Assembly: GCA_964394925.1 (NCBI GenBank) | Contig: CAYMZG010000002.1 | Coordinates: 20,947 to 84,946 of the forward strand | Length of the DNA: 64,000 nucleotides | Reading direction: 5' to 3' | Source of the DNA: an uncultured Candidatus Saccharibacteria bacterium | Lineage (GTDB): Bacteria; Patescibacteriota; Saccharimonadia; Saccharimonadales; CAYLGV01 | Part shown: positions 1 to 64,000 of the stretch, in pieces | Layout of the letters: the number at the start of each line of letters is the position of its first letter | How positions within the stretch are numbered: the first letter of the stretch is position 1 | Notes under the pieces: generated by a model | Database searches by the model: none | The model's input: the letters and a program-made list of their open reading frames with translations, nothing else | Told to the model about the DNA's origin: nothing | Made by a program: the position numbers and the translations under genes

Positions 1-23
1 ATTAATATCGAAAAAGGGGATCT

Positions 24-701
24 ATGAATAATCGATTTGTCATCATTTTGTTAGTTACCGTAGCTGTAATTGCGGGTGTCTTCTTCTTTACTAAGCATAA
101 AACAGCTAACAATAACAATACGAAAGCCAGTTCATCGGCACAGCCCAGCAACCATGTTATAGGTAGTGGCAAGAGTGGCGTAGTGTTGGTTGAATACGGC
201 GATTACCAGTGCCCGGCCTGTGGCCAGTACTATCCAATCGTGAAACAAGTGGTTGAAGCAAACAAAGACAATATAACCTTCCAATTCCGAAACTTCCCGC
301 TTGTGCAGATTCATCAAAATGCCTTTGCAGGTTCACGTGCCGCCGAAGCGGCTGCGCTCCAAAACAAGTTCTGGGAGATGCATGACTTGCTGTATGAAAA
401 TCAGCAATCATGGAGCTCGGCCAGCAATCCAAACAGCTACTTTGAAAACTATGCAAAGCAATTAGGCCTAGATGTCGAGAAGTTTAAGACTGACATGGGC
501 AGTAACCAAGTGAGCGATGTTATTAATGCCGATATCGCAGCCGGACAAAAGCTCGGCGCTAACGCGACCCCAACCTTCATATTAAATGGCAAGAAGCTTG
601 ACCAAAACCCACGTAGTCTCGATGAGTTCAACAAACTCATTGCCGATGCCATTAAAGCCAAGAGCGGCCAACAAACCACGACCACTCCAAGCGGCCAGTA
701 G
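24..701 (+). CDS. DsbA-family thiol:disulfide oxidoreductase, membrane-anchored thioredoxin fold
   Basis: 225-aa ORF with ATG at 24; N-terminal hydrophobic helix; CxxC active site in 'YGDYQCPACGQYYP'; thioredoxin-like length and layout. Confidence 0.75.
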   Translation: MNNRFVIILLVTVAVIAGVFFFTKHKTANNNNTKASSSAQPSNHVIGSGKSGVVLVEYGDYQCPACGQYYPIVKQVVEANKDNITFQFRNFPLVQIHQNAFAGSRAAEAAALQNKFWEMHDLLYENQQSWSSASNPNSYFENYAKQLGLDVEKFKTDMGSNQVSDVINADIAAGQKLGANATPTFILNGKKLDQNPRSLDEFNKLIADAIKAKSGQQTTTTPSGQ

Positions 702-713
702 TAGTGCACATTT

Positions 714-750
714 AAAAAACCGGTCTTCACTTATGTTGACCGGTTTTTAT
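714..750 (+). terminator. Rho-independent terminator after the dsbA-like gene
   Basis: A-tract, 7-bp stem ACCGGTC/GACCGGT (719-725 / 738-744), 12-nt loop, then TTTTTATT. Confidence 0.6.
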
Positions 751-1013
751 TAGTTTGGAGCCAAGGACACAGCCCTAGTAGGCAATAAATTGCTGCCACT
801 TAGGACGGCGCACCTTTATTTCCACGCTATTTCCTCTTTTTTGTATTTTGATATGTCTTGGCACTGACCTGCGCCTCCGTTTTATATAAGAAAAAGCACT
901 GCTAAGGCTCATTCTTTTGTTTGTAGTTTTTGTCTTCCGGTGCCAACTAATTTTGGTTGGTACGTATTGGAGTCGCTTCATTTTGGCATAAGCGTTACAC
1001 CCACGTCAAGCAA

Positions 1014-1048
1014 TTTGCTGGCAAAATTCAAAGGGGTTGCTATAATAA
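1014..1048 (+). promoter_or_regulatory. Candidate sigma70-type promoter for the NRAMP transporter
   Basis: TTGCTG, 17-nt spacer, extended -10 TGcTATAAT about 22 nt upstream of the ATG at 1070. Confidence 0.35.
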
Positions 1049-1069
1049 CAACAAACATAAGCGTAATCA

Positions 1070-2449
1070 ATGAAACAGAAAAAGAATAAAATCACCGTTC
1101 GTGCCGCCGCCGAAGCACCCGCCATCGCCCTGGATAAGGCTGTTACGTCAACGACTGAACTGTCCAAGAAGCTCCCTGGTGGCAAGCTGGTTGCCAGCAC
1201 GCGAAACTACTGGCGCATTCTCGGACCCGGCCTCACAACTGGTGCTTCCGACGATGACCCCTCTGGCATCGCCACCTATTCACAGGCCGGTGCCCAGTAC
1301 GGCTTTGGCATGCTCTGGTTGGCCGTGTTTACCTTCCCGCTCATGTCGATCGTACAAGAAATGTGTGCCCGCATTGGCTTGGTAACTGGTCGCGGCCTGG
1401 CGGCCAATATTCGCTTACATTTTTCGCGACGTGTTCTCATACTCTGTTCTTTACTACTATTTGCGGCGAATGCCTTCAACATTGGTGCCGACTTAGGAGC
1501 TATGGCTAAAGGTGTTCAGCTACTGCATCCGCAATTTTCGTTCGCCGCTCTTGTCATTGGCTTTACGGTCTTGTGTCTCGGTATCCAGATCTTCTTTAAT
1601 TATGGGCGTTACGCCCGTTATCTAAAATGGCTTGCCCTCGTGCTCTTGGCTTATGTGCTGTCGGCCATTCTGGCCAAAATTAACTGGGGTACGGTGATGC
1701 ACCAGGCTGTAACGCCACACATTAAGTTCGAGAAAGACCAGATCTTACTGATTTGTGCTATTCTCGGTACCACCATTTCCCCGTATCTCTTCTTCTGGCA
1801 AACGTCGCAAGAAGTCGAAGAGCAGATTCTGGCTGGCAAAAAATCGCTGAAAGCACGCCGTGGCTCAAATAAGTCAGAAATGCGACTCATGCGCATTGAC
1901 GTCTGGTCGGGTATGTTGCTGTCAAACGTAGTAATGTTCTTCATTATTGCCGCGTGTGGTGCCATTTTGTTCCCGAATGGCATCACCACTATCACCTCGG
2001 CCGCACAAGCTGCGGAAGCCCTGCGACCCTTTGCCGGCAATGCCACGTATTGGCTGTTCGCGATTGGCATCATTGGCACAGGACTCTTAGCCATACCTGT
2101 TTTGGCGGGCTCGAGCTCATACGCCTTTAGTGAGGCTTTTCATTGGCGCGAAGGTCTGTATCGCCCTTTGGGGCAAGCCTATGCTTTTTATGGCATTATT
2201 ATTATCTCTATGCTGGTTGGCCTCGGTATTAACTTTATTGGCCTGGATCCGTTTAAAGCGCTCATCTATTCAGCTGTTGCAAACGGCTTAGTTGCCCCTG
2301 TTGTACTGTGTTTTGTGGTCATCATGAGCAGCAGCAAAAAGATTATGGGGCGTTGGGCCAACCCACGCCCGATGGCCTGGATTGGCTGGTTTGTGATTGG
2401 CCTTATGTCGGTAGCCGGTATCGCTGCCGTTATTACGATGTTTATGTAG
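1070..2449 (+). CDS. NRAMP-family divalent metal (Mn2+/Fe2+) transporter
   Basis: 459 aa, about 11 TM segments; conserved NRAMP N-terminal block 'GPGLTTGASDDDPSGIATYSQAGAQYGFGMLW' and 'MSIVQEMCARIGLVTG'. Confidence 0.8.
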   Translation: MKQKKNKITVRAAAEAPAIALDKAVTSTTELSKKLPGGKLVASTRNYWRILGPGLTTGASDDDPSGIATYSQAGAQYGFGMLWLAVFTFPLMSIVQEMCARIGLVTGRGLAANIRLHFSRRVLILCSLLLFAANAFNIGADLGAMAKGVQLLHPQFSFAALVIGFTVLCLGIQIFFNYGRYARYLKWLALVLLAYVLSAILAKINWGTVMHQAVTPHIKFEKDQILLICAILGTTISPYLFFWQTSQEVEEQILAGKKSLKARRGSNKSEMRLMRIDVWSGMLLSNVVMFFIIAACGAILFPNGITTITSAAQAAEALRPFAGNATYWLFAIGIIGTGLLAIPVLAGSSSYAFSEAFHWREGLYRPLGQAYAFYGIIIISMLVGLGINFIGLDPFKALIYSAVANGLVAPVVLCFVVIMSSSKKIMGRWANPRPMAWIGWFVIGLMSVAGIAAVITMFM

Positions 2450-2876
2450 ATTGGCCGCGGCGGCGCTGGGCCGCTTCAATGTGTTTGTGGAGTTTGTGCA
2501 GCTCCGCAGGCGGTTGATTATTGTACATCTCATGAATGTGATGAAACTCTTTATCGAGCTCGGCCAATTCTTCGTCACTTAGGTCTTCAATATTCAAAAA
2601 GTTGTCGCGAGCTGCTTTACTGGCACGAATTAGCTCGTCAAGCTTGAGTTGCACTGCCTTGCCATCACGGTTCTGGGTGTTTTGAATCAGAAATACCATC
2701 AAAAACGTCACAATTGTAGTTCCAGTGTTAATAACTAACTGCCAGGTGTTAGAAAAGTGAAAGATCGGTCCAGAGATAGCCCACACCACAACAATCGTGA
2801 GCGCCAATAAGAACGCTTTTGATGAACCGGTGATTGTTGCCACCCTGCTCGCTATTTTGTGAAAGATCTCGTTCAT
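2442..2876 (-). CDS. Low-affinity iron permease family protein (Fet4-like small membrane protein)
   Basis: 144 aa; 'WAISGPIFHFSNTWQLVINTGTTIVTFLMVFLIQNTQNRD' matches the hallmark block of this family; C-terminal charged coiled tail. Confidence 0.65.
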   Translation of the reverse strand: MNEIFHKIASRVATITGSSKAFLLALTIVVVWAISGPIFHFSNTWQLVINTGTTIVTFLMVFLIQNTQNRDGKAVQLKLDELIRASKAARDNFLNIEDLSDEELAELDKEFHHIHEMYNNQPPAELHKLHKHIEAAQRRRGQST

Positions 2877-2949
2877 ATGTGTGTTGCTTTCTCGTTTTGC
2901 TGCTAACGCTTATTTGTTGTAGAATAACGCTAGGACATAAAAAACACAA

Positions 2950-4647
2950 ATGCACGCAGCTAGCTTTACCGAACTCAGCCTTCTCCTCGCCATTGGCGTG
3001 GGCATTAGTATTTTCATGCGTATCATCCGCCAGCCGCTCATCATTGGATATATTATTACTGGCATTGTGGTTGGCCCGGCGTTTATGAACCTCATTAAAG
3101 AACCGGGCACTATCGAAGTCTTTGCTCAGTTTGGCATTGCTCTGCTGCTTATGATCGTTGGGCTTGGCCTAAATCCTCGAGTCATTAAGGAGGTTGGTAA
3201 AATTGCCGCTGCTATTGCGTTCGGCAAGGTGTTTATCGCCACCGGGGTTGGTTTCATGGTCAGCCGTGTGCTTGGCTTTAGCACGACCGCCTCTTTGTTT
3301 ATTGGCATCTCGATGTCGTTTTCAAGCACCATTATTATTCTCAAACTCCTGAGTGACAAAAAGGAACAAAACCGCCTGTACGGCAAAATATCCGTTGGTT
3401 TTTTGTTGGTTGAAGACTTAATTGCCACGCTGATATTAATTGGTGTGTCGGCAACTGCACAAAAGACTGGCTTCACGCTCGATAGCTTTTTGAGCCTGCT
3501 CTGGAATAGCGCAATCCTCATTGGTGTGCTCGTAGCCGTGCGCTGGCTGCTATTACCTCGCCTGAACCATCTCATTGCCAAGTCTCAGGAGTTTTTGTTC
3601 CTATTTGCCATTGGCTGGGGCCTTGGCATTGCCGCTCTGTTTAGTCGAGCCGGCTTCTCGCTCGAGATTGGTGCGCTACTCGCGGGTGTCACGCTTGCCT
3701 CACAACCGTTTGCTCAAGAAATTTCTTCTCGCCTAAAACCGCTGCGCGACTTTTTCATTGTGTTGTTCTTCATCTACCTCGGCTCGCACCTTGTTTTGCA
3801 CGATGTTATTCATGTTCTGCCGATTGCCCTGTTATTCTCGGCGCTTGTACTAATTGGTAACCCAATTATTGTCATGACCATTATGGGCATTAGTGGCTAC
3901 ACCAAAAAAACCAGCTTTAAAACTGGCATAACCGGCGCTCAGATCAGCGAATTCTCGTTCATTATGTTGCTACTAGCTAAAGATACGGGTCGGATTAGCA
4001 GTGAAGTATTGTCGCTGGTGACCATTGTGGCGCTCATAACTATTGCCGTATCGACGTATGTCATTCTCTACGCCGACAAGCTCTATATTCTCTTCGAGAA
4101 CTATCTGCGGTTGTTTGAGCGCAAAAAGGTCCATAAAGAAGCTGAGCGTGTTAAACACTATGAGTTAGTTCTCCTTGGCTACCACCGGGGCGGCTCGGAA
4201 TTCCTAAAAGTCTTTAAGCAACTCAAGAAATCGTATGTTGTGGTTGACTATGACCCGATCGTGATCGATACCCTCGAGAACTCACATGAACCGTACATTT
4301 ACGGCGACGTGACGGATCTGGAACTATTAGAGGAAATCAATCTGGCGCATGCCCACCTGATCGTCTCAACGCTATCCGATTACCAGATCAATCAGTTTAT
4401 TGCTAAGTGGCTAGAGGGCGTCAATCCTAAGGCGGTGCTGATCTGTTCGGCCGACACCATCGAGCAGGCTGCACAGCTATATGAAGATGGTGCCGCCTAC
4501 GTTATGCTCCCGCACTACATTGGCACCGAGAAGATTACCTCATTCATTAAGAAGAGCCATCTGAAGAAGTTAGAGTTCCGGCGCTACCGCGAAAAACACT
4601 TGGCCTACTTACAAACTCACTTGGAACCACTCAACACTGACACATAG
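2950..4647 (+). CDS. Cation:proton antiporter (CPA2/Kef-type) with C-terminal RCK/TrkA-N domain
   Basis: 565 aa; about 12 TM N-terminal transporter domain; C-terminal 'YELVLLGYHRGGSEFLKVF...VVVDYDP' Rossmann-like RCK domain. Confidence 0.75.
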   Translation: MHAASFTELSLLLAIGVGISIFMRIIRQPLIIGYIITGIVVGPAFMNLIKEPGTIEVFAQFGIALLLMIVGLGLNPRVIKEVGKIAAAIAFGKVFIATGVGFMVSRVLGFSTTASLFIGISMSFSSTIIILKLLSDKKEQNRLYGKISVGFLLVEDLIATLILIGVSATAQKTGFTLDSFLSLLWNSAILIGVLVAVRWLLLPRLNHLIAKSQEFLFLFAIGWGLGIAALFSRAGFSLEIGALLAGVTLASQPFAQEISSRLKPLRDFFIVLFFIYLGSHLVLHDVIHVLPIALLFSALVLIGNPIIVMTIMGISGYTKKTSFKTGITGAQISEFSFIMLLLAKDTGRISSEVLSLVTIVALITIAVSTYVILYADKLYILFENYLRLFERKKVHKEAERVKHYELVLLGYHRGGSEFLKVFKQLKKSYVVVDYDPIVIDTLENSHEPYIYGDVTDLELLEEINLAHAHLIVSTLSDYQINQFIAKWLEGVNPKAVLICSADTIEQAAQLYEDGAAYVMLPHYIGTEKITSFIKKSHLKKLEFRRYREKHLAYLQTHLEPLNTDT

Positions 4648-5222
4648 AGTCGATGGCTGCGAATGTACGACCAGACCTCGGGTGATATATCCGGTGGCTG
4701 CTGACGCTGCTTTAGCGCCAAGCGAATCTTAGACGATGAAATATCTGGGCATTTTGGATCAACAAAACGATATCGAAAGGCCAGCCGTCGAGTGGTTTCT
4801 AGCGTTTTAAACAACTCATTAAGCGTCGCTTCGTCGCCCTGCCGAGCCGCCACCATGAGTGAAACCGATGCCACCAATTCATCAATATGTGGCCAGTGAG
4901 CAATATGTGCAATAACGTCTTCGCCGAAGAGCAAGACCAATTCATACCCTTTGAATCGGTTTTGTAGCAGCGGCATTGTTTCGTGTGGCGTGAAACGCGC
5001 TTGCTCAAGAATAATGCTGCCCATCCTTGGATTGTCGCGAATGGCGAGCTGCACCATTGCAACTCGATGTTCGAGCGCCCGTACACCCTGTTTGCGGCGC
5101 GGCCTTGGCTCTACCACAAACATTACCTTCTCGAGCCCAGCATCGAGTGCCGCCTGCGCAAAGGCAAGGTGACCATTATGGATCGGGTCAAAGGTGCCTG
5201 CGTAAATGCCGATTTTCTTCAT
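4617..5222 (-). CDS. nadD: Nicotinate-nucleotide adenylyltransferase
   Basis: 201 aa; N-terminal 'IGIYAGTFDPIHNGHL' nucleotidyltransferase HxGH motif typical of NadD. Confidence 0.75.
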   Translation of the reverse strand: MKKIGIYAGTFDPIHNGHLAFAQAALDAGLEKVMFVVEPRPRRKQGVRALEHRVAMVQLAIRDNPRMGSIILEQARFTPHETMPLLQNRFKGYELVLLFGEDVIAHIAHWPHIDELVASVSLMVAARQGDEATLNELFKTLETTRRLAFRYRFVDPKCPDISSSKIRLALKQRQQPPDISPEVWSYIRSHRLYVSVLSGSK

Positions 5223-5243
5223 ATGCTCAGTATACCCGCCGTT

Positions 5244-6560
5244 TTAGGCAATCTTTACGCACCCGCAAGAACCTGAGATGCGCTTGCGACCACTTGATGA
5301 TAACTTTTGCACTTTCGTTCTTACATTCTTCTTCTGACACAGTGGGCATTCTTTTGATACAAAGTCACAATCTGCATCATCATCTTCGTTGCTCGTGTCG
5401 TTGCCAATTTTTGATTCAGACATGCCAGATGGGCAAGAGTTTGAATTCTCTGTTTGCTTGGCCTTTGACCTATTCTCCTCAAGCGCTTCTAGATCACCAC
5501 GCGCAATTGCTTGGCGACTCGCTTCAATATAGCGAGCCGCTTCAAGGCCAAAGACACGACTATCTATTGAGTGATCCATAATTGCTTGATCAACCATATG
5601 AAAGCCCGAAAGATCATTCAGTAAACGTACCGCATCAATTGGTTTATGAATTACAGGGGCAGCTGAAATGAGCTCTTGGGTGATTTTCTTAACTTTGGGC
5701 TCAAACAAGGCTTCGCGCTCGCGGCACATATCGAGGTAATCCTGATAGTTTTGAGATGGTCGATCCTCACCAAAGAAAGTACCAGATATGCCATCCCATA
5801 GCTTTACGATATCTATCACGCCGTTTGGAATAAGATCATTGCGAATGAGGATGGGTATGTCAATAATCTCTGCCGGCGACAGACCAACATAATCCGCCCC
5901 GAGCGCCTGGCCAAGCTTGGCGGCAGTTGCTTCATCGTGAGGTACCTCCCCCTCAGCGGCAATTCCAGCTACAAAAGCCGACTCAAGGGCCAAGGCACCT
6001 TCTGACTTACCGATTAGTTGCAGAGAGCAGCTCATAGTCTCAGTAAAGAAACCCTGCTCCGGTAGATTCTCGGCCCGCGACACAACCAGCATGCTGTAGT
6101 TTTCAAAAAGACCATCTTTGAAGTACTGCTCTATGCGAAAAGCGTTGCGTGTTTCAGCCTCAGTACGCGCTCGCATAATTGGATGATTCGATGCAAAACG
6201 AAGGCTATTGGCTTGAATGGAGTCCATGATCTGTCCATGCTGGACCACTTTCCCTTCAGCTGTAATGTTCAATGGAACCTTTTCCATTACGTGGCCGGTC
6301 TTTATGGTACGCTCAATGACGTCGGTGCGAACATTGATCTCAACCATATGTTCTGCTTCTTTGTCGCCTTCGTAATATGCTCGATCGATGCCTTGCTTCA
6401 AGTTCTCAATGGGGCTTTCAACAGGAAGCGCCTCAATACTAGTTGCCTGATTCGCAGCAACTTGACCAATGAATGTACCTGCCCGTAACCGAACCTCAGA
6501 ATCAACCTCCATCTCGGAGGCAACCCTTGTTTTTGGAAGTTCGGCACTGGCTACTGCCAT
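5244..6560 (-). CDS. Hypothetical protein with Cys-rich C-terminal tail (CPLC...CGC)
   Basis: 438-aa uninterrupted ORF, no recognisable family; C-terminus 'CDFVSKECPLCQKK...SGSCGCVKIA' looks like a zinc-ribbon. Confidence 0.4.
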   Translation of the reverse strand: MAVASAELPKTRVASEMEVDSEVRLRAGTFIGQVAANQATSIEALPVESPIENLKQGIDRAYYEGDKEAEHMVEINVRTDVIERTIKTGHVMEKVPLNITAEGKVVQHGQIMDSIQANSLRFASNHPIMRARTEAETRNAFRIEQYFKDGLFENYSMLVVSRAENLPEQGFFTETMSCSLQLIGKSEGALALESAFVAGIAAEGEVPHDEATAAKLGQALGADYVGLSPAEIIDIPILIRNDLIPNGVIDIVKLWDGISGTFFGEDRPSQNYQDYLDMCREREALFEPKVKKITQELISAAPVIHKPIDAVRLLNDLSGFHMVDQAIMDHSIDSRVFGLEAARYIEASRQAIARGDLEALEENRSKAKQTENSNSCPSGMSESKIGNDTSNEDDDADCDFVSKECPLCQKKNVRTKVQKLSSSGRKRISGSCGCVKIA

Positions 6561-6779
6561 AAAAATACCCCTGTCCCTTTATAAAACAGAGGCTACGAAA
6601 AAACGTTACCGCTCCTGCTCGAGAGACTTACCCCGTGTCTGGCTTGTGATGGTGCTTTCGGCTTCACTTACAGTTGCGGCACAGCTCAGGATTCTCACCT
6701 GATTCCGGTTATTTGTTATGTTAACTATTTAGTAGTGTAGCACGCGCGGCACACACTACATGTAGTAGTTTTAACTATT

Positions 6780-7484
6780 TTACTTGGCCCTAAAGCTTTT
6801 TATGGCGTCAGTGAAGATGGTTATATTCGGTTGTATGTTCTGATCATTAAACACAAAGAAATATTTGTGTTTGCCCTTGTTTGGGCCAGTCACATTGACC
6901 GTGTTGATGCCGTCGGGTGAGCCCGTCCCTGTTTTGTTAAGAATAACGAGCGAGAAGTCACAATGGAAATCAATCTGTTTAAACTTAGCTAGGTTCCAAT
7001 TGTCACCCTGTCCGGTCGCCCCCGCACTTTTTTGAGTATACGTGATGCAGTTGTCCGAAATGTCGCCTGGTTGCAGGGTATCGCCAACAGCAGTCACCGG
7101 CATGAGCTTGTTGACCGGCAAAGTAGTGGGGATCACATCAACATACAACGTTAATTTGCGGTTATCCTCATTCTTTTTGGTAGCCTGCCAGGTTAGACTA
7201 TTCTCGGTCGAATTAGAAACACGGCTTAGCAACTTCCAGTCGCCCGGTAGCTGCATGGTAAAGGTTGGCTCATCGATGCGCAGGGATGATTGCACCGCAT
7301 CAACCGACTGCACGACTGTACGTTTTTGACCCTCAACATAGGTATCCTTGTTGCTACGCTTAATATCCATATAAATAAGTGAGCCGATTGCGCCAACAAT
7401 AGCAAAGGTAACAATCAGAACAATCGCCACACGCGTACGTCGGCGCCTACCAGGTCTGTGGCCATATTTGTACTTAACTTCCAT
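6780..7484 (-). CDS. Hypothetical membrane-anchored extracytoplasmic protein
   Basis: 234 aa; Arg-rich N-terminus then a single TM ('VAIVLIVTFAIVGAIGSLIY'); no family recognised. Confidence 0.4.
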   Translation of the reverse strand: MEVKYKYGHRPGRRRRTRVAIVLIVTFAIVGAIGSLIYMDIKRSNKDTYVEGQKRTVVQSVDAVQSSLRIDEPTFTMQLPGDWKLLSRVSNSTENSLTWQATKKNEDNRKLTLYVDVIPTTLPVNKLMPVTAVGDTLQPGDISDNCITYTQKSAGATGQGDNWNLAKFKQIDFHCDFSLVILNKTGTGSPDGINTVNVTGPNKGKHKYFFVFNDQNIQPNITIFTDAIKSFRAK

Positions 7485-7564
7485 GCTTTAGCACCTTAGC
7501 CCATATTATACATGAAGCTTATGCTTCACACCCATAAGCTAACTCACTATTCTCCCAAGAGTAC

Positions 7565-7601
7565 GGAAAGCCGCCAAAAGAACAATTGTTCTTGGCTTTC
7601 C
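7565..7601. repeat. 37-bp palindromic element, copy 1 (core AAGAACAATTGTTCTT flanked by GGAAAGCC/GGCTTTCC)
   Basis: Read directly: GGAAAGCCgccaaAAGAACAATTGTTCTTGGCTTTCC; near-identical inverted copy at 11945-11981; about 70 bp upstream of the ORF starting at 7484. Confidence 0.8.
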
Positions 7602-7644
7602 TGATTGGCTATAGCAAACCCTCTTGTTGAAATAGTAAGTTAGC

Positions 7645-8298
7645 TTATGGACCAGCAATAATGAGGATGTCAGCGTCGGTTGGTTTGTCTTCGCCAGCTG
7701 GCAAGCTGCCAACCGTACCCTTAACAGCGTCAGCGATCTTCTTAGCCTGATCGGCGTTCTGACCACTTACATCAACAACAGTTATGGTGGTTGGTGGTGT
7801 CTTGGCCTCGCCACCATCGTTTGCCGTTAGCTGCTGCGCCTTGAGTGCCGTGGCTACTGCTTGGCGAGCGGTGGTGTTGCCGATGACCTTGATCTTGGCA
7901 TTGTTGTTTTGAATCGTTACCGTACTAACATTTACGATCTTATTAGTGCTTGGGCGGTACAAAATTGCCAACTTGGCGTTGGAATAAATGAGACTAACAT
8001 CGCCGTTTTCGGCATTGTTAAAGAAAGCGCCATATTGCTTCTTGGTGGCTTCTTTGTCTTTAACGGTGGCAATGGTGGGCTTTTCGTCTTTTGGCAAATT
8101 GTAGAGCTTGCCCACTTCGGAAACAGTCTTGTCGGCTTCCTGTTGCGCGACTGAATCGGCCGATGGTGGATTAGCTTTAAGGTGTTGGTACTGCCTAAAG
8201 TAGTAGGCGCCGAAGACGGCGAGCCCAACAATTACCAGTACATTAGCGGCCGCGAACAGCGGCTTTTTGAGGTTCTTCTTCTTTTTCGTCGTTTCCAT
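7645..8298 (-). CDS. LytR/CpsA/Psr C-terminal (LytR_C) domain protein, membrane-anchored
   Basis: 217 aa; N-terminal TM; C-terminal '...VTIQNNNAKIKVIGNTTARQAVATALKAQQ...ITVVDVSGQNADQAKKIADAV' resembles the LytR_C domain. Confidence 0.4.
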   Translation of the reverse strand: METTKKKKNLKKPLFAAANVLVIVGLAVFGAYYFRQYQHLKANPPSADSVAQQEADKTVSEVGKLYNLPKDEKPTIATVKDKEATKKQYGAFFNNAENGDVSLIYSNAKLAILYRPSTNKIVNVSTVTIQNNNAKIKVIGNTTARQAVATALKAQQLTANDGGEAKTPPTTITVVDVSGQNADQAKKIADAVKGTVGSLPAGEDKPTDADILIIAGP

Positions 8299-8332
8299 TG
8301 TTCTTTATGATACCTGCTTACGCTTATATTGG

Positions 8333-9130
8333 TCAACGTAGGGTGAAAGCGAGAATCAATAGGAGCCCCGTCACAATACGATAGTACCCGAAGATATATA
8401 ACCCGTGTTTGCTGAGAAAATGCAGCATAAAGCGAATCGCAAACAGACCGCTAATCATAGCCGTGAGCACACCAACAATTACCGCCCCGCGTTCATCACT
8501 GAACTGCTGCATAATGCCTTTTTCAGTAAAAACTTTTAGCACAGCGCCGGCTGTAATGGGAATACCGAGTAGGAATGAAAAACGGGTGGCCGCCACGCGG
8601 TCGAGGCCCGTAAACAAACCAGCCGTAATGGTACTACCGGAACGTGACACACCAGGAATAACGGCAATCGCTTGGGCAAAACCCATGGTCATTGCTTCTT
8701 TGGTATTCACATCTTCGAGTGCCGTGTGTGCTTTGCGTTTTTTGTAGTATTGCTCGGCCAGAATCATGATAAGACCAAACAGCAGCATGGTAGTACCTAC
8801 TAATCGGCCCGAACGGAAGACCGACTCCGCCGAACTCTCAAGCAGAAAACCAATAATGGCAGCTGGAATCGTAGCCGCAATCAGCAGCCACGTAAGGCGC
8901 GTTTCCTTACTTTTTACGAACAGTGATTTAGCGTATTTGATAAGATCTTTCCAGAAATATGCAATTAAGGCAATCAACGTACCGGCGTGCAACGCAACAT
9001 CGAAGGCGAGCCCGTTATTAAACACCCCGAGGGCATGGTGAGCTATCACCAAATGACCCGAAGAGGACACTGGAATAAACTCAGTTAGCCCCTGTATTAA
9101 CCCCAAAATGAATGCCTGAATAAGCGTCAT
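8333..9130 (-). CDS. uppP: Undecaprenyl-diphosphate phosphatase
   Basis: 265 aa; 'GLTEFIPVSSSGHL' and 'PGVSRSGSTI' BacA/UppP signature blocks. Confidence 0.9.
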   Translation of the reverse strand: MTLIQAFILGLIQGLTEFIPVSSSGHLVIAHHALGVFNNGLAFDVALHAGTLIALIAYFWKDLIKYAKSLFVKSKETRLTWLLIAATIPAAIIGFLLESSAESVFRSGRLVGTTMLLFGLIMILAEQYYKKRKAHTALEDVNTKEAMTMGFAQAIAVIPGVSRSGSTITAGLFTGLDRVAATRFSFLLGIPITAGAVLKVFTEKGIMQQFSDERGAVIVGVLTAMISGLFAIRFMLHFLSKHGLYIFGYYRIVTGLLLILAFTLR

Positions 9131-9149
9131 AATTCTCCTCTAGTATACG

Positions 9150-9947
9150 CTAACGTTGGTAAATATCGCGCTTCAGAAATATCACAGCCGACACCAAGAG
9201 AAAGACTGCCGAGACACCAAGCATCACCCACACATTGGTGGCGTGCAGGCCGTTAGCGGCAATACCAGGATTGTTGTAGTAATGGAACGGTGATAGCCGC
9301 TCAATTGTTTTGATGCCGCTCACGCTGGGCGCAAACGAGGTAAGCAAGTAGGTCGAAAAGGCGATCAACCCAGCAATACTACCCGAGAAGCCACGGCGAC
9401 CGCTAACAGCACCAATAGCAAAGCCAAGACTACCGAACAAGAACACAAGTAGCCACACACCTAAGGCAGCTTCGATAAGCCGCATAAAACTCATAGTTTC
9501 GTGAATAAGAATAAGCCCTACCCACACACCTACAACCGCCGTCATACAGATCACCAGGCTAACCACAATACCTGCCGCTAACTTTTCGATGTATACCTTA
9601 AAGCGTGAGACGGGTTGTGATAGCGCTGTTTGCAAGGTGCCCTCACCCTCCTCACCAGCGAGCAAGCCAGTAAATAGCATAATGCTCATAACCATCAGGA
9701 GCAGTGGCACGCGCAGTCCAAAGACTTCTTGCGACACATAACCAGGCACTGTTTTGAGCGAGCTCACATCACCAACAAGGCCCTTCATAGATTCGGGAAG
9801 ATTCTTCAGCGCTTCGTCGAATTGGCCACCCGAAAATGAGTGGTAAAAGGCCATCATGAGCAGGCACATACCAATCACGCCCAAACCCCAGAAAACGATT
9901 GACCAACGCTGTTGATACAGTGTTTTGGTAAAGATCGACTTAAACAT
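9150..9947 (-). CDS. ABC-2 family transporter permease
   Basis: 265 aa, 6 TM, immediately downstream of and overlapping the ABC ATPase gene by 8 nt. Confidence 0.7.
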   Translation of the reverse strand: MFKSIFTKTLYQQRWSIVFWGLGVIGMCLLMMAFYHSFSGGQFDEALKNLPESMKGLVGDVSSLKTVPGYVSQEVFGLRVPLLLMVMSIMLFTGLLAGEEGEGTLQTALSQPVSRFKVYIEKLAAGIVVSLVICMTAVVGVWVGLILIHETMSFMRLIEAALGVWLLVFLFGSLGFAIGAVSGRRGFSGSIAGLIAFSTYLLTSFAPSVSGIKTIERLSPFHYYNNPGIAANGLHATNVWVMLGVSAVFLLVSAVIFLKRDIYQR

Positions 9948-10833
9948 GATCGACCTCCTGGTAGTAGTGCATAAAGATCGACTCTAGATCAGCCTCGGTA
10001 ATGGTCACGTTTTGCACCTTATGTTTGGCCAGCAAACCAAGCACCACATTAATGTCGCCTGTCGATGTAAACTCAGTGTACTCATTGGTAGCATTTTGTA
10101 GCTTGGTGCCCTTTATTTTGCCAAGTTGCTCGAGTAGTTTCTTGTCTTTAGTGGTCACCCGAATATATCTGGTTGAGGTATCGGTTAGTTCCTTCATAGT
10201 CTTTGTAGCAACCAGCTCACCTTCACGAATGAAGGCCACATTATCACACAACGCTTCGACTTCGCTTAACACATGCGAAGAAATAAAAGCCGTTTTACCC
10301 GCTGCCTTGTGCTCAGCAATGATCTTGTTAAATTCAGCTTGCATGAGCGGGTCTAATCCACTCGTAGGTTCATCAAAAATAAGCAGCTCAGGCCTATGCA
10401 TGAGAGCTGAAATAAGTCCCACTTTTTGCCGATTACCACGTGATAAGTTCTTAAAGCGCTTGCTCAGATCACACTCTAGTCGGTCAGCCAGTTCCTGAAT
10501 ATATGCCTTATCGAAGCTACCGCGCAGGCTACCGTAGTACTTCAGCTGTTGCCAACCACTCAGGTCTTTGTCGAGCGCGAAATCACCTGCCAAAAAACCG
10601 ATGCGCTTACGGATCTCCACGCCTTGTTTGCGCGTATCCATGCCAAAAATTGTAATGTCGCCCGAAGTTGGTCGGATCAGATCCATCAGCATGCTAATGG
10701 TGGTGGTCTTACCCGCACCGTTAGGGCCAAGAAAACCCGTCACTTCACCCTCTTTTACGCTGAGGTTCAGATCACTCACGCCACGGCTCGTGCCATACAT
10801 CTTGGTCACGTGCTTGAGTTCAATAACTGCCAT
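9940..10833 (-). CDS. ABC transporter ATP-binding protein
   Basis: 297 aa; Walker A 'GPNGAGKTT', signature 'LSRGNRQKV', Walker B 'LLIFDEPTSGLD'. Confidence 0.85.
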   Translation of the reverse strand: MAVIELKHVTKMYGTSRGVSDLNLSVKEGEVTGFLGPNGAGKTTTISMLMDLIRPTSGDITIFGMDTRKQGVEIRKRIGFLAGDFALDKDLSGWQQLKYYGSLRGSFDKAYIQELADRLECDLSKRFKNLSRGNRQKVGLISALMHRPELLIFDEPTSGLDPLMQAEFNKIIAEHKAAGKTAFISSHVLSEVEALCDNVAFIREGELVATKTMKELTDTSTRYIRVTTKDKKLLEQLGKIKGTKLQNATNEYTEFTSTGDINVVLGLLAKHKVQNVTITEADLESIFMHYYQEVDHV

Positions 10834-10848
10834 ATTTGTATTGTACGC

Positions 10849-11304
10849 CTATGCGGGTTGAGCCTTGGTTTTTAACTCACTGAGGCGCGGAATAAAACTC
10901 TGAGCGGCGCCGTCAAGCCCGAGTACTTTCAGACTGCCAATCAGAACATACAAGGCATCGAGTTCGGCTTGTTCGAGCATGCTGGCCTGCTCAGCCTGCG
11001 TAAAACGGTGTTCAACTTTATCAACAAGCCACTTCTCTTCGTGCGGCTTGATCTCATTCGTTTGCAGCGGCGGGGTTTCGGACGTTTGAATCACCTCGAG
11101 CGAGCGCGCCGAATTGTCACGCTTTTTCAAATGACCACGCTTAATAAGACTATTTACATGTAATGCCACCGTAGCCACCGAGTTATAGCCCTGCCCAGCC
11201 ATGACTTCACGGTAACTGGGGCTGTAGCCGTGCTCGGCAATGAACGTTTCAATAAATGTCAGCAGCTCTTTTTGCTTTTTGGTAGGGCGAACAACCTCAG
11301 GCAT
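10849..11304 (-). CDS. LexA N-terminal DNA-binding-domain protein (wHTH regulator lacking the S24 peptidase domain)
   Basis: 151 aa; 'KKQKELLTFIETFIAEHGYSPSYREVMAGQGYNSVATVALHVNSLIKRGHL' matches the LexA_DNA_bind fold; no Ser/Lys peptidase region follows. Confidence 0.5.
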   Translation of the reverse strand: MPEVVRPTKKQKELLTFIETFIAEHGYSPSYREVMAGQGYNSVATVALHVNSLIKRGHLKKRDNSARSLEVIQTSETPPLQTNEIKPHEEKWLVDKVEHRFTQAEQASMLEQAELDALYVLIGSLKVLGLDGAAQSFIPRLSELKTKAQPA

Positions 11305-11857
11305 GACTTCTCCTTATGTTACTTTTACGTTTTGTAACGGTTTGCTTAGTGGTTTTCTTAGCCTTGCGTACATAGGCGGCGTGTCCGTGTGGGCGATGCG
11401 CTACATATGGTGCGTGCGGGCGTGGCTTTGGCTGTGACTTTTTCTTTACAAACTTCTCGGGGAAAACCCAGTACTTGTACCAGAAGTAGTTCCACACAGT
11501 GAAGAAGCCCGACGAAATAAACTGGCCGATGTACGGTGTAATTCCGACTGTTTTAAGGCCAAATACAATCAGATAATCCAGCACGAAATCGGTGAGCGTA
11601 ATAAAGATGTAACGGCCCGTAACCTCGGTTTGATGTTTCTTCAGTTCGGGGTTTCGGAATACCCAATAGCGTTGCAGCAAATAGTTAACTGTCCAGCCGA
11701 CGAGTGTTGAGATAGACTTCGCCCAAAAGAAGCTCGATTGAAAGCCTTTATCGAAGATAAAAAAAGTTAGGTAGCCCGACCAAAAATAGGCGCCACCACT
11801 GATCATATATTCGGTGAAACGCTTTATTTCTTTGGTTTGTTTTTTCTGAAGTTTCAT
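11297..11857 (-). CDS. GtrA-family polysaccharide-synthesis membrane protein
   Basis: Start taken at the internal Met (MKLQKK); 4-TM GtrA-like topology ('YMISGGAYFWSGYLTFFIF', 'YLLQRYWVFR'); Lys-rich C-terminal tail. Confidence 0.65.
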   Translation of the reverse strand: MKLQKKQTKEIKRFTEYMISGGAYFWSGYLTFFIFDKGFQSSFFWAKSISTLVGWTVNYLLQRYWVFRNPELKKHQTEVTGRYIFITLTDFVLDYLIVFGLKTVGITPYIGQFISSGFFTVWNYFWYKYWVFPEKFVKKKSQPKPRPHAPYVAHRPHGHAAYVRKAKKTTKQTVTKRKSNIRRSHA

Positions 11858-11944
11858 AATGCTTCTGCTTCTTGATAGATAGTATAGCATCGGGGTGGCG
11901 CCTGTACACATTTTGTTTGGAGGGGCTCGGTTTATAGTGCCAGA

Positions 11945-11981
11945 GGAAAGCCAAGAACAATTGTTCTTCTGGCGGCTTTCC
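11945..11981. repeat. 37-bp palindromic element, copy 2 (inverted orientation relative to copy 1)
   Basis: GGAAAGCCAAGAACAATTGTTCTTcTGGCGGCTTTCC; differs from the reverse complement of copy 1 at a single position; lies in the divergent intergenic region between the GtrA gene and the sugar transferase gene. Confidence 0.8.
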
Positions 11982-12031
11982 GGACCCTACAAGTAAAATG
12001 CGTACAGACGGTGATACAATAGTCACCAGAT

Positions 12032-13450
12032 ATGAAGAACAACGCCTCGGCTGTTTTCTCACTGTTTCTGATTGTCGGTGACTTCTTGGCATTAGTGGCC
12101 GCCTTTGCTGTGGCCTACTTTATGCGCTTCCGTTGGTTCGCCACACCCGGCACATCGACTGTCGCTGGACGTACTTACATTATTACTATTATTAGTGTGT
12201 TGCCGCTTTGGATTCTGGTAAATGGGCTGCTCGGCCTCTATAACCAGAGTGTTTATGATCGCCGCTTCCGCGAGATTGGCCGCCTGCTATTTGGTTCGTT
12301 CCTCGGCATTCTCATGGTGATTGGTTATGACTTTATGACAGAGGGCAAGCTGCTGCCTGGCCGCCTCGTGCCACTGTACGGCCTCATTATTGGCTTCACG
12401 TTTTTGGTTATTTTCCGCTCAATTGCCCGCTGGATCCGACATGCCCTGTTTAATTACGGTGTGGGCATCAGTAATATTTTGATTGTTGGTGACACGGCCG
12501 CCAGTTCCGAAATAGCCCGTATTATGTCTGATACGCGTAACACGGGGGTACGTATTGCCGGCATCGTGGACCATGACTCAAAAGATAAGTTCAAACACTT
12601 TAACAGCTTTGCCGAAGCGCTAGAGCAACTTGCCGAGGCACCGCACGGTATTATTCAGACCGAGCTGTACAAGTCTGCCGAACGTAACGACGAAATTCTA
12701 CAGTACGCCCAGACCAATCACATTTCGTACCGCTTTGTGCCTGGTAATAGTGATCTATTTGTTGGCAATATCACGGTTGAATTATTTGCAGGGCTGCCTG
12801 TTATTGCAGTGCACCAAACGCCGCTTATTGGCTGGGGACGCATCTTAAAACGCCTGTTTGACCTCGTTATAAGCCTCTGTTTACTTATTTTCTTGGCGCC
12901 ATTCCTTTTATTGATCGCTATTGTAAATAGAATTTGGGGTGGCGGTGTGTTCTTCAGGCAAGATCGCCTTACCCGTTTCAATAACACCTTCCGAGTTTAC
13001 AAATTCCGTACGCAATACAAGAAATATGACGGCACCACACCCGAAGAAGCCTTTGAGATGATGGGAAAACCAGAGCTAGCAAAAACGTACCGTGCTAATG
13101 GTGACTTTCTCGACAAAGATCCTCGTATCACTCCAATTGGACGCTTCCTGCGTAAAACCAGCTTAGACGAATTGCCCCAACTCATTAATGTCCTTAGGGG
13201 TGATATAAGTTTGGTGGGGCCCCGAGCGCTTATCCCTCAAGAACTGAATAAGTACGAGAAACGTCATAAGATCCTGAGCGTAAAGTCCGGATTAACTGGC
13301 CTGGCGGTGATTTCAGGGCGCAGGGATATCAGTTTCGAGGAGCGCCGTACGATTGATATGTATTATGTTCAGAATTGGTCATTTTGGCTTGATATCACCA
13401 TTTTACTTCGCACTATTCGTATTGTTATAAACGGCTCTGGAGCAAAGTAA
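12032..13450 (+). CDS. Polyprenyl-phosphate glycosyl-1-phosphate transferase (bacterial sugar transferase, WbaP/CpsE-like initiating enzyme)
   Basis: 472 aa; N-terminal TM region; C-terminal '[14 protein letters not shown]...[21 protein letters not shown]' bacterial sugar transferase domain. Confidence 0.85.
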
Positions 13451-13454
13451 TCTC

Positions 13455-14567
13455 ATGCAGGCTAATGCGCCGAAAGCCGAGCCGCACCGAATCGCCATTG
13501 TGCATGACTGGCTAATTGCGGGTGGGGCTGAACAGGTAGTTGCTGCCCTTCACGAAATGTATCCAGGGGCGCCGATCTATACGTCGTATGCGACTGATGA
13601 GTGGCGTGAACGCCTCGATGGCAAAGTTGTAACGGGTTTTTTGCAGCATTTCCCACGCCTGCGCAAATATGTACCCTTCTTGCGTGCCTGGTGGTTCTCG
13701 CATTTAGATCTGTCTGGTTACGACCTAGTAATTAGTACTTCTGGGGCCGAAGCGAAAGGCATACGTGTGCCTGCTGGCGTAAAACATATCAATTATTGTC
13801 ACGCCCCAACACATTACTACTGGAGCCGTTATGACTCCTATATGGAAAACCCGGGCTTTGGCCCTTTCGACTGGCTAGCCCGGCTTGGCCTACGCCTGCT
13901 GGTTGGGCCAATGCGTCGCTGGGATTACAAAGCCGCCCAGCGCCCCGACGTTATGATTGCTAATTCTACACACATTGCCCATGAGATTAAGAAGTACTAT
14001 GGCCGCGACGCACAGGTTATATTCCCTCCAGTCGATGTCGAGAAGTTTGCTCCCGCTTCCGGCAGCAGACCAGTTAAGCGACACGGGTTTATTATTACTG
14101 GCCGGCAAACACCCTATAAGCGCGTCGACCTTGCTGTGTTGGCATGCTCGAAGCTCAACCTACCGTTAACCGTATACGGCACGGGGCCCGAGCACGAAAA
14201 GCTCAAAGCCATGGCCGGCCCAAGTGTAACGTTTGCGGGTTGGGCCGCTCGCGAAGATGTAACGAAGGGTTTGCAGACGGCCGAAGCGTTTTTGTTCCCT
14301 GGTGTTGACGATTTTGGCATTGCTCCCGTTGAAGCCCTAGCGGCTGGCACACCGGTTATTGCCTACAAAGCTGGTGGTGCCCTGGATTACGTGAAGCCAG
14401 GTGTAACCGGTGAGTTTTTTGAGAAGCAGACGGTTGAAAGCTTAATGGAATGCCTTAAGGCTTTTTCACTAACAGATTTCAAACCGGCTGAAATCTCAGA
14501 AAGCTCTAAACAGTTTAATGTCGCAATCTTTCAAAAGCATATGCGGCATTTGATAAACTCTGGGTAG
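13455..14567 (+). CDS. Glycosyltransferase family 4 (GT-B, group 1)
   Basis: 370 aa; C-terminal 'FPGVDDFGIAPVEALAAGTPVIAYKAGGALDYVKPGVTGEFFE' E-x7-E type motif. Confidence 0.75.
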   Translation: MQANAPKAEPHRIAIVHDWLIAGGAEQVVAALHEMYPGAPIYTSYATDEWRERLDGKVVTGFLQHFPRLRKYVPFLRAWWFSHLDLSGYDLVISTSGAEAKGIRVPAGVKHINYCHAPTHYYWSRYDSYMENPGFGPFDWLARLGLRLLVGPMRRWDYKAAQRPDVMIANSTHIAHEIKKYYGRDAQVIFPPVDVEKFAPASGSRPVKRHGFIITGRQTPYKRVDLAVLACSKLNLPLTVYGTGPEHEKLKAMAGPSVTFAGWAAREDVTKGLQTAEAFLFPGVDDFGIAPVEALAAGTPVIAYKAGGALDYVKPGVTGEFFEKQTVESLMECLKAFSLTDFKPAEISESSKQFNVAIFQKHMRHLINSG

Positions 14568-14632
14568 ATAAGACTTGCTATAACACGTGTTTCTATAGAC
14601 AATGGCTGTATCAAGGAATCCTGGCAAAACAT

Positions 14633-15607
14633 ATGAAGAAATCAATTGCTGGCATAAATGGCTTTGGTCGCTTCGGGCTTCATTTGCTGCGATACTGGTC
14701 TGAACAAATAGACTCGGCAAGGTTTTCAATAAACTACATTAATGATTGCCGTCTTAGTCTTGCCGATATAGAGGCAATACTAGCCACTGATCGATATTTT
14801 TCTAATCATAACTACACGTTTGAAGAAAATGCTATACTTATTCACTTAAAGAATGGCTCAACTCATCGAGTTGAGTATACCAATGACAGTGATAGTGATA
14901 TAGCCTGGGTAGATAATGTTGAGTTATTTTTTGAATGTAGTGGCCAGCATACGGCTAATGATGATGCGCGACTCTTTATTGGCAAAAGAACACGCCATGT
15001 GCTCGTCTCTGCCACCATTGGCAAGCCAGATTTCATAGCTATTTATGGCTATAATCACCGAGAGTTACCAAGAGATCGTCACTTATTGTCGTATGGTTCA
15101 TGTACGGTAAATGCTTATGTGCCGATTGCCGCAATGATCAATGATGAGTTTGGGGTTATCGACAGCGATGTTAATGTTATCCATAATGTTCCTGAATACC
15201 AGTTGCAGAACTTTGACACGCTTAAACGTAAAGCATGCACCTTGCAGGCTGCTGCTCCAATGTTGTTGCCATTCATACACAACGACAACTTCTTAGTGAA
15301 TTACACCCTTGTACCTTATAGCAACGTATCAATAATGGACTTTCGCTTCAGGCTCCAAAACCATAAAGACAGGGATATCAAACAAGCTTTACTGCAAGGC
15401 ATAAGTGGTGGTGTATTAAATGACCTGTACGGGGTTGTGCAGAATGATAATGGCCCAGAAGAACATAAATTTACCACCGCTTCGGCTGTACTTGTAGAGT
15501 CGAGTATTCAACTTGTTGGTGACAATCTTTATTTTCAGGCATATTTTGATAATGAGAACTCGGTAAATAGATACTTTGATATAGGAAACTACCTAGCAAA
15601 TGGATGA
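14633..15607 (+). CDS. Divergent glyceraldehyde-3-phosphate-dehydrogenase-family (GAPDH-fold) dehydrogenase
   Basis: 324 aa; 'GINGFGRFG' NAD-binding start, catalytic-Cys block 'SCTVNAYVPIAAMINDEFGV', 'NVIHN', 'AYFDNENS' all align to GAPDH landmarks; markedly AT-rich relative to neighbours. Confidence 0.6.
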   Translation: MKKSIAGINGFGRFGLHLLRYWSEQIDSARFSINYINDCRLSLADIEAILATDRYFSNHNYTFEENAILIHLKNGSTHRVEYTNDSDSDIAWVDNVELFFECSGQHTANDDARLFIGKRTRHVLVSATIGKPDFIAIYGYNHRELPRDRHLLSYGSCTVNAYVPIAAMINDEFGVIDSDVNVIHNVPEYQLQNFDTLKRKACTLQAAAPMLLPFIHNDNFLVNYTLVPYSNVSIMDFRFRLQNHKDRDIKQALLQGISGGVLNDLYGVVQNDNGPEEHKFTTASAVLVESSIQLVGDNLYFQAYFDNENSVNRYFDIGNYLANG

Positions 15608-16334
15608 ATTAATGACCGAAAAAGTTGATGTGATCTTATTGTGTGGCGGTAAAGGTACGCGTCTACGTGATCTCATAAACGACAATCTGCCAAAATCACT
15701 GTTTAGGGTTGGTGGGCAAGAGTTGATACGGTACAGTCTCGATTCACTTGATGCACCATGTATCGAGAATGTAGTATTCGCGGTTGACTATCGAGCAGAG
15801 ATGATGAGCAATTGGCTGTCTGAGCAGTCATTTCCTTTCAATGTGCATCTCTCTAAACAGCGTAGACCGGGCATTACTGCAGCGATTGAAGCAGCTCTCC
15901 TTAAAACTGCAGCACCATTAATTGCTATTTGTAATACGGATGAGGTAAGGACTAATTTCACAATAACTCAACTATTAACCGCACATAGCACATTGGGCCA
16001 GCCCGCCATTATGTTGTCTACAATTAGTGGGAATTTATACCGACATCGAGTTTTGAATATTGATAACAGTGGCTTGATAATGAGCAGCGATTTGAAGGAT
16101 CAGCAATATAGAGAGAGGCCAGAGATTAGAGGTCTGGTGAACTGTGGTTTTTTATTATTTGAACGAAGTGCATTTGACTTGATCGATCTTGATCGGGGGG
16201 GAGACTGGGGTGCCCTTATTGACCCCCTTGTTGCACAACACAAAATGGCAGCATTGGAAATTGATAAAGTCAGATACTTCAATGTTGGTACGCCAGAGGA
16301 ATATGAGGAAGCCGAGAGCTACTTTACCTCGTAA
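15600..16334 (+). CDS. Sugar-phosphate nucleotidyltransferase (NTP_transferase family)
   Basis: 244 aa; 'VILLCGGKGTRLRDL...LPKSLFRVGG' nucleotidyltransferase signature; overlaps the upstream gene by 8 nt; AT-rich. Confidence 0.6.
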   Translation: MDELMTEKVDVILLCGGKGTRLRDLINDNLPKSLFRVGGQELIRYSLDSLDAPCIENVVFAVDYRAEMMSNWLSEQSFPFNVHLSKQRRPGITAAIEAALLKTAAPLIAICNTDEVRTNFTITQLLTAHSTLGQPAIMLSTISGNLYRHRVLNIDNSGLIMSSDLKDQQYRERPEIRGLVNCGFLLFERSAFDLIDLDRGGDWGALIDPLVAQHKMAALEIDKVRYFNVGTPEEYEEAESYFTS

Positions 16335-16366
16335 CGATTCTCTCTGTTACACTGTAAAGGGAACAA

Positions 16367-17725
16367 ATGGAGGGTCTCGTGGACGCATCAATCGCTGAAA
16401 TCTTTAAATCATATGATATACGCGGCAAGGTTGGCACACAGCTGACCACCGAAACTGTTCGAGATATTGCACGGGCCTACGCTGATTGGCTGCCAACCGA
16501 AGGGACGGTGGCAGTGGGCCACGACATGCGCCCTGACTCCGCCGAGTTGGCTCACGCTTTCATGGAAGGCTTGCAAGCACAAGGCTATGATGTGTGGGAT
16601 ATTGGCCTCGTTACGAGCGACATGATTTATTTCGCTGTTGGCAAATGGAACCTCGCCGGTGGCGCAGTCATTACGGCCAGCCACAACCCGGGCGCCGACA
16701 ACGGCATTAAGCTGTACCGTGATCAGGTTATAGCCGTTGGCTTAGATGCTGGGCTTGCCTCAATTCGAGATAAATATTTAGCCGCTGATTTTAAGCCCGC
16801 CGCCGAAAAGCCAGGGACCATTACGCAGAAATCGATCACTGATGATTGGGTTGAGCACTGTCTGAAGTTTGTTCATGAACTACCTGCTTTTAACATCGCC
16901 ATCGATGCTGGTAACGGCATGGCCGGTGAGATTTTGCCGCACATTTTGCCAAAACTTCCCCTAAAAGCACAGCAAATGTATTTCGAGCTAGACGGCACGT
17001 TTCCCAATCATGAGGCCAACCCCCAGGTTGTCGAGAATCTTCGAGATCTTATAAAAGTAGTGATTGATGAAGGCTATGATTTTGGCATTGCCTTCGACGG
17101 CGACGGCGACCGCGCAGTGTTTGTAGACGATAAAGGCCGCCCAGTGCTCGGCACTGATCTACTCACCATGATCGCTAAGTTGTACCTAAATAAATACCCC
17201 GGCAGCAAGATCGTGCATGATGTACGCACCAGCCGCGCCACTCAAGAGTTCATTCGTGAATTTGGTGGCGAGCCAGTTCGCACTAAAGCTGGTCGCGTTA
17301 ACATTGGCAGCCTCATGCGCGAAGTAGGTGCACCGTTTGGTGGTGAGACCACCGGGCACATGTTCTTTAAAGAGAACTATGACGCCGACTCGGGTTTAAT
17401 AACTGCTTTGGTTGGTATGCAGGCCCTGGCCAACAGTGGCAAAAAGCTTTCTGAATTGGTTGACTCATACCGTACCTACGTTATGGTACCCGAAATCAAT
17501 CTCCATACCAGTGTTAGCAAGGATGAGGTGTTTGCCAAACTCAAAGAACTGTTCGCCGAAGGTGAGTTCGACGAACTCGATGGCCTGACCGTAAACTATC
17601 CTGATTATTGGTTTAACTTACGGGCGAGTAACACCGAACCAGTTATGCGCTTGAATGCCGAGGCCAGAACACAAGCTCAGCTCGATGAAGTCGTTGCAAA
17701 AGTCACACAGGTAACGGGTCAGTAA
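16367..17725 (+). CDS. Phosphomannomutase/phosphoglucomutase (alpha-D-phosphohexomutase)
   Basis: 452 aa; active-site 'TASHNPGADNGIK', metal loop 'FDGDGDR'. Confidence 0.85.
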   Translation: MEGLVDASIAEIFKSYDIRGKVGTQLTTETVRDIARAYADWLPTEGTVAVGHDMRPDSAELAHAFMEGLQAQGYDVWDIGLVTSDMIYFAVGKWNLAGGAVITASHNPGADNGIKLYRDQVIAVGLDAGLASIRDKYLAADFKPAAEKPGTITQKSITDDWVEHCLKFVHELPAFNIAIDAGNGMAGEILPHILPKLPLKAQQMYFELDGTFPNHEANPQVVENLRDLIKVVIDEGYDFGIAFDGDGDRAVFVDDKGRPVLGTDLLTMIAKLYLNKYPGSKIVHDVRTSRATQEFIREFGGEPVRTKAGRVNIGSLMREVGAPFGGETTGHMFFKENYDADSGLITALVGMQALANSGKKLSELVDSYRTYVMVPEINLHTSVSKDEVFAKLKELFAEGEFDELDGLTVNYPDYWFNLRASNTEPVMRLNAEARTQAQLDEVVAKVTQVTGQ

Positions 17726-17753
17726 AGCGCCCTTTTGTTGCTATACTAAACAG

Positions 17754-18773
17754 ATGAATATATTAGTTACGGGTGGAACTGGTTATATAGGCTCCCATGT
17801 AGTTGTTGAGCTCGTAAATGCTGGGCACACCCCTATCATCGTCGATAACTTCAACAATTCACGCCCTGATGTTTTGCAAAACATCACTTCCATCATCGGC
17901 AACCAGCCAACCTTCTATGAGCACGACTACGCGGATGTTGAGTTCCTTAAACACCTTTTTGTAAAAGAAAACATAGAGGGAGTTATACACTTTGCAGCAT
18001 ATAAGGCTGTTGGTGAGTCGGTCGAAAAACCTATTAAATACTATAAGAATAACGTTGCTGGTTTAGTGGCACTACTTGAGGCAATGGAAGCATGCACCGT
18101 TCAGAACCTTGTATTTTCTTCTTCTTGTACGGTATATGGAGATACTGATGCCCAGCCACTCAATGAAGGATCTACTATTCAGCCGGCGAACTCACCATAT
18201 GGGTCAACAAAACAGATGGGTGAGCGGATTATTTCAGACGTAACTTCTGCCAGCAAGCAGCTAAAAAGTGTGTATCTGCGCTACTTTAACCCAATCGGAG
18301 CTCACCCTTCATCAAAGATCGGAGAGCTTCCTCTTGGGAGGCCAAGCAACTTAGTACCATTCCTAACACAGACAGTGGCAGGCTGGCATCAGGAACTTAC
18401 CGTGTTCGGGAATGACTATCCGACCATCGATGGAACCTGTGTCCGTGACTACATACATGTCATTGATCTCGCTAAGGCACATATTAAGGCAGTTGAATTC
18501 TTGTCGAAGAAAAAGCCAAGTTTCATTGATGTGTTTAATGTAGGGACCGGAAACGGCAAGAGTGTCCTGGAGGTCATAGAAGCCTTTGAAGCAGCTACAA
18601 ATGAGAAAGTACCGTATAAGATTGGGCCCCGTAGATCAGGTGATGTCGTAACCGCTTACGCAGATACAACAAAGATTAAGCAAGTACTGAGGTGGCATGC
18701 CGAAAAATCACTAGAAGATTGCCTCTTCGATGCATGGAACTGGCAGAAAACCCTAACCAAATCTGAGGTATAA
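17754..18773 (+). CDS. galE: UDP-glucose 4-epimerase
   Basis: 339 aa; 'ILVTGGTGYIGSH', 'YGSTK' SDR catalytic motif; GalE length. Confidence 0.8.
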   Translation: MNILVTGGTGYIGSHVVVELVNAGHTPIIVDNFNNSRPDVLQNITSIIGNQPTFYEHDYADVEFLKHLFVKENIEGVIHFAAYKAVGESVEKPIKYYKNNVAGLVALLEAMEACTVQNLVFSSSCTVYGDTDAQPLNEGSTIQPANSPYGSTKQMGERIISDVTSASKQLKSVYLRYFNPIGAHPSSKIGELPLGRPSNLVPFLTQTVAGWHQELTVFGNDYPTIDGTCVRDYIHVIDLAKAHIKAVEFLSKKKPSFIDVFNVGTGNGKSVLEVIEAFEAATNEKVPYKIGPRRSGDVVTAYADTTKIKQVLRWHAEKSLEDCLFDAWNWQKTLTKSEV

Positions 18774-18776
18774 TAA

Positions 18777-19780
<1,004 letters not shown>

Positions 19781-19781
<1 letters not shown>

Positions 19782-20338
19782 TGGGTCAGTCAACGTTTGA
19801 GGTAGAAAAGACCACCATTCAAGGCCTATTCACCGTGAAGTTTAAAGTTTTCGAAGATGATCGTGGCTCGGTAATGGAGTTTTATCGCCAGTCTGAATTC
19901 GAAAAAGCAGGCTTGCCAAGTTTGGGCGAAAGACCACAGGTGAATGCACCGATGACCGTAAAGGGTGCCTTAAGAGGTGTGCACGCCGAGTTCGCACACA
20001 AACTGGTGTCAGTTGCAGGCGGTGAAGTCTATGCCGTGATTGTGGACCTTCGCAAAGAGTCTGAAACCGCAGGAAAATGGCAATGCTTTACCCTGCGCCG
20101 TGGTGAGGGACTTTTTGTATCAAAAGGCCTTGGCAATTCATTCCAATCAACAAGCAATGAACCATCCGTATATCTCTATTACTTTGAAGAGGAGTGGTTC
20201 CCTGGCATGCCTGGACTAGCCTGTAACCCACTCGATGAAGATTTGGCAATTGATTGGCCAATAAAACATGGTGAGGGCATGATCATCTCTGAGAAAGATC
20301 AGAATAACCCTTCTCTTAAAGAAGTGTTGGGGGCGTAA
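19781..20338 (+). CDS. rfbC: dTDP-4-dehydrorhamnose 3,5-epimerase
   Basis: 185 aa cupin; start overlaps the rfbB stop (ATGA-type coupling); sits between rfbB and rfbD. Confidence 0.8.
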
Positions 20339-21192
20339 TGGACGATTCAAAAATATTCATCGTTGGTGCTAACGGTCAGCTTGGGCAAGCCTTGCAAGCA
20401 CAATATCCTAATGCTCAAAAAGCTGATATTAATGAGCTCGACATTACCAGCCGCGAATCCGTCTTAGGCTTTGATTGGTCGGGAATTCAAGTCATTTTGA
20501 ACGCCGCTGCCTTTACCAACGTTGATGGTGCCGAGACCGACGAGGGCCGCGTGGCTGCCTGGAAAGTTAACGCCACGGCCGTTGGCTATCTGGCTGAGGT
20601 TGCCCGAAAACACAGCATGACACTCGTGCATATCTCAACAGACTATGTGTTTGACGGCACAAAAGATCCTCACACCGAAGATGAGGCTTTTGCGCCCCTT
20701 TCCGTATATGGCGCCAGTAAGGCCGCTGGCGATCTGCTCGTTGGTCAGCTCGAAAAGCATTATATTCTGCGCACCAGCTGGGTTATTGGTGAGGGCAAGA
20801 ACTTTGTACGCACCATGCTCGGCTTGGCCGAAAAAGGCATTTCACCCTCTGTTGTATCGGATCAGATTGGACGTTTGACGTTCACAAGTGAGCTGGTGCG
20901 AGCCATCGTGCATTTATTAGAGAAAGGCGCCACGTTTGGCACCTACAACGTTAGCAACGACGGCCCATCAGTGAGCTGGGCAGAGATCACTCGGCGTATA
21001 TTTAGCCTCTCAGGCCATGACGACCTCACTGTTACCGATACTACGACCGCTGAATACTACGCTGGCAAGGAGGGCATTGCACCACGACCGTTACAGAGCA
21101 CGCTTGACCTGAGTAAGCTGCAAGCCACGGGTTATTCATCGAATAACTGGGAAGATGATCTGAATTCATATATCGAAAAGGAGCTTTCATAA
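20338..21192 (+). CDS. rfbD: dTDP-4-dehydrorhamnose reductase
   Basis: 284 aa; '[12 protein letters not shown]', 'YGASKAAGD'; ATG overlaps the rfbC stop. Confidence 0.8.
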
Positions 21193-21193
21193 C

Positions 21194-22057
21194 ATGAAAG
21201 GTATTGTATTAGCCGGCGGCTCAGGCACACGCCTCTACCCCATTACTAAAGGCATCAGCAAACAGCTCATGCCCATCTACGACAAGCCCATGATCTATTA
21301 CCCCATCAGCACACTTATGAGTGCAGGTATTCGAGAGATTCTCATTATCACCACGCCGCAAGATCAGTCGCAGTTTCAACGACTCCTTGGCGACGGCTCG
21401 GATTGGGGCATTAGCCTTTCGTATGAAGTGCAGCCAGAACCCAAGGGTTTGGCGCAGGCCTTTACCATTGGCGCCAACTTTATTGGCATAGACAAGGTAG
21501 CTATGATTCTGGGCGACAACTTGTTTTATGGCCCTTCTATGGAAGAAAGTCTTAAAGGCCTCACCGACATCGACGGCGCTGTTGGTTTTGCCGCCCAAGT
21601 GACCGACCCAGAGCGCTACGGTGTGTACGAGTTTGACGAGAATATGAACGTGCTGTCGATTGAAGAAAAGCCCGCCCAGCCGAAGTCTAACTACGCCAAC
21701 TCAGGTTTGTACTTTTGTGACAATGAAGTGGTTGAGATTGCCCGCAATGTGCAACCAAGTGAACGCGGTGAAGTCGAAATCACCTCTGTGCTCGATGCCT
21801 ATTTGCAACGCGGCAAATTGAAGGTTTCGCTCTTAGACCGTGGTACGGCGTGGCTCGACACTGGTACCTTTGAGTCGATGAATGATGCCTCGGAGTACAT
21901 ACGCGTGATCGAACATCGCACCGGCATTAAGATTGGGTGCCCGGAGGAGATTGCATACCGTGAAGGGTTTATCTCTGCCGAACAATTACAAGCATTAGCA
22001 AGTGGTTTAGTTAAATCAGGTTACGGTAAGTACCTGGTGGCATTACTAGAACAATAG
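21194..22057 (+). CDS. rfbA: Glucose-1-phosphate thymidylyltransferase
   Basis: 287 aa; '[18 protein letters not shown]', 'LGDNLFYG'. Confidence 0.9.
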
Positions 22058-22927
22058 TTATTTGTTATTTGCCACAAACTCGCTTATGTAGTCCATAACA
22101 TCAACAGTTGTTTCCCACTTCAGCTCTTCACGTGCTCTTTCGATCACATCACCAGATTCTGCGCGGCCTGGACTACCATCAATAAGTTTTATGGGGTCTC
22201 CAAAAGCCTCTGCAATCTCAAGCACAGAATAAGCTTTCTTATTGCAAAGCATGTAGCCATCGCCTTGGCCTTTTTCGGCTGCCAAAATAATGCCTCTGGC
22301 CAAGTCGCCAACATAGGTAAAATTACGCTTCTGAGTTCCTGGTTTTACGACTGTCAACGGTCCTTTATTCACATGCGCTTGTTCAAACTTAGCAATGAGC
22401 GTTGCATATTTTCCATCACCATTTTCCCGTGGGCCAAAGGCATTGTAGAAATAGCAGATGGCGTATGGCAGATCGTACCAGCGACCATAGTCATTCACAA
22501 GATCAACATTGGTTGCCTTACTGAACCCATACGGGCTTTGGTGTCGACCATCACCTTCAATGGCAAACTTTGTACTTGAGCCAGCATAAACCAGTTTCCC
22601 TACACAACGATTACGACAGAACTCAACCACTGCAAAAGTGCCTACAATGTTCATATCGTAAACAAGTGCTATATCGTCGAATGAAGATGATATCCGAGCA
22701 TACTCACCTAGATGAAATACAATATCAGGTGTCTCGGGGATAAGTTTATCGATGTCCTTAGTATGACCTTCGCGGTACTCTGCACCAGCAATGTGATTCT
22801 CTTTTTTGCCGGTAAAGTAGTTATCGAGTGAGATGACTGTGTAGTCAGGGTGGTCTTGGAGTAGTTGCTCAACTATATGTGAACCAACATGGCCCGCGCC
22901 ACCAGTAACAAGGATTGTTTTAGCCAT
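22058..22927 (-). CDS. NAD-dependent epimerase/dehydratase, UDP-glucuronate decarboxylase (UDP-xylose synthase)-like
   Basis: 289 aa; 'ILVTGGAGHVGSH', 'SLDNYFTGKKEN' (UXS-type DNxFTG block), 'YGFSKA'; adjacent to ugd. Confidence 0.6.
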   Translation of the reverse strand: MAKTILVTGGAGHVGSHIVEQLLQDHPDYTVISLDNYFTGKKENHIAGAEYREGHTKDIDKLIPETPDIVFHLGEYARISSSFDDIALVYDMNIVGTFAVVEFCRNRCVGKLVYAGSSTKFAIEGDGRHQSPYGFSKATNVDLVNDYGRWYDLPYAICYFYNAFGPRENGDGKYATLIAKFEQAHVNKGPLTVVKPGTQKRNFTYVGDLARGIILAAEKGQGDGYMLCNKKAYSVLEIAEAFGDPIKLIDGSPGRAESGDVIERAREELKWETTVDVMDYISEFVANNK

Positions 22928-24239
22928 TCACAACCTGTCGGCCGATACTCTCGTAGTGGAAGCCTTGTTCTTTCATTTCATCAAGATCATAGAGATTTCG
23001 GCCATCGAAAATAACCGGAGCCTTCAAAAGACCCTTAACACGCTTGTAGTCAGGAGTGAAGAACTCTTTCCAATTGGTTGCAATGATTAGGGCGTCGGCC
23101 TGGTCTAAAACATCGTATTCGTTCTCAGCAAATGTAAGGTTGCTATTATCCGCCAAGGCACGCTTAACATGACCGATCGCCTGCGGGTCAAAGGCCACAA
23201 TCTTGGCACCTTTCTCGGTAAGTTGACGAATAATCTCAAGGGCAGGTGATTCACGGATGTCATCGGTATTATCCTTAAAAGCCAAGCCCCAAAGCGCGAA
23301 TGTTTTACCTTCTATATCATCTTTGTAATAGTTACATACTTTTTGCGGCAGAACTTTTTTCTGACGTTCATTAGCATCAATAGTTGCTTGTACGATACTG
23401 AGCTCAACACCATGTTCTTCGCCCGTTTTCTTCAGTGCTAAAGTATCTTTAGGGAAGCAGCTTCCGCCATAGCCGGGACCTGGGTATAGAAACTCTGGGC
23501 CAATCCGTCGATCAGAACCCATACCACCGCGGACCATATCAATATCCGCACCGGCAGCTTCACATAATGCAGTTAGTTCGTTAATAAAACTGATCTTGGT
23601 TGCCAAGAAACCATTTGCGGCGTATTTGATCATTTCAGCGGAAGGTTCATCAGTAAATACCAACCTGCTTGGCTCTTTCCGAACAAGTGGACGATATAGT
23701 TCTTGCATGAGCTCTTGTGCTCGTTCAGAAGAAGTCCCAACAACAACGCGGTCCGGGTTCATGAAGTCACCAACAGCCTGCCCTTCACGCAAAAACTCAG
23801 GATTGGAAACCACGTCGTATTCAACGGTGGCGTTCTTAGCGATAGTTTCGTAAACTTTCTTGGCTGTCCCAACTGGTACGGTACTCTTATCAACAACAAC
23901 GATGTATTGTTTAAGTTTCTTGCCTATATCTTCTGCAACACCGAGAATATAAGACAAGTCAGCCGAGCCATCCTCCCCGGGCGGAGTAGGCAAGGCCAGG
24001 AAAAGAATCTGCGCATCAAGGGCATCCTCTAACTTTGTCGTAAAAGTCATGCGACCTTCGCGAATATTTCGTTCAAGCAAGTCTTCGAGCCCAGGCTCGT
24101 GAATAGGTATTTCGCCATTTTGTAAGCGTTTAACTTTGGCTTCATCAATGTCCACACAAATAACGTCATTACCTATTTCTGCAAAACATGTGCCGGATAC
24201 AAGTCCAACGTATCCTGTTCCAACTACCCCTATCTTCAT
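22920..24239 (-). CDS. ugd: UDP-glucose 6-dehydrogenase
   Basis: 439 aa; 'MKIGVVGTGYVGLVSGTCFAEIGNDVICVDID', catalytic 'GGSCFPKD'. Confidence 0.9.
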   Translation of the reverse strand: MKIGVVGTGYVGLVSGTCFAEIGNDVICVDIDEAKVKRLQNGEIPIHEPGLEDLLERNIREGRMTFTTKLEDALDAQILFLALPTPPGEDGSADLSYILGVAEDIGKKLKQYIVVVDKSTVPVGTAKKVYETIAKNATVEYDVVSNPEFLREGQAVGDFMNPDRVVVGTSSERAQELMQELYRPLVRKEPSRLVFTDEPSAEMIKYAANGFLATKISFINELTALCEAAGADIDMVRGGMGSDRRIGPEFLYPGPGYGGSCFPKDTLALKKTGEEHGVELSIVQATIDANERQKKVLPQKVCNYYKDDIEGKTFALWGLAFKDNTDDIRESPALEIIRQLTEKGAKIVAFDPQAIGHVKRALADNSNLTFAENEYDVLDQADALIIATNWKEFFTPDYKRVKGLLKAPVIFDGRNLYDLDEMKEQGFHYESIGRQVVNG

Positions 24240-24269
24240 CGTCTACCCCTCGATTACAACTTGGTAATG

Positions 24270-25706
24270 CTATTTTTCTTTTAGACCGGTCTTGGTAATA
24301 ACTGAGGCTTCCTGGTACTCATCATCACTGTTAATGTCCCAGAGATCATGCTGCGCACCGTCTGCAATATTTTCTGCAGCCAACATACCCATAAGGATGC
24401 TGTGGTCCTGGTTGTTATACTTGAATGCACCGTAGCGTCCAATGATTTGCAGGTTCTTATAGCCACGTAGGAAGTCCTCGACCTGCGTAAGCTGCTTCTT
24501 GTAGCCACGACCATAAACCGGGTAACAGCGTGGCACACGAACTATCATGCCATCTGTAATCTGTTTACTCTCTACAAGACCCGTTTTTGCCAACTCTTCT
24601 TTAGCAAGTGCAACGTATTGTTCCTCATCCCAGTGCCAAAAGTCGTCTTCATCAAAGCTCCAGTATTCCATAGCAATGATGGATTCTTTTTTACCCTGAT
24701 TAATAGACGGCACCCAGTTACGGAAGTTGGTAATACGACCTGTGCGTAGATCGGTACTATGTACGTAGATCCAGTTGTCGGGGAAGATTTCCTTGGCATT
24801 TACCTTTAAATAGACAATGAGAGTGTTACGGAACTTCAATGACTTGTTAGCTTTTACAATCTTCTCAGGCACGCCTTTAAGTCGTCCAACCAGCAACGTT
24901 AACGGCATTGACGAAACAACCTGGTCATAGTTGATTGATTCACCACTTACGAGCTTTACGCCCTTTACGGTTTTACCACTAGTTACGAGTGAGTCAACCG
25001 GAGTTTTAAGGTGAACTTTGCCACCGTTTTTCTCGATGTACTTCTTCATTCGCTCATATACTTCACCGGTACCTTTGTTTGGATAAGCAAACTGGTCAAC
25101 CAGTGTTTTGTGCTTCTCGCCACCACCACCAAAAATGGCGCTCTTGATAGCTTCACTCATTGAGAGTTTCTTAATACGCTGCGAAGCGAATTCAGAGTCA
25201 AGCTTGTTACCAGGAATACCCCAGAGTTTTTCGGTATACGTCTTAAAGAAGTGTCCATAGAGGCGCTTGCCAAAGCGGGCAACTACCCAAGACTCAAACG
25301 TATCACCAAGCTCACGACCACCTGGCTTCACACGCTGCCAACCGTAACTTGCTAGGCAACGGAACGTTTCAATAACTCCAAGATTCTTAAAGGCATTACC
25401 GGCTTTGATTGGGTAGTAGTAGAACTTATTGCGGAAGAAGATTCGCGTGAGACGGTCGACCATTTCGTAGTCTTTACCAATAACTTCGAGCCAAAGCTTA
25501 TTAACGCGTGTGTCATTACTAAAGAATCGGTGTGGACCAATATCTACAATTTGACCCCATAGCTTGAAAGATCGTGCCATACCACCAACAAAGGGAGAAG
25601 CTTCGTAGAGATCAACTTCAACACCCTTTTTTGTTAACTCATAGGCAGCAGTGATACCTGCTGGCCCCGCCCCAATTACTGCAACTTTTTTCTTCTTAGT
25701 GCTCAC
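24270..25706 (-). CDS. FAD/NAD(P)-binding oxidoreductase (amine-oxidase / UDP-galactopyranose-mutase-like fold)
   Basis: 478 aa; N-terminal 'KVAVIGAGPAGITAAYEL...EVDLYEASPFVGG' dinucleotide-binding motif; embedded in the glycan locus. Confidence 0.5.
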   Translation of the reverse strand: MSTKKKKVAVIGAGPAGITAAYELTKKGVEVDLYEASPFVGGMARSFKLWGQIVDIGPHRFFSNDTRVNKLWLEVIGKDYEMVDRLTRIFFRNKFYYYPIKAGNAFKNLGVIETFRCLASYGWQRVKPGGRELGDTFESWVVARFGKRLYGHFFKTYTEKLWGIPGNKLDSEFASQRIKKLSMSEAIKSAIFGGGGEKHKTLVDQFAYPNKGTGEVYERMKKYIEKNGGKVHLKTPVDSLVTSGKTVKGVKLVSGESINYDQVVSSMPLTLLVGRLKGVPEKIVKANKSLKFRNTLIVYLKVNAKEIFPDNWIYVHSTDLRTGRITNFRNWVPSINQGKKESIIAMEYWSFDEDDFWHWDEEQYVALAKEELAKTGLVESKQITDGMIVRVPRCYPVYGRGYKKQLTQVEDFLRGYKNLQIIGRYGAFKYNNQDHSILMGMLAAENIADGAQHDLWDINSDDEYQEASVITKTGLKEK

Positions 25707-25740
25707 TGTGCCTCCAACTTAACTCATTCAATACTTGAAC

Positions 25741-26256
25741 TTAATACAATATTTTCTTTCGTGCAATGAAATTCCAAAAGAATACAACAATGGTGGACAC
25801 CCCTTTTGCTACGCGATAGTCCAAATGTCCAACCTGAACCATACCAGCAATGATGGCCAGGTTTAAGCCAAGCCCAATAGTACAGATAACAACAAATATA
25901 ATGAATTCAGCCTTGCGAGAAGTGAGTTTGCGCTCAGCAAACACCCACCAAATGCTTAAGTAATAATTAACGGTGACACCGGCTAAAAAGCTCATGGTTG
26001 CTGCGACTAGGTAGTTAATACCGAACAGCTCTTTAAAGACAATGAGCAGGCCAAAATCAACAATTAACGCAACGACTGAGACTGCAAGGCTTCGAATTGC
26101 TTGAACGGAAGTGCGACTAGAAGGCTTTAGGCCTACTGAATCCACAAGCAGACCCCACACATACTCGGGATGTGTTTTTTTAACGTCTGATACTATACCC
26201 TCGCTTGGCGAGTTTGCCATTGTAACTTCTCCGTACTTCAGTCTAAATTGTATCAT
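25741..26256 (-). CDS. GtrA-family polysaccharide-synthesis membrane protein
   Basis: 171 aa, 4 TM; 'AATMSFLAGVTVNYYLSIWWVF', 'VVFFWNFIARKKILY' typical GtrA blocks. Confidence 0.65.
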   Translation of the reverse strand: MIQFRLKYGEVTMANSPSEGIVSDVKKTHPEYVWGLLVDSVGLKPSSRTSVQAIRSLAVSVVALIVDFGLLIVFKELFGINYLVAATMSFLAGVTVNYYLSIWWVFAERKLTSRKAEFIIFVVICTIGLGLNLAIIAGMVQVGHLDYRVAKGVSTIVVFFWNFIARKKILY

Positions 26257-26313
26257 TTACTGGAACATATTTTAAGTTTTCCACCTGGTTAGGCTTGGTG
26301 CTACTATTGGAGC

Positions 26314-28143
26314 ATGAAAGATTCTAAAAAGAACCCGTATGCACTTGGTGCTATTGGTGAGGTCATCACGAAACTTGGTCTTCTATTCGTATCATTCTCA
26401 TTAGCTTTGAATATTTCGCGCTTCTTCCGTTTGCCGTATAAAAACCCGTATAACATCTCATCGCCTGGCAACGCCATCCATTTTATGCCAAACAATAATT
26501 ATCTACGGGTTATTGCGGTAATTGGTATTACAATTGGGCTGTTTTACGCCTTTCAATGGTTATTTAGGAAATCTAATCTACTCGCCAGGCTCACACTCGT
26601 TGGTCTCTTTAGTTTATTTGTTTTCTTTGGCTTTATTGCACCTAGTTATTCACACTTTGTTGGTAACGTTGACGTGTTCCATCATGGCGAACAGCTTGGC
26701 CCTGGCCTCGCATTCTATGAAGGAAAAACCTTATTTAAAGATGTTTTCTTTTTGCATGGGGCCGGTGAAGATGCAGTCCTACCAGCACTTTCGTTCCATA
26801 TATTCGGCAAGTCGATTGGCTCATACTACTTATTAAATGGTTTGCTTGAGGGGCTAAGTGCGGCGATCTTTATATTCTTAATCCACGTACTAATTAAGCA
26901 GCGTGACTTATTTATTCTCGCCCTTGTTTGGCTAACCAGTACAACTTACTCAACGTTCTATTACGTTCGAGATATCTTTGTTTGGATAAATATCCTGCTG
27001 GTCTATCTACTCTTTAGTCGCTCAATGAGTGTTAAGAAGCAACTTGGTGTCTACTTTGGAGTTGGGGTAGTCTCGGCGCTGGCTATGTTCCACTCCATTG
27101 ATCGAGGCATATACCTACTGGCCTTGGATGTCTTTGTAGTTATCGCTACTGCCTTACTTGTTGAAGGTAAAACGCAGTACGAGCTTGCCCCTAAGGCAGG
27201 GCTTGTTCTCAAGGCCAAGAAGATTGTGAGCCTTGGGGTTGGTTATCTTATTGTTTATCTGGCTGGTTTGGCTTACCTACGACCTGCCGCTTTTACGGAA
27301 TTCTTGAAGATGACGCTGCGTACTATTCCTAAGTTTGAGGGTATGATGTTTGACGGTCCGATCGCAAATCTTGACAAAGATACCTTACTGTTTTGGATAC
27401 CAATTATGGTTGCCACACTACTTACACTAATTCTCATTAAACAGGTTACGAAGCGTCAGAAGAAGTTTGATCGCCCATTCGCGTTTGCTGTTGTCTTCTT
27501 GTTGTTTGCACTTGTTTTCTTAAAGGGTGGTACCGGAATGGCCGATACGCCACATATGGCCTATGCTACCCCTGTTTTATTCCTGTGCGCCTTCTATATA
27601 TTCAGTATAACTATTCCTAAAATTTCTTGGAAAGGAATGCGGTGGACTGAGGTATGGCCAGTCTTTGTAGCGGCCGCTCTTATGTTCTGTCTGCCGACAT
27701 ACAATCTACTTAAAATCCCTGCTTACAACCAGGTATCAACTCCGCTTATTAAAAACTTCTTCAGAATGTACAAACAGCCAGATTCATACTGGCTTCCGCA
27801 GACCGTAAAAGATACCCGGGATTACATTACTAGTCATTCGAGTCCTGGTGACTCAGTATTTGTTATGTCTTCTCAGCCAATTTACTATTACCTCGCCGAC
27901 CGCAATAACCCATCGCGTTTCTACATCACCTGGTTCGCGGATCCACAACCATATACTAATGAAATGCTAGCAAGTCTCAAAAAAGATCCGCCCAAGTATA
28001 TTATTTACCAAACAGGAAACTATTACGACCGACCGCAGTTCATCCCAATGACCGAACGAGTACCAGAAGTTAACCAATGGATTCTTGATAACTATAAGCA
28101 TGACCAAACCCTAGACGGTACGGTAATTATTAAGTCTAAGTAA
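26314..28143 (+). CDS. Large polytopic membrane protein of unknown function (candidate polysaccharide polymerase or membrane glycosyltransferase)
   Basis: 609 aa, at least 12 predicted TM helices plus a C-terminal soluble domain; AT-rich; no signature motif recognised. Confidence 0.4.
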   Translation: MKDSKKNPYALGAIGEVITKLGLLFVSFSLALNISRFFRLPYKNPYNISSPGNAIHFMPNNNYLRVIAVIGITIGLFYAFQWLFRKSNLLARLTLVGLFSLFVFFGFIAPSYSHFVGNVDVFHHGEQLGPGLAFYEGKTLFKDVFFLHGAGEDAVLPALSFHIFGKSIGSYYLLNGLLEGLSAAIFIFLIHVLIKQRDLFILALVWLTSTTYSTFYYVRDIFVWINILLVYLLFSRSMSVKKQLGVYFGVGVVSALAMFHSIDRGIYLLALDVFVVIATALLVEGKTQYELAPKAGLVLKAKKIVSLGVGYLIVYLAGLAYLRPAAFTEFLKMTLRTIPKFEGMMFDGPIANLDKDTLLFWIPIMVATLLTLILIKQVTKRQKKFDRPFAFAVVFLLFALVFLKGGTGMADTPHMAYATPVLFLCAFYIFSITIPKISWKGMRWTEVWPVFVAAALMFCLPTYNLLKIPAYNQVSTPLIKNFFRMYKQPDSYWLPQTVKDTRDYITSHSSPGDSVFVMSSQPIYYYLADRNNPSRFYITWFADPQPYTNEMLASLKKDPPKYIIYQTGNYYDRPQFIPMTERVPEVNQWILDNYKHDQTLDGTVIIKSK

Positions 28144-29606
28144 TGTTTATGGAAAAGGGCTACTCCCTGACCAAGAGATGGACTAAGAATATATTAGATT
28201 TTTTGAGCAGACTCCCCGTTCAGACAAAACTATTTCTTATATTGGGGCTGGTGTTTGGGATTTTATTTGTTTTTGTATCTCACCCAATGCAAGCTCCCGA
28301 TGAGCCATCACATTTTTGGCGTGCATATTCTGTTTCTGACTTACAAGTAAGAACTAAGGAATTCTCCGGTAAGCGGCATGGCTACACACTCCCGGATAAC
28401 ATTATTTCAATAGGTTCTACGTTTGCACTGCTACAGGATCGCAACCAAACAATTCCTTTGGGTACACTCAAGCAATTCGCACTTCAACGTGAGAGCCAAG
28501 CTAAACACGATGTGTATTTCGAAAATACTGCGGCGTATCCGCCGGTGCCATATATCCCTCAAGCAATTGGCATCCGCTTAGCTCGAAGTCTACGTTTAAA
28601 TGTGTTGGCAATTTTCTACTCAGCACGCTTAATGAACTTGTTGGTATTTCTTATTGTTATTGCCCTGTCAATAACAATAACGCCCATTGGGAAATGGATA
28701 TTATTAGTGGTGTCATTGCTACCTATGACTCTATTTGAGGCAAGCTCAGCGTCACCAGATCAATTAATATTCAGTATGTCTTGTCTTTGTGTGGCGTACT
28801 TCTTTTACCTACTAAAAAAACGTAGCCTCGGCTACCAGGCACTCTCTGCTGCTCTACTTATTACAACCGTCCTTTCACTTACAAAACCTGCGTATTTTAT
28901 AGTAGGCTATGTCTTCTTAATGCTACCTGCACGCAGTTTCAAAAGTCGCACATGGCACATTTGCTTTAAGCTATTAATCTTGGGCATGCCTTTACTGTTC
29001 GTTGGGCTTTGGAACATGGCAATCAAAGGTGTAGCAGCAAGCATTGCTGCCAGCTTCAAAGCCGGTGAATACGTAAACATGCATGATCAAGCTAAGTTTG
29101 TCCTACTACACCCACATAAATTACTGTTCGCAATTGTCTACACACTTGGTTATAAATATTCCTTCTCCTTAGGACTTGGGGTTCTGGGAATGCTTGGCTG
29201 GCTTAAAATTGCGCTGCCATTTTATTGCTATGTCATTTTGATTGGTCTGCTTGCAGCGGCTATGTATAAGGACCGTCAAGAGGCAATCAAACAAAAGATT
29301 GCCGTGCCAAGGCATACCCTCTATGGGCTCATCGCCATCGCTATAACTCTTGTATTCGCAATCGTCTCAATTCTTTATCTCACATTTACTAGCGTAGGAT
29401 CCTCGATAGTCGGTGGCCTTCAAGGTAGATACTTTATACCAGTGTTATACCTTGCTTTACCCGCAGCGATGTATCTCATTCCTATTGTGCCCAGTAAAAA
29501 GCAAACTCCGTCTTGGAAACTATTTGGTCTCGGCATTGCCTTTGTGTTAACAGTATCGTTATGCACCTTGTTGATGGTGAACTTTCAACAAGTGTTTCCT
29601 GTATAG
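28143..29606 (+). CDS. Polytopic membrane protein, DUF2142-like (putative membrane glycosyltransferase family)
   Basis: 487 aa; N-terminal TM then 'PDEPSHFWRAYSVSD' loop resembling the DUF2142 hallmark; multiple TM helices; ATG overlaps the upstream stop. Confidence 0.4.
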   Translation: MFMEKGYSLTKRWTKNILDFLSRLPVQTKLFLILGLVFGILFVFVSHPMQAPDEPSHFWRAYSVSDLQVRTKEFSGKRHGYTLPDNIISIGSTFALLQDRNQTIPLGTLKQFALQRESQAKHDVYFENTAAYPPVPYIPQAIGIRLARSLRLNVLAIFYSARLMNLLVFLIVIALSITITPIGKWILLVVSLLPMTLFEASSASPDQLIFSMSCLCVAYFFYLLKKRSLGYQALSAALLITTVLSLTKPAYFIVGYVFLMLPARSFKSRTWHICFKLLILGMPLLFVGLWNMAIKGVAASIAASFKAGEYVNMHDQAKFVLLHPHKLLFAIVYTLGYKYSFSLGLGVLGMLGWLKIALPFYCYVILIGLLAAAMYKDRQEAIKQKIAVPRHTLYGLIAIAITLVFAIVSILYLTFTSVGSSIVGGLQGRYFIPVLYLALPAAMYLIPIVPSKKQTPSWKLFGLGIAFVLTVSLCTLLMVNFQQVFPV

Positions 29607-29697
29607 GGTAATTTAGCATATACAACAGCCATCGAACCTTTGCAATATTTACGAAAATGGTGTAATATAATAAAACGTAACCATTATTACGCAAGCA

Positions 29698-30270
29698 ATG
29701 AGTAATTACAACAAAAACGAAACACCAAAAAGTCGAAAAAAGCTGATTATTATCAGTGTTGTTACGCTGTTGCTTGTTGTTGCAGTGGGCACCTGGCGAT
29801 TCTCTACCCAAAAGAACACAACTGCAAAAGCACCCGAACCACAACCAGGTAGCGTCGCTGATGTTTCACGCCCAACTACTGAAGAGAAGCAAGCTGCCGA
29901 CGACCAGAAAGCCAAGAACGTTGAACGCACTGATATTGAGAAGCAGGCAGAGCAAACTCCTGCGGGCCAAAAGAAGGCCGTTACGCCCATTATTACCTTT
30001 GCCAGTCAAGCCGATGCAAACCTAGAAGTTGGCGCCTTTGTACCTGGTGTCTACGAAGATGGCGGCACCTGTACACTCACTGCAAAGAACGGTAGTGCCA
30101 CCGTCACCAAAACAACCACTGCCTCCAAGAACGCCACGACGACTGATTGCAAGAACCTTGTGGTCGCCGCCAGTGAGTTCTCGCCCAAGGGCAACTGGGA
30201 CATCACGATCACCTATCAATCAGCCACCGCCCAAGGTACTTCACAGGTTAAAACGGTAAGTATTAGGTAA
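29698..30270 (+). CDS. Hypothetical membrane-anchored protein
   Basis: 190 aa; Lys-rich N-terminus, one TM, extracytoplasmic Thr/Ala-rich domain with a Cys pair. Confidence 0.35.
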   Translation: MSNYNKNETPKSRKKLIIISVVTLLLVVAVGTWRFSTQKNTTAKAPEPQPGSVADVSRPTTEEKQAADDQKAKNVERTDIEKQAEQTPAGQKKAVTPIITFASQADANLEVGAFVPGVYEDGGTCTLTAKNGSATVTKTTTASKNATTTDCKNLVVAASEFSPKGNWDITITYQSATAQGTSQVKTVSIR

Positions 30271-30274
30271 TTTT

Positions 30275-39759: not shown

Positions 39760-40563
39760 TTACAGATCCTCCGCAAAGTGTGGCGCACTACGTTTGAAGT
39801 ATAGAACACCAATAAGTACGAGAACGAGGGTTATGCCGTAAGGAATGAGCCGAGCATAGTGATTACCAAAAAGGCTATCTATGGTAACGGTGGAGTGTGA
39901 GACTAGGCAATAACGCGCATCTTGTACTGCGGTGGCAACCGGGTTCAATATTAAGATCTTCTGGTACTGAACGTTGGTTATTTTTGAGATTGGATAGATG
40001 ATTGGGGTGGCGTAAAAACCAGCCTGCATGATGACCTCCCAAATGTAGCTCATGTCACGGTATTTCACGAACATGGTTGCCAAAATAAGAGATAGGCCAA
40101 GTGCTAGTAGGTAGAGCTGGAGTAGTATGAATGGAAATAACACAACTGATCGCATAAGATCTACATGATTAATAACCATGAATATAGCGATCACGAGAAG
40201 TGTTAAGCCAAGGTTAATTAGAGCCGACACACTACTAGAAATAACAATCATCCAACGCGGAATACGAATCTTGCGAATAAGATCGCCACGCCCCACAATC
40301 GATCCAAGGCTCTGGCTGGTCATTTCGGCAAAGAAGTTCCACATCACCAGCCCAAGTAATAGGTAAACGGGAAAATGCGGGATTTCGGTGCCAAGTTTCA
40401 GAAACTTCACAAAGACAATGTACAGAATTACAAAGAGCAGGAGTGGTCGCAACAAAGACCATGTATAGCCCAAAACCGACCCCTGGTACCTTAACTTGAA
40501 GTCAGTCCTCACCAACTCGGCCAAAAGCGCCCTATTCTGTTTTGAAAACAACTTTTTCATCAT
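39760..40563 (-). CDS. ABC-2 type polysaccharide exporter permease (Wzm-like)
   Basis: 267 aa, 6 TM; paired with the Wzt-like ATPase. Confidence 0.8.
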   Translation of the reverse strand: MMKKLFSKQNRALLAELVRTDFKLRYQGSVLGYTWSLLRPLLLFVILYIVFVKFLKLGTEIPHFPVYLLLGLVMWNFFAEMTSQSLGSIVGRGDLIRKIRIPRWMIVISSSVSALINLGLTLLVIAIFMVINHVDLMRSVVLFPFILLQLYLLALGLSLILATMFVKYRDMSYIWEVIMQAGFYATPIIYPISKITNVQYQKILILNPVATAVQDARYCLVSHSTVTIDSLFGNHYARLIPYGITLVLVLIGVLYFKRSAPHFAEDL

Positions 40564-40602
40564 AAATCGCTAGCTATGTATTATAAGATAGGTAGGACTG
40601 TT

Positions 40603-41577
40603 ATGAAAAAGATATTTGTTGTAATTCCCAACTGGAACGGCGCCGATATGATCGCCGAGTGCCTGGAGTCTCTCGAGAAACAGACCTGCAAGCACGAAGT
40701 TATAGTGGTAGATAACGGCTCAGTTGATGAGTCGGTTTCCATTATCGAAGCCCAATTCCCCGATGTTCACCTTATACGATTGCCCGAAAACACTGGCTTT
40801 AGTGGTGGTGTAAATACTGGCATTGCCTACGCGCTCGAGCAAAAGGCAGATGCTATCGCACTCTTTAATAACGACGCTGTGGCTGAAAAAGATTGGCTCA
40901 AGCACCTCGTAGAAACCATGGAAACCCAGCCCGAAGCCGGCATCGTTGCCTGTAAGCTCCTTCGTGACGACAAGAAACACTTCGATAGCACGGGTGACTT
41001 CTACACCATTTACGGGATGCCATTCCCTCGTGGCCGTAACCAGCTCGACAAAGGGCAGTACGACAAGCTCGAGGAAGTCTTTGGCGCTAGTGGTGGCGCT
41101 AGCTTGTACCGTGCCGAAATGTTTAACCAAATAGGTATTTTTGACCAAGCTTTCTTCGCCTATTATGAAGATGTGGACATAAGTTTCCGCGCTCAACTAG
41201 CTGGCTGGAAGATCTTCTATAACCCCAAAGCTCGTGTATATCATCACGTTTCGGCCACCAGTTCAAAACTTGGTTCATTTACCCGCTACCACGCCACCAA
41301 GAACTTCTATCTGTTATATGCCAAGAATATGCCTCGCAAGCTGTATTGGAAATACGCGCTGCGATTCGCCTTTTTGGCAGTCTTTCTTGCAGGCTCATCG
41401 ATGCTACGTGGTGGATTCTGGGCCTACCTAAGAGGCACCTGCAAGGCTTTTTGGCTCACACCGCACATCATTCGAGAACGTCGTCGCATTCAGCGTGAGC
41501 GCACGGTTTCAATAGCGTATATAGATTCGATCTTGGTTAAAGAGCGACCGCCACGGATTCCGCCCGTTTCTTCTTAG
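40603..41577 (+). CDS. Glycosyltransferase family 2 (rhamnosyltransferase-like)
   Basis: Start at the internal Met (MKKIFVVIPNWNG); 'VIVVDNGSVDES', 'LFNNDAV' GT-A motifs; C-terminal membrane-associated segment. Confidence 0.75.
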   Translation: MKKIFVVIPNWNGADMIAECLESLEKQTCKHEVIVVDNGSVDESVSIIEAQFPDVHLIRLPENTGFSGGVNTGIAYALEQKADAIALFNNDAVAEKDWLKHLVETMETQPEAGIVACKLLRDDKKHFDSTGDFYTIYGMPFPRGRNQLDKGQYDKLEEVFGASGGASLYRAEMFNQIGIFDQAFFAYYEDVDISFRAQLAGWKIFYNPKARVYHHVSATSSKLGSFTRYHATKNFYLLYAKNMPRKLYWKYALRFAFLAVFLAGSSMLRGGFWAYLRGTCKAFWLTPHIIRERRRIQRERTVSIAYIDSILVKERPPRIPPVSS

Positions 41578-42964
41578 TCGTTCTTGCCTTGGAAGTCGTG
41601 GTGGTGGTTTTACTTGGCTTTTTGCCTGTCGTCTTAGCAACCACCAAAGGCGCTCCCACCGCCAACCCCGCCAACAACCACCACTGACCAGCCACTGCCT
41701 CATTGCTCCACGTATGGAGCAATATATTACACACCACATAACCCCAGAAACTAGCTAGTAGCACGGCGGACAGAACCCCGCGGCGCCGTAGTAACGCTCT
41801 ATATACCAACACGTTTACTGCTAAGAAAATCAGCAAGCCGACTACCCCTACCTCATAGCCAACCTGAATGTAGTAGTTCTCGGTCAAAAAGCCATGGTCA
41901 GGGTGCTGAATCGACACCAAGCCAGCCGTGCCGGGTCCGTGACCCAATGGCTGACGATACATGCCCTTGAGCCCCTCACGGGCATACAACCAATGGTACG
42001 AATTAGAGTCGTGCTGCGACTTAGCCGCCGTACTTTCATCGCTATGCACTAAAATATTCTGTACCGCGTATTGCCCCTTATACATGAGTGCCACACTACC
42101 AACCAGCAGCACCGTACCCAACAACGGAGGCCAATACTTCGAAAGCCACGGCATAAACTTAGCGCGCAGCGCATACACGCCAAGGACCGTCACCGACACC
42201 ACAGCCCCCAGCCAAGCGCTCCGCGAAAATGTCAAAAACAGCGTGAGCCCATGCAAAAACAGCAAGCCGCCAATGAACTGTCGCTTCTCGCGGGCCACGG
42301 TTACAAGCTTATAAAACAATATGGTTGTGGGTACGATTAGGTACGCGCCCAGAGAATTAGGGTCACGAAGTGTGCTCATAATCCGTGGCAGATTCGGCTT
42401 GTCGTCTATAAAGAACATGGGCTTTACGCCGCGGGCCACCGAGTAGCCAAAATGTTCCAGTAGATCTTTCGGCAAAAAATACTGCAAGATACCAAAGGCG
42501 CACACTACCGTACTCACAAATACCACGAACCGCATCACGTTATTCTCGCTCATCTTGGGCCACAGCAACCGCACACCCATACCAAACACCAAGAACCACA
42601 GCAAGCGGTTGTTATACACACTCCCTAGAAGTGCCGAATCCTTATATATACCCGGGTTCAATGCCCATACCAAAAAGTGAAAAGCTGCGTAGGCAATTGC
42701 CAGCCCCACGAACCAGTTAAACTCCCGCGAAGATTTGCGTTTGATCCACACCAAAAGCACAGTCAAAGTAACCAATAGCAGCGCCAAGACATCTTTCAAG
42801 CCCTTCAAAACTGCCAAGCCACCCGTGTACAGACTCAGCCACTGCACAATAAATACGTGGAAGGGCATGTAGGCGAGCAGCAGGTAAAAACCCTGCTTTG
42901 GTAATTCTTCTATCCGTTCTTGGATGGTCATTGTATATAATTGTACCTGACTATGACAAAACAC
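41537..42964 (-). CDS. O-antigen ligase / polymerase-family (Wzy_C-like) membrane protein
   Basis: 475 aa, about 10-12 TM with a large external loop containing 'LTFSRSAWLGAVVSV'; Lys/Thr-rich C-terminal tail. Confidence 0.5.
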   Translation of the reverse strand: MFCHSQVQLYTMTIQERIEELPKQGFYLLLAYMPFHVFIVQWLSLYTGGLAVLKGLKDVLALLLVTLTVLLVWIKRKSSREFNWFVGLAIAYAAFHFLVWALNPGIYKDSALLGSVYNNRLLWFLVFGMGVRLLWPKMSENNVMRFVVFVSTVVCAFGILQYFLPKDLLEHFGYSVARGVKPMFFIDDKPNLPRIMSTLRDPNSLGAYLIVPTTILFYKLVTVAREKRQFIGGLLFLHGLTLFLTFSRSAWLGAVVSVTVLGVYALRAKFMPWLSKYWPPLLGTVLLVGSVALMYKGQYAVQNILVHSDESTAAKSQHDSNSYHWLYAREGLKGMYRQPLGHGPGTAGLVSIQHPDHGFLTENYYIQVGYEVGVVGLLIFLAVNVLVYRALLRRRGVLSAVLLASFWGYVVCNILLHTWSNEAVAGQWWLLAGLAVGAPLVVAKTTGKKPSKTTTTTSKARTTKKKRAESVAVAL

Positions 42965-44059
42965 ATCGTAATTGACGCCCGAATCCGGCCCGCCAGCACC
43001 GGCCGCCCGATCGCTCGCCTCTTGGAATACCTACAACAACTCGACACCATAAATACCTATACGGTCTTACTAAAGCCCGGCGACCCATGGCAGCCCAAGG
43101 CAAGTAATTTTAAAACCGCCGTTTGCCCGTTCCCGAACTTTTCGTTTAATCCCTTACAGCAGATCAAGCTGGCGCATCAGTTCAAAAAGCTCAAGCCAGA
43201 CTTGGTATTTTTTGGTATGACTGGTTTTCAACCCCTGTTTTATAAAGGCAACCAAGTAACGCTCACCCACGACCTCACCATGTATGATTTTGTGCGAGCC
43301 GGCCACCTACCGGGCTTAGTGCACTGGGCACGCATGAAAGGCTATCGCCTGCTCATGTGGACTGCTCACAAGCGAGCCAAACTAATCATTACCCCCACCG
43401 GTTATGTGCGCGATGCCCTCATTAAGTTCCACCCGTTTACCAAGGGTAAGGTGACTGTAGCCTATGAAGCGAGTGAGCCGCCGCTCGAATTTAACGGTGA
43501 ACAGCCCGAAGGGGTCACTGAGCCGTTTATTTTCCACGTTGGTAGTCCGTTTCCTCACAAGAACCTGGAACGTCTTATCCAGGCCTTTGAGATTGTGCAT
43601 CAGCACCAGCCCGACTTACAGCTGGTGTTGGCAGGTAAGCGCGAATATTACTTCAATCAGCTGCAAAAACAGATCGATGCCAGTCCAGCACGCGACAAAA
43701 TTCACGTAACTGGCTTTGTTTCCGACGAAGGTCTGAAATGGCTCTACGAACACGCACGTGCTTACGTATTGCCGAGCCTGAGCGAGGGCTTTGGCCTGCC
43801 TGGCCTCGAGGCCATGGCGCACGGCTGCCCGCTCGTTAGTAGCAACGCCACGTGTTTACCCGAAGTATATGGCGGTGCAGCAGTCTACTTTAACCCCGAA
43901 GATATTCAAGACATGGCTGGCAAGATCAGCACGGTTATTACCGACGACGAGATCCGTCGCTCGCTGGTTGAGTTCGGTAACGAACGCATCACGCATTACT
44001 CATGGCGCAACATGAGTAAAGAGATGCTGGCTGTGTTTAAGCAAGCGCTTGGTGAATAG
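42941..44059 (+). CDS. Glycosyltransferase family 4 (GT-B, group 1)
   Basis: 372 aa; 'LPSLSEGFGLPGLEAMAHGCPLVSSNATCLPEVYGGAAVYFNPED' EX7E motif. Confidence 0.85.
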   Translation: MYLTMTKHIVIDARIRPASTGRPIARLLEYLQQLDTINTYTVLLKPGDPWQPKASNFKTAVCPFPNFSFNPLQQIKLAHQFKKLKPDLVFFGMTGFQPLFYKGNQVTLTHDLTMYDFVRAGHLPGLVHWARMKGYRLLMWTAHKRAKLIITPTGYVRDALIKFHPFTKGKVTVAYEASEPPLEFNGEQPEGVTEPFIFHVGSPFPHKNLERLIQAFEIVHQHQPDLQLVLAGKREYYFNQLQKQIDASPARDKIHVTGFVSDEGLKWLYEHARAYVLPSLSEGFGLPGLEAMAHGCPLVSSNATCLPEVYGGAAVYFNPEDIQDMAGKISTVITDDEIRRSLVEFGNERITHYSWRNMSKEMLAVFKQALGE

Positions 44060-44073
44060 ATAATCTCTTTAAT

Positions 44074-44763
44074 TTAGGCAGTTGGAGGCGTGCCACCAGG
44101 CTGCCCATCGGTTGGACCAGGTGCTGGTGTTGTTGGTGGCATTGGGTTAGCTACGGGTTGTACCGGCTGTGGGGACACTGGTTGTGCAGGCGGCACCGGT
44201 TGTGCGGGGACGGGCGCAACACCGGGTTGAGGTGCTATTGGAGTGGCTACAGGCCCAGGAGCTGGCTGCCCGGGTATTGGACCGACAGCCCCAGGAACAG
44301 TCCCTGCTGGTTGTGGGCCAGCAGCAGCTGGCACCCCAGCACCAACGTGCGTGACCTTATTAACCATAAACACCGCTACAAACGGGAACAGTATGTAGCA
44401 GACCCAGAATCCGGTCGTAGCATTGTATTGTTTTATAAAACCCACTAGCAGTAGTATGCCGATTATCATTGAGAATATGCCGGTATATGTACCTACGGTT
44501 GGTATAGAACCAATAATAGACAAGGCTACCGCCGCCCACACCATCCACATGGGCTTCTTGGAAATCATGCCAAATACATATGTACTATAAATTGGTACTA
44601 TCGCTTCCCAGCCACCATAACCGGCCTTTTTAAACATCTTCCACTGCACGATTATGAATGGAATTACATAAGCGAGTACGAGAACGATGACAATTATCGC
44701 AATTGTTAAGGCTACTGAGCCTGAAACATTGCCTGTTCTAGTTGTTGTAGTTGTATATTGCAC
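44074..44763 (-). CDS. Small polytopic membrane protein (DUF5684-like) with Pro-rich C-terminal tail
   Basis: 229 aa; 'WKMFKKAGYGGWEAIVPIYSTYVF' block; 3-4 TM; C-terminal 80 aa is repetitive 'P.QPV...PAP' low complexity. Confidence 0.4.
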   Translation of the reverse strand: MQYTTTTTRTGNVSGSVALTIAIIVIVLVLAYVIPFIIVQWKMFKKAGYGGWEAIVPIYSTYVFGMISKKPMWMVWAAVALSIIGSIPTVGTYTGIFSMIIGILLLVGFIKQYNATTGFWVCYILFPFVAVFMVNKVTHVGAGVPAAAGPQPAGTVPGAVGPIPGQPAPGPVATPIAPQPGVAPVPAQPVPPAQPVSPQPVQPVANPMPPTTPAPGPTDGQPGGTPPTA

Positions 44764-44964
44764 TGTTAAGAACCTTTCTGAGTGTTTCCTTAGCTAAATT
44801 CTACGCTAAATGGTTGTGCTTTAGCAATGAGGACTTAACGTTTCTAGCACCCATCTATTAACAGAACATGAATTAATTATGAGGTATCTGTTAAAACAAG
44901 CGCTCATGCTTGCTGTTTGAATTTCACACCTGTTATCGTGGCCCTGGTTACAAAAAGGTGAGGT

Positions 44965-47814
44965 ATGCACACAGTTAGTCGGTCCACAATACATCGTCGT
45001 ACATTTGCTTGCTTGCTCCTATTAGTCGTGGTTTGTTCTTCACTCTTCCCTAGGACCGGCTACACAGCGGCTACCTCACCTTGGCTAACCCCAGATCCAA
45101 CCCTAACAAAATTAGGAACAATTGATAGTAATGCCCCTCTAACAGCAGACATTGTTGGCAACCAAGATTGCCAACCCGCCGAAATTATCACCCGCCCCGA
45201 GCGCACCATCCCACCCCAAAGCAAACAAAGTCACGATAGTTGCCTTGTAGACACTGGCTTTGGCGCCCTGTCGGCAAGTGGTTATTTGCAACGGCAAGGC
45301 AGTGATGCTTTTGGCTATCTACGATCATCGGTTGGCAATCAGGCTATTGTTGGCATTCCGCGCACCAACAATGCCCTGGCAACACTAGCTTCTTCTACTC
45401 ATGGTACCTATGTCGGCTTCTATGACAACCTGCGTAGTCTTGTTTCTAGCACTACATTTAGTGATATGGTCACGCACACAATGCCGAATAACCCCTCGGC
45501 CGCTCTAAGCGACCACACCGGCAACAAACTGGGTGTTGAGTTATCGTCGTTAAGTTTTTCGAGCGAAGGTGACTGGGCGGTTGTCGAAGCGCCGGGGGTT
45601 GCCATGCTTCGCATAAACACTGCGTCCCATTTGGTACTCCCTTTTTCTGAAGCACCATTGCTCGACAACACTGGACTAGCCTATCGTACGGCTATAAATG
45701 CCGACGGAAGATATGCAATTGTCATCTCTAAAACGCGTTCGCTCATGAAACTGTATGATCTATCAACATGTGCAGCAATTCCCGACACTATAGCTGGCCC
45801 TGTAAGTTGTACAGCCGTCGATCTGCTGCCATTCATCAAGACCAAGATCACCAACTATACGAGTGTCGCAAGCGTTCGATTTCGCGGCGACTACACCCTT
45901 GAGCTATACATAAATACATCAGCAGCCACCATTGAACACGTCCTTATTACCGCTTCAGGGCAATCCGCTGCTCGCTTTGAATACTTGGCACTGGGGGATT
46001 CGTTTGCCTCGGGCGAGGGTGCCTACCAATATAAATCAGCAACCGATACAACCGCCAATGGTTGCCATCTATCCCTGCGCTCATATCCCTATTTGATCGC
46101 CAAACAACTGAGCCTAGACCAGACGGAATCAGTGGCATGTTCTGGCGCCACCACAAACGACCTTATCAATGGTGTGGCCGACTATCGCTTATATCATTCA
46201 CAGGCCAAAGGTAAGGAATCGGAAGCCTTTGACGAGGCAATCTTGCGTGACTTTTTGCCTGGGTATCGTGCTCAAAAGCTATTTGCTAATAGGTATCGCC
46301 CGCGGGTATTAACGGTCATGATTGGCGGTAATGATGTGGGCTTTTCAGATATCCTGCAACGTTGTCTTGGACCCGACACTTGTTACAGCCACTACGAGGA
46401 TCGTCTTGAGTTGTTAAATGAGGTGAGTGCACAGTTTAATTCGTTGGCGGGTACCTTTTCTGAAATAAAACATGCCGCGCCAGATTCTGAGCGTATTTAT
46501 GTGCTTGCCTATCCCCAGATTGCAGATGCATTTGGAAACTGCGCGCTTAATGTTCACCTAAATTATGATGAACTTGTTTTGGCGGGCACATTGGTAAGTC
46601 ATTTGAATAGCATCATCAAAGGCGCTGCTGAACATGCTGGAGTCACCTTCCTTAACACAGAGGATGCTTTGCATGGTCATCGCTTGTGCGAGACAACCGC
46701 GAACAGTATTGCGGTCAACGGACTAACTATTGGTAACGATATTTTGAACCTCCCGTACGCTCATGGTCCGATCGCGAAGGAAAGTTATCACCCAAATAGC
46801 CTTGGTCATGAACTTATGAAAAGTAATATATTGTCGCTCGCGAGTAATTTTTCGGTCTTAAACAAAGCTCCAAACCCCTCAATTAAAGCCAAGCAACCCG
46901 ACACAACAAGCGATGCGCTGAAAGTTCCCAAGTCAAATCGAGCGATTAGAAAAGTCATTCACCAAAAAAGCAATAACCCAGCGCCAGCCAAGAAGAAGAC
47001 AAAACGGATTGCGACAACCAAAGGCGTAGCTAGCATCTTCAGATCAGGTAAACAGCCACGTGTTTTATTGGATGGTCAAGGAGAACCAATTGGAACAGTC
47101 ACCTCAAACCCCGATGATTCGATAACGGTTGAGTTCACCCCTACAGACGAAACCCCTGATGGCCCCCATACCGTAGACATAGTTGGCGAGAACACTAGTG
47201 GCGAGCCGATTGCCGTCACCGAAACGGTTGTGGTTGGTGATTCCCAGGGGCCGTGCGGAGCTTTTGCGCCCAGCAATACCGATGTCGATCACGATGGCAT
47301 CGATGACGCCTGCGACCCATTAATTGGCACGGGTAGTATGGCTTCGTCGGATCAACTGGTTGTTGTGAACACCGGGGGCACGGGTGGTACAGGGACCACA
47401 GTAACTACAGGAGCCCCGGGAACCGCAGAATCAAGCATTCCTACTACACAAACACCGACCACGAGCCTCGTTACCACAACCGATAGCGTAGCCACACCGA
47501 GCACTCCAAATTTGATCATCCAAGGTTCACGGACCATAGCCATCCCAATTAATCCAACAGCCTTAACGGTTAGCAAGCCCAAGAATAGCACCGTTGCACA
47601 AGTCACACAGCCAGCTACTAACGGGCTCGTGAAGGGTCGGCAGACCACAGCCAACAGTCACAATACATCCAGGCCAGGAATCACACCACCCGCCTCGGCA
47701 TATAAAAACCCACCAAAGCTTGATGTATTGAAGCCGTGCAGTCTGTTTTTGCTTATAACTATTTGTTTGGTTGTGATGTTCGTAATCTATAAACGAAGAA
47801 AGGACCGCCGATGA
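44965..47814 (+). CDS. Cell-surface SGNH/GDSL-family hydrolase (949 aa) with signal peptide, Thr-rich stalk and C-terminal TM anchor
   Basis: Signal peptide 'LLLLVVVCSSLFP'; SGNH block I 'YLALGDSFASGEGA', later 'MIGGNDVG' and 'SYHPNSLGH'; 'DVDHDGIDDACDP' Ca-binding-like motif; C-terminal 'LFLLITICLVVMFVIYKRRKDRR'. Confidence 0.6.
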   Translation: MHTVSRSTIHRRTFACLLLLVVVCSSLFPRTGYTAATSPWLTPDPTLTKLGTIDSNAPLTADIVGNQDCQPAEIITRPERTIPPQSKQSHDSCLVDTGFGALSASGYLQRQGSDAFGYLRSSVGNQAIVGIPRTNNALATLASSTHGTYVGFYDNLRSLVSSTTFSDMVTHTMPNNPSAALSDHTGNKLGVELSSLSFSSEGDWAVVEAPGVAMLRINTASHLVLPFSEAPLLDNTGLAYRTAINADGRYAIVISKTRSLMKLYDLSTCAAIPDTIAGPVSCTAVDLLPFIKTKITNYTSVASVRFRGDYTLELYINTSAATIEHVLITASGQSAARFEYLALGDSFASGEGAYQYKSATDTTANGCHLSLRSYPYLIAKQLSLDQTESVACSGATTNDLINGVADYRLYHSQAKGKESEAFDEAILRDFLPGYRAQKLFANRYRPRVLTVMIGGNDVGFSDILQRCLGPDTCYSHYEDRLELLNEVSAQFNSLAGTFSEIKHAAPDSERIYVLAYPQIADAFGNCALNVHLNYDELVLAGTLVSHLNSIIKGAAEHAGVTFLNTEDALHGHRLCETTANSIAVNGLTIGNDILNLPYAHGPIAKESYHPNSLGHELMKSNILSLASNFSVLNKAPNPSIKAKQPDTTSDALKVPKSNRAIRKVIHQKSNNPAPAKKKTKRIATTKGVASIFRSGKQPRVLLDGQGEPIGTVTSNPDDSITVEFTPTDETPDGPHTVDIVGENTSGEPIAVTETVVVGDSQGPCGAFAPSNTDVDHDGIDDACDPLIGTGSMASSDQLVVVNTGGTGGTGTTVTTGAPGTAESSIPTTQTPTTSLVTTTDSVATPSTPNLIIQGSRTIAIPINPTALTVSKPKNSTVAQVTQPATNGLVKGRQTTANSHNTSRPGITPPASAYKNPPKLDVLKPCSLFLLITICLVVMFVIYKRRKDRR

Positions 47815-48455
47815 CAACCTCAATTACCACTAACAATAAAACCCGAGACATCGTCTCAATAAACACTAATCCACTTGTAGAAACAGATGTATATTTGCAC
47901 ATTAAACTGCGCGGCTTTAATGATCAACCATTGTTCTTCGAGCCGGCAGACTATCACTATTTTGAGTTCTTGTTGCAGCATAATTTAACGGATCACATTA
48001 CTGAGATGGAACGTTTTGGGGGCATCTACCCTGATTTTCATAATGATATTGAGCTGCTGTGTTTTAGCCTGCTTGAGACACGATTGTATTTGCTGGTTCA
48101 TCAGAAGACTACTTTACGCACCAAGGATTTTTTACAATCCTTGCTCACCAGATACGCCCGCTATTACCGAATGAAATATGAGCGCATGGGCCCGGTATTT
48201 GATCCGAGTCAGCGTGTTGCTCCAATTCGCTCGCAGCGAGACTTTGATTTTGTTAGTCGCGGCATTCATTTAAGTCCGCCGAGGTGGCAACGATATCGTT
48301 ATTCTAGCTTGCGGTACTACTTAGACGAAACGAGCCCACCGTGGCTCAAGGTTAATCGGCTACTTGGAGCCTTTACTTCCCCTTTAGCCTACTTGGCGTT
48401 CCTAAAGAACTATGAACACTATCAGGAAAACCTGAGGAATGATCCATTGGGCTGA
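47811..48455 (+). CDS. IS200/RAYT-like (Y1 transposase fold) protein with degenerate HuH motif, possibly domesticated
   Basis: 214 aa; 'YLHIKLRGFNDQPLF', 'DYHYFEFLLQ', 'ELLCFSLLETRLYLLVHQ', 'RYARYYRMKYERMG', 'SPPRWQRYRYSSLRYY' align block-by-block with REP-associated tyrosine transposases, but HxH reads RLY. Confidence 0.45.
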   Translation: MTTSITTNNKTRDIVSINTNPLVETDVYLHIKLRGFNDQPLFFEPADYHYFEFLLQHNLTDHITEMERFGGIYPDFHNDIELLCFSLLETRLYLLVHQKTTLRTKDFLQSLLTRYARYYRMKYERMGPVFDPSQRVAPIRSQRDFDFVSRGIHLSPPRWQRYRYSSLRYYLDETSPPWLKVNRLLGAFTSPLAYLAFLKNYEHYQENLRNDPLG

Positions 48456-48491
48456 CAGGCTAAACAGTTTACAACTTTTTCGTGAAGGTTA

Positions 48492-49028
48492 TTACGCTTC
48501 AGTGTCGGCAGAATCGTCTTCAGATTCAGGTTTAGTGACAGTGTCAGCGCTCGGCTTGTCGGCCTTTGTAGTTGCCCCCGGCTTCAATATGATGTGCCTG
48601 TCGCGGCCTTCGCCAACCGATTCGGTGATAAGCCCCGCGTCGTTAGCCTCTTTGTGCACAATGCGCCGATCAGCAGCATTCATGGGTCGTAGCTCCATTG
48701 GTTCGCCGGTTTCAGCTACTTTTTTGATCCACGCAGCAGCTTTATCTGCCACGCGACCGGCCCGAGCCTTCTTATAATCGGCTATATCAACGTTTACACG
48801 AGTATATTCATAGCCTTGATTCTTCAGCGCATTACTAATAATGAACTGGAGGGAACGCATGGTGTCACCGTGTTGGCCAATCAAAAAGCCGTTCATAGAG
48901 GTGCTTGGCACATTGAGTTCAATTACCTCATGATCTTCGGTTGTTGCGTATACGTCGGTGTTAAGACCAAAGAAAGACAGCATGTCTTCTAGGTATTTCT
49001 TGGCATATAAGATTGCTTCATCCATCAC
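48492..49028 (-). CDS. jag: Jag/KhpB RNA-binding protein (KH + R3H domains)
   Basis: 178 aa; R3H block 'ELRPMNAADRRIVHKEANDAGLITESVGEGRDRHIIL'; immediately downstream of yidC with a 4-nt overlap. Confidence 0.8.
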   Translation of the reverse strand: MMDEAILYAKKYLEDMLSFFGLNTDVYATTEDHEVIELNVPSTSMNGFLIGQHGDTMRSLQFIISNALKNQGYEYTRVNVDIADYKKARAGRVADKAAAWIKKVAETGEPMELRPMNAADRRIVHKEANDAGLITESVGEGRDRHIILKPGATTKADKPSADTVTKPESEDDSADTEA

Positions 49029-50110
49029 TTTTTCCTCCGCTTATTATTTTTTGCAGATTTCTTTTTGTTGTTGGTCGGGTTGGCTTTTTTGGCGCCCGAT
49101 TTAGAAGTGCTCGTCTTGCTTGCTTTCGCTTGAGATTTCTTGGTTGCCGCTTCGCTCACTACCGCTGCCTCGACAGTCGCGCCGGGTACTTTGGAGCCCT
49201 TACGACGTTTTTGCTTCACGCCAGTGGCGGGCACCACTTCACCTTCTATGATGTCTTTAGCAACTGCTTCTTCGGCCGATTCTTCCATCTCTTTTTCGTC
49301 ACGCTTCAGAATGATTGATTGCTGGATGTACGCCACAATTCCACCAGTTAACCAGTACAGTGACAGTGCCGATGGGAGGCTAATGGTGAAGAATACAATC
49401 ATGAACGGTAAGAAGTAGCGCGTGCTCTGGCCGACTGCGGCGTTCACTTCACTTTGATCAGTCTTCTTACCGCTGTTCGCTTCTTTTAGAATGTCACGTA
49501 GCTTGCGGCCATCCTTGGGTGCTGGCATGAGCTGCTTACTCTGGAAGAATTGAGCAATTGCACTACCAATAACAAGTAGCATTGCTGGCCAGTAAATACC
49601 CTGACCCTTGGTAATAGCTGCCTTGCCGAGATCAATGAAGCCAAACAGGGTGGCATCGAAGCCGTTAACCGACTGCGCTAACTGCTTAATACTGGTGAGG
49701 TTATGCAGGAACGGATACGAGAAGGTGTAGATGGTCTTAGGGTCCGCCACCACGCGGCGCAGGCCAGAGTAGAGACCAATGAGCACGATCAGCTGGATAA
49801 TAAGGGTGCCGAGACTACCGAATGGGCTTATCTCTCGCTCTTTATATAGCTCCATCATCATCTGGGATTCTTTTTGGCGGTTGCCACCAGCAGCTTTCTT
49901 GATGCGCTTGAGTTCTGGCTGGAGTTCACGCATTGCTTTGGCCTGATGCAATTGCTTCTTAACGAGCGGCCACATACAGAGACGAACCACAATCGTAAAG
50001 AGAATGATTGCCAAACCAAAGTTATGGCCAGGCAAGAGCCCGTAGATTAGGACGAGCAGGTTAAAGATAGGTTTAACAATTAGGACCTCAAAAATGGAGG
50101 CTAGGTACAT
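49025..50110 (-). CDS. yidC: Membrane protein insertase YidC
   Basis: 361 aa; 'NFGLAIILFTIVVRLCMWPLVKKQ' and 'MMELYKEREISPFGS' YidC/Oxa1 blocks; Lys-rich C-terminal tail; conserved rnpA-yidC-jag synteny. Confidence 0.85.
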   Translation of the reverse strand: MYLASIFEVLIVKPIFNLLVLIYGLLPGHNFGLAIILFTIVVRLCMWPLVKKQLHQAKAMRELQPELKRIKKAAGGNRQKESQMMMELYKEREISPFGSLGTLIIQLIVLIGLYSGLRRVVADPKTIYTFSYPFLHNLTSIKQLAQSVNGFDATLFGFIDLGKAAITKGQGIYWPAMLLVIGSAIAQFFQSKQLMPAPKDGRKLRDILKEANSGKKTDQSEVNAAVGQSTRYFLPFMIVFFTISLPSALSLYWLTGGIVAYIQQSIILKRDEKEMEESAEEAVAKDIIEGEVVPATGVKQKRRKGSKVPGATVEAAVVSEAATKKSQAKASKTSTSKSGAKKANPTNNKKKSAKNNKRRKK

Positions 50111-50154
50111 ACATCCTCACTTTCGAGATATATCTTACCACAAAATATGCTGTT

Positions 50155-50505
50155 TTACTTCTTTAAAATGCCAGCTTGGTGCAATTGCGCATGGACCATG
50201 CGACGCAGTTCATCATTCGGCATATCTGCCACCTGCTCATGAAAAACCGTCACCACCATATCGTGGGGCCCTGAAAGGTGATCTTCCTCAAGGCGAAAAG
50301 CTTCAAACAGGCGTCGACGAATACGGTTGCGCCGCACAGCCGATTTATGAACTTTTTTACTCACCACCACTGCTAAGCGGTATTCCGAACGGCGTTTATT
50401 CTCGGCATATTTGAGCGAAATAAGCGGACCACGGACCGTTTGGCCGTGTTGATAGACATAGCGCAGCGAACCATGCCCATGAAACCGATGTGAGCGGGAA
50501 ATCAT
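50155..50505 (-). CDS. rnpA: Ribonuclease P protein component
   Basis: 116 aa; 'RLAVVVSKKVHKSAVRRNRIRRRL' RnpA signature; lies between rpmH and yidC. Confidence 0.85.
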   Translation of the reverse strand: MISRSHRFHGHGSLRYVYQHGQTVRGPLISLKYAENKRRSEYRLAVVVSKKVHKSAVRRNRIRRRLFEAFRLEEDHLSGPHDMVVTVFHEQVADMPNDELRRMVHAQLHQAGILKK

Positions 50506-50549
50506 GTTGGTCTTTAGTATAGCGTGCTTAGTAAGTAAAAAGCGAAAGG

Positions 50550-50687
50550 TTAGGCGCTGAGGCGAACGCGACCCTTAAGACGACGACGCTTTAGAATATT
50601 GCGGCCAGCCTTGGTCGACATGCGCTTCATAAAACCATGCACACGTGCATTCTTGCGCTTTTTTGGTTGATACGTACGTTTTGGCAT
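50550..50687 (-). CDS. rpmH: 50S ribosomal protein L34
   Basis: Hand translation of the minus strand gives [45 protein letters not shown] (45 aa). It is absent from the ORF track only because it is under 60 aa. Confidence 0.9.
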
Positions 50688-50996
50688 AGACCATTATTAT
50701 ACATAGATTTGCCATTTATCCCAAATTATTATTTGTGTTAGCCATTTGCACGTTTGTATGGCACTGTCTACCCCTACCCCGCTATTGAGTGTTTTTGACA
50801 ATATTTATTCACGATTTCGTGGTAGTTTTCCCCACTTCCTTTTTTATTATCCACAGATTAACAGATAGAAATATTGGGTGTGTATAACTCTGACCTGTTG
50901 GGCAAAAATAACCTCCTTCAAGCAAGGTCATCTGTAAAATTGTGGAAAACTCATGTAGAGTTAGGTATAGTATTGATCAAATAAATGGAGTGAGGG
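50688..50996. promoter_or_regulatory. Candidate chromosomal replication origin (oriC): DnaA-box cluster and AT-rich region between rpmH and dnaA
   Basis: Perfect TTATCCACA at 50847-50855; one-mismatch boxes TGTGTATAA (50879-50887, minus orientation) and TGTGGAAAA (50941-50949); weaker TTATCCCAA near 50717; AT-rich flanks; canonical rpmH | dnaA position. Confidence 0.6.
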
Positions 50997-52370
50997 ATGA
51001 AGGAAGACGTCTGGCAGGCGGTCCTGGGTGAAATCGAACTATCTGTCTCTCGAGGCAGCTTTGTGACGTGGTTCAAAAACACCAGGCTACTGCGTGACAA
51101 AGATGGCATCCTCACCATTGGCGTCGCAAACGTCTTCATTAAGCAGCAGATGGAGCGCAAATATAACGACTTAGTGCTTGAAACACTCCGGAAGAACGGC
51201 GTCAATCCAAAGCAGGTGGAATACAAGATCTACACCACTAGTCCTGCTGCCCGAAAAGAGGAAGAGCCCGTTATATTGAGCGCACAGCCTATTGTGCAAA
51301 CACCTACTCCTCAGTCCACCAATCGAACAGGCACTTCGTTGACACATGGCTACCGCCAGGGCCTCAACGAACGTTACACCTTTGAAAGCTTTATCGTTGG
51401 CTCTGGAAACGAATTAGCTTACGCGGCTTGCCAAGCGATTGCAGCAAGTCCCGGCACCAAGTACAACCCACTGTTTGTATATGGTGGTGTGGGAATCGGC
51501 AAAACCCATCTTATTCAGGCAGTTGGTAATGAAGTACTGGCCCGCAAGCCAGAGGCACGCATTGTGTACGCCTCTACCGAACAATTTGTACAAGAATTTG
51601 TTGATTCGCTGCGCTTTAAGAAGACGACCGACTTTGCTAAGCACTATCGGAGCGCCGACGTATTAATTGTCGACGACATGCAGTTTATTGCCGGCAAAGA
51701 AAAGGTCCAAGAAGAGTTCTTTCATACCTTTAATGCCCTGCACCAAGCCAATAAGCAGATTATTATAAGTAGTGATAAGCCACCGAAAGATATTCCAACC
51801 CTTGAGGAACGCCTGCGATCACGCTTTGCTTGGGGCATGCAGATCGACATGCAAAATCCCGACTTCGAGACACGCTGCGCTATCATTCAGACCAAATCAC
51901 AATTACACGGGGTCGAATTGACACCAGAAGTAATGGAATTCCTCGCTAACCTCGTGCAAACGAACATTCGTGAGCTAGAGGGCGCCCTAAACCAACTCCT
52001 CGCCTTCTGTGAGATGCGTGGACTCAGCCCAGACATTCAAATCGCCACCAGCCTGCTTGGCTCAACCAAGAGTCGCCCGAAGCACATTAGCGCCAAACAG
52101 ATTGTGGAGCGTACCGCCAAGTACTTCCAGGTACCGCTCGAAGATCTGCTAGGCCCAAAGCGCGACAAAGACATTGTTGTGCCCCGCCAGGTAGCCATGT
52201 ACATGCTCCGTAGCGAACTACATCTCAGTTTCCCTAAAATTGCCCGTGAACTTGGTCGCAAGGATCACACCACAGCCATTCACTCAGTCGACAAGATTGA
52301 AAAAGAGTCTTCTTTTGATACCGAAATCAAGACTGCTATTCATGATATTAAGGAGCGTTTGTATGCGTAA
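50997..52370 (+). CDS. dnaA: Chromosomal replication initiator protein DnaA
   Basis: 457 aa; AAA+ 'GGVGIGKTHL', 'LIVDDMQF', C-terminal DnaA DNA-binding domain 'VAMYMLRSELHLSFPKIARELGRKDHTTAIHSVDKI'. Confidence 0.95.
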   Translation: MKEDVWQAVLGEIELSVSRGSFVTWFKNTRLLRDKDGILTIGVANVFIKQQMERKYNDLVLETLRKNGVNPKQVEYKIYTTSPAARKEEEPVILSAQPIVQTPTPQSTNRTGTSLTHGYRQGLNERYTFESFIVGSGNELAYAACQAIAASPGTKYNPLFVYGGVGIGKTHLIQAVGNEVLARKPEARIVYASTEQFVQEFVDSLRFKKTTDFAKHYRSADVLIVDDMQFIAGKEKVQEEFFHTFNALHQANKQIIISSDKPPKDIPTLEERLRSRFAWGMQIDMQNPDFETRCAIIQTKSQLHGVELTPEVMEFLANLVQTNIRELEGALNQLLAFCEMRGLSPDIQIATSLLGSTKSRPKHISAKQIVERTAKYFQVPLEDLLGPKRDKDIVVPRQVAMYMLRSELHLSFPKIARELGRKDHTTAIHSVDKIEKESSFDTEIKTAIHDIKERLYA

Positions 52371-52620
52371 GCTGCACGTAACGTGTGTACAACCTGTGGT
52401 TAGTGCGTGGCAAAGCCTGTCTACAACCACCGCTACTTTGCCACATGTAGAATTTACAAACGCTGAGCTGGGTAAAAACCCTGCATTTATAACCACTCAA
52501 ACAACAGACTTTCCGACCACTTGTTCACAGCTAATTTTGTCAAATAACAGCGTGGAGTTGGTGGTTTTCCCCATTATCCCCAGGCTTAATAATGAATATA
52601 GCAAAGGAGAATAACTTATT

Positions 52621-53712
52621 ATGAAGTTACAAGTCACCCAGGAAAATCTCCACAAGGCTTTGCAGAGCGTTGGTCGTGTTGCTACAAGTCGTGGCACGTT
52701 GCCTATTCTGTCGAATATTCTCCTGAAGACTGTCGGCAACCGCCTGAGCATTGCCGCCACCAACCTAGACATCGCCATTACGCACTACATTGGTTCGAAA
52801 GTAAACGACGAGGGTGCGATCACCGTGCCAGCTCGCCTCATGGTAGATTTTGTTGCTAGCCTGCCAAGTGGCACCATCACCCTAAATCTTGACGACACCA
52901 AGCTGAAGATCACCACCGACCAATACGAATCAGTCATTAACGGCGTGAGTGCTGAAGAATACCCCGTTATGCCAGCTATTGCTGACGGTGTTACGTGGAA
53001 GGTGCCATCAAACGTGTTGCGTGGTGGCCTGCAACAGGTGCTTATGGCTGCCTCGACCGATGAAAGTCGCCCAGTTTTAACGGGAGTATATGTACATACT
53101 CACGAGGGTAAACTCTACCTTGTGGCTACTGATAGCTACCGCCTAGCCGAGAAGATGCTCATGCCAAGTAAGCAAGACATCAAGCTACTTATTCCAGCCA
53201 GCGCCCTACAAGATCTACTGCGCATTTTGGGCGATACCGAAGATGAAGTTACTATTACACACGATGAACAACAGGTGTTATTCCGTGTTGGCGATGTTGA
53301 GCTCGTCACGCGCCTCATTGAGGGTAACTTCCCTGACTACCGAAAGCTCATTCCGCAAAACTTTGCACACAGTGCCGACCTCAAAAAGGGTGAATTTGCC
53401 AACATCACCAAGGTTTCTGCTTTGTTTGCGCGCGAAAGTGCCGGCAGCGTAACGCTGCATCTCGACGAAGAAAAACAGCAAGTAAGCATCCGCTCAATTG
53501 CCTCACAACTCGGTGAAAACACCGCAAGTGCACCAGCGGCAATTACAGGCGAAGGCGTTATTACCCTCAATTCACGCTACATTCTTGATGCCCTGCATGC
53601 TATGAACGACGAAGGTGTGCGCATCGCCTTTAATGGTAAGCTTGAGGCTTGTGTGTTGAGTGCCCCGAAGCGCCCTGACTATACGCATGTGATCATGCCA
53701 CTCAAGAGCTAG
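52621..53712 (+). CDS. dnaN: DNA polymerase III beta sliding clamp
   Basis: 363 aa; 'MKLQVTQENLHKALQSVGRVATSRGTLPILSNILL' N-terminus; three-domain length; dnaA-dnaN-recF order. Confidence 0.9.
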   Translation: MKLQVTQENLHKALQSVGRVATSRGTLPILSNILLKTVGNRLSIAATNLDIAITHYIGSKVNDEGAITVPARLMVDFVASLPSGTITLNLDDTKLKITTDQYESVINGVSAEEYPVMPAIADGVTWKVPSNVLRGGLQQVLMAASTDESRPVLTGVYVHTHEGKLYLVATDSYRLAEKMLMPSKQDIKLLIPASALQDLLRILGDTEDEVTITHDEQQVLFRVGDVELVTRLIEGNFPDYRKLIPQNFAHSADLKKGEFANITKVSALFARESAGSVTLHLDEEKQQVSIRSIASQLGENTASAPAAITGEGVITLNSRYILDALHAMNDEGVRIAFNGKLEACVLSAPKRPDYTHVIMPLKS

Positions 53713-53737
53713 GTCATCTAAGGTACAATGGGCTGTA

Positions 53738-54787
53738 ATGATAGCCAAGCTGCGCCTGCAAAACTTTCGCTCATATTCCGACAAAACATTTGAGTTTGTT
53801 GATGGTGTAAACATTATCGTTGGGCCTAATGCTAGTGGTAAAACAAACCTTCTTGAAGGTGTGCTGATGATCTGTCGGGGCGGCACCTTTCGTGGCTCTG
53901 ACGACGAAGTGATTGCCCATGGCGAGGCTTGGGCTCGACTCGACGCTTTAGTGAACAAGCGGCCGCACACTGTAAAAATTCAACTGCAAAATGGTAGAAC
54001 GACCAAAGAGTATGTCTTTGACGGCAGTACCTATAAACACTTCTCAAGCACTATAAGCGTGCCGGTGGTGCTATTCGAGCCCAGCCACCTACAACTTCTC
54101 ACCGACTCCCCAGACCTGCGACGTAACTTTTTAGATGACATGATCGAGCAAGTAACACTTGGTTATGCTTCATTGCGGCGTAACTACAAGCGTGCCCTTG
54201 CCCAACGAAACAGTCTACTCAAACAGGCCTTCACGCAAGACCAGATATTTATATGGAATGTGCGCCTTAGCGAGTTTGGCGGCCAAATTGCCGACGAGCG
54301 GCGACGTTTCCTGGAGACACACCAAACAATTCTTCAAGAAGTGTACGATCAACTGGCCGATGAGCCAACCGAAGCACGTACACACTACGTGACTAAACTA
54401 AATACCGACAACTACTCCTCATCAATGCTAAAAGCCCTCGAAGCAAACTTGCGCATTGACCAAGAACGTGGCTACACAACGGTCGGACCACACCGAGATG
54501 ACCTTGGCCTAGAACTTCGCGGCTACAACCTGTCTGAAGCCGCCTCACGCGGCGAAACGCGCACTATGTTACTGGCGCTCAAGCTACTTGAAGCACGGGC
54601 CATAGAACAGGCCCAGCGAACCAAACCAATCCTGCTGCTAGATGATGTGTTTAGTGAGCTCGATGCCACCAGGCGGCACGCCCTCACAACATTCATCCAG
54701 GATCACCAAACGTTTATTACCACCACCGATGCCGATATCTTTGACGGCAAACTCCCTGCCAAGTCACAAACAATACGCTTTAACTAA
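53738..54787 (+). CDS. recF: DNA replication and repair protein RecF
   Basis: 349 aa; Walker A 'GPNASGKTNLLE', C-terminal 'ILLLDDVFSELD' Walker B/D-loop. Confidence 0.85.
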   Translation: MIAKLRLQNFRSYSDKTFEFVDGVNIIVGPNASGKTNLLEGVLMICRGGTFRGSDDEVIAHGEAWARLDALVNKRPHTVKIQLQNGRTTKEYVFDGSTYKHFSSTISVPVVLFEPSHLQLLTDSPDLRRNFLDDMIEQVTLGYASLRRNYKRALAQRNSLLKQAFTQDQIFIWNVRLSEFGGQIADERRRFLETHQTILQEVYDQLADEPTEARTHYVTKLNTDNYSSSMLKALEANLRIDQERGYTTVGPHRDDLGLELRGYNLSEAASRGETRTMLLALKLLEARAIEQAQRTKPILLLDDVFSELDATRRHALTTFIQDHQTFITTTDADIFDGKLPAKSQTIRFN

Positions 54788-54801
54788 CAACTACTTACCG
54801 A

Positions 54802-56325
54802 CTAATCTGCGTACGGATTTACGATTACAAACCTAGTCGTATCAATGCCGCTTGCCTTTACGTCTGCCATCACAGCATCATTAGCTTTGCGCTTCTTCTC
54901 GGGCGAATAGCCATACGATTTTGAGGCTGGTACATACTCTAGTTCCCCGAGATTCGGTGATATAAACAGATACTTACCATAGGCCGATACATCTGAGATA
55001 TTCGAGGAATGCAACAGAACATCAACTTGCTTATCAATGGGTGAATCAACAGCAGATTCGCCGAGTTCCAGCATTACCCCAGTGCCCTTTGTATTGGTGA
55101 GGTTCAAAAGTGCCCCATTGCCAGAGGGTGATATGCTATTTAACTGATAATTGCCGAGCCGATAAGCTATGTAGCCATATCCATTTGTGGTATTCACATA
55201 GATAACGTCGCGACCTTTCAAAAATAACAGGCCGTCTTTTCCTGACCTGCCCATAATGCTTACATCAGGTACCTGGGCCACCTTCTTTAGTTTGCCGCCC
55301 GATGCGTCGTAAATAGTAAGGCCGGATGTTTCGTCGATGGTGCATATGCTCTGCTGTCCACAGAGCGAGGTTGCAAAATATGTTCCACTTAATGAAAAGT
55401 GCTTGGCTTTTCCATTCGAATACTTCACCAATTCAGTCTTCGGGTTCGGGGTTGATCCATCAGTATCACCAACACTGTTTGAATAGGTCGCCAATAGGCT
55501 TTTTCCATCAGCATCAAAACGAATCGGAATATCCACACCTTTAACCGAAGGCAGTTCTAATTTCTTAGGGCTTGCTTTCGGGCCCGAGAAATACTGCACA
55601 TCCCTAAATGTTAGGTCATACATAACAAAACCGTCTTCATAAGGAACCGCTGTGTATGTTTTGTCGTCTTTCAGGCCCGAAAGATATGTTGCACTCCCCG
55701 TTTCGGTAATGATGCCTGCTGCTTGATTCAGACTTAGGGCAGAGTGTGCGCTTGGCAGGCCTATCGACTCCAACTGCTTGCGCACATATAATGGGCCACC
55801 CTTTGTATTAATAATCCCCTCTACTTGTCTCGTAAAGCCATTACTGGGGCTTCTTGCAGATGTCGGGAGTTGTTGGCTAGCAGGAACATGAACTTTGATT
55901 GTGTCTGCTGTGCCACCACACGTGTGGCTAACAAGCACCGCATTAATTATTTCGGCACATGATGCTGGATTGTTGCCCACAAAACTTCGCGAACGTTCTG
56001 CCTCAAGCGCAATTTTTGGGGTGGTTTTAGACAAGAAGTGGCCCACCACAACACTTGTCCAGTAACTCTTATCACCATCAACAGCAAGCACCGTGTATCT
56101 ACCACTCCTCAGGATTTTGGTCCCCGGTTTCGTGGTTTGTTGTAAGCCATTGCTGTTACCTGATACATAGTACGTCACATCTGTATTATTTTGTGCGGAG
56201 TCTAGTTGAAGGCGCCCACGTCCATATAGCCACCAAATGACCATGGCCATAACTATGAATAACAAGCCAAAAACAATAAACCGACGATAACGTGACATAA
56301 GACTAAGTATTACATTATCTTGCAT
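54802..56325 (-). CDS. Hypothetical membrane-anchored extracytoplasmic protein (last gene of the VirB4-containing operon)
   Basis: 507 aa; N-terminal TM 'FIVFGLLFIVMAMVIWWLY', then a large Ser/Thr/Gly-rich predicted beta-rich ectodomain; start overlaps the upstream stop (ATGA at 56325-56328). Confidence 0.4.
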   Translation of the reverse strand: MQDNVILSLMSRYRRFIVFGLLFIVMAMVIWWLYGRGRLQLDSAQNNTDVTYYVSGNSNGLQQTTKPGTKILRSGRYTVLAVDGDKSYWTSVVVGHFLSKTTPKIALEAERSRSFVGNNPASCAEIINAVLVSHTCGGTADTIKVHVPASQQLPTSARSPSNGFTRQVEGIINTKGGPLYVRKQLESIGLPSAHSALSLNQAAGIITETGSATYLSGLKDDKTYTAVPYEDGFVMYDLTFRDVQYFSGPKASPKKLELPSVKGVDIPIRFDADGKSLLATYSNSVGDTDGSTPNPKTELVKYSNGKAKHFSLSGTYFATSLCGQQSICTIDETSGLTIYDASGGKLKKVAQVPDVSIMGRSGKDGLLFLKGRDVIYVNTTNGYGYIAYRLGNYQLNSISPSGNGALLNLTNTKGTGVMLELGESAVDSPIDKQVDVLLHSSNISDVSAYGKYLFISPNLGELEYVPASKSYGYSPEKKRKANDAVMADVKASGIDTTRFVIVNPYAD

Positions 56326-56327
56326 AA

Positions 56328-58592
56328 CTAACCACCACAGCCATTTGGATTACTCACACCCGGAGGTACGGTGAGGCCATTCTTAAAGGGGTCAACATTA
56401 GCGTGGTCCCAGCCACTATAATCACCCGGGAAGGTGTTGAAGTGAAGGTGTGGCCCGGTTGATATTCCGAGACTGCCCTGCTCACCAATCTGTTGACCTT
56501 GTTTAACTTGGTCGCCTTCATGGACCATCATAGAGTTCATATGACCATAGCTTGTCCCAAACTTAATAGATTCGTGTTTTATAACAACAAAGTTTGGTCC
56601 ATATCCTCCTGCCGGCCCCGCCTTTACCACCACGCCATCGGCTGCCGCAAAAATCGGTGTTTCACTGGGCGGGCCACTGTTTGAAATATCAATTCCTGGG
56701 TGTCCACCCGGACCACCAAAGCACTGAGTAATATAGCTCTTTTCTATTTTTTCGGGCCATGAGAACGTGCCGCCTGTTGGGCCCTGCTGACCACCCTGAC
56801 TACAGCCTCCACCTCCGCCACCAGATCCATTGCCGGCAACCGGCATGCCTGATCCGAACTTGGCCACCGCGGCATGGGCGGCATCAACGCGAGTTTTATG
56901 AAATTCCTGAGGCGGTTTGGTTTCTGGTGTCGGGCCTTTGTTGTTTACTATAATTCCGCGGTGTGTCTCGTAGTAGATCTCGATAAGTTGTGTAGCCTTA
57001 TCAATTATATCTTCCCCTGGGTTTGGTGTTTCAGCGTCTATCTTTTGTATTCGTTCCAATAATGGTTTGTATTTATTCTGCAGCTCCCACATTATATAAT
57101 CAAGCTGCAGGCCTAGATCAGACACGGGCTTGCCTTGATCAGATGCCATTTTGTTTAAGGGGTCTTGTCTGTCATGGAATGACCATTGGATAAGTCCATA
57201 CCCTCGCCCGTCAATCGTGGCGTCTCCTGTTGTGCCAGGTTCAAGCGCTCGTGGGTTAAGACCCGATTCCTCTGTCATGTTTCCAATAAAACCCCCCGCC
57301 ACTGCTGGCGCAAAGCCTTTGCCAATGAAGAAGTTGAATATCTTCTCGGCATTCTCACCGCCAACTAACGTGGTGCTGCTAGTCCCGCCGCTACCACCAC
57401 AAGTACAGCCACCCCCATTTCCGCTTTTTGTTGCGCTATCATTTCCCATATTCGCTTTTGCAGCCGTTATTTTTGCCGAAGAAGCTTCAATTTGAGTTTT
57501 GAGGGCTGGATCAGCGTTAGCTGCCTGCTCAACTTTATCAATAATTGCCTTTAATTGATCTTCGCCTGTGAAGAGCGCGATATCAGCCCCGCTTTTTATT
57601 GCTTCTAAGGCACTGTCGGCTAGCGCGCCAGGTCCTCCCAAGCCACCCGCCGCCAAGTCATCTGTAATAATAATGCCATTAAATTGATACTCATTTTTTA
57701 GTAAGTCGTAAGTTGCCTTACTCTTACTGGCTGGTACACCGTTTGTGAGCCCAGGAACACTATAATTTCCTACCATCACCCAAGCCCCAGTGGTGTTGTT
57801 GGCTAAAAGCGTTTGATACGGTTTAAGATCGAGCCCTTTTAGTTCATCTAGGCTTGGTGATGAGCCAGCAACTTGGTCGGAATTCACCGTTGTTCGGCCA
57901 ATGCCCGGAAAGTGCTTGTATACTGGCGTAATGCCACCGGCCTTTAGCCCTTCAGCGTACGCTCCGGCTTTTTCGGCAATAACATCAGGGTTGTTAGAAA
58001 ACGCTCGTTGTATGTTACCAATCGCCGGACTATTTGGGCTGTCAATGTCTACTACCGGGGCGGCATCGAACGTACCACCAATCTCTTTAATTTTTGTGGC
58101 CGTGTCGGTGCCAAGCTTCTTTACCTGATCCACCGACATACCTCCCATTGCCTTGGCGCTCGGGGTGCCCAACTTCAGTCGGTCAACTTGACCACCCTCC
58201 TGGTCGAGTCCCACAAACGGTGTAGGACTAAACTTTGATTTAGCAGCATTAATCTTTGCCCCATCAAAAAAGGGAGTATTCACAAAAAAGCCACCAACAT
58301 GGTAGGTGCTAACAGCATCATTAGCTTGTGCTTCGCTTGTGACGAGCGGAATCATCATCTGACCAATTTGGTCTCGCAGACCAGTGAGCGCGGCTGGTAC
58401 ATTACTATTCTTTTTACCCACATCACAGGCCACAACATCTTGATACATGGTATGGTCGCCATAAATTGCCTTACTCTCGATATTGGCGTCTGCATAGGCG
58501 ATTGTACTGACTGTCGGCAGAAGAATGATTAAAATTGAAATCAGAAGAGTGCGAGCCACCGTGCGAAGCGCTACCAATAGCCTGCGGATCAT
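56328..58592 (-). CDS. Secreted three-domain cell-wall hydrolase: GH3 beta-N-acetylhexosaminidase (NagZ-like) + phage-tail-lysozyme-like domain + M23 (LytM) metallopeptidase
   Basis: 754 aa; signal/TM 'LLISILIILLPTVSTIAYA'; GH3 blocks 'GLDQEGGQVDRL', 'KHFPGIG', 'NGIIITDDLAAGG'; Gly-rich linkers; 'FIGNMTEESGLNP...GRGYGLIQWS' lysozyme-like block; M23 'HPGIDIS' (HxxxD) and 'GPHLHF' (HxH). Confidence 0.7.
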   Translation of the reverse strand: MIRRLLVALRTVARTLLISILIILLPTVSTIAYADANIESKAIYGDHTMYQDVVACDVGKKNSNVPAALTGLRDQIGQMMIPLVTSEAQANDAVSTYHVGGFFVNTPFFDGAKINAAKSKFSPTPFVGLDQEGGQVDRLKLGTPSAKAMGGMSVDQVKKLGTDTATKIKEIGGTFDAAPVVDIDSPNSPAIGNIQRAFSNNPDVIAEKAGAYAEGLKAGGITPVYKHFPGIGRTTVNSDQVAGSSPSLDELKGLDLKPYQTLLANNTTGAWVMVGNYSVPGLTNGVPASKSKATYDLLKNEYQFNGIIITDDLAAGGLGGPGALADSALEAIKSGADIALFTGEDQLKAIIDKVEQAANADPALKTQIEASSAKITAAKANMGNDSATKSGNGGGCTCGGSGGTSSTTLVGGENAEKIFNFFIGKGFAPAVAGGFIGNMTEESGLNPRALEPGTTGDATIDGRGYGLIQWSFHDRQDPLNKMASDQGKPVSDLGLQLDYIMWELQNKYKPLLERIQKIDAETPNPGEDIIDKATQLIEIYYETHRGIIVNNKGPTPETKPPQEFHKTRVDAAHAAVAKFGSGMPVAGNGSGGGGGGCSQGGQQGPTGGTFSWPEKIEKSYITQCFGGPGGHPGIDISNSGPPSETPIFAAADGVVVKAGPAGGYGPNFVVIKHESIKFGTSYGHMNSMMVHEGDQVKQGQQIGEQGSLGISTGPHLHFNTFPGDYSGWDHANVDPFKNGLTVPPGVSNPNGCGG

Positions 58593-61500
58593 TTCGACGG
58601 CGCCTTTCCAATAGTCTCCACCGCCTTGTCCACAAGTGGACCATAATTTGTTGGGTGTATGCCATCCGGTGTGTATGGTATTGGCGGTGCAATACCAGCG
58701 TAATCTATGACCGTAACGCTGTGGCTACTAGCAAACTTTGCCAATAGATCAGTCTTGCCTTTGCCATGATCCCCGAGCGAATTGAGGTAGTAGTTCACCC
58801 AGAATATCTTGGCGTTAGGGGCATTTGCTTTAACCTTGTCGTACGTTGTTTGCAGGCTTGAGTTAAAGGCGTCATCCCCAGCACCTAGGTCATTGGTTCC
58901 GAGTGCTACTACGACCGCTCCGGCATTCGACATGATGGCTTTGTCGGCGTCCATTTGCTGGATGCCACCAGGGCTTGGTGGTTCTCCGGTCATGTGCCGT
59001 GACACCAACCCATTACTCGTAACACTCCAGCCATTGGCTTGCAGTTTGGTATCTAGGCCCGCAGCCTTGGCGCCCACCGTATAGGAGTCGCCCACCCAGT
59101 AAAGATTGGCATTACTTGCCGATGAACCATTGGTTCCGGTGTTGGCTGTGCTGCCACTGCCACCCTCGGGTGAATAGGCATTGTCACCGGTATAGCCGTA
59201 CAGACCACCAATGTTACCCATCACGCGACTGTCGAAGATTGCACAGTTGTAAATTTTGTCTGCGGCAGCGGGGTCCATCTCTTTCTCCTTGATGGTCCCG
59301 TACACTTTTTCCCAGAATTTGTCGCCATTGCGCATAACTTCCCAGTCGAGCGACTTAGGATCCAGACCTATATCACTCACATTACTACTTTTCGATAAAT
59401 AATCTGGGTCAAGTGGATCCAGACCTTGGCATTGTGGAGGTATGTCGTATTTGTCGACACCGGCCCAGTCTGATATATCTGAGGCTTTTCCTGGATCTGC
59501 CGCAAAGGCTCTGCCACTTAACATATTTCCAAAAACCGTAGGCAGGCTGCTGAGGCTTGTAAATAGGCTACTGATCTGCTGGGTTATTGGCTTGTTGCTC
59601 ACAGCAAAAAGAGTGCTTGCCGCAAAAGAATCGGGATTATCGAGTGACGCATAACGATCGAATAACGATTCGCTTGCTTTCTGCTCGTTATCATAATTAG
59701 TGGCTAACTTATTTGTATAATCAAGCGATGCCTTAGTTGATGCTGCACCCCCTGATTGACGAGTTGACGCCTCTGCTTGAGCTGCACCCCCCGCGACAAG
59801 CAAGTTTCCAATTCCTGGAGACGAGCCATCGAACATTGGTCCACCACCAAGCACACCGACCAACTTCATCATAAGTGCGCCTATTTGTGATTGAACATTC
59901 TTTCCGAATTCGGTCTCAGCCGCGAAACCTACCAATGGCTCAGTAACCTTGCCAATCAAATCCGGTATAAAGTTCGAAACCCATTCAACGCCAGGTATTT
60001 TTTTGACTCCACGTACACCACCAGCAACTACGCCTATAAAAGGCTTAAAATTTTTCTCATATACATTTGACAGCATCGCCGCATTACCACCGTTTCCTGG
60101 ATTTTGATCATCACAATACCAGGAAAAATCACTAAATGAGCGTTTTGATGGCTCTTTTTCGCAATATGCTTTTTTGGCCACTTTATCTGCATCGCTAGTG
60201 CCAGCACTTCTGCCTGTTGCCTGCAACCACCCTTCGCTATTGCCAATATTTTGCGTTGTCGCAAAAAAGTCTTGTAATTGATCCCCAACCAATTCACCCG
60301 ATTTCATTTGATCACTTGCAATTGAATAGGTAGCAAACAAACCAATTAGCTGGGCTCGTTTCGCATTTTTTACCATCATAGATAGCTTGCTAGTTTCCCC
60401 ATTGCCAAATAGATCATCTACCCTTTCCATCCATTTTGCGATCGTCCATATTTTATCCGGGCTGGGTATTGGTGCGGCACTCTGTATTACCTTACCAATC
60501 TCTTGACCAGTCACCTTGGCAATAAGTGTGTAAATGAGGCGCTTGGATATGCTGGACCCCTCAAGTATCTTAGCGGTTTCCTTGCTCAGGCCCTTGTCCG
60601 CTTCGCCTTCCACGGCATTTGTTAATAGCTTCTGAGTCTCGTCCTTAAGATCACCCGACACCTCGTTCTCAGCTGCCTTTTGTGCGGCCTTTGCCTGCTT
60701 GCCTTCATCGTCTTTTGGCTCTTTCTCTGGCAAATCGTCGCCACCACTCCCATTCAGCCCATTCTGGGGGTCGGCCACATCACTCGATCTAGCGCAGCTA
60801 CCATTTGAAAAGATACATTTAAGTAAATTTGCAGTATTTGGATTACGCCCAAAGAAAATATCTATCATCTTGGCATATAGCTGGTCTTTACGAGCTTGTA
60901 TACCTTTCGCGAGTTTATCTCGTGTTTTCTCGAATAATCGCCATGACTTAATGCCCGCAACACTCTCAACATCTTTGCGTACATGTCGTCGCTTGAATAC
61001 TCTGTACCATGGGACCTCAGAGTCGACAACCTCTTTTACGGCTTTGCGCGCTGCTTTGTGTGTGTCGAACTTATCGACCACAAACATTCTTTCCAAATCT
61101 TTGTCGGGTATTGCTGATAGTTTCTGTGCAATATTGTTTGCACTGATCGGCCCGCCGTTATCGGCATCTAATAAGTACTTTCCAACCAGATCGGGATGTA
61201 TCTTTTCTAGTGCGGTTATACGCGCGGTGGATATGTTTCCCTGGTTATCAACTATGCTAACAAATGATATGCCCTGCTTGCCAAAAACACTTTCCTCAAA
61301 CTTATTTTTACGGAGGGTTGCATACCAATCCTTAAGCGGATTCTTCCCGTCGCCTACTTTATCACCCTTAAAAAATAATGTTTCCCCATCGGTTTTTCCC
61401 TCATATTCAGCAACGCGCATTTTTATATATGCTTTTGTTAGGCTCTTGTTTCGGGTATCGAGGGACGCCTTAAGTCGCTTGCTAGTATGAGCTTCTGTAT

Positions 61501-61909
61501 TCTTAAAGAAGTGATCCATTTGGAAGGTGTGCAAGAAGTTGAACATGAAAACACCCATGATAACCGCAACCAATCCAGCGCCGCCCATGGCACCAAGCGC
61601 ACCCTTACGTTTAAGGAGACTCTTGCCCGAACCACCCACAGTAGCTTTTCCTTTGTAAAAGCTATCTTTCTCACGGGCATCAGCGAACATGTTCCCAAAA
61701 CGCGACTCGAGCGCGTCGCCACCACCAGTATTCCCGGCGTCAGGTTCGGCTTCTTTTTCGCTCAACTGTTCTGGCGTTAGACTGGAGGCTTCATCTGCAC
61801 GGGCAGATGCTTCAATGCTGGCTTCTTCATCGGGGTCTATACCGGTGATGCTTCGAAGATCGTCATCACTGACGCGCTGGTCCTCATCATCATAAACGGC
61901 GTTAGGCAT
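58589..61909 (-). CDS. 1106-aa single-pass membrane protein with acidic cytoplasmic N-terminus, large ectodomain and C-terminal SGNH/GDSL hydrolase domain
   Basis: TM 'GALGAMGGAGLVAVIMGVFMFNFL' at about aa 105-130; C-terminal SGNH blocks 'LYWVGDSYTVG', 'VVALGTNDLG', 'DGIHPT'; ATG overlaps the stop of the downstream hydrolase gene. Confidence 0.6.
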   Translation of the reverse strand: MPNAVYDDEDQRVSDDDLRSITGIDPDEEASIEASARADEASSLTPEQLSEKEAEPDAGNTGGGDALESRFGNMFADAREKDSFYKGKATVGGSGKSLLKRKGALGAMGGAGLVAVIMGVFMFNFLHTFQMDHFFKNTEAHTSKRLKASLDTRNKSLTKAYIKMRVAEYEGKTDGETLFFKGDKVGDGKNPLKDWYATLRKNKFEESVFGKQGISFVSIVDNQGNISTARITALEKIHPDLVGKYLLDADNGGPISANNIAQKLSAIPDKDLERMFVVDKFDTHKAARKAVKEVVDSEVPWYRVFKRRHVRKDVESVAGIKSWRLFEKTRDKLAKGIQARKDQLYAKMIDIFFGRNPNTANLLKCIFSNGSCARSSDVADPQNGLNGSGGDDLPEKEPKDDEGKQAKAAQKAAENEVSGDLKDETQKLLTNAVEGEADKGLSKETAKILEGSSISKRLIYTLIAKVTGQEIGKVIQSAAPIPSPDKIWTIAKWMERVDDLFGNGETSKLSMMVKNAKRAQLIGLFATYSIASDQMKSGELVGDQLQDFFATTQNIGNSEGWLQATGRSAGTSDADKVAKKAYCEKEPSKRSFSDFSWYCDDQNPGNGGNAAMLSNVYEKNFKPFIGVVAGGVRGVKKIPGVEWVSNFIPDLIGKVTEPLVGFAAETEFGKNVQSQIGALMMKLVGVLGGGPMFDGSSPGIGNLLVAGGAAQAEASTRQSGGAASTKASLDYTNKLATNYDNEQKASESLFDRYASLDNPDSFAASTLFAVSNKPITQQISSLFTSLSSLPTVFGNMLSGRAFAADPGKASDISDWAGVDKYDIPPQCQGLDPLDPDYLSKSSNVSDIGLDPKSLDWEVMRNGDKFWEKVYGTIKEKEMDPAAADKIYNCAIFDSRVMGNIGGLYGYTGDNAYSPEGGSGSTANTGTNGSSASNANLYWVGDSYTVGAKAAGLDTKLQANGWSVTSNGLVSRHMTGEPPSPGGIQQMDADKAIMSNAGAVVVALGTNDLGAGDDAFNSSLQTTYDKVKANAPNAKIFWVNYYLNSLGDHGKGKTDLLAKFASSHSVTVIDYAGIAPPIPYTPDGIHPTNYGPLVDKAVETIGKAPSK

Positions 61910-61943
61910 ATTTGTGTCTGCTTTCCCGAATCATCTCCTTAGA

Positions 61944-63869
61944 TTATACCCCCGGGTATAGTCGGTTGCCTAAGTCAATTGTCCCTTCTGGTTGGTCAAT
62001 TTCTCCCGCCTGCCCTGGCATAGGCTGTTGTGCTGGCGAAGAACTAATCAGTCCCGTCTCTGTTGCACTGGCGGTTATTTGAATATGAACATGGTTCTGT
62101 CCTGCAAAGAATAAACCTTGTCCGACTGGGAATTGGCTTAGACGCTTGCGTTCTTCACTAGTAAGCTTAAAGACATCCGCTAGAACATCAACAGCCGAAG
62201 GCGACTGCTTAAGCAACAGTTGCATAGAGGCGTTAGCTACAATAGCTCGTCCCATTCTCGAGCCCATAAAGTCTTCAACGTCTTGCGAAATAGTCGTAAT
62301 ACCAAGGTTATACTTACGGGCGCGCTTAGCGAGGCTAAACAAAAAATTCGCCGAGTCTTCGTATTGCATGAGTTGCCAGGCTTCATCAACAATAAGAATG
62401 CGTCGCTTCTGGTCGGTCTTGGTCTTGTTCCATATGTAGTTTAGAACAATGTACATTGCCACTGGTCGAAGTTCGTCCTCAAGGTCACGCACGTTAAACA
62501 CAACCATCGGGTTGTCGATGTCTATATTTGACTGCTGTGAAAAGATACCTGCAAAGGTACCGGTCGTGTACTTACGTAAGCGCTGGGCGAGTTGGGGGCC
62601 TGTTCCGCCCATATGCAGGAGGGTGTCATATAGGTCGGCAATGGTTGGTGGTATGCCGGTATGCGTGAGGGGGTCATTTGTAATGCCAGCTTTGGCATAG
62701 GTCTCAATCAGGGCAGCATCTAGGTCTGATTCTTCAACTGGCGTCAGCGCAGGGGCGGTAACACCGTTACCACCGCCTTGCATTTGTGCCTGAGCGCCGC
62801 CCATCATGAGGCGAAGTAAACCATGCAAAGTAACAAGATTGCTACGGAGGGCGTTATCTGCCTCTTCAGAATCAACAACTTTTGGAAGATCAAAGGGATT
62901 AATTCGAGTGTTTGAATTGAGGCTTAGGCGTACATAGGCGCCACCAACAGCATCACACATCCGTTGATACTCATTCTCTGGGTCAATAATAAAGATTTCA
63001 GTTCCAAACATCATGCTGCGTAGCGCTTCAAGCTTCACGGCAAATGACTTACCAGCACCAGACTTGGCAAACACTGTTGAGTTGCCGTTCTCAAGTGTGA
63101 AACGGTCAAAAATTACCAAGCCCGAGTTATGCATGTTAATGCCGTACAAAATACCATTATCTTGGCTCAAATCGGCCGAGGTAAACGGAAAGCTTGTACT
63201 AAGTGCGCCAGTGCTCATATTGCGTCGAATTTGCAGTTGATCGGTAAACTGCGGCACCGTTCCGTTTAGCCCCTGCTCCTGTTGGGATGTAGCGGGCTTT
63301 GAGTAAACCAACTGTTGACCAAGGATTGACTCAACCTTATGTGAAACGAACTCTAACTCCTCCAAACTGCTGCCATATAAGGTAAAGTACAGCCCAAAGC
63401 GGAAGAAGCGCTCTTCCCCAACCTGTAGCTTGTCACGCATTTCCTCGGCGTCGATAATGGCCGCTTGTTTGCCCGGGTCACGTACTCGGCCTTTTTCGGC
63501 ATCGATCTGAACACCTGCCTCGAGCTGACTCACCTTCTTACGGAGATTCTCGAGCACTACCTGACTCTCAACCGGATAGATGTACATGGAGAGATCAATC
63601 ACCTCATCGAGGTTAACCATACCACTTAACCAACCAGTATAAAGTTGGCGTGGGTAACCGTACACGTAGTACGTGCGGGCAAAGCGCGTACCGAGTTGGA
63701 AATACGTTGCCTTATATTCAATAGAACTTGGCGCAATGAAGTCGCGTAGAGCAGTAATGCCCTTACGAAACGCCTCATCAACCTCTTTCTGCTCGCGCAT
63801 GCGCTGGGCCTGGGCGGTGGCAACGGGATCAACAATATTTTGAGAGCCTTTGTTTTTGCCGAGTGCCAT
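61944..63869 (-). CDS. virB4: VirB4/TrbE/CagE-family type IV secretion ATPase
   Basis: 641 aa; Walker A 'VFAKSGAGKSFAVK', Walker B 'RILIVDEAWQLM', VirB4-typical length and hydrophilic N-terminal domain; ATG overlaps the upstream stop (TAATG). Confidence 0.75.
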   Translation of the reverse strand: MALGKNKGSQNIVDPVATAQAQRMREQKEVDEAFRKGITALRDFIAPSSIEYKATYFQLGTRFARTYYVYGYPRQLYTGWLSGMVNLDEVIDLSMYIYPVESQVVLENLRKKVSQLEAGVQIDAEKGRVRDPGKQAAIIDAEEMRDKLQVGEERFFRFGLYFTLYGSSLEELEFVSHKVESILGQQLVYSKPATSQQEQGLNGTVPQFTDQLQIRRNMSTGALSTSFPFTSADLSQDNGILYGINMHNSGLVIFDRFTLENGNSTVFAKSGAGKSFAVKLEALRSMMFGTEIFIIDPENEYQRMCDAVGGAYVRLSLNSNTRINPFDLPKVVDSEEADNALRSNLVTLHGLLRLMMGGAQAQMQGGGNGVTAPALTPVEESDLDAALIETYAKAGITNDPLTHTGIPPTIADLYDTLLHMGGTGPQLAQRLRKYTTGTFAGIFSQQSNIDIDNPMVVFNVRDLEDELRPVAMYIVLNYIWNKTKTDQKRRILIVDEAWQLMQYEDSANFLFSLAKRARKYNLGITTISQDVEDFMGSRMGRAIVANASMQLLLKQSPSAVDVLADVFKLTSEERKRLSQFPVGQGLFFAGQNHVHIQITASATETGLISSSPAQQPMPGQAGEIDQPEGTIDLGNRLYPGV

Positions 63870-64000
63870 TACTGCAGACTCCTGTCGAGCTGTGGTTGCG
63901 GTGCGGCACCCTGCCCCTTGGTTATGACAGGCGTAGAAATGTCATTAAAGTTTTTCAGTGGCTGGCGAGTAGCAGTGTCGGGGTTGTAGGTGTCATAGTA
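63869..64000 (-). CDS. 3' end of an upstream operon gene (partial, continues beyond window)
   Basis: Hand translation of the minus strand ends '...YYDTYNPDTATRQPLKNFNDISTPVITKGQGAAPQPQLDRSLQ*', with the stop TAA overlapping the virB4-like ATG by 1 nt. Confidence 0.4.
   Translation of the reverse strand, partial: YYDTYNPDTATRQPLKNFNDISTPVITKGQGAAPQPQLDRSLQ

Follow-up and report, generated by a model that had tools for sequence, protein, structure and literature searches.

The 37-bp palindrome at positions 7565-7601 of the Saccharibacteria window (the whole stretch of 64,000 nucleotides that was analyzed) is probably, with a probability of about 0.6, the invariant apical hairpin of a palindromic insertion element of about 110-120 bp, which belongs to an undescribed MITE/REP/ERIC-like family. 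Within a narrow clade of Saccharibacteria, copies of this element form an insertion-polymorphic family of intergenic palindromes whose 37-nt tip is invariant; in all, five related genomes contain seven copies, which occupy four unrelated intergenic sites. As the first-pass annotation of this DNA stated, the 37-mer at 7565-7601 reads GGAAAGCC-GCCAA-AAGAACAATTGTTCTT-GGCTTTCC on the forward strand. A second 37-mer lies on the opposite strand at 11945-11981 with a single mismatch in the 5-nt bulge (GCCAG for GCCAA), and no further copy is present in the 64 kb when up to three mismatches are allowed. At the same threshold, 0.00 matches are expected from 100 shuffles of the window. The motif GAAC-N4-GTTC has just two exact matches in the window, each of which lies inside a copy of the element. 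The hairpin formed by the 37-mer (P3) is composed of an 8-bp lower stem, the 5-nt bulge, a 6-bp upper stem, and an AATT loop, and contains a 16-bp perfect palindrome (AAGAACAATTGTTCTT); its predicted DNA fold has an energy of -10 kcal/mol (z = -3.6 to -4.3).

Each 37-mer is nested in a longer palindrome, a feature that was absent from the first-pass annotation. The whole element is a noncoding imperfect palindrome of about 110-125 bp, and it is predicted to fold into a three-way junction, on either strand, comprised of an outer stem (P1, 26-30 bp), a small side hairpin (P2), and the apical P3. On the strand of the downstream gene, the order in both window copies is an outer arm, a P2 segment of 19-20 nt, the 37-mer, 3 nt, and the other outer arm, and the identical orientation of the two copies relative to the downstream gene is likewise a new observation. 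Copy 1 extends over 7532-7650 on the minus strand (the covariance model matches 7536-7646 with 95.9 bits, and pairing reaches 7532-7650), and is located after the stop codon of a 217-aa ORF (TAA, 7647-7645) and before the promoter of a 234-aa ORF. Its P1 5′ arm (7621-7650), the sequence of which is specific to the insertion at this site, is followed by P2 (7602-7620; GGTTTGCTATAGCCAATCA), which is a weak side hairpin and the most diverged P2 among the copies, by the 37-nt P3 (7565-7601), and by the P1 3′ arm (7532-7561), which pairs with the 5′ arm as an inverted repeat (30 nt, 83% complementary, 59 nt between the arms). The 37-mer of copy 1 is separated by 80 nt from the start codon (ATG, 7484) of the downstream gene encoding the 234-aa protein, which carries one N-terminal hydrophobic segment. 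Copy 2 extends over 11899-12010 on the plus strand (108.5 bits) and is located between two divergent -10 boxes, one belonging to the GtrA/regulator/ABC/BacA operon on the minus strand and the other to the Bac_transf polysaccharide locus on the plus strand. It consists of the P1 5′ arm (11899-11924), the P2 side hairpin (11925-11944; GCTCGGTTTATAGTGCCAGA), the 37-nt P3 (11945-11981), in which the bulge reads CTGGC, and the inverted-repeat P1 3′ arm (11985-12010), the arms being 26 nt in length, 81% complementary, and 60 nt apart. Homology between the two window copies is confined to about 68 central bp, an extent that had not been recognized previously, and their P1 arms are unrelated.

Predicted folding energies are consistent with this architecture. 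As RNA, copy 1 folds at -59.4 kcal/mol (z = -9.3) and copy 2 at -49.1 kcal/mol (z = -4.0) on the strand in which P2 precedes P3, and the complementary strands fold less well in both cases (-49.0 and -46.6 kcal/mol, respectively). With DNA parameters, the three-way junction is predicted in all four complete copies (z = -4.9 to -8.6), including the whole of copy 1 (-25.9 kcal/mol, z = -6.3). A two-state, riboswitch-like exchange, in which GCCRR:YYGGC pairing would compete with the lower stem of P3, was considered and rejected: the three-way junction is favored by 6-8 kcal/mol in three of the four copies, and the alternative pairing is energetically preferred in copy 2 only.

Copies outside the window were found in related genomes. 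When 185,579 species genomes were scanned for exact matches to GCCAAGAACAATTGTTCTT, one relevant MAG was obtained, CAYLGV01 (GCA_964383395.1), and the matches in Prochlorococcus, Nostoc, and the remaining genomes are chance occurrences. This match and the neighboring proteins identify the organism as a Candidatus Saccharibacteria (TM7). The fragmentary assembly CAYLGV01 contains at least three copies, compared with two in the 64-kb window: one on contig L005, 3′ of an HtrA/PDZ-type gene and antisense to it; one on L006, between convergent PEGA-domain and sortase genes; and one on L015 (4330-4440), which is the ortholog of window copy 2. Among Logan contigs, L074 (ERR14098938) harbors a copy at the PEGA/sortase site with a variant of the core, L088 (SRR32910817) harbors a diverged copy of reversed orientation upstream of a sugar-transferase gene, and L016 also carries a copy. 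Of the seven known copies, four are complete and three are truncated, and all seven are intergenic. Short-read assemblies are interrupted by the element: contig ends coincide with four of the seven copies (L005, L016, L074, and L088), the breaks falling within the element, as is usual for repeats in assemblies. Exact-match scans of metagenomes, including JGI metagenomes, gave 0 matches and then 10, all by chance, and those of viral contigs gave chance matches alone; since all scans of collections demanded exact matches, diverged copies such as L015_2, L074, and L088 would escape them. Searches with nhmmer (68-nt core) and the covariance model over 167 kb of related DNA revealed no copies beyond those already known, and no other family of long hairpins was detected in the window. 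No comparable element was found in the literature on Saccharibacteria palindromic repeats and Patescibacteria MITEs. Thus far, the family is confined to a narrow clade of Candidatus Saccharibacteria.

Comparison of orthologous loci, which were obtained via homologs of the flanking proteins, revealed both filled and empty states at three sites. Site 1, between the genes for the 217-aa and 234-aa proteins, is filled in the window only and is empty in L015 and L017, in which 38-46 bp without any palindrome separate the stop codon from a conserved TATAAT. Site 2, between the GtrA operon and Bac_transf, is filled in the window and in L015, and is empty in L017 and L018. At the empty site 2 of L017, there are 3 bp between CACCGAA and GTGGTACAAT, the element being missing exactly between CACCGAA and GTGG, and the divergent -10 boxes (TGaTATACT and TGgTACAAT) are about 12 bp apart. 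At site 3, L006 and L074 carry the element, and the site is empty in the more distant relatives L075, L076, and L077, where the gaps between the convergent stop codons are 10, 1, and 16 bp, respectively; with an empty gap of 1-16 bp, the entire segment of about 110 bp is therefore an insertion. For each site, a single gain on the branch of the carriers would be the most parsimonious account, and the gained unit is the whole element including its outer arms. The P1 arms have no significant similarity to their local flanks and do not occur elsewhere in the 167 kb of related DNA. Candidate 3-bp target duplications (TAA/TAT, GTG/GTG, and TAG/TAA) are weakly suggested, with ambiguous boundaries and a need for mismatches. 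The insertion sites are functionally unrelated: the element variously follows a stop codon, separates back-to-back promoters, or lies where two genes converge. We infer mobility from presence or absence at orthologous sites rather than from observed movement, and precise deletion of the palindrome could be the source of some of the empty sites.

The conservation of the element is distributed unevenly over its structure, as determined by counting pairs in a structure-anchored alignment of the seven copies. In P1, both partners differ between copies in 20 of the 26 pairs, and pairing is retained in 88% of the P1 cells, as compared with 42-54% in slid-partner controls. Each of the 14 P3 pairs is either invariant or altered solely by disruption, and the six copies that span the 22-mer GGAAAGCCAAGAACAATTGTTC all carry it without a change. 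In each of two pairs of orthologous copies, P3 differs at 2 of 37 positions, as against 58% (window versus L015) and 65% (L006 versus L074) of the fourfold-degenerate sites in the adjacent genes (binomial P = 1.5e-11 and 3e-14, respectively). Thus, the sequence of P3 is constrained in place. At site 3, 12 of the 26 positions of an arm differ, which is near neutral. The whole copy at site 2 differs at 14% of its positions versus 58% at fourfold sites, and is conserved like the surrounding coding DNA; the arm differences between these orthologs are mostly disruptive or wobble, and compensatory double changes are absent. The pairing of P1 may be kept by selection, by template switching from arm to arm, or simply by the youth of the copies. 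That P3 and the entire copy at site 2 are strongly conserved in situ suggests a host-level function, which would not be predicted for a purely selfish element.

It is tempting to speculate that P3 is not the relic of a parasite but a ligand that the host has retained for a dedicated protein, or that the three-way junction represents a mobile structured RNA of a new type, although we regard this as rather unlikely. If it were true, the stem would be free to vary while the tip would be under purifying selection, and the element would be a portable module acting as a transcription insulator or roadblock, as a structure at mRNA ends, or as a site of chromosome organization near oriC. The candidate readers of P3 would be a catalytically dead RAYT-family protein encoded at 47811-48455, which would then form a domesticated REP-RAYT pair with it in an ultra-small CPR genome, or a LexA-domain protein. 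No match to a canonical parS within three mismatches was found near oriC, a result that is neutral on a ParB-type role.

The GAAC-N4-GTTC motif invites comparison with an SOS box, as the Gram-positive LexA/DinR (Cheo) box is CGAAC-N4-GTTCG. The first-pass annotation had favored an operator for a LexA-type regulator encoded at 10849-11304, and the regulator itself is well supported: the 151-aa protein contains a LexA-type winged-helix DNA-binding domain (LexA_DNA_bind, Pfam E = 1.9e-12) without an S24 peptidase domain, and its ORF ends 641 bp from copy 2. According to the operator reading, GAAC-N4-GTTC would be bound by this protein or by a true LexA and would control the flanking envelope genes, and a mobile element would merely distribute the binding site. 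P3 has the half-sites of the Cheo box in a perfectly symmetric 16-bp dyad, which matches Gram-positive LexA sites in size and in half-site type; its 4-nt loop is itself self-complementary, which would be unnecessary for a pure hairpin, and its sequence is under strong constraint in place. All four insertion sites adjoin genes of the cell envelope (GtrA/BacA/ABC, Bac_transf, PEGA/sortase, and HtrA-like), which also speaks for this reading. However, the bases flanking the half-sites in P3 are A/T rather than C/G, and the dyad is borne by an insertion, is wrongly placed with respect to promoters, and is absent from the orthologous promoters of relatives. L015, L017, and L018 all conserve the regulator operon (the ABC-transporter genes are absent from L017 and L018), and in L017 and L018 the GtrA, regulator, and BacA genes are retained with neither the element nor a nearby GAAC-N4-GTTC. 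The native promoters beside both window copies are unchanged in the empty-site genomes, and the palindrome, which is centered about 64-89 bp upstream of the predicted starts, does not overlap the -35, the -10, or +1. The conserved 8-bp arms and 5-nt bulge would have no role in a symmetric dimer site. In addition, the umuD/umuC-like operon in L075 (1050-2712), which, with recA and lexA absent from the window and from the other sequences compared, is the sole SOS-type operon among them, has no such box, and no SOS gene adjoins the palindrome. The argument that the promoter-proximal position of both window copies favors an operator does not hold for the family, in which other copies are located between convergent stop codons (L006 and L074, site 3) or 3′ of the HtrA-like gene; the window copies would be promoter-proximal because insertions were tolerated there. 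Given the retention of the operon without the element and the placing of the palindrome, the operator reading is therefore not supported, and we consider it very improbable.

The alternative that the first-pass annotation had raised, a REP-like hairpin, is closer to the truth: the element is indeed a dispersed, intergenic, insertion-polymorphic repeat, although several of the features that define REPs and REPINs fail. The RAYT-like gene that had been noted at 47811 also proved to be partly as described. The ORF at 47811-48455 has no direct match in Pfam, NCBIfam, or PDB sequences; however, a profile built from eight close homologs retrieved 2868 relatives, and all of the ten relatives sampled match Pfam Y1_Tnp, which by transitive homology makes the ORF a member of the Y1 (IS200/RAYT) family. 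In all eight close homologs, TRLY stands in place of the HUH motif NHFH, and SRG/SRS-IHLSP in place of SRYIHxNP, its tyrosine being replaced by glycine or serine, so that canonical Y1 chemistry has been lost. The structure model of the protein is of low confidence (pLDDT 57), and none of its fold matches is significant, those of best probability being to ISDra2 TnpA and to the RAYT-REP complex of E. coli (4er8). The ORF abuts its neighbors and has almost no intergenic flanks, and searches with the pattern, the HMM, and the covariance model found no copy of the element within about 35 kb of it.

A canonical REP/REPIN-RAYT system, in which P3 would be a REP hairpin mobilized by the 47811-48455 protein, is thus consistent with some of these observations, and yet we judge it quite unlikely. 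P3 is a bulged, imperfect palindrome of REP size, extragenic and dispersed; the element is insertion-polymorphic and forms a longer hairpin of about 100 nt; and a gene of the Y1-transposase family is present in the same genome, with the fold matches of the low-confidence model pointing in the same direction. On the other hand, the catalytic HUH and tyrosine residues have been replaced in the ORF of this clade, which itself lacks the direct database matches noted above, and it is not flanked by copies. REPs usually number from tens to hundreds per genome; the apparent copy number in the partial genomes covered here is low (two in 64 kb, and at least three in the fragmentary CAYLGV01). The 5′ tetranucleotide is loosely conserved (GTAC/GTCC/GCAC). 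Each element contains one P3 rather than an inverted doublet, and its inverted arms are not conserved between copies. In other bacteria, the association of REPs with RAYTs is the rule, the REPs flank the RAYT gene, and the mobile unit of a REPIN is a pair of conserved REPs in inverted orientation (PMC3116915). By contrast with these REP/REPIN systems (Nunvar, 2010; Bertels and Rainey, 2011, PMC3116915), the conserved unit of the present element is single and central, and the arms of its long stem are unique to each copy. The element is therefore not a canonical member of the REPs, although it is a dispersed hairpin of a size suited to a protein.

The three-way junction might alternatively be a structured RNA that is read from the P2-before-P3 strand and has been copied into several transcripts, where it would serve as a stabilizer of mRNA 3′-ends or 5′-flanks, as a processing site, as a terminator devoid of a U tract, or as a small RNA. 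We hold this to be unlikely, although a conserved asymmetric three-way junction is typical of RNAs, the P2-first strand folds better in both window copies, and some differences in the arms are compatible with G-U pairing on that strand only. The GCCRR/YYGGC segments also vary in a pairing-compatible manner (AA/TT, AG/CT, and GG/TT), and copy 1 and the copies at sites 3 and 4 directly follow stop codons. However, no Rfam family matches the element even at E <= 10 in the search for a structured RNA, chance matches (E >= 0.5) occurring at copy 1 and none reaching the gathering score on either window copy. The orientation relative to the upstream gene is inconstant, being sense for the site-1 copy but antisense for the L005 copy beside the HtrA-like gene, and the element at site 2 lies between divergent -10 boxes, outside both predicted transcripts. 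The arm changes between orthologs are mostly disruptive, without compensatory doubles, covariation of this kind is shown by any DNA palindrome, and no promoter is conserved inside the element. Ordinary terminators or chance palindromes that are unrelated to each other were also considered. Hairpins after stop codons are common, and copy 1 and the site-3 copy are at places where terminators are expected, but the site-2 copy is located between promoters, there is no T tract, and a search for intrinsic terminators (a GC-rich hairpin with a T tract) found 0 terminator-like sites in the region of either copy. Moreover, the 37/37 and 36/37 identity of the palindromes, with 0 expected, and their homology over about 68 bp across genomes rule out unrelated hairpins of this kind, which have a negligible probability. 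Hammerhead, twister, SRP-like, and attC-like identities were discarded after the Rfam search or after inspection of the sequence itself; in an integron attC, the outer R″/R′ boxes (RYYYAAC/GTTRRRY) are conserved and the center is variable, which is the reverse of the arrangement in the element. An invertible promoter switch, an idea that arose from the reversed orientation in L088 and from the downstream polysaccharide locus, is unlikely because there are 59-60 bp between the arms, the core is promoterless, and the arms differ between sites.

The insertion element with an invariant tip can be compared with the known families of small mobile repeats. In classical MITEs and REPINs, the ends are conserved and the middles are variable. 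The present element resembles a classical MITE in being small, noncoding, and present or absent at orthologous sites, but it has the reverse anatomy, with an invariant tip and self-complementary stems that are specific to each copy; its termini differ at every site, and no terminal inverted repeats are common to all copies. ERIC/IRU, Correia (NEMIS), BOX, and RUP are palindromic intergenic repeats of about 100-150 bp, which are recognizable over their full length, usually by terminal inverted repeats. Like them, the element is a noncoding intergenic palindrome of about 110-120 bp that forms a long hairpin, varies in presence between related genomes, and can supply or displace promoter elements, such as a -35-like TGTACA; unlike them, it is conserved in its central 68 bp or so, and strictly in its 37-nt tip, and it lacks a clear TA or other target duplication. 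In BIME-1/RIB-RIP mosaics, inverted conserved REPs are arranged around a central IHF site, and the element likewise has a sequence-conserved candidate protein-binding site at the center of a palindromic repeat, except that its arms are not conserved and that its center is a perfect palindrome, unlike an IHF site.

The reverse anatomy, together with the conservation of P3 beyond that of synonymous sites, points to recognition of the central hairpin rather than of the ends of the element. A feasible model may be that the element was spread, at least formerly, by an enzyme acting in trans, which would recognize the P3 hairpin or palindrome; P3 would be invariant and the termini unconserved because this enzyme would read P3 rather than the ends. 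The likeliest route would be via single-stranded DNA and a hairpin-reading enzyme of the HUH/Y1 type or similar. Strand bias is typical of ssDNA transposition, and the two window copies, which are on the same side of the inferred oriC and in opposite orientations, show no sign of it (n = 2). The Y1-transposase relative in the same genome, all of whose catalytic residues have been replaced, might have been domesticated to bind the hairpin and is a concrete candidate for that role. Genomes are very small in Saccharibacteria, as in other members of the CPR, and this dispersed and apparently mobile hairpin provides a useful marker of their dynamics.

The element would be tolerated where genes and extended -10 promoters stay intact, namely beside promoters and after stop codons. 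In operons for the cell envelope, its insertions would also remodel the promoter regions. At site 2, the element would now constitute the upstream promoter region for two operons, and a local side effect on promoters may be that the left arm of copy 2 provides the GtrA operon with a -35-like hexamer. This sequence, TGTACA, is located in the P1 5′ arm, 16 bp from the TG-TATACT -10 of the GtrA operon, the promoter positions throughout being consensus predictions that are backed by conservation.

Site 2, the intergenic gap between the GtrA operon and the sugar-transferase (Bac_transf) gene, carries two divergent extended -10 promoters arranged back to back, TGnTATACT and TGnTACAAT, which are located at positions 11881-11889 and 12012-12020 of the window. 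In the empty state of this gap, represented by the Saccharibacteria relative L017 (9960-9995), the spacing between the two promoters is merely ~12 bp. The ATG of the sugar-transferase gene lies ~11 nt downstream of its own -10 box, a spacing which suggests that the mRNA is leaderless or has a very short leader. In L018, a relative at 70% identity, a ~130-nt leader rather than the palindromic element is located 5′ of the sugar-transferase gene (9870-10000, + strand), and this leader contains two strong hairpins, CTTGGA-TTTA-TTCCAAG and GAGAGGGGA-TGC-TCCCCTCTC.

The GtrA operon itself (window 8333-11911, - strand) encodes a GtrA-like protein, a LexA-DNA-binding-domain protein, an ABC ATPase, an ABC-2 permease and BacA/UppP, a layout that is reminiscent of bacitracin-type resistance modules; the L017 and L018 versions are devoid of the ABC genes. 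The LexA-DNA-binding-domain protein comprises 151 aa with a helical C-terminus, and no S24 peptidase domain was found in it. An operon composed of umuD-like (Peptidase_S24, 114 aa) and umuC/IMS genes, preceded by two small ORFs, is present in another Saccharibacteria relative, L075 (1050-2712, - strand). The LexA/SOS-type core GAAC-N4-GTTC does not occur upstream of this operon; thus, the SOS box of this lineage, if one exists, is a different motif.

Upstream of the 234-aa ORF, the gene downstream of element copy 1, a native small hairpin, TGAAGC-ATAA-GCTTCA (window 7513-7528, - strand), is located immediately 5′ of the TATAAT. At the equivalent place in L017 (~7412-7429, - strand), the sequence is ATCAAGC-ATAA-GCTTGAT, which shows a C-G to G-C swap relative to the window. 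This hairpin could act as an operator or a terminator, conserved and independent of the palindromic element. The gap separating the 234-aa ORF from a 438-aa ORF (5244-6560, - strand) contains a match to the cobalamin riboswitch (RF00174; 6635-6706, - strand), which covers model positions 47-167 only and, at 33.5 bits, barely exceeds the gathering score of 31.5. The 438-aa ORF, in which no Pfam domains were found, may therefore be B12-related.

The ORF at 47811-48455 (+ strand, 214 aa) was assigned by transitive homology to the Y1 (IS200/RAYT) transposase family. Its HUH motif and catalytic Tyr are substituted in all eight close homologues (NHFH to TRLY; SRY to SRG or SRS), and it is tightly flanked by jag and the gene for a 949-aa surface protein, ~2.5 kb from dnaA; this ORF looks domesticated. 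The neighbouring replication-origin region (48492-54787) comprises jag-like, yidC-like and rnpA genes on the - strand, followed by dnaA, dnaN and recF on the + strand. Candidate locations of oriC are the gaps between rnpA and dnaA (490 bp) and between dnaA and dnaN (250 bp). No canonical parS was detected at ≤3 mismatches in the entire window, and GC skew is uninformative at this scale. Adjoining the origin, a cluster on the - strand (56328-63869) encodes, in order, a 754-aa protein in which GH3, phage-tail-lysozyme and M23 peptidase domains are fused, a protein of 1106 aa whose C-terminus carries a GDSL lipase domain, and a TraG/VirB4-like ATPase, and is possibly a type-IV-secretion-like or cell-wall-remodelling cluster.

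Follow-up and report, generated by a model that had tools for sequence, protein, structure and literature searches.

In a 64-kb stretch of a chromosome assigned to the Saccharimonadales (CPR) through DnaA homologues, referred to here as the window, we find a GAPDH-like dehydrogenase gene that belongs to a small, uncharacterised and patchily distributed clade and is very probably not a housekeeping GAPDH. The protein, for whose clade we use the name GAPL, retains the elements of covalent catalysis known from GAPDH and Epd (a Cys nucleophile, a His base and an NAD+-type Rossmann domain), but its substrate pocket has been rebuilt. Its gene and that of an orthologous NTP_transferase are translationally coupled and form a cassette within a Wzm/Wzt-type polysaccharide operon. 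GAPL probably supplies a phosphorylated sugar acid for the decoration of a cell-surface polysaccharide, our best guess being 4-phospho-erythronate.

The GAPL ORF runs from ATG to TGA, and the opposite strand has stops throughout in the same register. Its translation contains GINGFGRFG (residues 7-15), SCTVNAYVPIAAMINDEFGV, NVIHN and AYFDNEN, the motifs listed in the first-pass annotation of this DNA. That annotation had also described an 8-nt overlap with the downstream transferase gene, which exists with ATG 15600 as the transferase start and gives way to a 4-nt spacer with the in-frame ATG 15612. The second start matches the N-termini of orthologues and an independent gene call on an identical Logan contig. 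Whichever start codon holds, the two genes are tightly coupled. The polysaccharide setting proposed earlier is confirmed by the GT4, PMM/PGM, GalE and RmlBCDA genes of the same run, followed by UDP-glucose dehydrogenase, GT2s and Wzm/Wzt (Table 1). PMM/PGM, GalE and RmlBCDA are not conserved beside the GAPL-transferase pair in other genomes, and in GC content the pair is a low-GC two-gene island in a higher-GC operon. A promoter and terminator scan of the 11.8-22.3 kb interval gave no excess of signals over shuffled sequences and so does not inform the operon boundaries.

Table 1. Features of the window in and around the GAPL-transferase cassette.
Feature	Coordinates	Strand	Remarks
Polyprenyl glycosylphosphotransferase	12032-13450	+	Upstream, shared strand run with GAPL
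GT4 glycosyltransferase	13455-14567	+	Upstream, shared strand run with GAPL
GAPDH-like dehydrogenase (GAPL)	14633-15607	+	ATG-to-TGA ORF, 324 aa
Partner NTP_transferase (PF00483)	15600-16334	+	244 aa (ATG 15600) or 240 aa (ATG 15612)
PMM/PGM	16367-17725	+	Downstream, shared strand run with GAPL
GalE	17754-18773	+	Downstream, shared strand run with GAPL
RmlB, RmlC, RmlD, RmlA	18783-22057	+	Downstream, shared strand run with GAPL
Rest of polysaccharide locus	22058-44059		SDR epimerase, UDP-glucose dehydrogenase, FAD oxidoreductase, GtrA-like, DUF2142, four GT2s, methyltransferases, Wzy_C-like protein, GT4
Wzt (with Wzt_C)	38565-39812	-	
Wzm	39760-40563	-	

The AF2 model of GAPL (pLDDT 93.7, pTM 0.90) matched many GAPDH and Epd chains in Foldseek (E ~1e-27, TM 0.82-0.89), with TM values of 0.86-0.89 to GAPDH and to the E4P dehydrogenases of E. 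coli and A. baumannii. The protein has the class I GAPDH/E4PDH architecture, a Rossmann N-domain and an alpha/beta catalytic domain that superimpose on the solved members. Residues were mapped by HMMER alignments to solved GAPDHs and by aligning GAPL to S. aureus GapA and Acinetobacter Epd in L-INS-i. In canonical numbering Cys157 is the catalytic Cys149, His184 is His176 and Asp38 is the NAD-specifying Asp32, while GxGxxG occupies residues 10-15 and YFDNE aligns with canonical WYDNE. HMMER and L-INS-i agree on the placement of Cys157, His184, Asp38 and YFDNE, and the Cys and His landmarks of the first reading are therefore correctly aligned.

The strong divergence reported earlier also holds, at 20-24% identity to solved GAPDH and Epd. 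The Pfam Gp_dh_N model scored 33.3 bits, barely over its threshold of 31.7, and there was no match at E<=0.01 to Gp_dh_C or to Semialdhyde_dh and Aldedh, the models of the Asd/ArgC and GapN families. The type I GAPDH model TIGR01534 scored 93.3 bits against a cut-off of 367.2, the remaining GAPDH equivalog models were far under every cut-off, and the Epd models gave 75.5 against 530.6 bits (TIGR01532) and 66 against 539 bits (NF010058). GAPL is shorter than housekeeping GAPDH, as had been noted, only to a modest degree (324 aa against 336 and 341 in the two references), and the L-INS-i alignment places a net deletion of ~13-15 residues relative to both in the S-loop region.

In the Ps site, which holds the C3 phosphate of G3P, GAPL lacks Thr179 and Arg231; position 179 is Pro or Gln and position 231 Leu, Val or Ile across the family, whereas both reference enzymes retain Thr179 and Arg231. 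In the region of the Pi site, which serves phosphorolysis and in canonical numbering comprises Ser148, Thr150, Thr208-Gly209 and Arg195, Ser156 and Thr158 are retained, and an invariant Cys202-Thr203-Leu204 replaces Ser-Thr-Gly (207-209) where the next helix begins. Arg199 could stand in for Arg195, an equivalence that is uncertain because the shortened S-loop leaves the alignment ambiguous by a few residues there. Judged from sequence, Arg199, Lys/Arg200 and Arg238 are only candidates for phosphate-recognition residues.

In a library-wide search, members of the GAPL clade scored 224-469 bits against the clade profile as compared to at most 136 bits for canonical GAPDHs, and the clade was separate from Epd orthologues. 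The window sequence was included in the profile, so its own score is high by construction; it shares 43-53% identity with more than 100 clade members. SYGSCTVNA, His184 and Asp38 do not vary among 55 members drawn from all context classes, and the family-specific conserved positions are Arg199 (nearly invariant, Arg or Lys), Lys/Arg200, the Cys-Thr-Leu triplet and Arg238, together with the signature YFD(N/T)ENS. All clade-defining residues are present in the window protein. The clade pattern has only 59 matches in 185,579 species genomes, among them Streptomyces, Cupriavidus, Janthinobacterium, cyanobacteria and others that are known to have normal gap genes. Cultured carriers include Streptomyces geranii A301, Paucimonas lemoignei DSM 7445 and Janthinobacterium fluminis. 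A role as the general cyanobacterial Epd was considered and rejected, the clade being far too rare. The subclade of the window is monophyletic, and we propose that the family is horizontally mobile. For GAPL relatives, tblastn found nothing among plasmids and, among phages, only canonical GAPDH and Epd of ~24% identity on contaminating bacterial contigs, sequences that we reused as references. JGI records label the clade proteins 'glyceraldehyde 3-phosphate dehydrogenase', an automated annotation that the clade assignment corrects.

The partner transferase scored 41.8 bits with PF00483 (gathering threshold 21.2) and carries LLCGGKGTRL, the G-x-G-T-R signature. It passes no specific equivalog, the best being HddC (61 against 300 bits), and it resembles sugar-1-phosphate enzymes of the HddC and ManC types more than small-molecule enzymes of the LicC/CpgD type; PDB searches with it returned no significant similarity to CpgD-type entries. 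The window's GAPL subclade is always paired with one orthologous NTP_transferase. The two genes overlap, abut or lie at most two genes apart in the window and in nine other loci (L002, L008, L011, L062, L116, L117, L115 and L010 among them) from Patescibacteria, Streptomyces, Methylomirabilota and metagenomes. Whether they occur with GAPL, with a kinase, with both or with neither, the partner transferases form one compact orthogroup, and conservation across the pair loci is limited to GAPL, its partner transferase, a DUF1537 kinase and a NUDIX hydrolase. This recurrence of an orthologous pair supports the earlier suggestion that a recruited paralogue and a nucleotidyltransferase make up a two-enzyme activation module, and we propose that the transferase is an NTP:phospho-acid nucleotidylyltransferase. 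A ManB/ManC-like unit of the transferase and the adjacent PMM was rejected because no other locus conserves PMM beside the transferase.

Across 56 loci from different genomes, the gene adjacent to GAPL encodes an NTP-using activating enzyme in 35. In 16 loci (seven GAPL-transferase and nine TagD-like-GAPL) GAPL adjoins a nucleotidyltransferase, of one or the other of two unrelated folds, with no kinase; 13 loci have a HAD or inositol-P-type phosphatase no more than 5 kb from GAPL; and in the class C loci GAPL is flanked by a TagD-like cytidylyltransferase on one side and a LicD/FKRP-like phosphotransferase on the other. From these neighbours we infer that the GAPL product carries a phosphate. 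An ATP-grasp enzyme adjoins GAPL in eight loci, once as an in-frame fusion, and an AMP-ligase, often with ACP, lies within 5 kb in 12, which suggests that the product also carries a carboxylate. PdxA above its equivalog cut-off adjoins GAPL in five loci, in three arrangements.

Elsewhere the transferase orthogroup is coupled to DUF1537 (SBD_N+NBD_C) kinases and to a NUDIX hydrolase. The best matches of these kinases are D-threonate and 3-oxo-tetronate kinases, full-length copies scoring 134-137 bits against an equivalog cut-off of 450. Enzymes of the DUF1537 family act on four-carbon acid sugars, placing a phosphate at C4 to yield C4 acid 4-phosphates (PMC12994016, PMC10580937). The substrate class is thus likely a phosphorylated four-carbon acid sugar and not a hexose-type NDP-sugar. 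A strict alternation of GAPL and kinase was rejected, both being present in three loci (L009, L010/L071 and L115), and the two may be parallel routes that can co-occur. Their co-occurrence in these loci is also compatible with a sequential pathway. In the window we found no DUF1537 kinase, NUDIX, PdxA or recognisable LicD/TagF-type transferase, and the four-carbon assignment is therefore transferred from relatives.

We tentatively favour a reading in which GAPL makes 4-phospho-D-erythronate in an Epd-like reaction and the transferase turns this product into an NDP-activated acid, and we hold it with slightly more doubt than conviction. The substrate would be a short aldose phosphate, with D-erythrose 4-phosphate, supplied by the pentose phosphate pathway, as the likeliest candidate. 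GAPL would oxidise its free aldehyde by way of a thiohemiacetal and then a thioester on Cys157, giving 4-phospho-D-erythronate. The partner would then attach an NMP from NTP to the 4-phosphate, and the resulting NDP-erythronate would be an analogue of CDP-glycerate, CDP-ribitol and CDP-glycerol. From it, a further, putative transferase encoded in the locus would decorate or cap the polysaccharide with anionic erythronate phosphate. The DUF1537 four-carbon acid-sugar kinase of other genomes could feed the orthologous transferase instead of or alongside GAPL; it may be a salvage branch running beside de novo synthesis, and the NUDIX hydrolase may control the activated pool. Other subclades may use a TagD-like enzyme for CDP-activation of the acid phosphate and a LicD/FKRP-like enzyme for its transfer. 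Alternatively, they may activate the carboxyl group through ATP-grasp or AMP-ligase/ACP for N-acylation of nonulosonic acids, a phosphatase stripping the phosphate, or pass the acid phosphate to PdxA-dependent vitamin B6 synthesis.

The chemistry has precedents. GAPDH converts E4P to 4-phosphoerythronate as a side reaction, and the product is a potent enzyme inhibitor (PMC7041631), so its deliberate synthesis would need tight coupling. CpgD is a nucleotidyltransferase able to activate an acid phosphate (PMC12275187), and the DXP-dependent B6 route commonly has a pathway hole at Epd (PMC9997740). Literature searches found no erythronate-containing glycan and no paper connecting erythronic acid with O-antigens or polysaccharides, DUF1537 with nucleotidyltransferases, or GAPDH-like proteins with nonulosonic, pseudaminic or glyceric acid, and they gave nothing informative on GAPDH in Saccharibacteria.

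The first-pass annotation had raised the possibility that the housekeeping gap gene happens to lie here. This is not supported, and we regard it as extremely improbable that GAPL is the glycolytic GAPDH of the organism, placed by chance in a polysaccharide locus. Such an assignment could draw on the intact catalytic Cys, His and NAD site, on the reduced genomes of CPR bacteria and on the finding of no other GAPDH homologue within the 64-kb window. It conflicts with the wide failure at the type I GAPDH and Epd thresholds (93 bits against a 367-bit cut-off for the former), the loss of Arg231 and Thr179, the truncated S-loop and the foreign GC content of exactly the GAPL and transferase genes. 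The clade is moreover rare, patchy and accessory, it occurs where normal gap genes exist, and its genomic context has no link to pgk or tpi, the conserved partners being glycan-modification enzymes. A three-carbon module, in which G3P is oxidised to 3-phosphoglycerate (or 1,3-bisphosphoglycerate) and activated as an NDP-glycerate such as CDP-glycerate, ending in nonulosonic-acid clusters as a glyceroyl N-acyl group, has more in its favour and is still clearly unlikely. Canonical enzymes of the fold act on G3P, the phosphate and carboxylate logic of the partners suits 3-PG as well as 4-phosphoerythronate, and CDP-glycerate synthesis by CpgD is documented, its authors suggesting that a dedicated phosphoglycerate-producing enzyme may exist (PMC12275187, PMC13228409). 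However, central metabolism already provides 3-PG and 2-PG in abundance, so that a dedicated supplier seems unnecessary, and the residues lost from GAPL (Arg231 and Thr179) are exactly those that grip the C3 phosphate of G3P. The other supplier of the transferase is a four-carbon acid-sugar kinase and not a member of the glycerate kinase family, the adjacency to PdxA indicates C4 phospho-acids, and the window transferase lacks significant similarity to CpgD-type structures.

The loss of the canonical phosphate-binding residues would also fit an enzyme that oxidises a non-phosphorylated short aldose or hydroxy-aldehyde, the acid then being phosphorylated by a DUF1537-type kinase and activated by the transferase, and the gene orders GAPL-kinase-transferase-NUDIX (L115) and GAPL-kinase (L009) follow this sequence. 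Yet the seven GAPL-transferase and nine TagD-like-GAPL loci have no nearby kinase, and nucleotidyltransferases need a phosphate ester; four kinase-transferase loci lack GAPL; and the phosphatases of the carboxyl-activating classes make sense only if the acid arrives phosphorylated. Free tetroses are not known to be ordinary metabolites, and we consider this order of steps quite improbable. Very improbable in our view is a reductive direction, resembling aspartate-semialdehyde dehydrogenase or ArgC, in which GAPL would reduce an acyl phosphate, acyl adenylate or acyl-ACP to the aldehyde. GAPL often adjoins, and is once fused to, enzymes producing acyl phosphates or adenylates, which points this way, and Ser156, Thr158 and Thr203 (invariant) with Arg199 (nearly so, Arg or Lys) could form a retained anion site. 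However, the invariant Asp38 at the Asp32 position predicts NAD+ and not NADPH, and an Asp32-type NAD+ preference is typical of the oxidative direction, as in GAPDH. A reductive role would also leave the pairings with nucleotidyltransferase, LicD-like protein, DUF1537 kinase and PdxA unexplained, and the window context has neither ATP-grasp nor AMP-ligase.

If the oxidative four-carbon reading is correct, a textbook glycolytic fold has been repurposed as the first committed enzyme for a nucleotide-linked tetronic acid building block, which would join CDP-glycerol, CDP-ribitol and the recently found CDP-glycerate. It would predict a new anionic surface decoration in very diverse microbes, including the hard-to-culture Saccharibacteria, and offer, in some lineages, a candidate enzyme for the erythrose-4-phosphate dehydrogenase step that has long been noted as missing from the DXP-dependent B6 pathway. 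The broadest form of this reading is an unrecognised NDP-/CDP-4-erythronate pathway with GAPL supplying it de novo from erythrose 4-phosphate, a DUF1537 kinase by salvage and NUDIX controlling the pool. It would span CPR bacteria, actinomycetes, Burkholderiales, cyanobacteria, SAR11 and archaea, place erythronate phosphate or erythronoyl groups on polysaccharides, nonulosonic acids and possibly autotransporters, and include the missing B6 Epd of some lineages. In this full extent we think it rather unlikely.

Among known systems, type I GAPDH (GapA; TIGR01534, PF00044+PF02800) shares with GAPL the two-domain fold (TM ~0.87), the Cys149/His176 dyad in S-C-T-x-N and x-x-H contexts, the GxGxxG/Asp32 NAD+ site and a C-terminal (W/Y)-(Y/F)-D-N-E. 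GAPL differs in its 20-24% identity, its Ps site without Arg231 and Thr179, its S-loop shorter by ~13-15 residues and its CTL in place of STG, and it is accessory, rare and tied to glycan-modification genes rather than to glycolysis. Epd/GapB (TIGR01532, NF010058; PDB 2x5j, 2xf8, 8zn1) is an equally good structural match, its reaction from E4P to 4-phosphoerythronate is the one proposed for GAPL, and some GAPL members adjoin a genuine pdxA, a neighbour that would suit an Epd-like enzyme. Epd retains Thr179, the RRAR motif and Arg231 whereas GAPL does not, so phosphate recognition in GAPL would need other residues, and GAPL is found mostly in glycan clusters and not in B6 operons.

The partner resembles CpgD of Caulobacter, a CTP:phosphoglycerate cytidylyltransferase that forms CDP-glycerate (PMC12275187, PMC13228409), in broad fold, and CpgD is a precedent for the nucleotide activation of a small phosphorylated hydroxy-acid. 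CpgD is COG1213/LicC-like, serves sphingolipid head-group synthesis and has no described GAPDH-like partner, whereas the window transferase is nearer the HddC/ManC type. The TarI/TarJ (CDP-ribitol), TagD (CDP-glycerol), LicC/LicD and FKRP systems share the logic of an oxidoreductase yielding X-phosphate, its conversion to CDP-X and LicD/FKRP-like transfer, and the class C loci resemble them in grouping GAPL with a TagD-like enzyme and a LicD/FKRP-like protein as immediate neighbours. The CDP-alditol systems use a reductase to make an alditol, whereas GAPL is a GAPDH-fold oxidoreductase proposed to make an acid, and the window has a PF00483 transferase with no LicD-like gene found. Finally, tetronate catabolism (DUF1537 kinase and PdxA2) and 4-hydroxythreonine recycling share the SBD_N+NBD_C kinase with the transferase-coupled loci, where it is accompanied by a nucleotidyltransferase and NUDIX in biosynthetic-looking surroundings and not by aldolase or decarboxylase catabolic genes.

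The 324-aa translation of the window gene contains every motif quoted in the first-pass annotation, and the strand opposite it is closed. Pfam detected the GAPDH NAD-binding domain alone (33.3 bits, threshold 31.7) and no GAPDH C-terminal domain. With NCBIfam the type I GAPDH model scored 93 bits (cut-off 367), and the two erythrose-4-phosphate dehydrogenase (Epd) models 76 bits (cut-off 530) and 66 bits (cut-off 539). A phmmer search of the PDB returned GAPDHs exclusively (top match E 1.7e-19). The AlphaFold2 model, computed from an alignment of 49 family sequences, has high confidence (pLDDT 93.7, pTM 0.90) and superimposes on GAPDH and on the E. coli and A. baumannii erythrose-4-phosphate dehydrogenases (TM 0.82-0.89, identity 19-24%). 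Profile scores far under the cut-offs, together with this superposition, confirm the earlier reading: the protein is strongly diverged, and its GAPDH fold is genuine. We refer to the clade containing it as GAPL.

Positions of the features discussed, in the window and in loci from other genomes
Sequence	Position	Strand	Feature
Window	5244-6560	-	438-aa ORF, no Pfam match
Window	6635-6706	-	Cobalamin riboswitch, 33.5 bits (gathering score 31.5)
Window	10849-11911	-	151-aa protein with LexA-type DNA-binding domain, overlapping 3' end of GtrA-like membrane protein gene
Window	14633-15607	+	GAPL, ATG to TGA
Window	ATG 15600 or ATG 15612 to 16334	+	NTP_transferase, next gene after GAPL
Window	51-54.8 kb		dnaA-dnaN-recF
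Window	56328-63869	-	754-aa protein with GH3, phage-tail-lysozyme and M23 peptidase domains; then 1106-aa ORF; then TraG/VirD4-like P-loop ATPase
L004 (Myxococcota MAG)	8001-10031		GAPL and pdxA, convergent
L058 (Myxococcales)	9986-12126		GAPL then pdxA, co-directional
L016 (Patescibacteria MAG)	5041-7287		ATP-grasp (aa 1-401) and GAPL (aa 409-748) in one 748-aa ORF
L043	6304-12083		Burkholderiales autotransporter block
L010 (Methylomirabilota)	4457-5330		Split DUF1537 kinase
L071 (Methylomirabilota)	3838-4963		Split DUF1537 kinase

The 8-nt overlap with the partner transferase described previously stands for the first of the two candidate starts; with the second, which agrees with the N-termini of orthologues and with an independent gene call on an identical Logan contig, it becomes a 4-nt gap. 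Both genes lie in a plus-strand run encoding a polyprenyl glycosylphosphotransferase, GT4, GAPL, NTP_transferase, PMM/PGM, GalE, RmlB, RmlC, RmlD and RmlA. Downstream, to ~44 kb, follow SDR, UDP-glucose dehydrogenase, GtrA-like, DUF2142, four GT2s, methyltransferases, Wzm/Wzt (with a Wzt_C domain), a Wzy_C-like protein and another GT4. The position of dnaA-dnaN-recF and the identity of DnaA to Candidatus Saccharimonadales and Patescibacteria MAG proteins (77-82%) place the window near the origin of a Saccharibacteria (CPR) chromosome. The GC content of the GAPL gene (40.1%, GC3 37.5) and the transferase gene (43.2%, GC3 39.8) is below that of the flanking GT4 (52.0%) and PMM (50.7%) genes, DnaA being at 49%, and by composition the pair is thus a foreign cassette. 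Scans for promoters and terminators gave no excess over shuffled sequence and so say nothing about operon boundaries.

Three other features of the window were recorded. The ORF 3' of the cobalamin riboswitch may encode an unrecognised B12-related transporter or enzyme. The LexA-type protein, whose gene is oriented divergently to the polysaccharide operon, may act as a regulator of the locality. The genes from the GH3/M23 protein onward look like a cell-wall-degrading, type IV secretion-like apparatus that might serve an episymbiotic lifestyle.

Searching 5.8 billion proteins with GAPL gave 524 matches, the best 120 of which are 312-401 aa long (most 324-345), share 43-53% identity and are either unnamed or automatically named glyceraldehyde 3-phosphate dehydrogenase. 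When 1.84 billion cluster representatives were searched with a profile, just 70 proteins reached E<=1e-30; full-length GAPL proteins scored 224-469 bits, followed by a gap and then by canonical-length GAPDHs at 136 bits or less. Two invariant GAPL peptides matched only 59 places in 185,579 species (one genome each). The distribution is extremely patchy: Patescibacteria/Saccharibacteria, Streptomyces geranii, Methylomirabilota, Leptolyngbya, Pseudanabaena, Prochlorococcus, Pelagibacterales, Myxococcales and Defluviicoccus, isolates of Janthinobacterium, Cupriavidus, Paucimonas, Simplicispira and Pseudomaricurvus, and MAGs of Woesearchaeota and Methanobacteriota. In a neighbor-joining tree the window's class forms one clade across three phyla. 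The cluster-representative search also gave two unusually long proteins with GAPL-like stretches, P0302 (2089 aa, four stretches) and P0304 (509 aa), which may be multi-domain fusions and could reveal further partners.

We scored conservation over 55 GAPL members from all context classes, aligned with S. aureus GapA and Acinetobacter Epd from annotated records. Invariant or nearly so are SYGSCTVNA (Ser148-Cys149-Thr150 equivalents), His184 (His176), YFD(N/T)ENS and Asp38, the equivalent of the NAD+-preferring Asp32. The family has Pro/Gln at Thr179 and Leu/Val/Ile at Arg231, and its S-loop is ~13-15 residues shorter than in GapA and Epd; in Epd, by contrast, both Thr179 and Arg231 are retained, as is the RRAR motif. 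GAPL has thus kept the covalent chemistry and lost the classical C3-phosphate site. Invariant and specific to GAPL are Arg199, Lys/Arg200, Arg238 and Cys202-Thr203-Leu204; the last three open a helix (model residues 203-211) whose GAPDH equivalent begins after Ser-Thr208-Gly209, the inorganic-phosphate site. Because GAPL lacks the phosphate-binding residues kept by Epd, Arg199, Lys/Arg200 and Arg238 are only candidates for phosphate binding. As judged from the alignment, the pocket is identical in every subclade, which argues for one reaction throughout the family. Cys202, a second cysteine in an R-K-x-C-T-L motif at the Ser-Thr208-Gly209 site, is conserved in 55/55 members and might act in acyl transfer or as a redox switch with Cys157.

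Partners were counted in 56 non-redundant GAPL loci after clustering and annotating the neighbors, using custom HMMs, with adjacency set at <=300 nt and a wider count within 5 kb. Adjacent to GAPL (within 5 kb in parentheses) were the window-type NTP_transferase in 7 loci (9), a TagD-like cytidylyltransferase in 9 (11), an AMP-forming ligase, often with ACP, in 6 (12), a DUF1537 kinase in 2 (3), an ATP-grasp ligase in 8, PdxA in 5 and a carbamoyltransferase in 3. The immediate neighbor is an NTP-using activating enzyme in 35/56 loci. Phosphatases of the HAD or inositol-phosphatase type occur within 5 kb in 13/56 loci, and NeuB in 8/56. The in-frame fusion of L016, downstream of a HAD phosphatase, NeuB and DegT, is of the Rosetta-stone kind, but loss of a stop codon or misassembly could also explain it. 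The TagD-like class has a third conserved gene, encoding a TPR region at the N terminus and a catalytic motif of the LicD type; 9/9 of its products match PF04991 weakly, with FKRP as the top PDB match (E 1.2e-6). FKRP transfers ribitol phosphate and depends on CDP-ribitol. The gene next door is often that of an autotransporter.

Two conserved arrangements were seen beside these. A block in Burkholderiales isolates (Cupriavidus, Paucimonas, Janthinobacterium; L043, L055, L041, L044, L042), with a ~990-aa autotransporter, TagD-like cytidylyltransferase, GAPL and the TPR plus LicD/FKRP-like phosphotransferase, suggests phospho-X modification of the autotransporter or a nearby surface molecule. 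A cassette recurring in SAR11, Litoricola, Bacteriovoracaceae, Woesearchaeota and others (L029, L037, L026, L030, L023, L035) consists of AMP-ligase and GAPL together with an Antibiotic_NAT-like acyltransferase, DUF4910/DUF2172/HTH_47, ACP and an uncharacterised 128-aa protein; an inositol-phosphatase-type enzyme is frequently present too. The cassette adjoins nonulosonic-acid genes and is presumably similar to the genes of the Cj1295 region in Campylobacter jejuni, which are linked to pseudaminic acid with a glyceroyl modification.

The window transferase shares 40-42% identity with the class D transferases (n = 5) and 17.5% with the window's own RmlA. A metagenome scan seeded with class D gave ~14 further orthologues, most with no GAPL inside the fetched flanks. 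In L060, L061 and L070 (and truncated L065) the upstream gene abutting or overlapping the transferase encodes a ~390-aa SBD_N+NBD_C (DUF1537) protein; in NCBIfam it comes closest to D-threonate kinase and 3-oxo-tetronate kinase, under the cut-off in each case. A NudE-like NUDIX hydrolase adjoins the transferase in at least six loci. Combinations include GAPL then kinase (L009), kinase, transferase and convergent NUDIX and GAPL (L010/L071), GAPL and transferase only (L116, L117), and, inside a Wzm/Wzt locus, SDR, GAPL (51% identical to the window protein), kinase, NTP_transferase and convergent NUDIX (L115). The kinase of L010/L071 is split into two overlapping ORFs upstream of the transferase, with GAPL on the other side, and may reflect a frameshift, pseudogene or sequencing error. 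Only four genes are conserved across the transferase loci: transferase (14 loci), GAPL (9), DUF1537 kinase (6) and NUDIX (6). Transferases with GAPL, with kinase, with both or with neither form one compact orthogroup, suggesting a single substrate.

GAPL lies beside pdxA in three different arrangements in Myxococcota and Defluviicoccus; in L004 and three Defluviicoccus genomes (L017, L025, L046) the convergent genes are 0-39 nt apart. The adjacent PdxA proteins exceed the TIGR00557 equivalog cut-off (302-345 against 290 bits). According to a comparative-genomics survey, few steps of the DXP-dependent B6 pathway are missing as often as Epd, with cyanobacteria and several deltaproteobacteria named (PMC9997740). 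The substrate of PdxA, a C4 acid phosphorylated at position 4, lies two steps after 4-phosphoerythronate in that pathway (PMC9997740). GAPL could be this missing dehydrogenase in Myxococcota and Defluviicoccus.

Two unrelated nucleotidyltransferase folds, the LicD/FKRP-like transferase and phosphatases as partners indicate a phosphate ester on the product of GAPL, and the ATP-grasp (including the fusion) and AMP-ligase/ACP partners a carboxylate. Exactly such a compound is formed when an aldose phosphate is oxidised by a thiol-dependent aldehyde dehydrogenase. To our knowledge a free aldehyde is, on chemical grounds, confined to short aldose phosphates, and the GAPDH fold acts on G3P and erythrose 4-phosphate (E4P) only. 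Ordinary GAPDH slowly oxidises E4P to 4-phosphoerythronate (PMC7041631), and C4 is the position at which four-carbon acid sugars are phosphorylated by DUF1537 enzymes (PMC12994016, PMC10580937). We infer that 4-phospho-D-erythronate is the compound common to all these lines, and on that ground propose a route in which GAPL would oxidise E4P to 4-phosphoerythronate, the window transferase would convert this to NDP-erythronate, and a further enzyme would transfer it onto the polysaccharide; the DUF1537 kinase would provide salvage and the NUDIX hydrolase pool control. Substrate, direction, nucleotide and product fate are all predictions of this route.

The main rival is the C3 version, from G3P through 3-PG to NDP-glycerate. 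The window contains no C4-specific partners, so the C4 assignment there is transferred from relatives, and the searchable literature yielded no erythronate-containing glycan; against the C3 version, the C3-phosphate site of GAPDH is the one lost in GAPL. A sequential pathway on an unphosphorylated aldehyde ranks next, followed by a reductive role. A housekeeping role is least likely: ordinary gap genes are known from many GAPL-carrying genera, and GAPL is a rare accessory gene. In favor of that role, no second GAPDH homologue occurs within the 64-kb window.

In the libraries and literature searched we found no description of the GAPL clade or its altered pocket, of the systematic way in which it is coupled to activating enzymes, or of the activated tetronic acid that we predict. 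The GAPDH fold and the logic of dehydrogenase and nucleotidyltransferase (plus phosphotransferase) were known already. CpgD, which converts phosphoglycerate to CDP-glycerate and for which a dedicated supplier may exist according to its authors (PMC12275187, PMC13228409), is a precedent for the nucleotide activation of an acid phosphate proposed here, although the window transferase resembles HddC or ManC more than LicC or CpgD.

Follow-up and report, generated by a model that had tools for sequence, protein, structure and literature searches.

A catalytically dead descendant of a RAYT transposase, probably retained by selection, next to the jag-yidC-rnpA-rpmH block of a Saccharibacteria bacterium

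RAYTs are a textbook case of a bacterial transposase that has been kept by its host, and to our knowledge all described RAYTs keep their catalytic residues. Our results reveal a different outcome in a 64-kb stretch of DNA from an uncultured Saccharibacteria bacterium (the window). A gene in this window descends from a REP-associated Y1 HUH transposase (TnpA-REP/RAYT) of the class-2 "Y---NP" type. We consider it quite probable that the gene is a vertically inherited, catalytically dead RAYT descendant that has been kept by selection and whose product is now, as we propose, a noncatalytic binder. Given that the residues used for cutting and the associated hairpins have been lost, yet the gene is kept by selection, the protein has probably taken on a new job that does not involve cutting.

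Results

The first-pass annotation had described an open reading frame with similarity to Y1 transposases, and both the frame and the similarity proved to be real. A search of 1.84 G representatives returned 1,214 relatives at E ≤ 1e-3, far above chance, and PF01797 (Y1_Tnp) was matched by 67 of 74 aligned relatives (E ≤ 0.01). When the window protein was aligned with intact relatives in hhalign, the match had a probability of 100% and an E value of 1.3e-44. In addition, an AF2 model based on an alignment of 74 sequences reached a pLDDT of 90.8, superseding an earlier model from a shallow alignment of 8 sequences (pLDDT 57). The top Foldseek match of this model was E. coli TnpA-REP (4ER8; E = 4e-4, target TM-score 0.69), followed by the TnpA proteins of ISDra2, IS608, and IS200. 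AF2, Foldseek, and hhalign thus agree on a Y1 HUH fold with a beta-alpha-beta-beta-alpha-beta-alpha core. What is missing is a direct match to PF01797: the eight proteins of the window's own clade, hereafter the dead clade, had none even at E ≤ 10 and did not reach the Pfam gathering threshold. Searches of Pfam, NCBIfam, PADLOC, PHROGs, and PDB sequences with the single protein or an 8-member profile yielded nothing useful, and a profile search of genome contigs with the narrow alignment returned only two Saccharibacteria loci. A match to Deltaretro_Tax was below threshold and spurious, and a role in a defense system, which we also considered, was met by zero PADLOC matches.

The residues required for HUH chemistry have been replaced, their roles being taken from PMC3479197 and PMC6006769. 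In every alignment that we made, all eight orthologues have R91-L92-Y93 where the family has H-F-H. The reported loss of the HuH motif therefore holds, with both histidines still absent in the corrected alignment. The family HuH motif aligns to that of ISDra2 TnpA (MPDHVHLLL), and the family catalytic tyrosine (SRYIHLNP) aligns to ISDra2 Y132. In the column of this nucleophile, the window protein has Gly151 and the seven orthologues have Ser. The asparagine at Y+4, which corresponds to a metal ligand (N119 of TnpA-REP; PMC3479197), is replaced by Ser155. The helix consequently reads G151---S155-P156 in the window and S---SP in the orthologues, and the Y---NP signature of class-2 TnpA-REP (PMC6006769) is absent. 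It had been suggested that candidate catalytic tyrosines remain, but this did not survive alignment because the catalytic column is occupied by Gly151 and because Y162, Y164, and Y170 belong to a conserved, noncatalytic Y-x-Y-S-S region. With the HuH motif, the nucleophilic tyrosine, and the asparagine ligand all gone, the cleaving and joining of DNA by HUH chemistry is impossible. Other parts of the protein are conserved. A downstream serine motif has been described for class-2 subclasses (PMC6006769), and at least 90% of the family share its S165 and S166. The motif in the C-terminal helix (residues 187 to 207) is common to P0243 and P0009 and is variable in intact relatives. Positions that are invariant in the dead clade alone are concentrated in this helix and near the old active site. 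Finally, dead-clade proteins have a lower net charge (−4 to +6) than intact relatives do (+2 to +13).

The gene lies where it had been placed, between an envelope hydrolase gene and the jag-yidC-rnpA-rpmH block (Table 1), as indicated by the identification of PF13472 (residues 342 to 617 of the 949-aa upstream protein), of the KH and R3H domains of Jag, and of rpmH. The convergent genes downstream are jag, yidC, rnpA, and rpmH, with dnaA and dnaN after them; yidC and rnpA of the window were identified through the Pfam families to which their counterparts in L003 and L004, 79 to 90% identical, belong. The start of the 214-aa Y1 gene shares 4 nt with the stop of the GDSL reading frame, as originally noted. 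This ATGA overlap characterizes the clade with R-L-Y, with lengths of 4 nt in L001, L004, and L005 and 16 nt in L003. No sigma-70-like promoter was found near the start of the Y1 gene, and the GDSL gene is its likely cotranscription partner. The GDSL/SGNH protein has a C-terminal transmembrane anchor and a predicted cytoplasmic tail of about 8 residues. Its gene, or a C-terminal remnant thereof, is found directly 5' of the Y1 gene in L001, L003 to L005 (overlapping), L007, L013, L014, and L048; in L049, it adjoins the Y1 gene on the opposite strand. There is one copy of the Y1 gene in the window, and synteny of the locus is kept in L001 to L006. To call the gene "inserted," as was done earlier, is misleading, since it has long resided at the locus.

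Table 1. Coordinates of the dead Y1 gene, its motifs, and its neighbors in the window
Feature	Position	Strand	Basis or remark
Gene for catalytically dead Y1/HUH (TnpA-REP/RAYT-type) protein	47811..48455	+	ATG ORF, 214 aa; homologues, hhalign, AF2, Foldseek
Former HuH motif, codons 91-93	48081..48089	+	R-L-Y where family has H-F-H; alignments, hhalign
Former catalytic helix, codons 149-156	48255..48278	+	S-R-G-I-H-L-S-P; family S-R-Y-I-H-L-N-P
Serine motif, Y162-R-Y-S-S-L167	48294..48311	+	Noncatalytic; retained in dead and intact proteins
C-terminal helix, residues 187-207	48369..48431	+	FTSPLAYLAFLKNYEHYQEN; near-invariant only in Tyr-less clade
Junction with upstream gene	47800..47814	+	ATGA start/stop overlap at 47811-47814; read from sequence
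Ribosome-binding-like site, AAGGA	47800-47804	+	6 nt before ATG at 47811
GDSL/SGNH hydrolase gene, conserved 5' neighbor	44965..47814	+	949 aa; Pfam PF13472 and PF00657
Gap between dead Y1 gene and convergent jag	48456..48491		36 nt; no REPIN-like hairpin
jag (KH + R3H), convergent 3' neighbor	48492..49028	-	Starts jag-yidC-rnpA-rpmH block beside dnaA
rpmH	50550..50687		

Sister Saccharibacteria have an intact version of the gene at the same GDSL/jag locus. The first-pass annotation had left open whether relatives at this position keep the HuH motif. This is the case for L013, L014, and L049, which encode an intact H, H, Y, N enzyme, and not for the dead-clade orthologues, all of which read R-L-Y. 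The three intact proteins are the intact ones most similar to the window protein (41% identity), and their genes are flanked on both sides by REPIN-like hairpins of about 57 nt. At the L049 locus, the intact gene lies in inverted orientation, and repeated site-specific reinsertion may have occurred. Copies of the hairpin are also dispersed in the sister genomes, where they are extragenic and occupy short gaps between genes, with no Y1 gene nearby; several share one 70-kb contig. We rejected the reading that the flanking hairpins are mere terminators because one and the same sequence flanks the gene on either side, is present again elsewhere on the contig, and has undergone compensatory changes between genomes (6 of 14 stem pairs). 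About 20 of 33 matches to the hairpin pattern in metagenomes were discarded as chance matches without a stable hairpin.

No flanking hairpins were found in the Tyr-less lineages (the window, L003, L004, L006, L007, and L048). Consistent with what had been reported, hairpin scans and a covariance model found no flanking inverted repeats or subterminal hairpins at the window gene. Across the 64-kb window, a regular-expression search, a relaxed palindrome scan, and the covariance model recovered no REP-like repeat family, no other Y1 copy, and no sister-lineage hairpin. With filters off, the best score of the covariance model in the window was 14.6 bits (E = 0.54); true copies of the hairpin score 48 to 80 bits. 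Likewise, no candidate hairpin ligand for the dead protein was found within the window.

Our analysis of the dead clade favors the first of two terms, "domesticated or decaying," that had been offered for the gene. The clade contains nine sequences, eight of them complete and one (L006) truncated at a contig end, which are 63 to 82% identical to the window protein, and all nine have open frames at the same locus. Among them, pN is 0.16 to 0.24 and pS is greater than 0.85. We report pN versus pS instead of dN/dS because pS exceeded 0.75 in all pairs, and with dS saturated, a formal omega could not be estimated. Furthermore, 96 of 214 columns are invariant, and the start overlap and the ribosome-binding-like site are conserved. 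Low pN against saturated synonymous sites, together with the invariant columns, indicates purifying selection and thus a gene that has been exapted rather than one that is decaying.

Dead and intact Y1 proteins are 35 to 41% identical when their Jag proteins are 75 to 83% identical. Values are 61.5% (Jag, 78.6%) for intact proteins compared with one another and 64 to 79% (Jag, 82 to 90%) for dead ones. Divergence between dead and intact proteins exceeds that of comparably related genomes, and the stem branch to the dead clade is accelerated. The Y1 protein also changes faster (64 to 71% identity) than its housekeeping neighbors (79 to 93%). Two intermediates were recovered, with the tetrads HH-G-K (L007/P0243) and QH-A-R (L048/P0009). 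The Tyr-less clade is supported by a neighbor-joining bootstrap of 100/100 and by the shared C-terminal motif. In the same tree, this clade grouped neither within nor next to the syntenic intact proteins (0/100 replicates), probably because of its long branch; the case for orthology accordingly comes from synteny and from best pairwise identity.

Discussion

The intermediates suggest an order of events in which the nucleophilic tyrosine and the asparagine metal ligand were lost first. Loss of both HuH histidines would have come after, and then a burst of substitutions, concentrated in the C-terminal helix and near the former active site. The dead protein would be made together with the GDSL protein and would most likely act through binding and not catalysis. 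Its most likely ligand would be a hairpin of single-stranded nucleic acid, bound on the HUH beta sheet that the protein retains as a scaffold. Alternatively, the newly fixed C-terminal helix could engage a protein partner. The lower net charge and the absence of a hairpin ligand from the 64-kb window weaken the version that involves nucleic acid, and the reduced positive charge also speaks slightly against the single-stranded DNA binding that the first-pass annotation had suggested.

These same observations lend something to a rival explanation, that the protein is a noncatalytic adaptor that binds protein and not nucleic acid, with the C-terminal helix and the remodeled face of the former active site holding a partner. 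Such a partner might be one tied to the cotranslated GDSL envelope hydrolase or a component of the replisome. The residues that are invariant only in the dead clade lie where this explanation would have them, the start/stop overlap suggests coexpression with the GDSL gene, and the serine motif has been speculated to mediate protein contacts at the fork (PMC6006769). Yet the GDSL protein offers a predicted cytoplasmic tail of only a few residues, no partner was identified, and the linkage with GDSL, which is older than the inactivation, may be no more than an accident of history. We therefore regard an exclusively protein-binding adaptor as rather unlikely.

It is also conceivable that the gene is a decaying, functionless remnant that has so far escaped deletion or disruption. 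Catalytic residues and both flanking hairpins have all been lost, the protein evolves faster than its neighbors, and with 10 protein clusters in 5.8 G the clade is a very narrow one. Saccharibacteria have small, reduced genomes from which useless genes should be deleted quickly, yet the gene persists in them. The frame is open even in sequences with 63% identity to the window protein, and constraint is evident in pN, in the invariant columns, and in the preserved start region, which makes decay a very improbable explanation. Motif-less Y1 proteins were treated as nonfunctional by Quentin et al., whose survey left out about 22% of its sequences (924 -> 722) because the core domain was incomplete or did not contain both motifs (PMC6006769). 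Compared to that set of discarded RAYT relatives, the window protein is syntenic, is under purifying selection, and arose stepwise from an intact gene at the same locus. An active nuclease or transposase with substitute residues (e.g., Y93 or Y162/Y164 as nucleophile), or a recently inserted IS200-like element, deserves almost no credence: the protein has 16 tyrosines, one of them inside the old HuH motif, but both histidine ligands, the asparagine ligand, and the nucleophile are replaced, the gene lacks subterminal hairpins, a second copy in 64 kb, or tnpB, and its position is conserved across lineages that are 63 to 82% identical to the window protein.

The best structural match of the window protein is TnpA-REP/RAYT (E. 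coli RayT/YafM, PDB 4ER8; class 2, PMC6006769), with which it shares the helix framework S-R-x-I-H-L-x-P and the downstream serine motif. Like a RAYT gene, its gene stands alone and has been passed on vertically at a fixed locus, and its intact same-locus sisters are accompanied by REPIN-like palindromes, of which further copies are scattered through their genomes. Unlike RAYTs, the window protein has no HuH (R-L-Y), nucleophilic tyrosine (Gly/Ser), or asparagine ligand (Ser), falls below the PF01797 threshold, and is joined to an upstream operon by a 4-nt overlap, and the window contains no REP sequences, either beside the gene or dispersed. Members of its family also exceed E. coli RayT in length by about 40 aa and have a long C-terminal helix. 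The HUH beta-sheet fold is held in common with TnpA of IS200/IS605 elements (IS608, ISDra2, and IS200; PF01797). In contrast to class 1 (Y---Q) of that group, however, the family consensus is class 2 (Y---NP). Moreover, LE/RE hairpins, tnpB, and catalytic residues are absent at the window gene, and neither multiple copies nor variable insertion sites were seen in the 64-kb window and syntenic loci.

From the IS200/IS605 world comes an analogy, the TldR proteins, which are homologues of TnpB that have lost nuclease activity and have been exapted as RNA-guided repressors (bioRxiv 10.1101/2023.11.30.569447). There, too, a transposon nuclease has lost its catalytic residues and mobile context and stays at a fixed host locus, although TldR has the unrelated RuvC fold and demonstrated guide RNA and regulatory targets. 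More ambitiously, and only as a tentative suggestion, a Y1/HUH (RAYT) transposase without nuclease activity may here provide the first documented case of such an exaptation in prokaryotes. It would have outlived its REPIN population, become part of an operon with a giant GDSL hydrolase of the cell surface next to the replication origin of an ultrasmall episymbiont, and acquired a new, selected noncatalytic role, be it as a sequence- or structure-specific binder of single-stranded DNA or RNA or as a protein adaptor. On that reading, it would be the TnpA-side counterpart of the TnpB-derived TldR regulators.

Our findings also reveal a REPIN/RAYT-like system in Saccharibacteria (Patescibacteria), of which we found no report in the literature that we searched. 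One chromosomal position offers a natural series, from an intact enzyme with REPIN-like hairpins, through a Tyr-less form that retains HuH, to one that is fully dead and yet still selected for, in a genome with little tolerance for junk. With this series, both a noncutting role of the RAYT scaffold and the fate of a RAYT after the loss of its REPINs become directly testable. Degenerate tetrads occur beyond the window's clade as well, in 24 of 150 family representatives.

A Y1 fold without its active site

Taken alone, the window protein had no match in sequence searches of Pfam, NCBIfam and the PDB, and its eight close homologues had none singly against Pfam or as a profile against PDB chains. 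When 1.84 G representatives were searched exhaustively with phmmer, 1214 relatives emerged at E<=1e-3, mostly of ~200 aa. Among 74 that were aligned, 67 match PF01797 (Y1_Tnp), and the profile of all 74 matches the PDB entries of ISDra2 TnpA and E. coli TnpA-REP, with the family's LMPNHFHLL aligned to the ISDra2 HuH motif and SRYIHLNP to its Y132. An hhalign comparison of the eight orthologues with 24 intact proteins, which carry the full H-H-Y-N tetrad, extended over 185 columns (probability 100%, E 1.3e-44), bearing out the Y1 transposase fold proposed in the first-pass annotation. An AF2 model of the window protein from the 74-sequence alignment (pLDDT 90.8) best matches 4ER8, in which TnpA-REP is in complex with a REP hairpin; the next matches are only IS200/IS605 TnpA structures. 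Like class-2 TnpA-REP (Quentin et al. 2018, PMC6006769), the family has a signature of Y---NP plus a downstream serine motif, and the window protein retains this serine motif and the core of the fold.

The active site of E. coli TnpA-REP consists of Y115, H59, H61, N119, H123 and E161 (PMC3479197). In the window protein and its orthologues, R91 and Y93 replace both histidines of HuH, a loss recognized from the start. The accompanying claim that candidate catalytic tyrosines remain did not survive alignment: the nucleophile column holds G151 (serine in the other seven orthologues), the metal-ligand asparagine is serine throughout (S155 in the window), and the visible tyrosines Y162, Y164 and Y170 belong to a conserved Y-x-Y-S-S region. 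Further switches occur at positions strongly conserved in intact proteins (Y29L, Y32K, K38D, C86S, M88L, N120R, K135R). The full tetrad is present in 114 of 150 family representatives (P0009-P0158), and 24 of the 150, all outside the window's clade, have degenerate tetrads, such as QHFS, NYHT, KSTQ and GENK, in full-length ORFs. Loss of catalytic residues with retention of the ORF appears to be recurrent in this ~200-aa Y1 family.

A locus shared with hairpin-flanked relatives

The window gene and the upstream GDSL ORF share 4 nt, ATGA, made up of the start codon of the one and the TGA of the other; the 4-nt overlap was already described in the first-pass annotation. An AAGGA box lies 6 nt 5' of the ATG, and no sigma-70-like promoter was found near the start. 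Convergent on its 3' side are jag (KH+R3H), yidC, rnpA and rpmH, then dnaA and dnaN; the names yidC and rnpA were transferred from the Pfam families of their counterparts at two related loci (L003, L004).

The dead form, with R-Y-S/G-S in place of the tetrad, was found in only eight protein clusters among 5.8 G. Where neighbors are visible (L001, L003-L005), the gene lies directly 3' of the GDSL gene, whose stop it overlaps by 4 or 16 nt, and it is convergent with jag in L001-L006. In L006, a 79% identical relative, a 295-aa ORF with a Fic motif (HPFNDGNGRIGR) that is not in the window intervenes before jag. At L004, a PIN/MazE toxin-antitoxin pair sits directly 5' of the GDSL gene and takes the place of the DUF5684 gene seen in the window and L003.

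The intact proteins most similar to the window protein (41% identity) occupy the same locus: P0160 (L013) is directly 3' of a 975-aa GDSL gene, P0159 (L014) has a GDSL-like C-terminus and jag as its neighbors, and P0279 (L049) has jag on one side and the GDSL gene on the other, but in the orientation opposite to that in the window. At this position, HuH is kept in these sister genes and reads R/Y in the dead-clade orthologues. Each of the three has on both sides a ~57-nt imperfect palindrome of the form ATCACATTTT-N7-CTGTTAnAGGAC...GTCCTnTAACAG-N7-TTTGTGAT, also written TCACATTTT...CTGTTAnAGGAC/GTCCTnTAACAG...TGTGA. A metagenome pattern scan followed by folding added about 13 true copies. Hairpins also flank Y1 genes at L041 (both sides), L027 and L043, lie 4 kb from one at L017, and occupy short intergenic gaps without a nearby Y1 gene at L018, L025 and L034; when 20 copies are aligned, compensatory changes are seen at 6 of the 14 consensus stem pairs. 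Together, the extragenic REPIN-like hairpins and the intact genes are a REP/REPIN-RAYT arrangement in Saccharibacteria. A covariance model of the hairpin found nothing in the window, L003, L004, L006, L007 or L048 (best window score 14.6 bits, versus 48-80 bits for true copies), so that the lack of inverted repeats first noted at the gene's flanks holds for hairpins of this family across the 64 kb.

In a further Saccharibacteria genome (L011), where the intact Y1 gene is at an unrelated locus, the flanking palindrome is a different one (AGAGGAACGTCCTCT), which suggests that REP types are lineage-specific.

Coordinates of features in the window and at related loci
Feature	Location	Position	Strand	Remarks
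Window gene, 214 aa	Window	47811..48455	+	ORF
GDSL/SGNH hydrolase ORF, 949 aa	Window	44965..47814	+	Upstream; PF13472, residues 342-617; C-terminal membrane anchor
rpmH	Window	50550..50687
Composite hairpin	Window	7558-7602, 11944-11988		Two inverted copies
Block of six ORFs	Window	7645-11911	-	4.3 kb
Cobalamin riboswitch aptamer	Window	6635-6706	-	RF00174
ORF 3' of aptamer	Window	5244-6560	-
Direct repeats	Window	33737-35315, 40619-41171		Families D2, D6, D11
Hairpins flanking intact gene	L013	3725-3785, 4414-4472
Hairpins flanking intact gene	L014	569-627, 1253-1311
Hairpins flanking intact gene	L049	1232-1290, 1921-1979
Intact Y1 gene P0279	L049	1301-1915
Hairpins on both sides of Y1 gene	L041	1269-1327, 1953-2011
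Hairpins	L020	4023-4081, 9555-9613		Two copies, same 70-kb contig as L041
Different palindrome	L011	7942-7966, 8645-8659, 8687-8701
CBASS-like, T4SS-pilin and TrbL-like genes	L008	1366-2950, 8833-9969		Near intact Y1 copy
PIN/MazE pair	L004	480-1147
Fic-motif ORF	L006	561-1448

Probable order of losses

Two related proteins are intermediate in form. P0243 (L007) keeps HuH (NHLHLL) with the catalytic helix SRGIHLKP; P0009 (L048) reads NQIHLL and SRAIHLRP. Both genes are preceded by a membrane-anchored C-terminal ORF, matching the GDSL tail in L007 and the anchor alone in L048, and neither locus has hairpins. They share the C-terminal motif FTSPL(A/T)YL(A/I)FLKNYE.YQ with the dead clade, and the three form a Tyr-less clade (100/100 NJ bootstrap) separated from all PF01797-positive proteins by an E-value gap of 1e-91 to 1e-65. 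Under the most parsimonious order, Tyr, Asn and the hairpins would have been lost in the common ancestor of this clade, HuH would have eroded afterwards (one His in P0009, both in the window clade), and fusion of the gene to the GDSL gene would have come last.

Alternatively, given the inverted L049 copy, the locus may have received repeated site-specific insertions; the orientation of that copy suggests either that the gene was inverted between its flanking palindromes or that it inserted anew at a site it prefers. In the NJ tree, the Tyr-less clade does not join the intact proteins of the syntenic locus. Over deeper time the family has moved, because intact members of other Saccharibacteria occupy unrelated loci (L008, L010, L011). 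At L008, the intact copy has CBASS-like genes nearby (CD-NTase C-terminal domain, Cap15), and three T4SS-pilin genes, then a TrbL-like gene.

Selection and possible role

The window gene is under purifying selection. Among dead-clade members, pN ranges over 0.16-0.24 and pS is >0.85; because pS is saturated, pN is set against pS in place of a formal omega. Of 214 columns, 96 are invariant. The protein has diverged about as fast as its GDSL neighbor (57-59% identity) and faster than Jag, YidC, RnpA and DnaA (79-92%). Y1 and Jag identities are 64-79% and 82-90% between dead-clade members, 61.5% and 78.6% between intact ones, and 35-41% and 75-83% between dead and intact. The dead/intact divergence exceeds that between comparably related genomes, indicating a burst of substitutions along the stem branch.

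We infer a non-catalytic binding role, for which a nucleic-acid ligand would be the default on an HUH scaffold. That ligand is made less likely by the lower net charge of the dead clade (-4 to +6, versus +2 to +13 in intact proteins) and by the 64-kb window containing no candidate hairpin. The main rival is protein binding through the newly fixed C-terminal helix. The first-pass annotation had left the gene as domesticated or decaying; the selection on it favors domestication, and simple decay is unlikely. Residual catalysis is very unlikely in a protein from which all HUH chemistry has been lost.

By descent the window gene is a RAYT, but it lacks three defining features of RAYTs (HuH, Y---NP and flanking REPs) and works like nothing characterized so far. 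Motif-less Y1 proteins have been noted before and set aside as non-functional (PMC6006769). In the literature searched, we found no report of a dead RAYT under selection and no mention of RAYT/REPIN systems in the phylum Saccharibacteria; the nearest conceptual parallel is TldR, a nuclease-dead TnpB (bioRxiv 10.1101/2023.11.30.569447).

Other features of the window

A composite hairpin (GGAAAGCC...AAGAACAATTGTTCTT...GGCTTTCC), unrelated to the Y1 hairpin, occurs in two intergenic copies, 93% complementary, that bracket the block of six ORFs, possibly as an operator/terminator pair or else as a small repeat. The cobalamin aptamer scores 33.5 bits, just over the gathering score. The glycosyltransferase-rich region 5' of the Y1 locus has short direct repeats at spacings of ~1.0 kb and ~5.9 kb, a pattern suggestive of genes in tandem or of paralogs.

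Follow-up and report, generated by a model that had tools for sequence, protein, structure and literature searches.

A hypervariable wall-enzyme cassette behind virB4 in the distal half of the Saccharibacteria chromosomal type IV secretion locus

A gene for a VirB4-type ATPase followed by genes for two giant proteins with cell-wall-hydrolase modules, all lying beside dnaA, dnaN and recF, raises the question of whether such a locus is a mobile conjugative element, a resident secretion machine or a lytic module of a different kind. The locus was found in a 64-kb window (the whole stretch of DNA analysed, 64,000 nucleotides) from a genome of the Saccharibacteria (TM7/Patescibacteria), ultra-small bacteria with a lifestyle on other bacteria. 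At positions 54802-64000, four complete minus-strand ORFs and a fifth that leaves the window end are tightly packed on one strand, in agreement with the first-pass annotation, which had described at least five consecutive genes. In operon order, these are the 3' end of a TrsD/TraC-like gene (63869 to beyond 64000; 43 codons, frame open to the window end), virB4 (61944-63869, 641 aa), the genes for giant-1 (58589-61909, 1106 aa) and giant-2 (56328-58592, 754 aa) and, as the last gene, that of a 507-aa membrane-anchored protein (54802-56325). Because the complete ORFs encode 507-1106 aa and have Pfam matches down to E=4e-46, their reality is far beyond chance, and Pfam, motif and TM inspection bore out the earlier domain calls for all four proteins. 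The adjacency to plus-strand dnaA (50997-52370), dnaN (52621-53712) and recF (53738-54787) was confirmed by Pfam, the stops of recF and the convergent 507-aa gene being 14 nt apart; lying near the presumed replication origin, these three genes bound the T4SS locus in a conserved convergent arrangement. Overlaps of 1-4 nt had been described throughout the operon, and two of the four junctions do have them: the TAA of the TrsD/TraC-like gene overlaps the virB4 ATG (TAATG at 63867-63871), and the start codon of giant-2 shares the ATGA at 58589-58592 with the stop of giant-1. The virB4/giant-1 junction, however, is a 34-nt spacer, and at the giant-2/507-aa junction the supposed ATGA at 56325-56328 is instead a 2-nt gap (TAG-tt-ATG).

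The 641-aa ATPase matched the Pfam families P-loop_TraG (93.7 bits), AAA_10 and DUF87, and carries the Walker A motif SGAGKS at residues 270-275 (63045-63062) and the Walker B motif ILIVDEAW at residues 491-498 (62376-62399). Against the NCBIfam equivalog NF045971 ('VirB4-like, CD1110 family') it scored 350.7 bits, with a cut-off of 325, covering positions 178-732 of the 752 in the profile, and its best solved relative was the C-terminal domain of Thermoanaerobacter VirB4 (PDB 4AG5, E=2.7e-48). These two matches place the protein in the VirB4 family, as first annotated, and reject an assignment to FtsK/HerA. Near-identical VirB4 is present in thousands of Saccharibacteria sequences, identity to the VirB4s of Saccharibacteria MAGs being 83-95%. 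In L001, the closest relative, the gene directly upstream of virB4 encodes a PF26593 TraC-like protein whose C-terminus the 43 residues of the partial ORF match without a single difference; judged by this identity, the ORF is a TrsD/TraC-like, split-off N-terminal VirB4-like partner of the ATPase.

Among Saccharibacteria species loci with enough flank, convergent recF-dnaN-dnaA follows virB4 after 4.7-8.5 kb in 60 of 61, and almost all surveyed loci share the order virB4, giant-1, hydrolase, tail, recF. Thus the locus is core territory and not an ICE, and the position beside recF, which had been taken for an anomaly to be checked in related genomes, is in this group the rule. Relatives with the full architecture (L001-L004 and L086-L089) encode, upstream of virB4, TraC-like/TrsD, PrgI (VirB3-like) and TrbL_3 (VirB6-like) proteins together with a divergent array of VirB2-like pilins, which supplies the T4SS parts beyond the ATPase that the first-pass annotation had sought; since this upstream half lies outside the window, we infer it from these relatives. 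As had been noted, no integrase was seen at the locus, nor was att-type context found; T4CP, relaxase and integrase were absent among the window's 20 largest ORFs, the 64 kb held no tRNA gene, and no relaxase or coupling protein was found near the T4SS locus in relatives. Because of this absence and the conserved recF-side position, we read the locus as a resident, non-conjugative machine, as had been proposed. That it is the remnant of an ICE inserted beside recF by chance appears extremely improbable: its VirB4 is of an MPF-FATA-related conjugative lineage (NF045971; PMC12102498), but positional conservation already contradicts this reading, and so do the missing mobility and tRNA genes, a GC content not obviously different from that of the remaining window, a VirB4 better conserved than DnaA or DnaN, and the classing of its counterparts as essential in Southlakia epibionticum (PMC10633639).

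The absence of a coupling protein and relaxase would also suit an import machine modelled on Helicobacter ComB and the archaeal Ced system, in which VirB4 drives uptake of host nucleic acids or nutrients and the hydrolases open the host envelope. Uptake via a pilus conduit has been speculated on in reviews (PMC12857230), and a 2026 preprint describes a host-RNA-acquiring parasite with tubular structures, possibly T4SS pili. We consider this explanation rather unlikely, since the weak NCBIfam similarity of VirB4 to CedB/CedD lies far under the cut-offs while its best match is of the conjugative CD1110 type, and since S. epibionticum can dispense with ComEC-dependent transformation (PMC12857230).

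The region is the distal half of the published Saccharibacteria/Patescibacteria chromosomal T4SS locus, and the novelty at first attributed to the system is thereby lost (PMC7427843, PMC10633639, PMC12102498, PMC12857230). A survey of Patescibacteria reported an MPF-FATA-related VirB4 clade, without relaxase and near dnaA (Quinonero-Coronel 2025, PMC12102498), and a review covers the same T4SS (PMC12857230). Positions 54802-64000 are the positional counterpart of S. epibionticum SEML1_0004-0009, within a gene-for-gene match that spans SEML1_0003-0009. Both in S. epibionticum ML1 (T4SS, SEML1_0004-0019) and at the TM7x locus, which belong to the same phylum, the order is convergent recF, small exported protein(s), a multi-lysin, a giant of ~1100 aa, VirB4 and a TrsD-like protein, with PrgI, a VirB6-like protein and a pilin array (here seen in relatives) next beyond; these loci likewise lie beside dnaA-dnaN-recF and have no relaxase or T4CP. 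Tn-seq of S. epibionticum in co-culture with its host found SEML1_0004-0011 and the pilin genes 0014-0019 essential (Wang 2023, PMC10633639). That essentiality is the one of positional counterparts which carry different enzyme modules. The difference lies in the set of enzymes that cut the cell wall: giant-1 ends in an SGNH module whereas its counterpart SEML1_0007 has a Hedgehog/DD-peptidase fold, giant-2 combines GH3, lysozyme and M23 whereas SEML1_0006 has two lysozymes and a cysteine-proteinase fold, and a single 507-aa TM and beta-propeller protein stands in place of two beta-sandwich/PEGA proteins of ~210-250 aa (SEML1_0004/0005). The earlier claim of a hydrolase load heavier than in described analogues finds no support, given the two lysozyme-like, cysteine-proteinase and DD-peptidase folds of SEML1_0006/0007.

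PrgK of pCF10 already bears three lytic domains, M23 (LytM) among them, and both PrgK and TraG are membrane-anchored multi-domain wall hydrolases encoded beside the ATPase. With the MPF-FATA members compared (C. difficile CTn CD1110-type, pCF10 Prg/Pcf, pIP501 Tra and pGO1 Trs), the locus shares such a hydrolase, a VirB4 above the CD1110-family cut-off, TrsD-like and PrgI-like partners and a monoderm architecture without an outer-membrane core. Unlike them, it lacks relaxase, coupling protein and mobile-element context, has a fixed core-genome position and, in relatives, a VirB2-like pilin array that the Gram-positive systems do not have; no SLT or CHAP domain was found by Pfam in the window proteins, and the hydrolase carrier has a scaffold of ~800 aa with no recognisable fold.

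That carrier, giant-1, consists of an acidic N-terminal tail, a single strong TM segment (residues 103-131, 61517-61603), the helical scaffold with six conserved cysteines (59135-61516) and a C-terminal SGNH esterase module (58592-59107; Pfam domain at residues 939-1090) with intact GDS940, GTND1004 and DGIH1082 motifs. Structure comparison found no solved homologue of the scaffold, and an AF2 model of giant-1 gave no usable fold (pLDDT 39). The scaffold family comprises 448 cluster representatives at E<=0.001, whose matches mostly end near residue 910-930, and its profile matched 44 of 46 proteins occupying the position across species; some homologues end in an SGNH module and others in M23, with the same join point. 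Given a scaffold without recognisable fold or homologue, it is topology and position that suggest a role for giant-1 as an N-in/C-out bitopic carrier tethering an enzyme to the machine. Giant-2 is probably a secreted multi-hydrolase: a hydrophobic, signal-like N-terminal segment (58485-58592) precedes a GH3 module of the LpqI/NagZ type (GH3_N residues 72-375, 57468-58379), a phage-tail-type lysozyme (Phage_lysozyme2 residues 413-518, 57039-57356) and an M23 endopeptidase (residues 630-720, 56433-56705), all called by Pfam and joined by Gly/Cys-rich linkers. The lysozyme motif GNMTEES437 and the M23 motifs HPGID631 and HLH715 are intact. The 507-aa protein has an N-terminal TM helix, a small beta-sandwich and then a beta-propeller with WD40/YncE-like fold matches. 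TM segments or a signal-like N-terminus, a basic stretch preceding the TM and conserved pairs of cysteines lead us to infer that all three proteins are extracytoplasmic.

Relative to the window, median identity was 86% for VirB4, 72% for DnaA, 67% for DnaN and 50% for RecF, whereas the three proteins downstream of VirB4 are mostly unrecognisable between species: of 60 loci, 2 had a giant-1 match at >=80% coverage and none had one for giant-2. In L001, DnaN (96%) and VirB4 (95%) are nearly those of the window, but only 1.6% of giant-1 and 6.4% of giant-2 residues are identical, while a more distant pair (DnaN 91%) kept 59% and 71%, respectively. The virB4 stop (61943) is the exact point at which DNA similarity to L001 breaks off; similarity returns at 54738, inside the recF 3' end. 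A module census counted 12 Pfam families in the giant-1 position and 17 in the giant-2 position; GDSL, M23, CHAP and Amidase_2 occur in either, and the census also contains several esterase families and modules of phosphodiesterase type (GDPD, Exo_endo_phos). Enzyme modules are swapped on a homologous chassis, and the virB4-recF interval behaves as a hypervariable cassette, which is what our survey adds to the published T4SS. This pattern is the one expected for parts facing a target that varies, the host envelope for example; the fast evolution could alternatively stem from weak constraint or from variation in the wall of the epibiont itself.

Exchange of the cassette independently of virB4 would fit three distal genes that form a separate envelope or predation module, co-transcribed with the T4SS and standing outside it, and around the 34-nt spacer a sigma-70-like match (10 of 12) occurs at 61972-61943. 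The promoter scan as a whole, however, was at chance level (15 found, 12.8 expected), a giant-1-family gene directly follows virB4 in 44 of 46 species tested within the near-universal gene order, and the counterparts fall into the Tn-seq class of the core T4SS genes (PMC10633639), making a separate module very unlikely.

We consider it likely that the region is the promoter-distal half of a conserved chromosomal Saccharibacteria T4SS working as follows. A split VirB4, forming a hexamer docked on VirB3/VirB6, would drive the building of a channel or pilus that crosses the monoderm envelope of the epibiont. Of the three same-strand envelope proteins encoded behind it (bitopic scaffold, three-module hydrolase and anchored beta-propeller), the N-in/C-out scaffold of giant-1 would keep its exchangeable enzyme, in the window an SGNH esterase, at the machine; together with secreted giant-2 this enzyme would make local openings in peptidoglycan and the wall polymers associated with it, both in the epibiont and, probably, in the host wall at the contact site. 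The apparatus could then gain access to the host membrane and transfer proteins or nutrients. While the ATPase is nearly frozen, the downstream genes are replaced or re-assorted between lineages. An attack on the host wall, raised by the first annotation, is a plausible hypothesis. Possible, though not what we would expect, is a classical VirB1 role alone, in which the hydrolases cut only the epibiont's own peptidoglycan for passage of the channel or pilus, as PrgK, TraG and CwlT do in Gram-positive conjugation, and the variability is drift or follows differences in Saccharibacteria wall chemistry. The anchoring of giant-1 beside VirB4, the translational coupling and the M23 (LytM) domain shared with PrgK agree with such a role, and it has been proposed that peptidase or lysozyme genes downstream of virB4 may replace VirB1 (PMC12102498). 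Against it, ~25 enzyme families are more than the own-wall chemistry of one bacterial order should call for, the whole cassette is replaced between near relatives, and the lysozyme and M23 pair resembles phage lysins acting from outside; a dual role on own and host wall may accommodate these points.

Virion-associated lysins of the phi29 gp13 type breach the target cell wall from outside. Giant-2 residues 413-725 have their architecture, with the PF18013 lysozyme followed by M23, and giant-2 matched phi29 gp13 (3CSQ), M23 structures and PHROG families spanning lysozyme and M23; it differs in being a non-phage protein of a T4SS operon with a signal-like N-terminus and an additional N-terminal GH3 module. 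This GH3 module aligns end to end with mycobacterial LpqI (6GFV, E=2.2e-50) and has further matches in 4YYF (E=7.8e-48) and 5IOB (E=1.5e-42), from M. smegmatis and Corynebacterium; the next hits are worse than these three by over 18 orders of magnitude. The KHFPG motif is retained, as is the DD nucleophile region, but the module scores 100.9 against the NCBIfam NagZ equivalog cut-off of 207, shares its polypeptide with two lysins and is probably exported, outside any recycling-enzyme setting, and in place of the acid/base dyad D-S-H reads N-S-D (57876-57917). Because the NagZ Asp-His dyad is absent, the module may not be a working glucosaminidase, and a GH3 module occupies this cassette position in 1 of 51 species only.

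Profile and structure-database matches identify the 641-aa protein encoded at 61944-63869 on the minus strand as a true VirB4. Both motifs named in the first-pass annotation as marks of a VirB4-family ATPase are present, namely Walker A (AKSGAGKS, with SGAGKS at residues 270-275) and Walker B (ILIVDEAW at 491-498). The protein scored 350.7 bits against the NCBIfam equivalog NF045971 for CD1110-family VirB4 (cut-off 325) and 93.7 bits against Pfam P-loop_TraG (cut-off 25.8). Its closest solved structure is the VirB4 C-terminal domain 4AG5/4AG6 (E=2.7e-48, residues 232-605), and it also matched TrwK, the VirB4 of R388, at E=4e-05. The possibility that the ATPase is of the FtsK/HerA type, for which DUF87/HerA gave 27.7 bits only, was ruled out by the NF045971 and 4AG5 scores; the CedB, CedD and TcpF models scored far under their cut-offs. 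The NF045971 alignment spans profile positions 178-732 of 752, consistent with an N-terminal domain encoded by a separate gene. Directly upstream of virB4 lies a TrsD/TraC-like gene, the last 43 codons of which fall inside the window and whose stop overlaps the virB4 start; these 43 residues show no difference from the C-terminal end of the TraC-like (PF26593) protein whose gene lies just before virB4 in L001, the locus of the closest relative. A search with the 641-aa protein gave more than 8000 candidates below 1e-10, and relatives were drawn from 80 GTDB species loci together with many metagenome proteins. Nearly all of the 80 recovered virB4 loci are recorded as Saccharibacteria, Saccharimonadales or Patescibacteria, the window protein is 83-95% identical to Saccharibacteria MAG proteins annotated VirB4/TraC, and by these sequence relationships it belongs to the Saccharibacteria/Patescibacteria lineage. 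We also observed that the constraint on VirB4 among Saccharibacteria species is unusually strong for a secretion ATPase.

The region 54802-64000 carries four complete minus-strand open reading frames, of 507, 754, 1106 and 641 aa, and a fifth frame (63869-64000) that is open up to the window end. The TAA of this fifth frame overlaps the ATG of the 641-aa gene in TAATG at 63867-63871, and the genes for the 1106-aa and 754-aa proteins, hereafter giant-1 and giant-2, share an ATGA at 58589-58592; both overlaps had been listed in the first-pass annotation and were found in the sequence. A third, ATGA at 56325-56328, had been listed wrongly, because the sequence there reads TAG-tt-ATG, leaving a 2-nt gap between the giant-2 stop and the start of the 507-aa gene. 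The 641-aa and 1106-aa genes are spaced by 34 nt, and the 507-aa stop lies 14 nt from the end of the convergent recF. Promoter and terminator scans both stayed at chance level. In the 34-nt spacer (61902-61934, minus strand), AGGAG abuts an out-of-frame ATG that opens a 10-codon mini-ORF, MIRESRHKYA, with its stop just beyond the giant-1 start codon; this arrangement could be fortuitous or could serve coupling. The 641-, 1106-, 754- and 507-aa proteins are singletons, all from one NCBI contig.

This region is securely the distal half of the Saccharibacteria type IV secretion system (T4SS) locus. In relatives, 4-5 PF18895 pilin genes stand in a divergent array at the start of the locus. Several unknown genes and those for TrbL_3/VirB6-like, PrgI and TraC-like proteins lead from there to VirB4, behind which lie the genes for a giant and a multi-hydrolase, then one or two for small proteins and finally the convergent recF-dnaN-dnaA. 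The PrgI/VirB3-like gene, the VirB6-like gene and the VirB2-like pilin array were seen in all relatives examined (L001-L004, L086, L088), and the corresponding stretch lies beyond the window end. A conserved T4SS region in Saccharibacteria was described by McLean 2020 (PMC7427843). Wang 2023 (PMC10633639) recognised in Southlakia epibionticum an apparent T4SS, SEML1_0006-0019, which the bacterium cannot do without when it is co-cultured with its host. Gram-positive conjugative systems are its nearest likeness, but it possesses pilins and has neither coupling protein nor relaxase. That locus matches the window gene for gene in layout: SEML1_0001-0003 are dnaA, dnaN and recF, and on the opposite strand follow 0004/0005 (beta-sandwich/PEGA), 0006 (two lysozyme domains and a cysteine-proteinase fold), 0007 (1113 aa, with a C-terminal DD-peptidase fold as the only one recognised), 0008 (VirB4), 0009 and 0010 (PrgI) (PMC10633639). 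The Tn-seq essential class comprises all of SEML1_0004-0011, 0013 and the pilin genes 0014-0019, an essentiality known for the S. epibionticum counterparts only (PMC10633639). Quinonero-Coronel 2025 (PMC12102498) reported the VirB4 clade, TrsD, PrgI, VirB6, pilin arrays, a lack of relaxases and a location close to dnaA, and suggested that VirB1 may have its place taken by the peptidase and lysozyme homologues encoded directly after virB4. According to a 2025 review (PMC12857230), the Patescibacteria T4SS is the first T4SS reported to be essential for the survival of its carrier, and a pilus conduit for it is speculation there. The chromosomal T4SS-like system proposed in the first-pass annotation is a correct rediscovery of this published locus, and the window leaves the published picture of the Patescibacteria T4SS unchanged. 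The kind of system is already known; new here is the specific enzyme set, made up of the SGNH domain, a GH3 domain with an altered dyad and a propeller-type last gene.

Convergent recF-dnaN-dnaA, located in the window at 50997-54787 on the plus strand, lie 4.7-8.5 kb downstream of virB4 in 60 of the 61 species loci that have at least 9.5 kb of sequence downstream of virB4. We considered whether the locus could be an ICE remnant or a conjugative T4SS, and rejected this on its near-universal single position, the lack of a tRNA gene in the 64-kb window, and the lack of a relaxase, coupling protein or integrase among the 20 largest window ORFs. The window and, in relatives, the 10 kb upstream likewise revealed no relaxase, coupling protein, integrase or att site, and in GC content the locus did not visibly differ from the remaining window sequence. 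The earlier proposal of a resident rather than a conjugative system, with conservation beside recF as its check, is borne out. Besides the T4SS locus and dnaA-dnaN-recF, the window contains a polysaccharide-synthesis cluster, rnpA, yidC and a KH/R3H (jag-like) gene.

Giant-1 (58589-61909) consists of an acidic N-terminal tail, a basic flank, one strong transmembrane segment (103-131), a mainly helical stretch of about 800 aa and an SGNH end. SGNH blocks I, III and V are intact (GDS940, GTND1004, DGIH1082); the C-terminus scored 41.7 bits against Pfam Lipase_GDSL_2 (cut-off 32.9), and the module has no relative in the PDB (best E=0.17). Relatives of giant-1 numbered 6 in a word-indexed search and 448 cluster representatives with full HMMER, most matches among the latter stopping near residue 910-930; among homologues at 40-46% identity the junction lies at the same point, and the module behind it is SGNH in some and M23 in others. 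A scaffold profile matched 44 of the 46 proteins following virB4 in other species, as collinear pieces, which indicates that the scaffold is one old, fast-diverging family. All six cysteines of giant-1 are invariant or nearly so across it. The scaffold has no relative in Pfam, NCBIfam, PHROG or the PDB; searching all PDB sequences with a 61-sequence profile yielded nothing significant (best E=0.036, ZorA), and an AF2 model from 7 homologues was unusable (pLDDT 39, pTM 0.27). The most conserved part of the scaffold, at residues ~680-760 (window ~59630-59870), has many invariant residues in a Gly-rich, weakly hydrophobic motif (LGxGPMFDG..PGxGNLLVAGGA..AE.STR.SGG), which could be membrane-interacting.

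Giant-2 (56328-58592) starts with a hydrophobic, signal-like N-terminal segment, followed by three modules with Gly/Cys linkers between them. The GH3 module (158 bits against Pfam Glyco_hydro_3) is closest to mycobacterial LpqI (6GFV, E=2.2e-50), the next non-LpqI-like matches being near 1e-24, and it keeps the fold with KHFPG226 and the Asp nucleophile region ITDDLA309. In NagZ and LpqI the Asp-His catalytic dyad motif is D-[ST]-H after KHFPGxG. At this place giant-2 (residues 226-239, window 57876-57917) reads N-S-D where LpqI and 4YYF read D-S-H. Because of this altered dyad, and since the NagZ equivalog NF003740 gave 100.9 bits, under its cut-off of 207, glucosaminidase activity of the module is uncertain; it may lack activity, rely on another acid/base, or act in glycan binding. 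A metagenome scan for GH3 module relatives gave only one, at 28% identity, and no close relative. The lysozyme module (PF18013, 85 bits) has the conserved Glu-containing N-terminal motif GNMTEES437, and the M23 module (Pfam, 86.5 bits) has the zinc motifs HPGID631 and HLH715. Giant-2 matches phi29 gp13 (3CSQ) at E=3.6e-11, and its lysozyme-M23 pair has the architecture of phi29 gp13-type phage virion lysins. The same lysozyme-M23 chassis recurs, collinear and at 30% identity, in the protein of a relative (L086), which has a weak chlorophyllase-family (alpha/beta-hydrolase) match at the place of the window's GH3.

The model of the 507-aa protein (54802-56325; pLDDT 83.8) shows a transmembrane helix, then a beta-sandwich and after it a beta-propeller; its fold matches were all generic. 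The domain calls of the first-pass annotation were all correct. In 8 of 63 loci the gene order ends with a protein of the 507-aa type. In the others the final position is filled differently, in many cases by two proteins of ~200-260 aa, which is the arrangement of L001 and S. epibionticum.

Conservation along the locus was expressed as median identity to the window over 60 species loci. VirB4 (86%) proved more conserved than DnaA (72%), DnaN (67%) or RecF (50%) in loci L001-L084. At a coverage of at least 80%, giant-1 was detectable in 2 loci, giant-2 in none and the 507-aa protein in 7. Between the window and L001, DnaN is 96% and VirB4 95% identical, and identical residues amount to 1.6% in giant-1 and 6.4% in giant-2. 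A more distant pair (DnaN 91%) has kept 59% in giant-1 and 71% in giant-2, and in some other pairs one giant is replaced and the other retained. Drift alone does not seem to explain this uneven conservation, because the nearest relative has lost its likeness in the giants and a more distant pair has kept it. Compared as DNA, the window and L001 are similar precisely as far as the virB4 stop (61943) and become similar again at 54738, ~50 nt inside the recF 3' end. Across species, giant-1 modules include VanY, GDSL, Exo_endo_phos, M23, M14, CHAP, Amidase_2, GDPD and others. Giant-2 has Phage_lysozyme2 in 35 of 51 species, with M23, GDSL, C39-like, CHAP, NlpC/P60, glucosaminidase, Amidase_2/3, SLT, M15 and esterases as further modules; GH3 occurs in the window only. 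No description of such cassette behaviour of the virB4-recF interval was found in the papers on this T4SS that were consulted.

As to function, we infer a mechanism in which VirB4 would power a channel or pilus, aided by tethered and secreted wall enzymes that would open the epibiont's own wall and probably the host's too. A purely self-directed, VirB1-like role is the less likely alternative; enzyme diversity and cassette exchange favour the host-facing role. Going further, the virB4-recF interval might be a horizontally exchanged host-range cassette, with a near-invariant T4SS core and swappable wall enzymes, displayed on the host surface or set free there, matched to the host envelope, in which case the LpqI-like GH3 and SGNH would point here to a mycolic-acid actinobacterial host; we put the chances of this well below even. 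On this reading the LpqI-like GH3 domain might have been captured from a mycolic-acid actinobacterium. The comparison provides a handle, since the ATPase is nearly frozen and the adjoining enzyme cassette is replaced even among close relatives. Should the cassette follow the type of host envelope, hosts of uncultured Saccharibacteria might be predicted from it, and domain-swap experiments on host range would be guided by it.

Elsewhere in the window, a large surface-polysaccharide cluster at ~12000-48000 encodes an initiating sugar transferase, several GT2/GT4 glycosyltransferases, a Wzt-type ABC ATPase, a Wzy_C ligase-like protein, a DUF2142 membrane protein, UDP-glucose dehydrogenase, phosphoglucomutase and an epimerase/dehydratase. 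Outside the T4SS locus, 44965-47814 (plus strand) encodes a second large SGNH/GDSL protein, of 949 aa, whose Pfam SGNH match suggests an insertion in the domain, since at residues 342-617 it is far longer than the 178-position model. Two ORFs, 26314-28143 (plus strand, 609 aa) and 5244-6560 (minus strand, 438 aa), have no Pfam match at all. The 250-nt dnaA-dnaN spacer (52371-52620) may be the replication origin; a small ORF of 83-96 aa is called between dnaA and dnaN in relatives, and we rejected it as its sequence is not conserved. Finally, in one relative (L088 16233-16640, L089 7069-7476) a gene for a 135-aa protein matching 23S_rRNA_IVP (PF05635) lies between recF and dnaN, interrupting the otherwise fixed dnaA-dnaN-recF block.

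Follow-up and report, generated by a model that had tools for sequence, protein, structure and literature searches.

A probable wall hydrolase of a Saccharibacteria type IV secretion locus carries a NagZ-type GH3 module with an altered catalytic dyad

What is an exported protein with three different peptidoglycan-cleaving domains doing close to the replication origin of an uncultured Candidatus Saccharibacteria bacterium? We analyzed one strand of 64,000 nucleotides (GCA_964394925.1, CAYMZG010000002.1:20947-84946; hereafter the window), in which a preliminary description had read this protein as a stand-alone secreted lytic toxin. [quoted passage not shown] The best explanation of our data, which we consider probable, is that the hydrolase is the peptidoglycan-hydrolase subunit (the VirB1/PrgK role) of a chromosomal monoderm-type (MPF-FATA-like) T4SS in a Saccharibacteria-type (Patescibacteria) bacterium, working by the mechanism proposed below.

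From N to C terminus, the hydrolase comprises a signal or anchor helix, a NagZ/LpqI-like GH3 module, a gp13/PrgK-type phage-tail-lysozyme domain, and an M23 domain, with Gly/Cys-rich linkers between them (Table 1). The start codon shares bases with the stop codon of the preceding gene (ATGA), and a GGAAAGG lies about 13 nt 5' of the ATG. Promoter and terminator scans returned sites no more common than in shuffled sequence. Residues ~4 to 38 are the only strongly hydrophobic stretch of the protein by hydropathy, with AYA-DA after it, and residues 2 to 23 form a helix in the AlphaFold2 (AF2) model, in agreement with the export signal proposed earlier. Pfam, hydropathy, and AF2 together give the order expected of a T4SS wall hydrolase: an anchor or signal at the N terminus, then an extracytoplasmic domain that cleaves glycan, and then a peptidase domain. 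All three domain assignments of the preliminary description held, with Pfam matches well above the gathering scores, and every motif it quoted was located (DQEGG, 130 to 134; KHFPG, 226 to 230; NSDQ, 237 to 240; ITDDL, 309 to 313; TEESG, 440 to 444; GYGLIQW, 464 to 470; HPGID, 631 to 635; HLHF, 715 to 718). Pfam found no SLT or CHAP domain in the hydrolase, the domain types on which the published VirB1 profiles (TrsG, CD419, and MPF-T VirB1) are built. The NCBIfam equivalogs (NagZ, ShyA/C, MepM, NlpD, DipM, SpoIIQ, and others) were rejected as names for it, with scores far under their cutoffs.

Table 1. Features of the hydrolase gene and its surroundings, in window coordinates
Feature	Coordinates	Strand	Basis or remark
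Whole ORF, T4SS-associated three-domain peptidoglycan hydrolase (probable)	56328..58592	(-)	754 aa + stop, ATG start
N-terminal signal peptide or membrane anchor, residues 1-35, MIRRLLVALRTVARTLLISILIILLPTVSTIAYA, followed by DA	58488..58592	(-)	Hydropathy, AF2 helix
GH3 N-terminal (beta/alpha)8 domain, NagZ/LpqI type, residues 70-385	57438..58385	(-)	Pfam, LpqI match, Foldseek, pLDDT ~90
KHFPG loop, residues 226-240, KHFPGIGRTTVNSDQ	57873..57917	(-)	Translation and alignments
Codon of Asp311 (ITDDL), predicted GH3 catalytic nucleophile	57660..57662	(-)	Invariant in 86/86 family members
Gly-rich linker 1, C396-x-C398 motif, residues 386-406	57375..57437	(-)	pLDDT <50
Phage-tail-lysozyme domain (Phage_lysozyme2; phi29 gp13 N-domain / PrgK MUR type), residues 407-580	56853..57374	(-)	Pfam, gp13 alignment, AF2
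Gly-rich linker 2, residues 581-601	56790..56852	(-)	Cys597 invariant in alignment A1
M23/LytM metallopeptidase domain, residues 602-754	56331..56789	(-)	Pfam; catalytic set H631, D635, H684, H715, H717
VirB4/TraC-like T4SS ATPase (TraG P-loop, AAA_10, DUF87)	61944..63869	(-)	First operon gene within the window
Upstream operon gene, 1106 aa, counterpart by position of SEML1_0007	58589..61909	(-)	One TM helix (~103-131), large extracytoplasmic region
SGNH/GDSL hydrolase domain, C-terminal in the 1106-aa protein, residues 939-1090	58640..59095	(-)	GDS, GTND, DGIHP blocks intact
Downstream operon gene, 507 aa	54802..56325	(-)	N-terminal TM helix, beta-sandwich, WD40-like beta-propeller; position conserved in related loci
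DnaA-box cluster	50847-50949		Replication-origin context (50847..54787 (+))
dnaA	50997..52370	(+)	Replication-origin context
dnaN	52621..53712	(+)	Replication-origin context
recF	53738..54787	(+)	Replication-origin context

The GH3 module matched Glyco_hydro_3 (PF00933) at residues 72 to 375 (E 4e-46; profile positions 2 to 313 of 316), and the GH3 C-terminal domain is missing. Its best sequence and fold matches were Mycobacterium tuberculosis LpqI (6gfv) and Bacillus subtilis NagZ/YbbD, single-domain extracytoplasmic GH3 enzymes that share with it the KHFPG motif, the nucleophile Asp, and the Arg/Asp sugar ligands. Sequence search gave E 2e-50 for LpqI, with 35 to 36% identity for the best matches, and Foldseek placed the predicted structure on 4yyf and 6gfv with TM 0.84 to 0.87 and an rmsd of ~2 Å. 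D311 (ITDDL) aligned with the LpqI nucleophile segment fSDDLs, and the sugar ligands K226, H227, R196, D130, and D182 are all present. Export of a NagZ-type GH3 had been taken as an oddity in itself. This view was not upheld: monoderms normally have NagZ-type GH3 enzymes outside the cytoplasm, and LpqI, the closest solved relative, is itself a lipoprotein that sits on the membrane's outer side. LpqI works alone in recycling, whereas the module here shares its polypeptide, encoded in a T4SS operon, with two lytic domains.

An Asp-x-His general acid/base dyad after KHFPG has been ascribed to “all known NagZ enzymes” (PMC6572805). In the hydrolase, the canonical G-H-G....D-S-H reads G-I-G....N-S-D (I231, N237, and D239), with the Lys-His sugar-binding pair (K226 and H227) retained. 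Thus, LpqI and NagZ have Asp-x-His and the His of G-H-G where this module has Asn-x-Asp and Ile. In phmmer alignments, KHFPGIGRTTVNSDQ paired without gaps with KHFPGHGRGSGDSHN of LpqI and likewise with the Mycobacterium smegmatis and Corynebacterium glutamicum enzymes, and N237-S238-D239 faces D-S-H in all three. The suspected replacement of the NagZ dyad by Asn237-Ser-Asp239 is therefore real and is not an alignment artefact.

We then asked how common this state is among related proteins. GH3 and Phage_lysozyme2 were found together in at least 86 clusters of proteins; M23 was present as well in at least 21 of them. The three-domain architecture, initially described as unusual, is thus recurrent and to that extent common in databases. 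Eight residues (D130, E132, D182, R196, K226, H227, M273, and D311) were invariant in 86/86 of these GH3+lysozyme2 proteins. At position 239, 59 proteins have Asp, 26 have His, and 1 has Tyr. The canonical H..D-x-H combination was found in 24/86, and [L/I/F]..N-x-D, the majority state, in 47/86. In a neighbor-joining tree, the NSD subclade is nested in DSH forms, and there are more independent N-x-D clades besides.

These counts bear on whether the GH3 module is catalytically dead, serving in glycan binding or regulation like the LytM and CHAP domains of PrgK, with dyad loss as the mark of inactivation. The dyad that defines all characterized NagZ enzymes is absent, and the non-muramidase domains of PrgK offer a precedent. 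However, Asp311, the nucleophile, never varies in the family, nor do seven further residues of the active site or core. The residues at 231, 237, and 239 change together to one specific state instead of decaying at random, and this state has several origins, one of them in an actinobacterial GH3-GH25 fusion clade for which a structure has been solved. Asp is also chemically competent as an acid/base. We regard a dead module as a real possibility but an unlikely one. The proposal that the GH3 module is altered or repurposed stands as far as the dyad is concerned; a pure binding module is unlikely. Residue conservation suggests that the enzyme is active and uses a carboxylate as its acid/base, with Asp239 itself probably acting as the general acid/base, which would make the module a plain hydrolase. 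The further suggestion that it is phosphorylase-like runs in the wrong direction, since it is the His that has reportedly been linked to phosphorolysis; Asp in its place suggests plain hydrolysis. Our literature search found no characterized GH3 enzyme with an N-x-D motif and nothing useful on 5bu9, the only solved N-x-D GH3 example that we found.

The other two modules keep their expected catalytic residues. Phage_lysozyme2 (PF18013) matched residues 413 to 518 (E 7e-24; 85 bits versus a cutoff of 28.2). Glu442 aligned with gp13 Glu45 within a G-N-M-x-x-E-S motif, as expected of the catalytic Glu, and is kept in at least 90% of alignment A1; PrgK retains the equivalent Glu573, and hydrolytic (muramidase) chemistry, as opposed to that of a lytic transglycosylase, has been shown for PrgK only (Sun et al. 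2024, PMC11323569). A CxC or CC precedes the lysozyme domain in 85/106 relatives. Peptidase_M23 (PF01551) matched residues 630 to 720 (E 1e-24; 86.5 bits versus a cutoff of 28.7). H631, D635, H684, H715, and H717 aligned with LytM H210, D214, H260, H291, and H293, giving the full set of Zn ligands and catalytic His, so the M23 motifs are intact, as first noted.

The hydrolase is encoded in an operon that runs from the VirB4-like ATPase through the 1106-aa TM/SGNH protein and the hydrolase to the 507-aa propeller protein, beside recF-dnaN-dnaA. Consecutive genes overlap or lie close together (-4, +2, and +34 nt), and the three products encoded after the ATPase each carry one TM or signal segment near the N terminus. 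By sequence, the 1106-aa protein had no match in the PDB. The 507-aa protein had no match in Pfam or PHROG, and its AF2 model matched generic WD40 propellers only. This gene setting is that of a monoderm (MPF-FATA-type) T4SS wall hydrolase with the role of PrgK, TraG (pIP501), or VirB1. Previous work describes the Patescibacteria T4SS as MPF-FATA-like and near dnaA and regards [quoted passage not shown] as likely VirB1 substitutes; according to a 2025 survey, the part of VirB1 in Saccharimonadia may be taken by other glycosidases.

The same gene order recurs in seven related loci, of which three come from MAGs labeled Saccharibacteria. This synteny and the names of homologues point to a Saccharibacteria-type source. 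The order TrbL_3, PrgI, TraC-like, VirB4, a protein of ~1000 to 1290 aa, and hydrolase was found with a GH3+lysozyme2 hydrolase in L007, L009, L010, L011, L012, and L013 and with a lysozyme2+Amidase_2 hydrolase in L006. L002 shows only the part downstream of VirB4, which is where its contig begins. On the 3' side of the hydrolase come a protein of ~460 to 510 aa and recF wherever the contig reaches, with dnaN-dnaA as well in five loci. L011 has several small ORFs where other loci carry the ~460- to 510-aa protein. Synteny with virB4 holds across hydrolases that are 30 to 65% identical. At this locus, accessory domains are exchanged (GH73, GH3, M23, CHAP, Amidase_2/3, and C39-like) around a constant gp13/PrgK-type muramidase, and SGNH, M23, VanY, and amidase modules are shuffled between the hydrolase gene and the upstream gene.

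The fixed slot in the core operon at every locus examined weighs against a stand-alone lytic toxin; the gene is a wall-hydrolase gene of a conserved T4SS operon near oriC. A broader form of that idea would make the protein a free secreted bacteriolytic weapon, or a T4SS effector against host or competitor as in Xanthomonas and Stenotrophomonas T4SSs, with no part in machine assembly. Three potentially lytic activities with an export signal would suit a weapon, as would the likeness of the lysozyme+M23 pair to phi29 gp13, which digests a target wall from outside. Saccharibacteria are, moreover, parasitic epibionts whose T4SS lacks recognizable coupling or relaxase proteins and may export proteins (Wang et al. 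2023, PMC10633639). However, the N terminus is Sec type, there is no T4SS C-terminal signal, and the adjacent gene is not a small immunity-like gene but that of the conserved membrane-anchored propeller protein. We consider such a weapon distinctly unlikely. The weapon and machine readings are compatible, as a machine-tethered enzyme could attack the host wall.

The same synteny argues against a housekeeping autolysin or peptidoglycan-recycling enzyme, in which an LpqI/NagZ-type recycling glucosaminidase fused to autolysins would serve the cell's own growth and division and simply be encoded near the T4SS. In favor of this reading, LpqI and YbbD/NagZ, the closest GH3 relatives that have been characterized, function in recycling, a role in division is frequent among M23 and lysozyme-like enzymes, and DipM, EnvC, NlpD, ShyA, and MepM gave weak matches. 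Yet every NCBIfam match fell far below its equivalog cutoff, the start/stop overlap and the strict linkage to virB4 at such divergence argue for a functional link, and free exchange of accessory domains around a constant muramidase is the pattern seen in enzymes with which T4SSs and phages breach walls. A housekeeping role is thus very unlikely. A remnant of a prophage tail-associated lysin is extremely unlikely and was rejected on the basis of synteny and PHROG-negative neighbors: PHROG matches (tail tape-measure, “minor head protein,” and endolysin) do cover the lysozyme and M23 regions, and the Pfam family is named for a phage tail lysozyme, but there are no phage genes nearby, distantly related genomes have the gene in the same slot by recF-dnaN-dnaA and virB4, the GC content is unremarkable, and PrgK shows that the fold is native to monoderm T4SSs.

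The T4SS subunit reading gains from comparison with known systems. In Candidatus Southlakia epibionticum ML1, SEML1_0008 is VirB4, SEML1_0007 has 1113 aa with a C-terminal DD-peptidase domain, and SEML1_0006 has 643 aa with a PF01832 glucosaminidase, a PF18013 phage-tail lysozyme, and a cysteine proteinase (Wang et al. 2023, Cell, PMC10633639). These genes adjoin recF-dnaN-dnaA, and SEML1_0004 to SEML1_0007 are scored ES (essential) at the two later Tn-seq calls, a pattern that part of the same source also gives for SEML1_0008 (PMC10633639). Compared by position and domain annotation, SEML1_0006 and our hydrolase share the slot (virB4, a ~1100-aa protein with a C-terminal wall hydrolase, the three-domain hydrolase, exported proteins, and recF-dnaN-dnaA), the central PF18013, and the logic of glucosaminidase, muramidase, and peptidase. 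They differ at the N terminus, where SEML1_0006 has a GH73-type endo-glucosaminidase of lysozyme-like fold and our protein a GH3 of the exo-glucosaminidase type, at the C terminus (cysteine proteinase versus M23 metallopeptidase), and in length (643 versus 754 aa).

PrgK of Enterococcus faecalis pCF10 joins LytM, a gp13-like muramidase, and CHAP; its muramidase domain alone is active, and LytM and CHAP have no detectable activity and down-regulate the muramidase (Sun et al. 2024, mBio, PMC11323569). With these domains being regulatory, intact motifs in our protein do not guarantee three activities. PrgK also binds PrgL. Like the hydrolase, PrgK is a T4SS-encoded, membrane-anchored, three-domain protein of a monoderm T4SS, with a gp13-like MUR that has the catalytic Glu and an M23/LytM domain. 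Its order is LytM-MUR-CHAP, however, without GH3, its LytM is degenerate and metal free in contrast to the five M23 catalytic residues here, and it serves conjugation, whereas the Patescibacteria T4SS has no relaxase and is required for growth as an epibiont. The phi29 tail-tip wall-degrading protein gp13 (PDB 3csq/3csr) has the lysozyme-like domain, Gly-rich linker, and LytM/M23 domain of our two C-terminal modules; the match at residues 414 to 508 had E 3.6e-11 when the whole protein was the query and about 1e-7 when only the domain was used. Unlike the hydrolase, gp13 belongs to the virion and lacks both a GH3 module and a signal peptide, and the lysozyme domain here has an extra helical extension of ~70 residues (519 to 580). 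The protein is best read as a modular T4SS peptidoglycan hydrolase that resembles PrgK and bears a GH3 module not described before. A literature search found no paper linking Saccharibacteria with NagZ or GH3 in a T4SS.

From these likenesses, we infer the enzymatic activities, their division of labor, and the target wall as follows. The hydrolase would be exported through its N-terminal signal or anchor and would act outside the membrane beside the T4SS channel. The constant gp13/PrgK-MUR-type muramidase core would cut glycan strands, the M23 domain would cut peptide cross-links, and the GH3 module, as an LpqI/NagZ-type exo-beta-N-acetylglucosaminidase, would remove the nonreducing GlcNAc bared by the muramidase. 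The SGNH esterase of the 1106-aa protein may strip O-acetyl groups. Combined, these activities could open a local hole for the T4SS or a pilus in the cell's own wall, in that of an actinobacterial host, or in both.

Actinobacteria are the phylum of the known hosts of cultivated Saccharibacteria. The nearest unfused relatives of the GH3 module are actinobacterial, and the best unfused matches include a mycobacterial LpqI-like cluster. The locus offers ways to study how a thick Gram-positive wall, be it that of the parasite or that of the host, is breached in this group: a modular hydrolase whose constant part is a gp13/PrgK-type muramidase, a widespread version of it with an LpqI-like GH3 of this actinobacterial affinity, and the shuffling of modules between the hydrolase gene and its upstream neighbor.

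A bolder proposal, which we think rather unlikely as a whole, is that GH3 modules with Asn-x-Asp form a catalytic subclass of their own within the NagZ type, one that evolved more than once and has Asp for the His acid/base. Its members would be strict hydrolases as opposed to His-dependent enzymes with possible phosphorylase activity and would be selected whenever fused to a muramidase. In Saccharibacteria, the T4SS-tethered module would strip GlcNAc from the peptidoglycan of the actinobacterial host. If true, the T4SS locus would double as a wall-breaching and amino-sugar-harvesting device for an auxotrophic epibiont. The same coupled replacement (His to Leu/Ile in G-x-G and Asp-x-His to Asn-x-Asp) marks the actinobacterial-type GH3 with KHFPGLGRVTxN[TP]D (5bu9, Beutenbergia cavernae), many of which are fused to a GH25 muramidase in the same GH3-then-muramidase order. 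These form a separate, uncharacterized GH3 clade, with GH25 in place of Phage_lysozyme2, and no T4SS genes lay beside one on the single short contig examined. Natural matched orthologue pairs at the same locus, Asp-x-His (e.g., P0004) versus Asn-x-Asp (the protein here), could show why NagZ-type GH3 uses a His acid/base and whether this is tied to phosphorolysis.

The hydrolase gene is the third of four co-oriented, closely packed genes. Its ATG and the stop codon of the preceding gene share bases (ATGA); a Shine-Dalgarno-like GGAAAGG lies ~13 nt 5' of this ATG. The preliminary description had assigned GH3, Phage_lysozyme2, and M23 domains to the product. Pfam bore out all three, each match standing well over its curated cut-off, and every motif quoted there was found in its place. 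An AlphaFold2 model with 20 homologues as input (mean pLDDT of 76.6) divided the protein into the segments listed in the table. Only residues ~4 to 38 form a strongly hydrophobic segment, with AYA/DA directly after it, from which the hydrolase is predicted to be exported or N-terminally anchored.

Coordinates of the hydrolase, its segments, and neighboring genes (nucleotides of the window or residues of the hydrolase)
Feature	Position	Strand	Basis or remarks
VirB4/TraC-like ATPase	61944..63869	-	TraG P-loop, AAA_10, DUF87
1106-aa protein	58589..61909	-	One TM helix; C-terminal SGNH/GDSL hydrolase with GDS, GTND, DGIHP blocks intact
Three-domain hydrolase, 754 aa	56328..58592	-	ORF call
507-aa protein	54802..56325	-	N-terminal TM helix, beta-sandwich, WD40-like propeller
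949-aa second large exported protein	44965-47814	+	N- and C-terminal hydrophobic segments; split GDSL/SGNH domain (342-617)
Glyco_hydro_3 N-terminal domain	residues 72-375		Pfam, E 4e-46
Phage_lysozyme2	residues 413-518		Pfam, E 7e-24
Peptidase_M23	residues 630-720		Pfam, E 1e-24
N-terminal helix	residues 2-23		AlphaFold2 model
Disordered spacer	residues 25-68		AlphaFold2 model
GH3 barrel, well-defined	residues 70-385		AlphaFold2 model, pLDDT about 90
Gly-rich linker 1, low-confidence	residues 385-406		AlphaFold2 model
Lysozyme-like domain, helical	residues 407-580		AlphaFold2 model
Gly-rich linker 2, low-confidence	residues 581-601		AlphaFold2 model
M23 domain, beta-rich	residues 602-754		AlphaFold2 model

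The M23 motifs, previously described as intact, held up: H631, D635, H684, H715, and H717 match LytM H210, D214, H260, H291, and H293 one-to-one, and by this alignment the metallopeptidase site is complete. The sole solved sequence relative of the lysozyme domain was the N-terminal domain of phi29 gp13, which matched query residues 414-508 (E of 3.6e-11 when the whole protein was the query and about 1e-7 for the isolated domain). GNMTEESGLNP of the query aligned with GNMQSESTINP of gp13, and Glu442 falls on gp13 Glu45. [quoted passage not shown]

Conserved cysteines were seen in both inter-domain linkers, namely, C396 and C398 (window 57375-57437) and C597 (window 56790-56852). In 85 of 106 relatives, a CxC/CC motif precedes the lysozyme domain by 10 to 20 residues, and the single C597, C-terminal of that domain, is invariant in the family alignment. 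C56 of the query stands before the first catalytic module, and M23-bearing members have an additional Cys pair, C624 and a C-terminal GC (C752 in the query). The linker and flanking cysteines could be disulfide staples, redox control, or processing sites; PrgK dimerises via Cys (PMC11323569).

The best solved relatives of the GH3 module are all actinobacterial: Mycobacterium tuberculosis LpqI (6gfv, E of 2e-50), M. smegmatis 4yyf, and C. glutamicum 5iob, at 35-36% identity. Foldseek gave TM scores of 0.84-0.87 to 4yyf and LpqI (rmsd of about 2 A) and 0.79-0.83 to 5iob. The module retains the nucleophile strand (ITDDL versus fSDDLs in LpqI), the Lys-His pair, Arg196, and Asp130. The critical loop reads KHFPGIGRTTVNSDQ in the query and KHFPGHGRGSGDSHN in LpqI: Asn237-Ser-Asp239 occupies the position of the Asp-x-His dyad that all known NagZ enzymes use (PMC6572805), and Ile231 replaces the His of G-H-G. 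The alignments are free of gaps here, so the altered dyad reported earlier is real and not an alignment artefact.

Residue states were counted over 86 GH3+lysozyme2 proteins. D130, E132, D182, R196, K226, H227, M273, and the nucleophile D311 do not vary (86/86). At position 239, 59 proteins have Asp, 26 have His, and 1 has Tyr; at position 237, 50 have Asn and 32 have Asp; and at position 231, 29 have His and 56 have Leu, Ile, or Phe. These replacements go together, with His231 and D-x-H together in 24/86 and Leu, Ile, or Phe with N-x-D in 47/86. In an approximate neighbour-joining tree of the GH3 domain, calculated without bootstrap, a single clade holds the T4SS-linked GH3s; the I..NSD group, including the query, is nested inside DSH forms, and its sister is P0004, a homologue whose locus has the window's gene order. 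That same unbootstrapped tree places independent N-x-D switches elsewhere: in the homologues P0016/P0017, in P0053, and in a large KHFPGLGRVTxN[TP]D clade that includes PDB 5bu9 and proteins labelled Streptomyces or Pseudonocardiales. Seven members of this last clade (P0049, P0055, P0064, P0080, P0084, P0097, and P0119; locus L014) are fused to a C-terminal GH25 muramidase, the order being GH3 then GH25 in 3/3 fusions examined with Pfam. Some carry the labels Pseudonocardiales or Jatrophihabitans. These fusions appear to be a separate origin of a GH3-to-muramidase fusion with the same His-to-Asp switch. 5bu9 falls in the unfused part of the clade, and our literature search found no paper discussing it.

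Judged from these sequences, we believe that the N-x-D variant is a conserved alternative state rather than decay. That the remaining active site is fully conserved, that the same coupled replacement arose recurrently, and that the N-x-D form is repeatedly paired with a muramidase all argue for a working enzyme, in which Asp239 would be the general acid/base. A tie between the His of NagZ enzymes and phosphorolysis has been put forward and is contested; an enzyme with Asp in its place would presumably be a plain hydrolase. With this expectation and the other active-site residues kept in 86/86, the earlier suggestion of a binding or phosphorylase-like module finds no support. The family is useful as a natural experiment in how GH3 enzymes carry out acid/base catalysis.

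The T4SS of Patescibacteria is a distinct lineage, kin to the monoderm MPF-FATA conjugation class, often beside dnaA and usually without a relaxase (Quinonero-Coronel et al. 2025). In Southlakia epibionticum ML1, the SEML1_0006-0019 cluster is essential to epibiotic growth by Tn-seq (Wang et al. 2023, PMC10633639). The supplementary tables of that paper list SEML1_0008 (VirB4), SEML1_0007 (1113 aa, DD-peptidase fold at the C terminus), SEML1_0006 (643 aa, PF01832 glucosaminidase, PF18013 phage-tail lysozyme, and cysteine proteinase fold), and SEML1_0005 and 0004 (exported Ig/PEGA-like proteins), followed by recF, dnaN, and dnaA. The layout is the same as in the window, except that these two smaller proteins fill the slot of the 507-aa protein. 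PrgK, the best-studied monoderm T4SS hydrolase, likewise has three domains (LytM, gp13-like muramidase, and CHAP); its muramidase alone was active, and LytM and CHAP modulated it (PMC11323569). Given the shared layout and the build of PrgK, the window hydrolase corresponds to SEML1_0006 and PrgK in both position and architecture. It is one of the T4SS-associated multidomain peptidoglycan hydrolases, a kind already described, and lies in a T4SS operon. Neither a lone secreted toxin nor a protein unusual because exported is supported.

All readable relative contigs share the order TrbL_3 (VirB6-like), PrgI (VirB3-like), TraC-like, VirB4, a ~1000-1290-aa protein, and the hydrolase. Contigs that reach further continue with a ~460-510-aa protein (several small ORFs in L011) and then recF, and dnaN and dnaA come just past recF in five related loci. 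L007 and L009 to L013 encode GH3+lysozyme2 proteins with 30-47% identity to the query in the family alignment. In L006, VirB4 is followed by a shorter lysozyme2+Amidase_2 protein, and L002, whose contig starts just past the expected VirB4 position, matches in its downstream part. Named homologues are labelled Candidatus Saccharibacteria or Saccharimonadales. The P0017 contig, L012 (DATNGP010000187.1, GCA_035605245.1), bears the label "Verrucomicrobiae bacterium"; its gene order is the complete Saccharibacteria-type one (TrbL_3, PrgI, TraC-like, VirB4, a 967-aa protein, and GH3+lysozyme2), and it is probably mis-binned.

The architecture is no one-off. About 20 clusters (90% identity) with GH3+PF18013 came from a word-indexed search, and HMMER, run exhaustively over 1.84 billion representatives at 50% identity, gave 275 proteins at E<=1e-30. 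Among 162 proteins re-annotated with the three query segments (the best 150 of the 275 and the first 23 word-index matches), at least 86 had GH3 and lysozyme2 in that order, at least 21 of them with M23 also; others had lysozyme2+M23 without GH3. Pfam samples showed GH3+lysozyme2 with CHAP, Amidase_3, or C39-like domains, GDSL+GH3+lysozyme2+M23, and a permuted lysozyme2+GDSL+GH3+Amidase_3. The SGNH module ends the upstream protein in the window (58640-59095) and L007 and begins the hydrolase in the homologues P0005-P0013, i.e., across the overlapping gene junction; in the latter genomes, the C-terminal module of the upstream protein is M23 or VanY/DD-peptidase, or none can be recognised. The family is spread across the lineage and highly modular, its gp13/PrgK-type muramidase being constant and the surrounding modules variable. 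The literature searched contained no description of a GH3-bearing T4SS hydrolase; the putative GH3 exo-glucosaminidase module and the conserved Asn-x-Asp replacing the NagZ dyad would be the features so far undescribed. As a secretion-system wall hydrolase, the gene is ordinary; it is useful as a way into the T4SS that is essential in Saccharibacteria.

We propose that the hydrolase would sit outside the membrane at the T4SS, where the muramidase would hydrolyse MurNAc-beta-1,4-GlcNAc bonds and M23 would cleave cross-bridges or stem peptides. GH3 would trim the non-reducing GlcNAc that the muramidase produces on strand ends and muropeptides; such muropeptides are the substrate of LpqI and NagZ (PMC6572805). 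The SGNH domain of the 1106-aa protein may be an O-acetyl-peptidoglycan esterase, taking off groups that generally inhibit muramidases (PMC11323569). In this way, the wall of the epibiont, its actinobacterial host, or both would be opened in a controlled manner for the T4SS and its VirB2-like pilus. A host-directed role, possibly with GlcNAc scavenging, strikes us as rather unlikely; it is kept live by three points: the pairing of lysozyme with M23 matches phi29 gp13, an enzyme that attacks from outside; the closest GH3 relatives that are unfused come from mycobacteria and corynebacteria; and the T4SS is essential for epibiotic growth.

The 507-aa protein matched no Pfam or PHROG family. Its model is confident (pLDDT of 83.8, pTM of 0.81), with four invariant Cys in the propeller, and its slot after the hydrolase is conserved in related loci; it may be a T4SS accessory contacting wall or host. 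recF, dnaN, and dnaA converge on the four-gene operon, with YidC and Jag/KhpB at the other side. Allowing one mismatch, the window has 22 DnaA-box matches, just one of them perfect (TTATCCACA). Three, including the perfect one, lie within about 100 bp (50847-50949) directly upstream of dnaA, and a further match lies at 52574, between dnaA and dnaN. The cluster marks oriC, and the T4SS operon ends about 4 kb away, which fits the published closeness of Patescibacteria T4SS loci to dnaA. The SGNH domain of the 949-aa protein has no sequence relation to that of the 1106-aa protein. Much of window 12000-44000 is taken up by envelope polysaccharide genes (GT2 glycosyltransferases, UDP-glucose dehydrogenase, phosphoglucomutase/GlmM-like, Wzy_C O-antigen-ligase-like, and DUF2142); an Ig-like domain occurs in an 811-aa protein encoded there.
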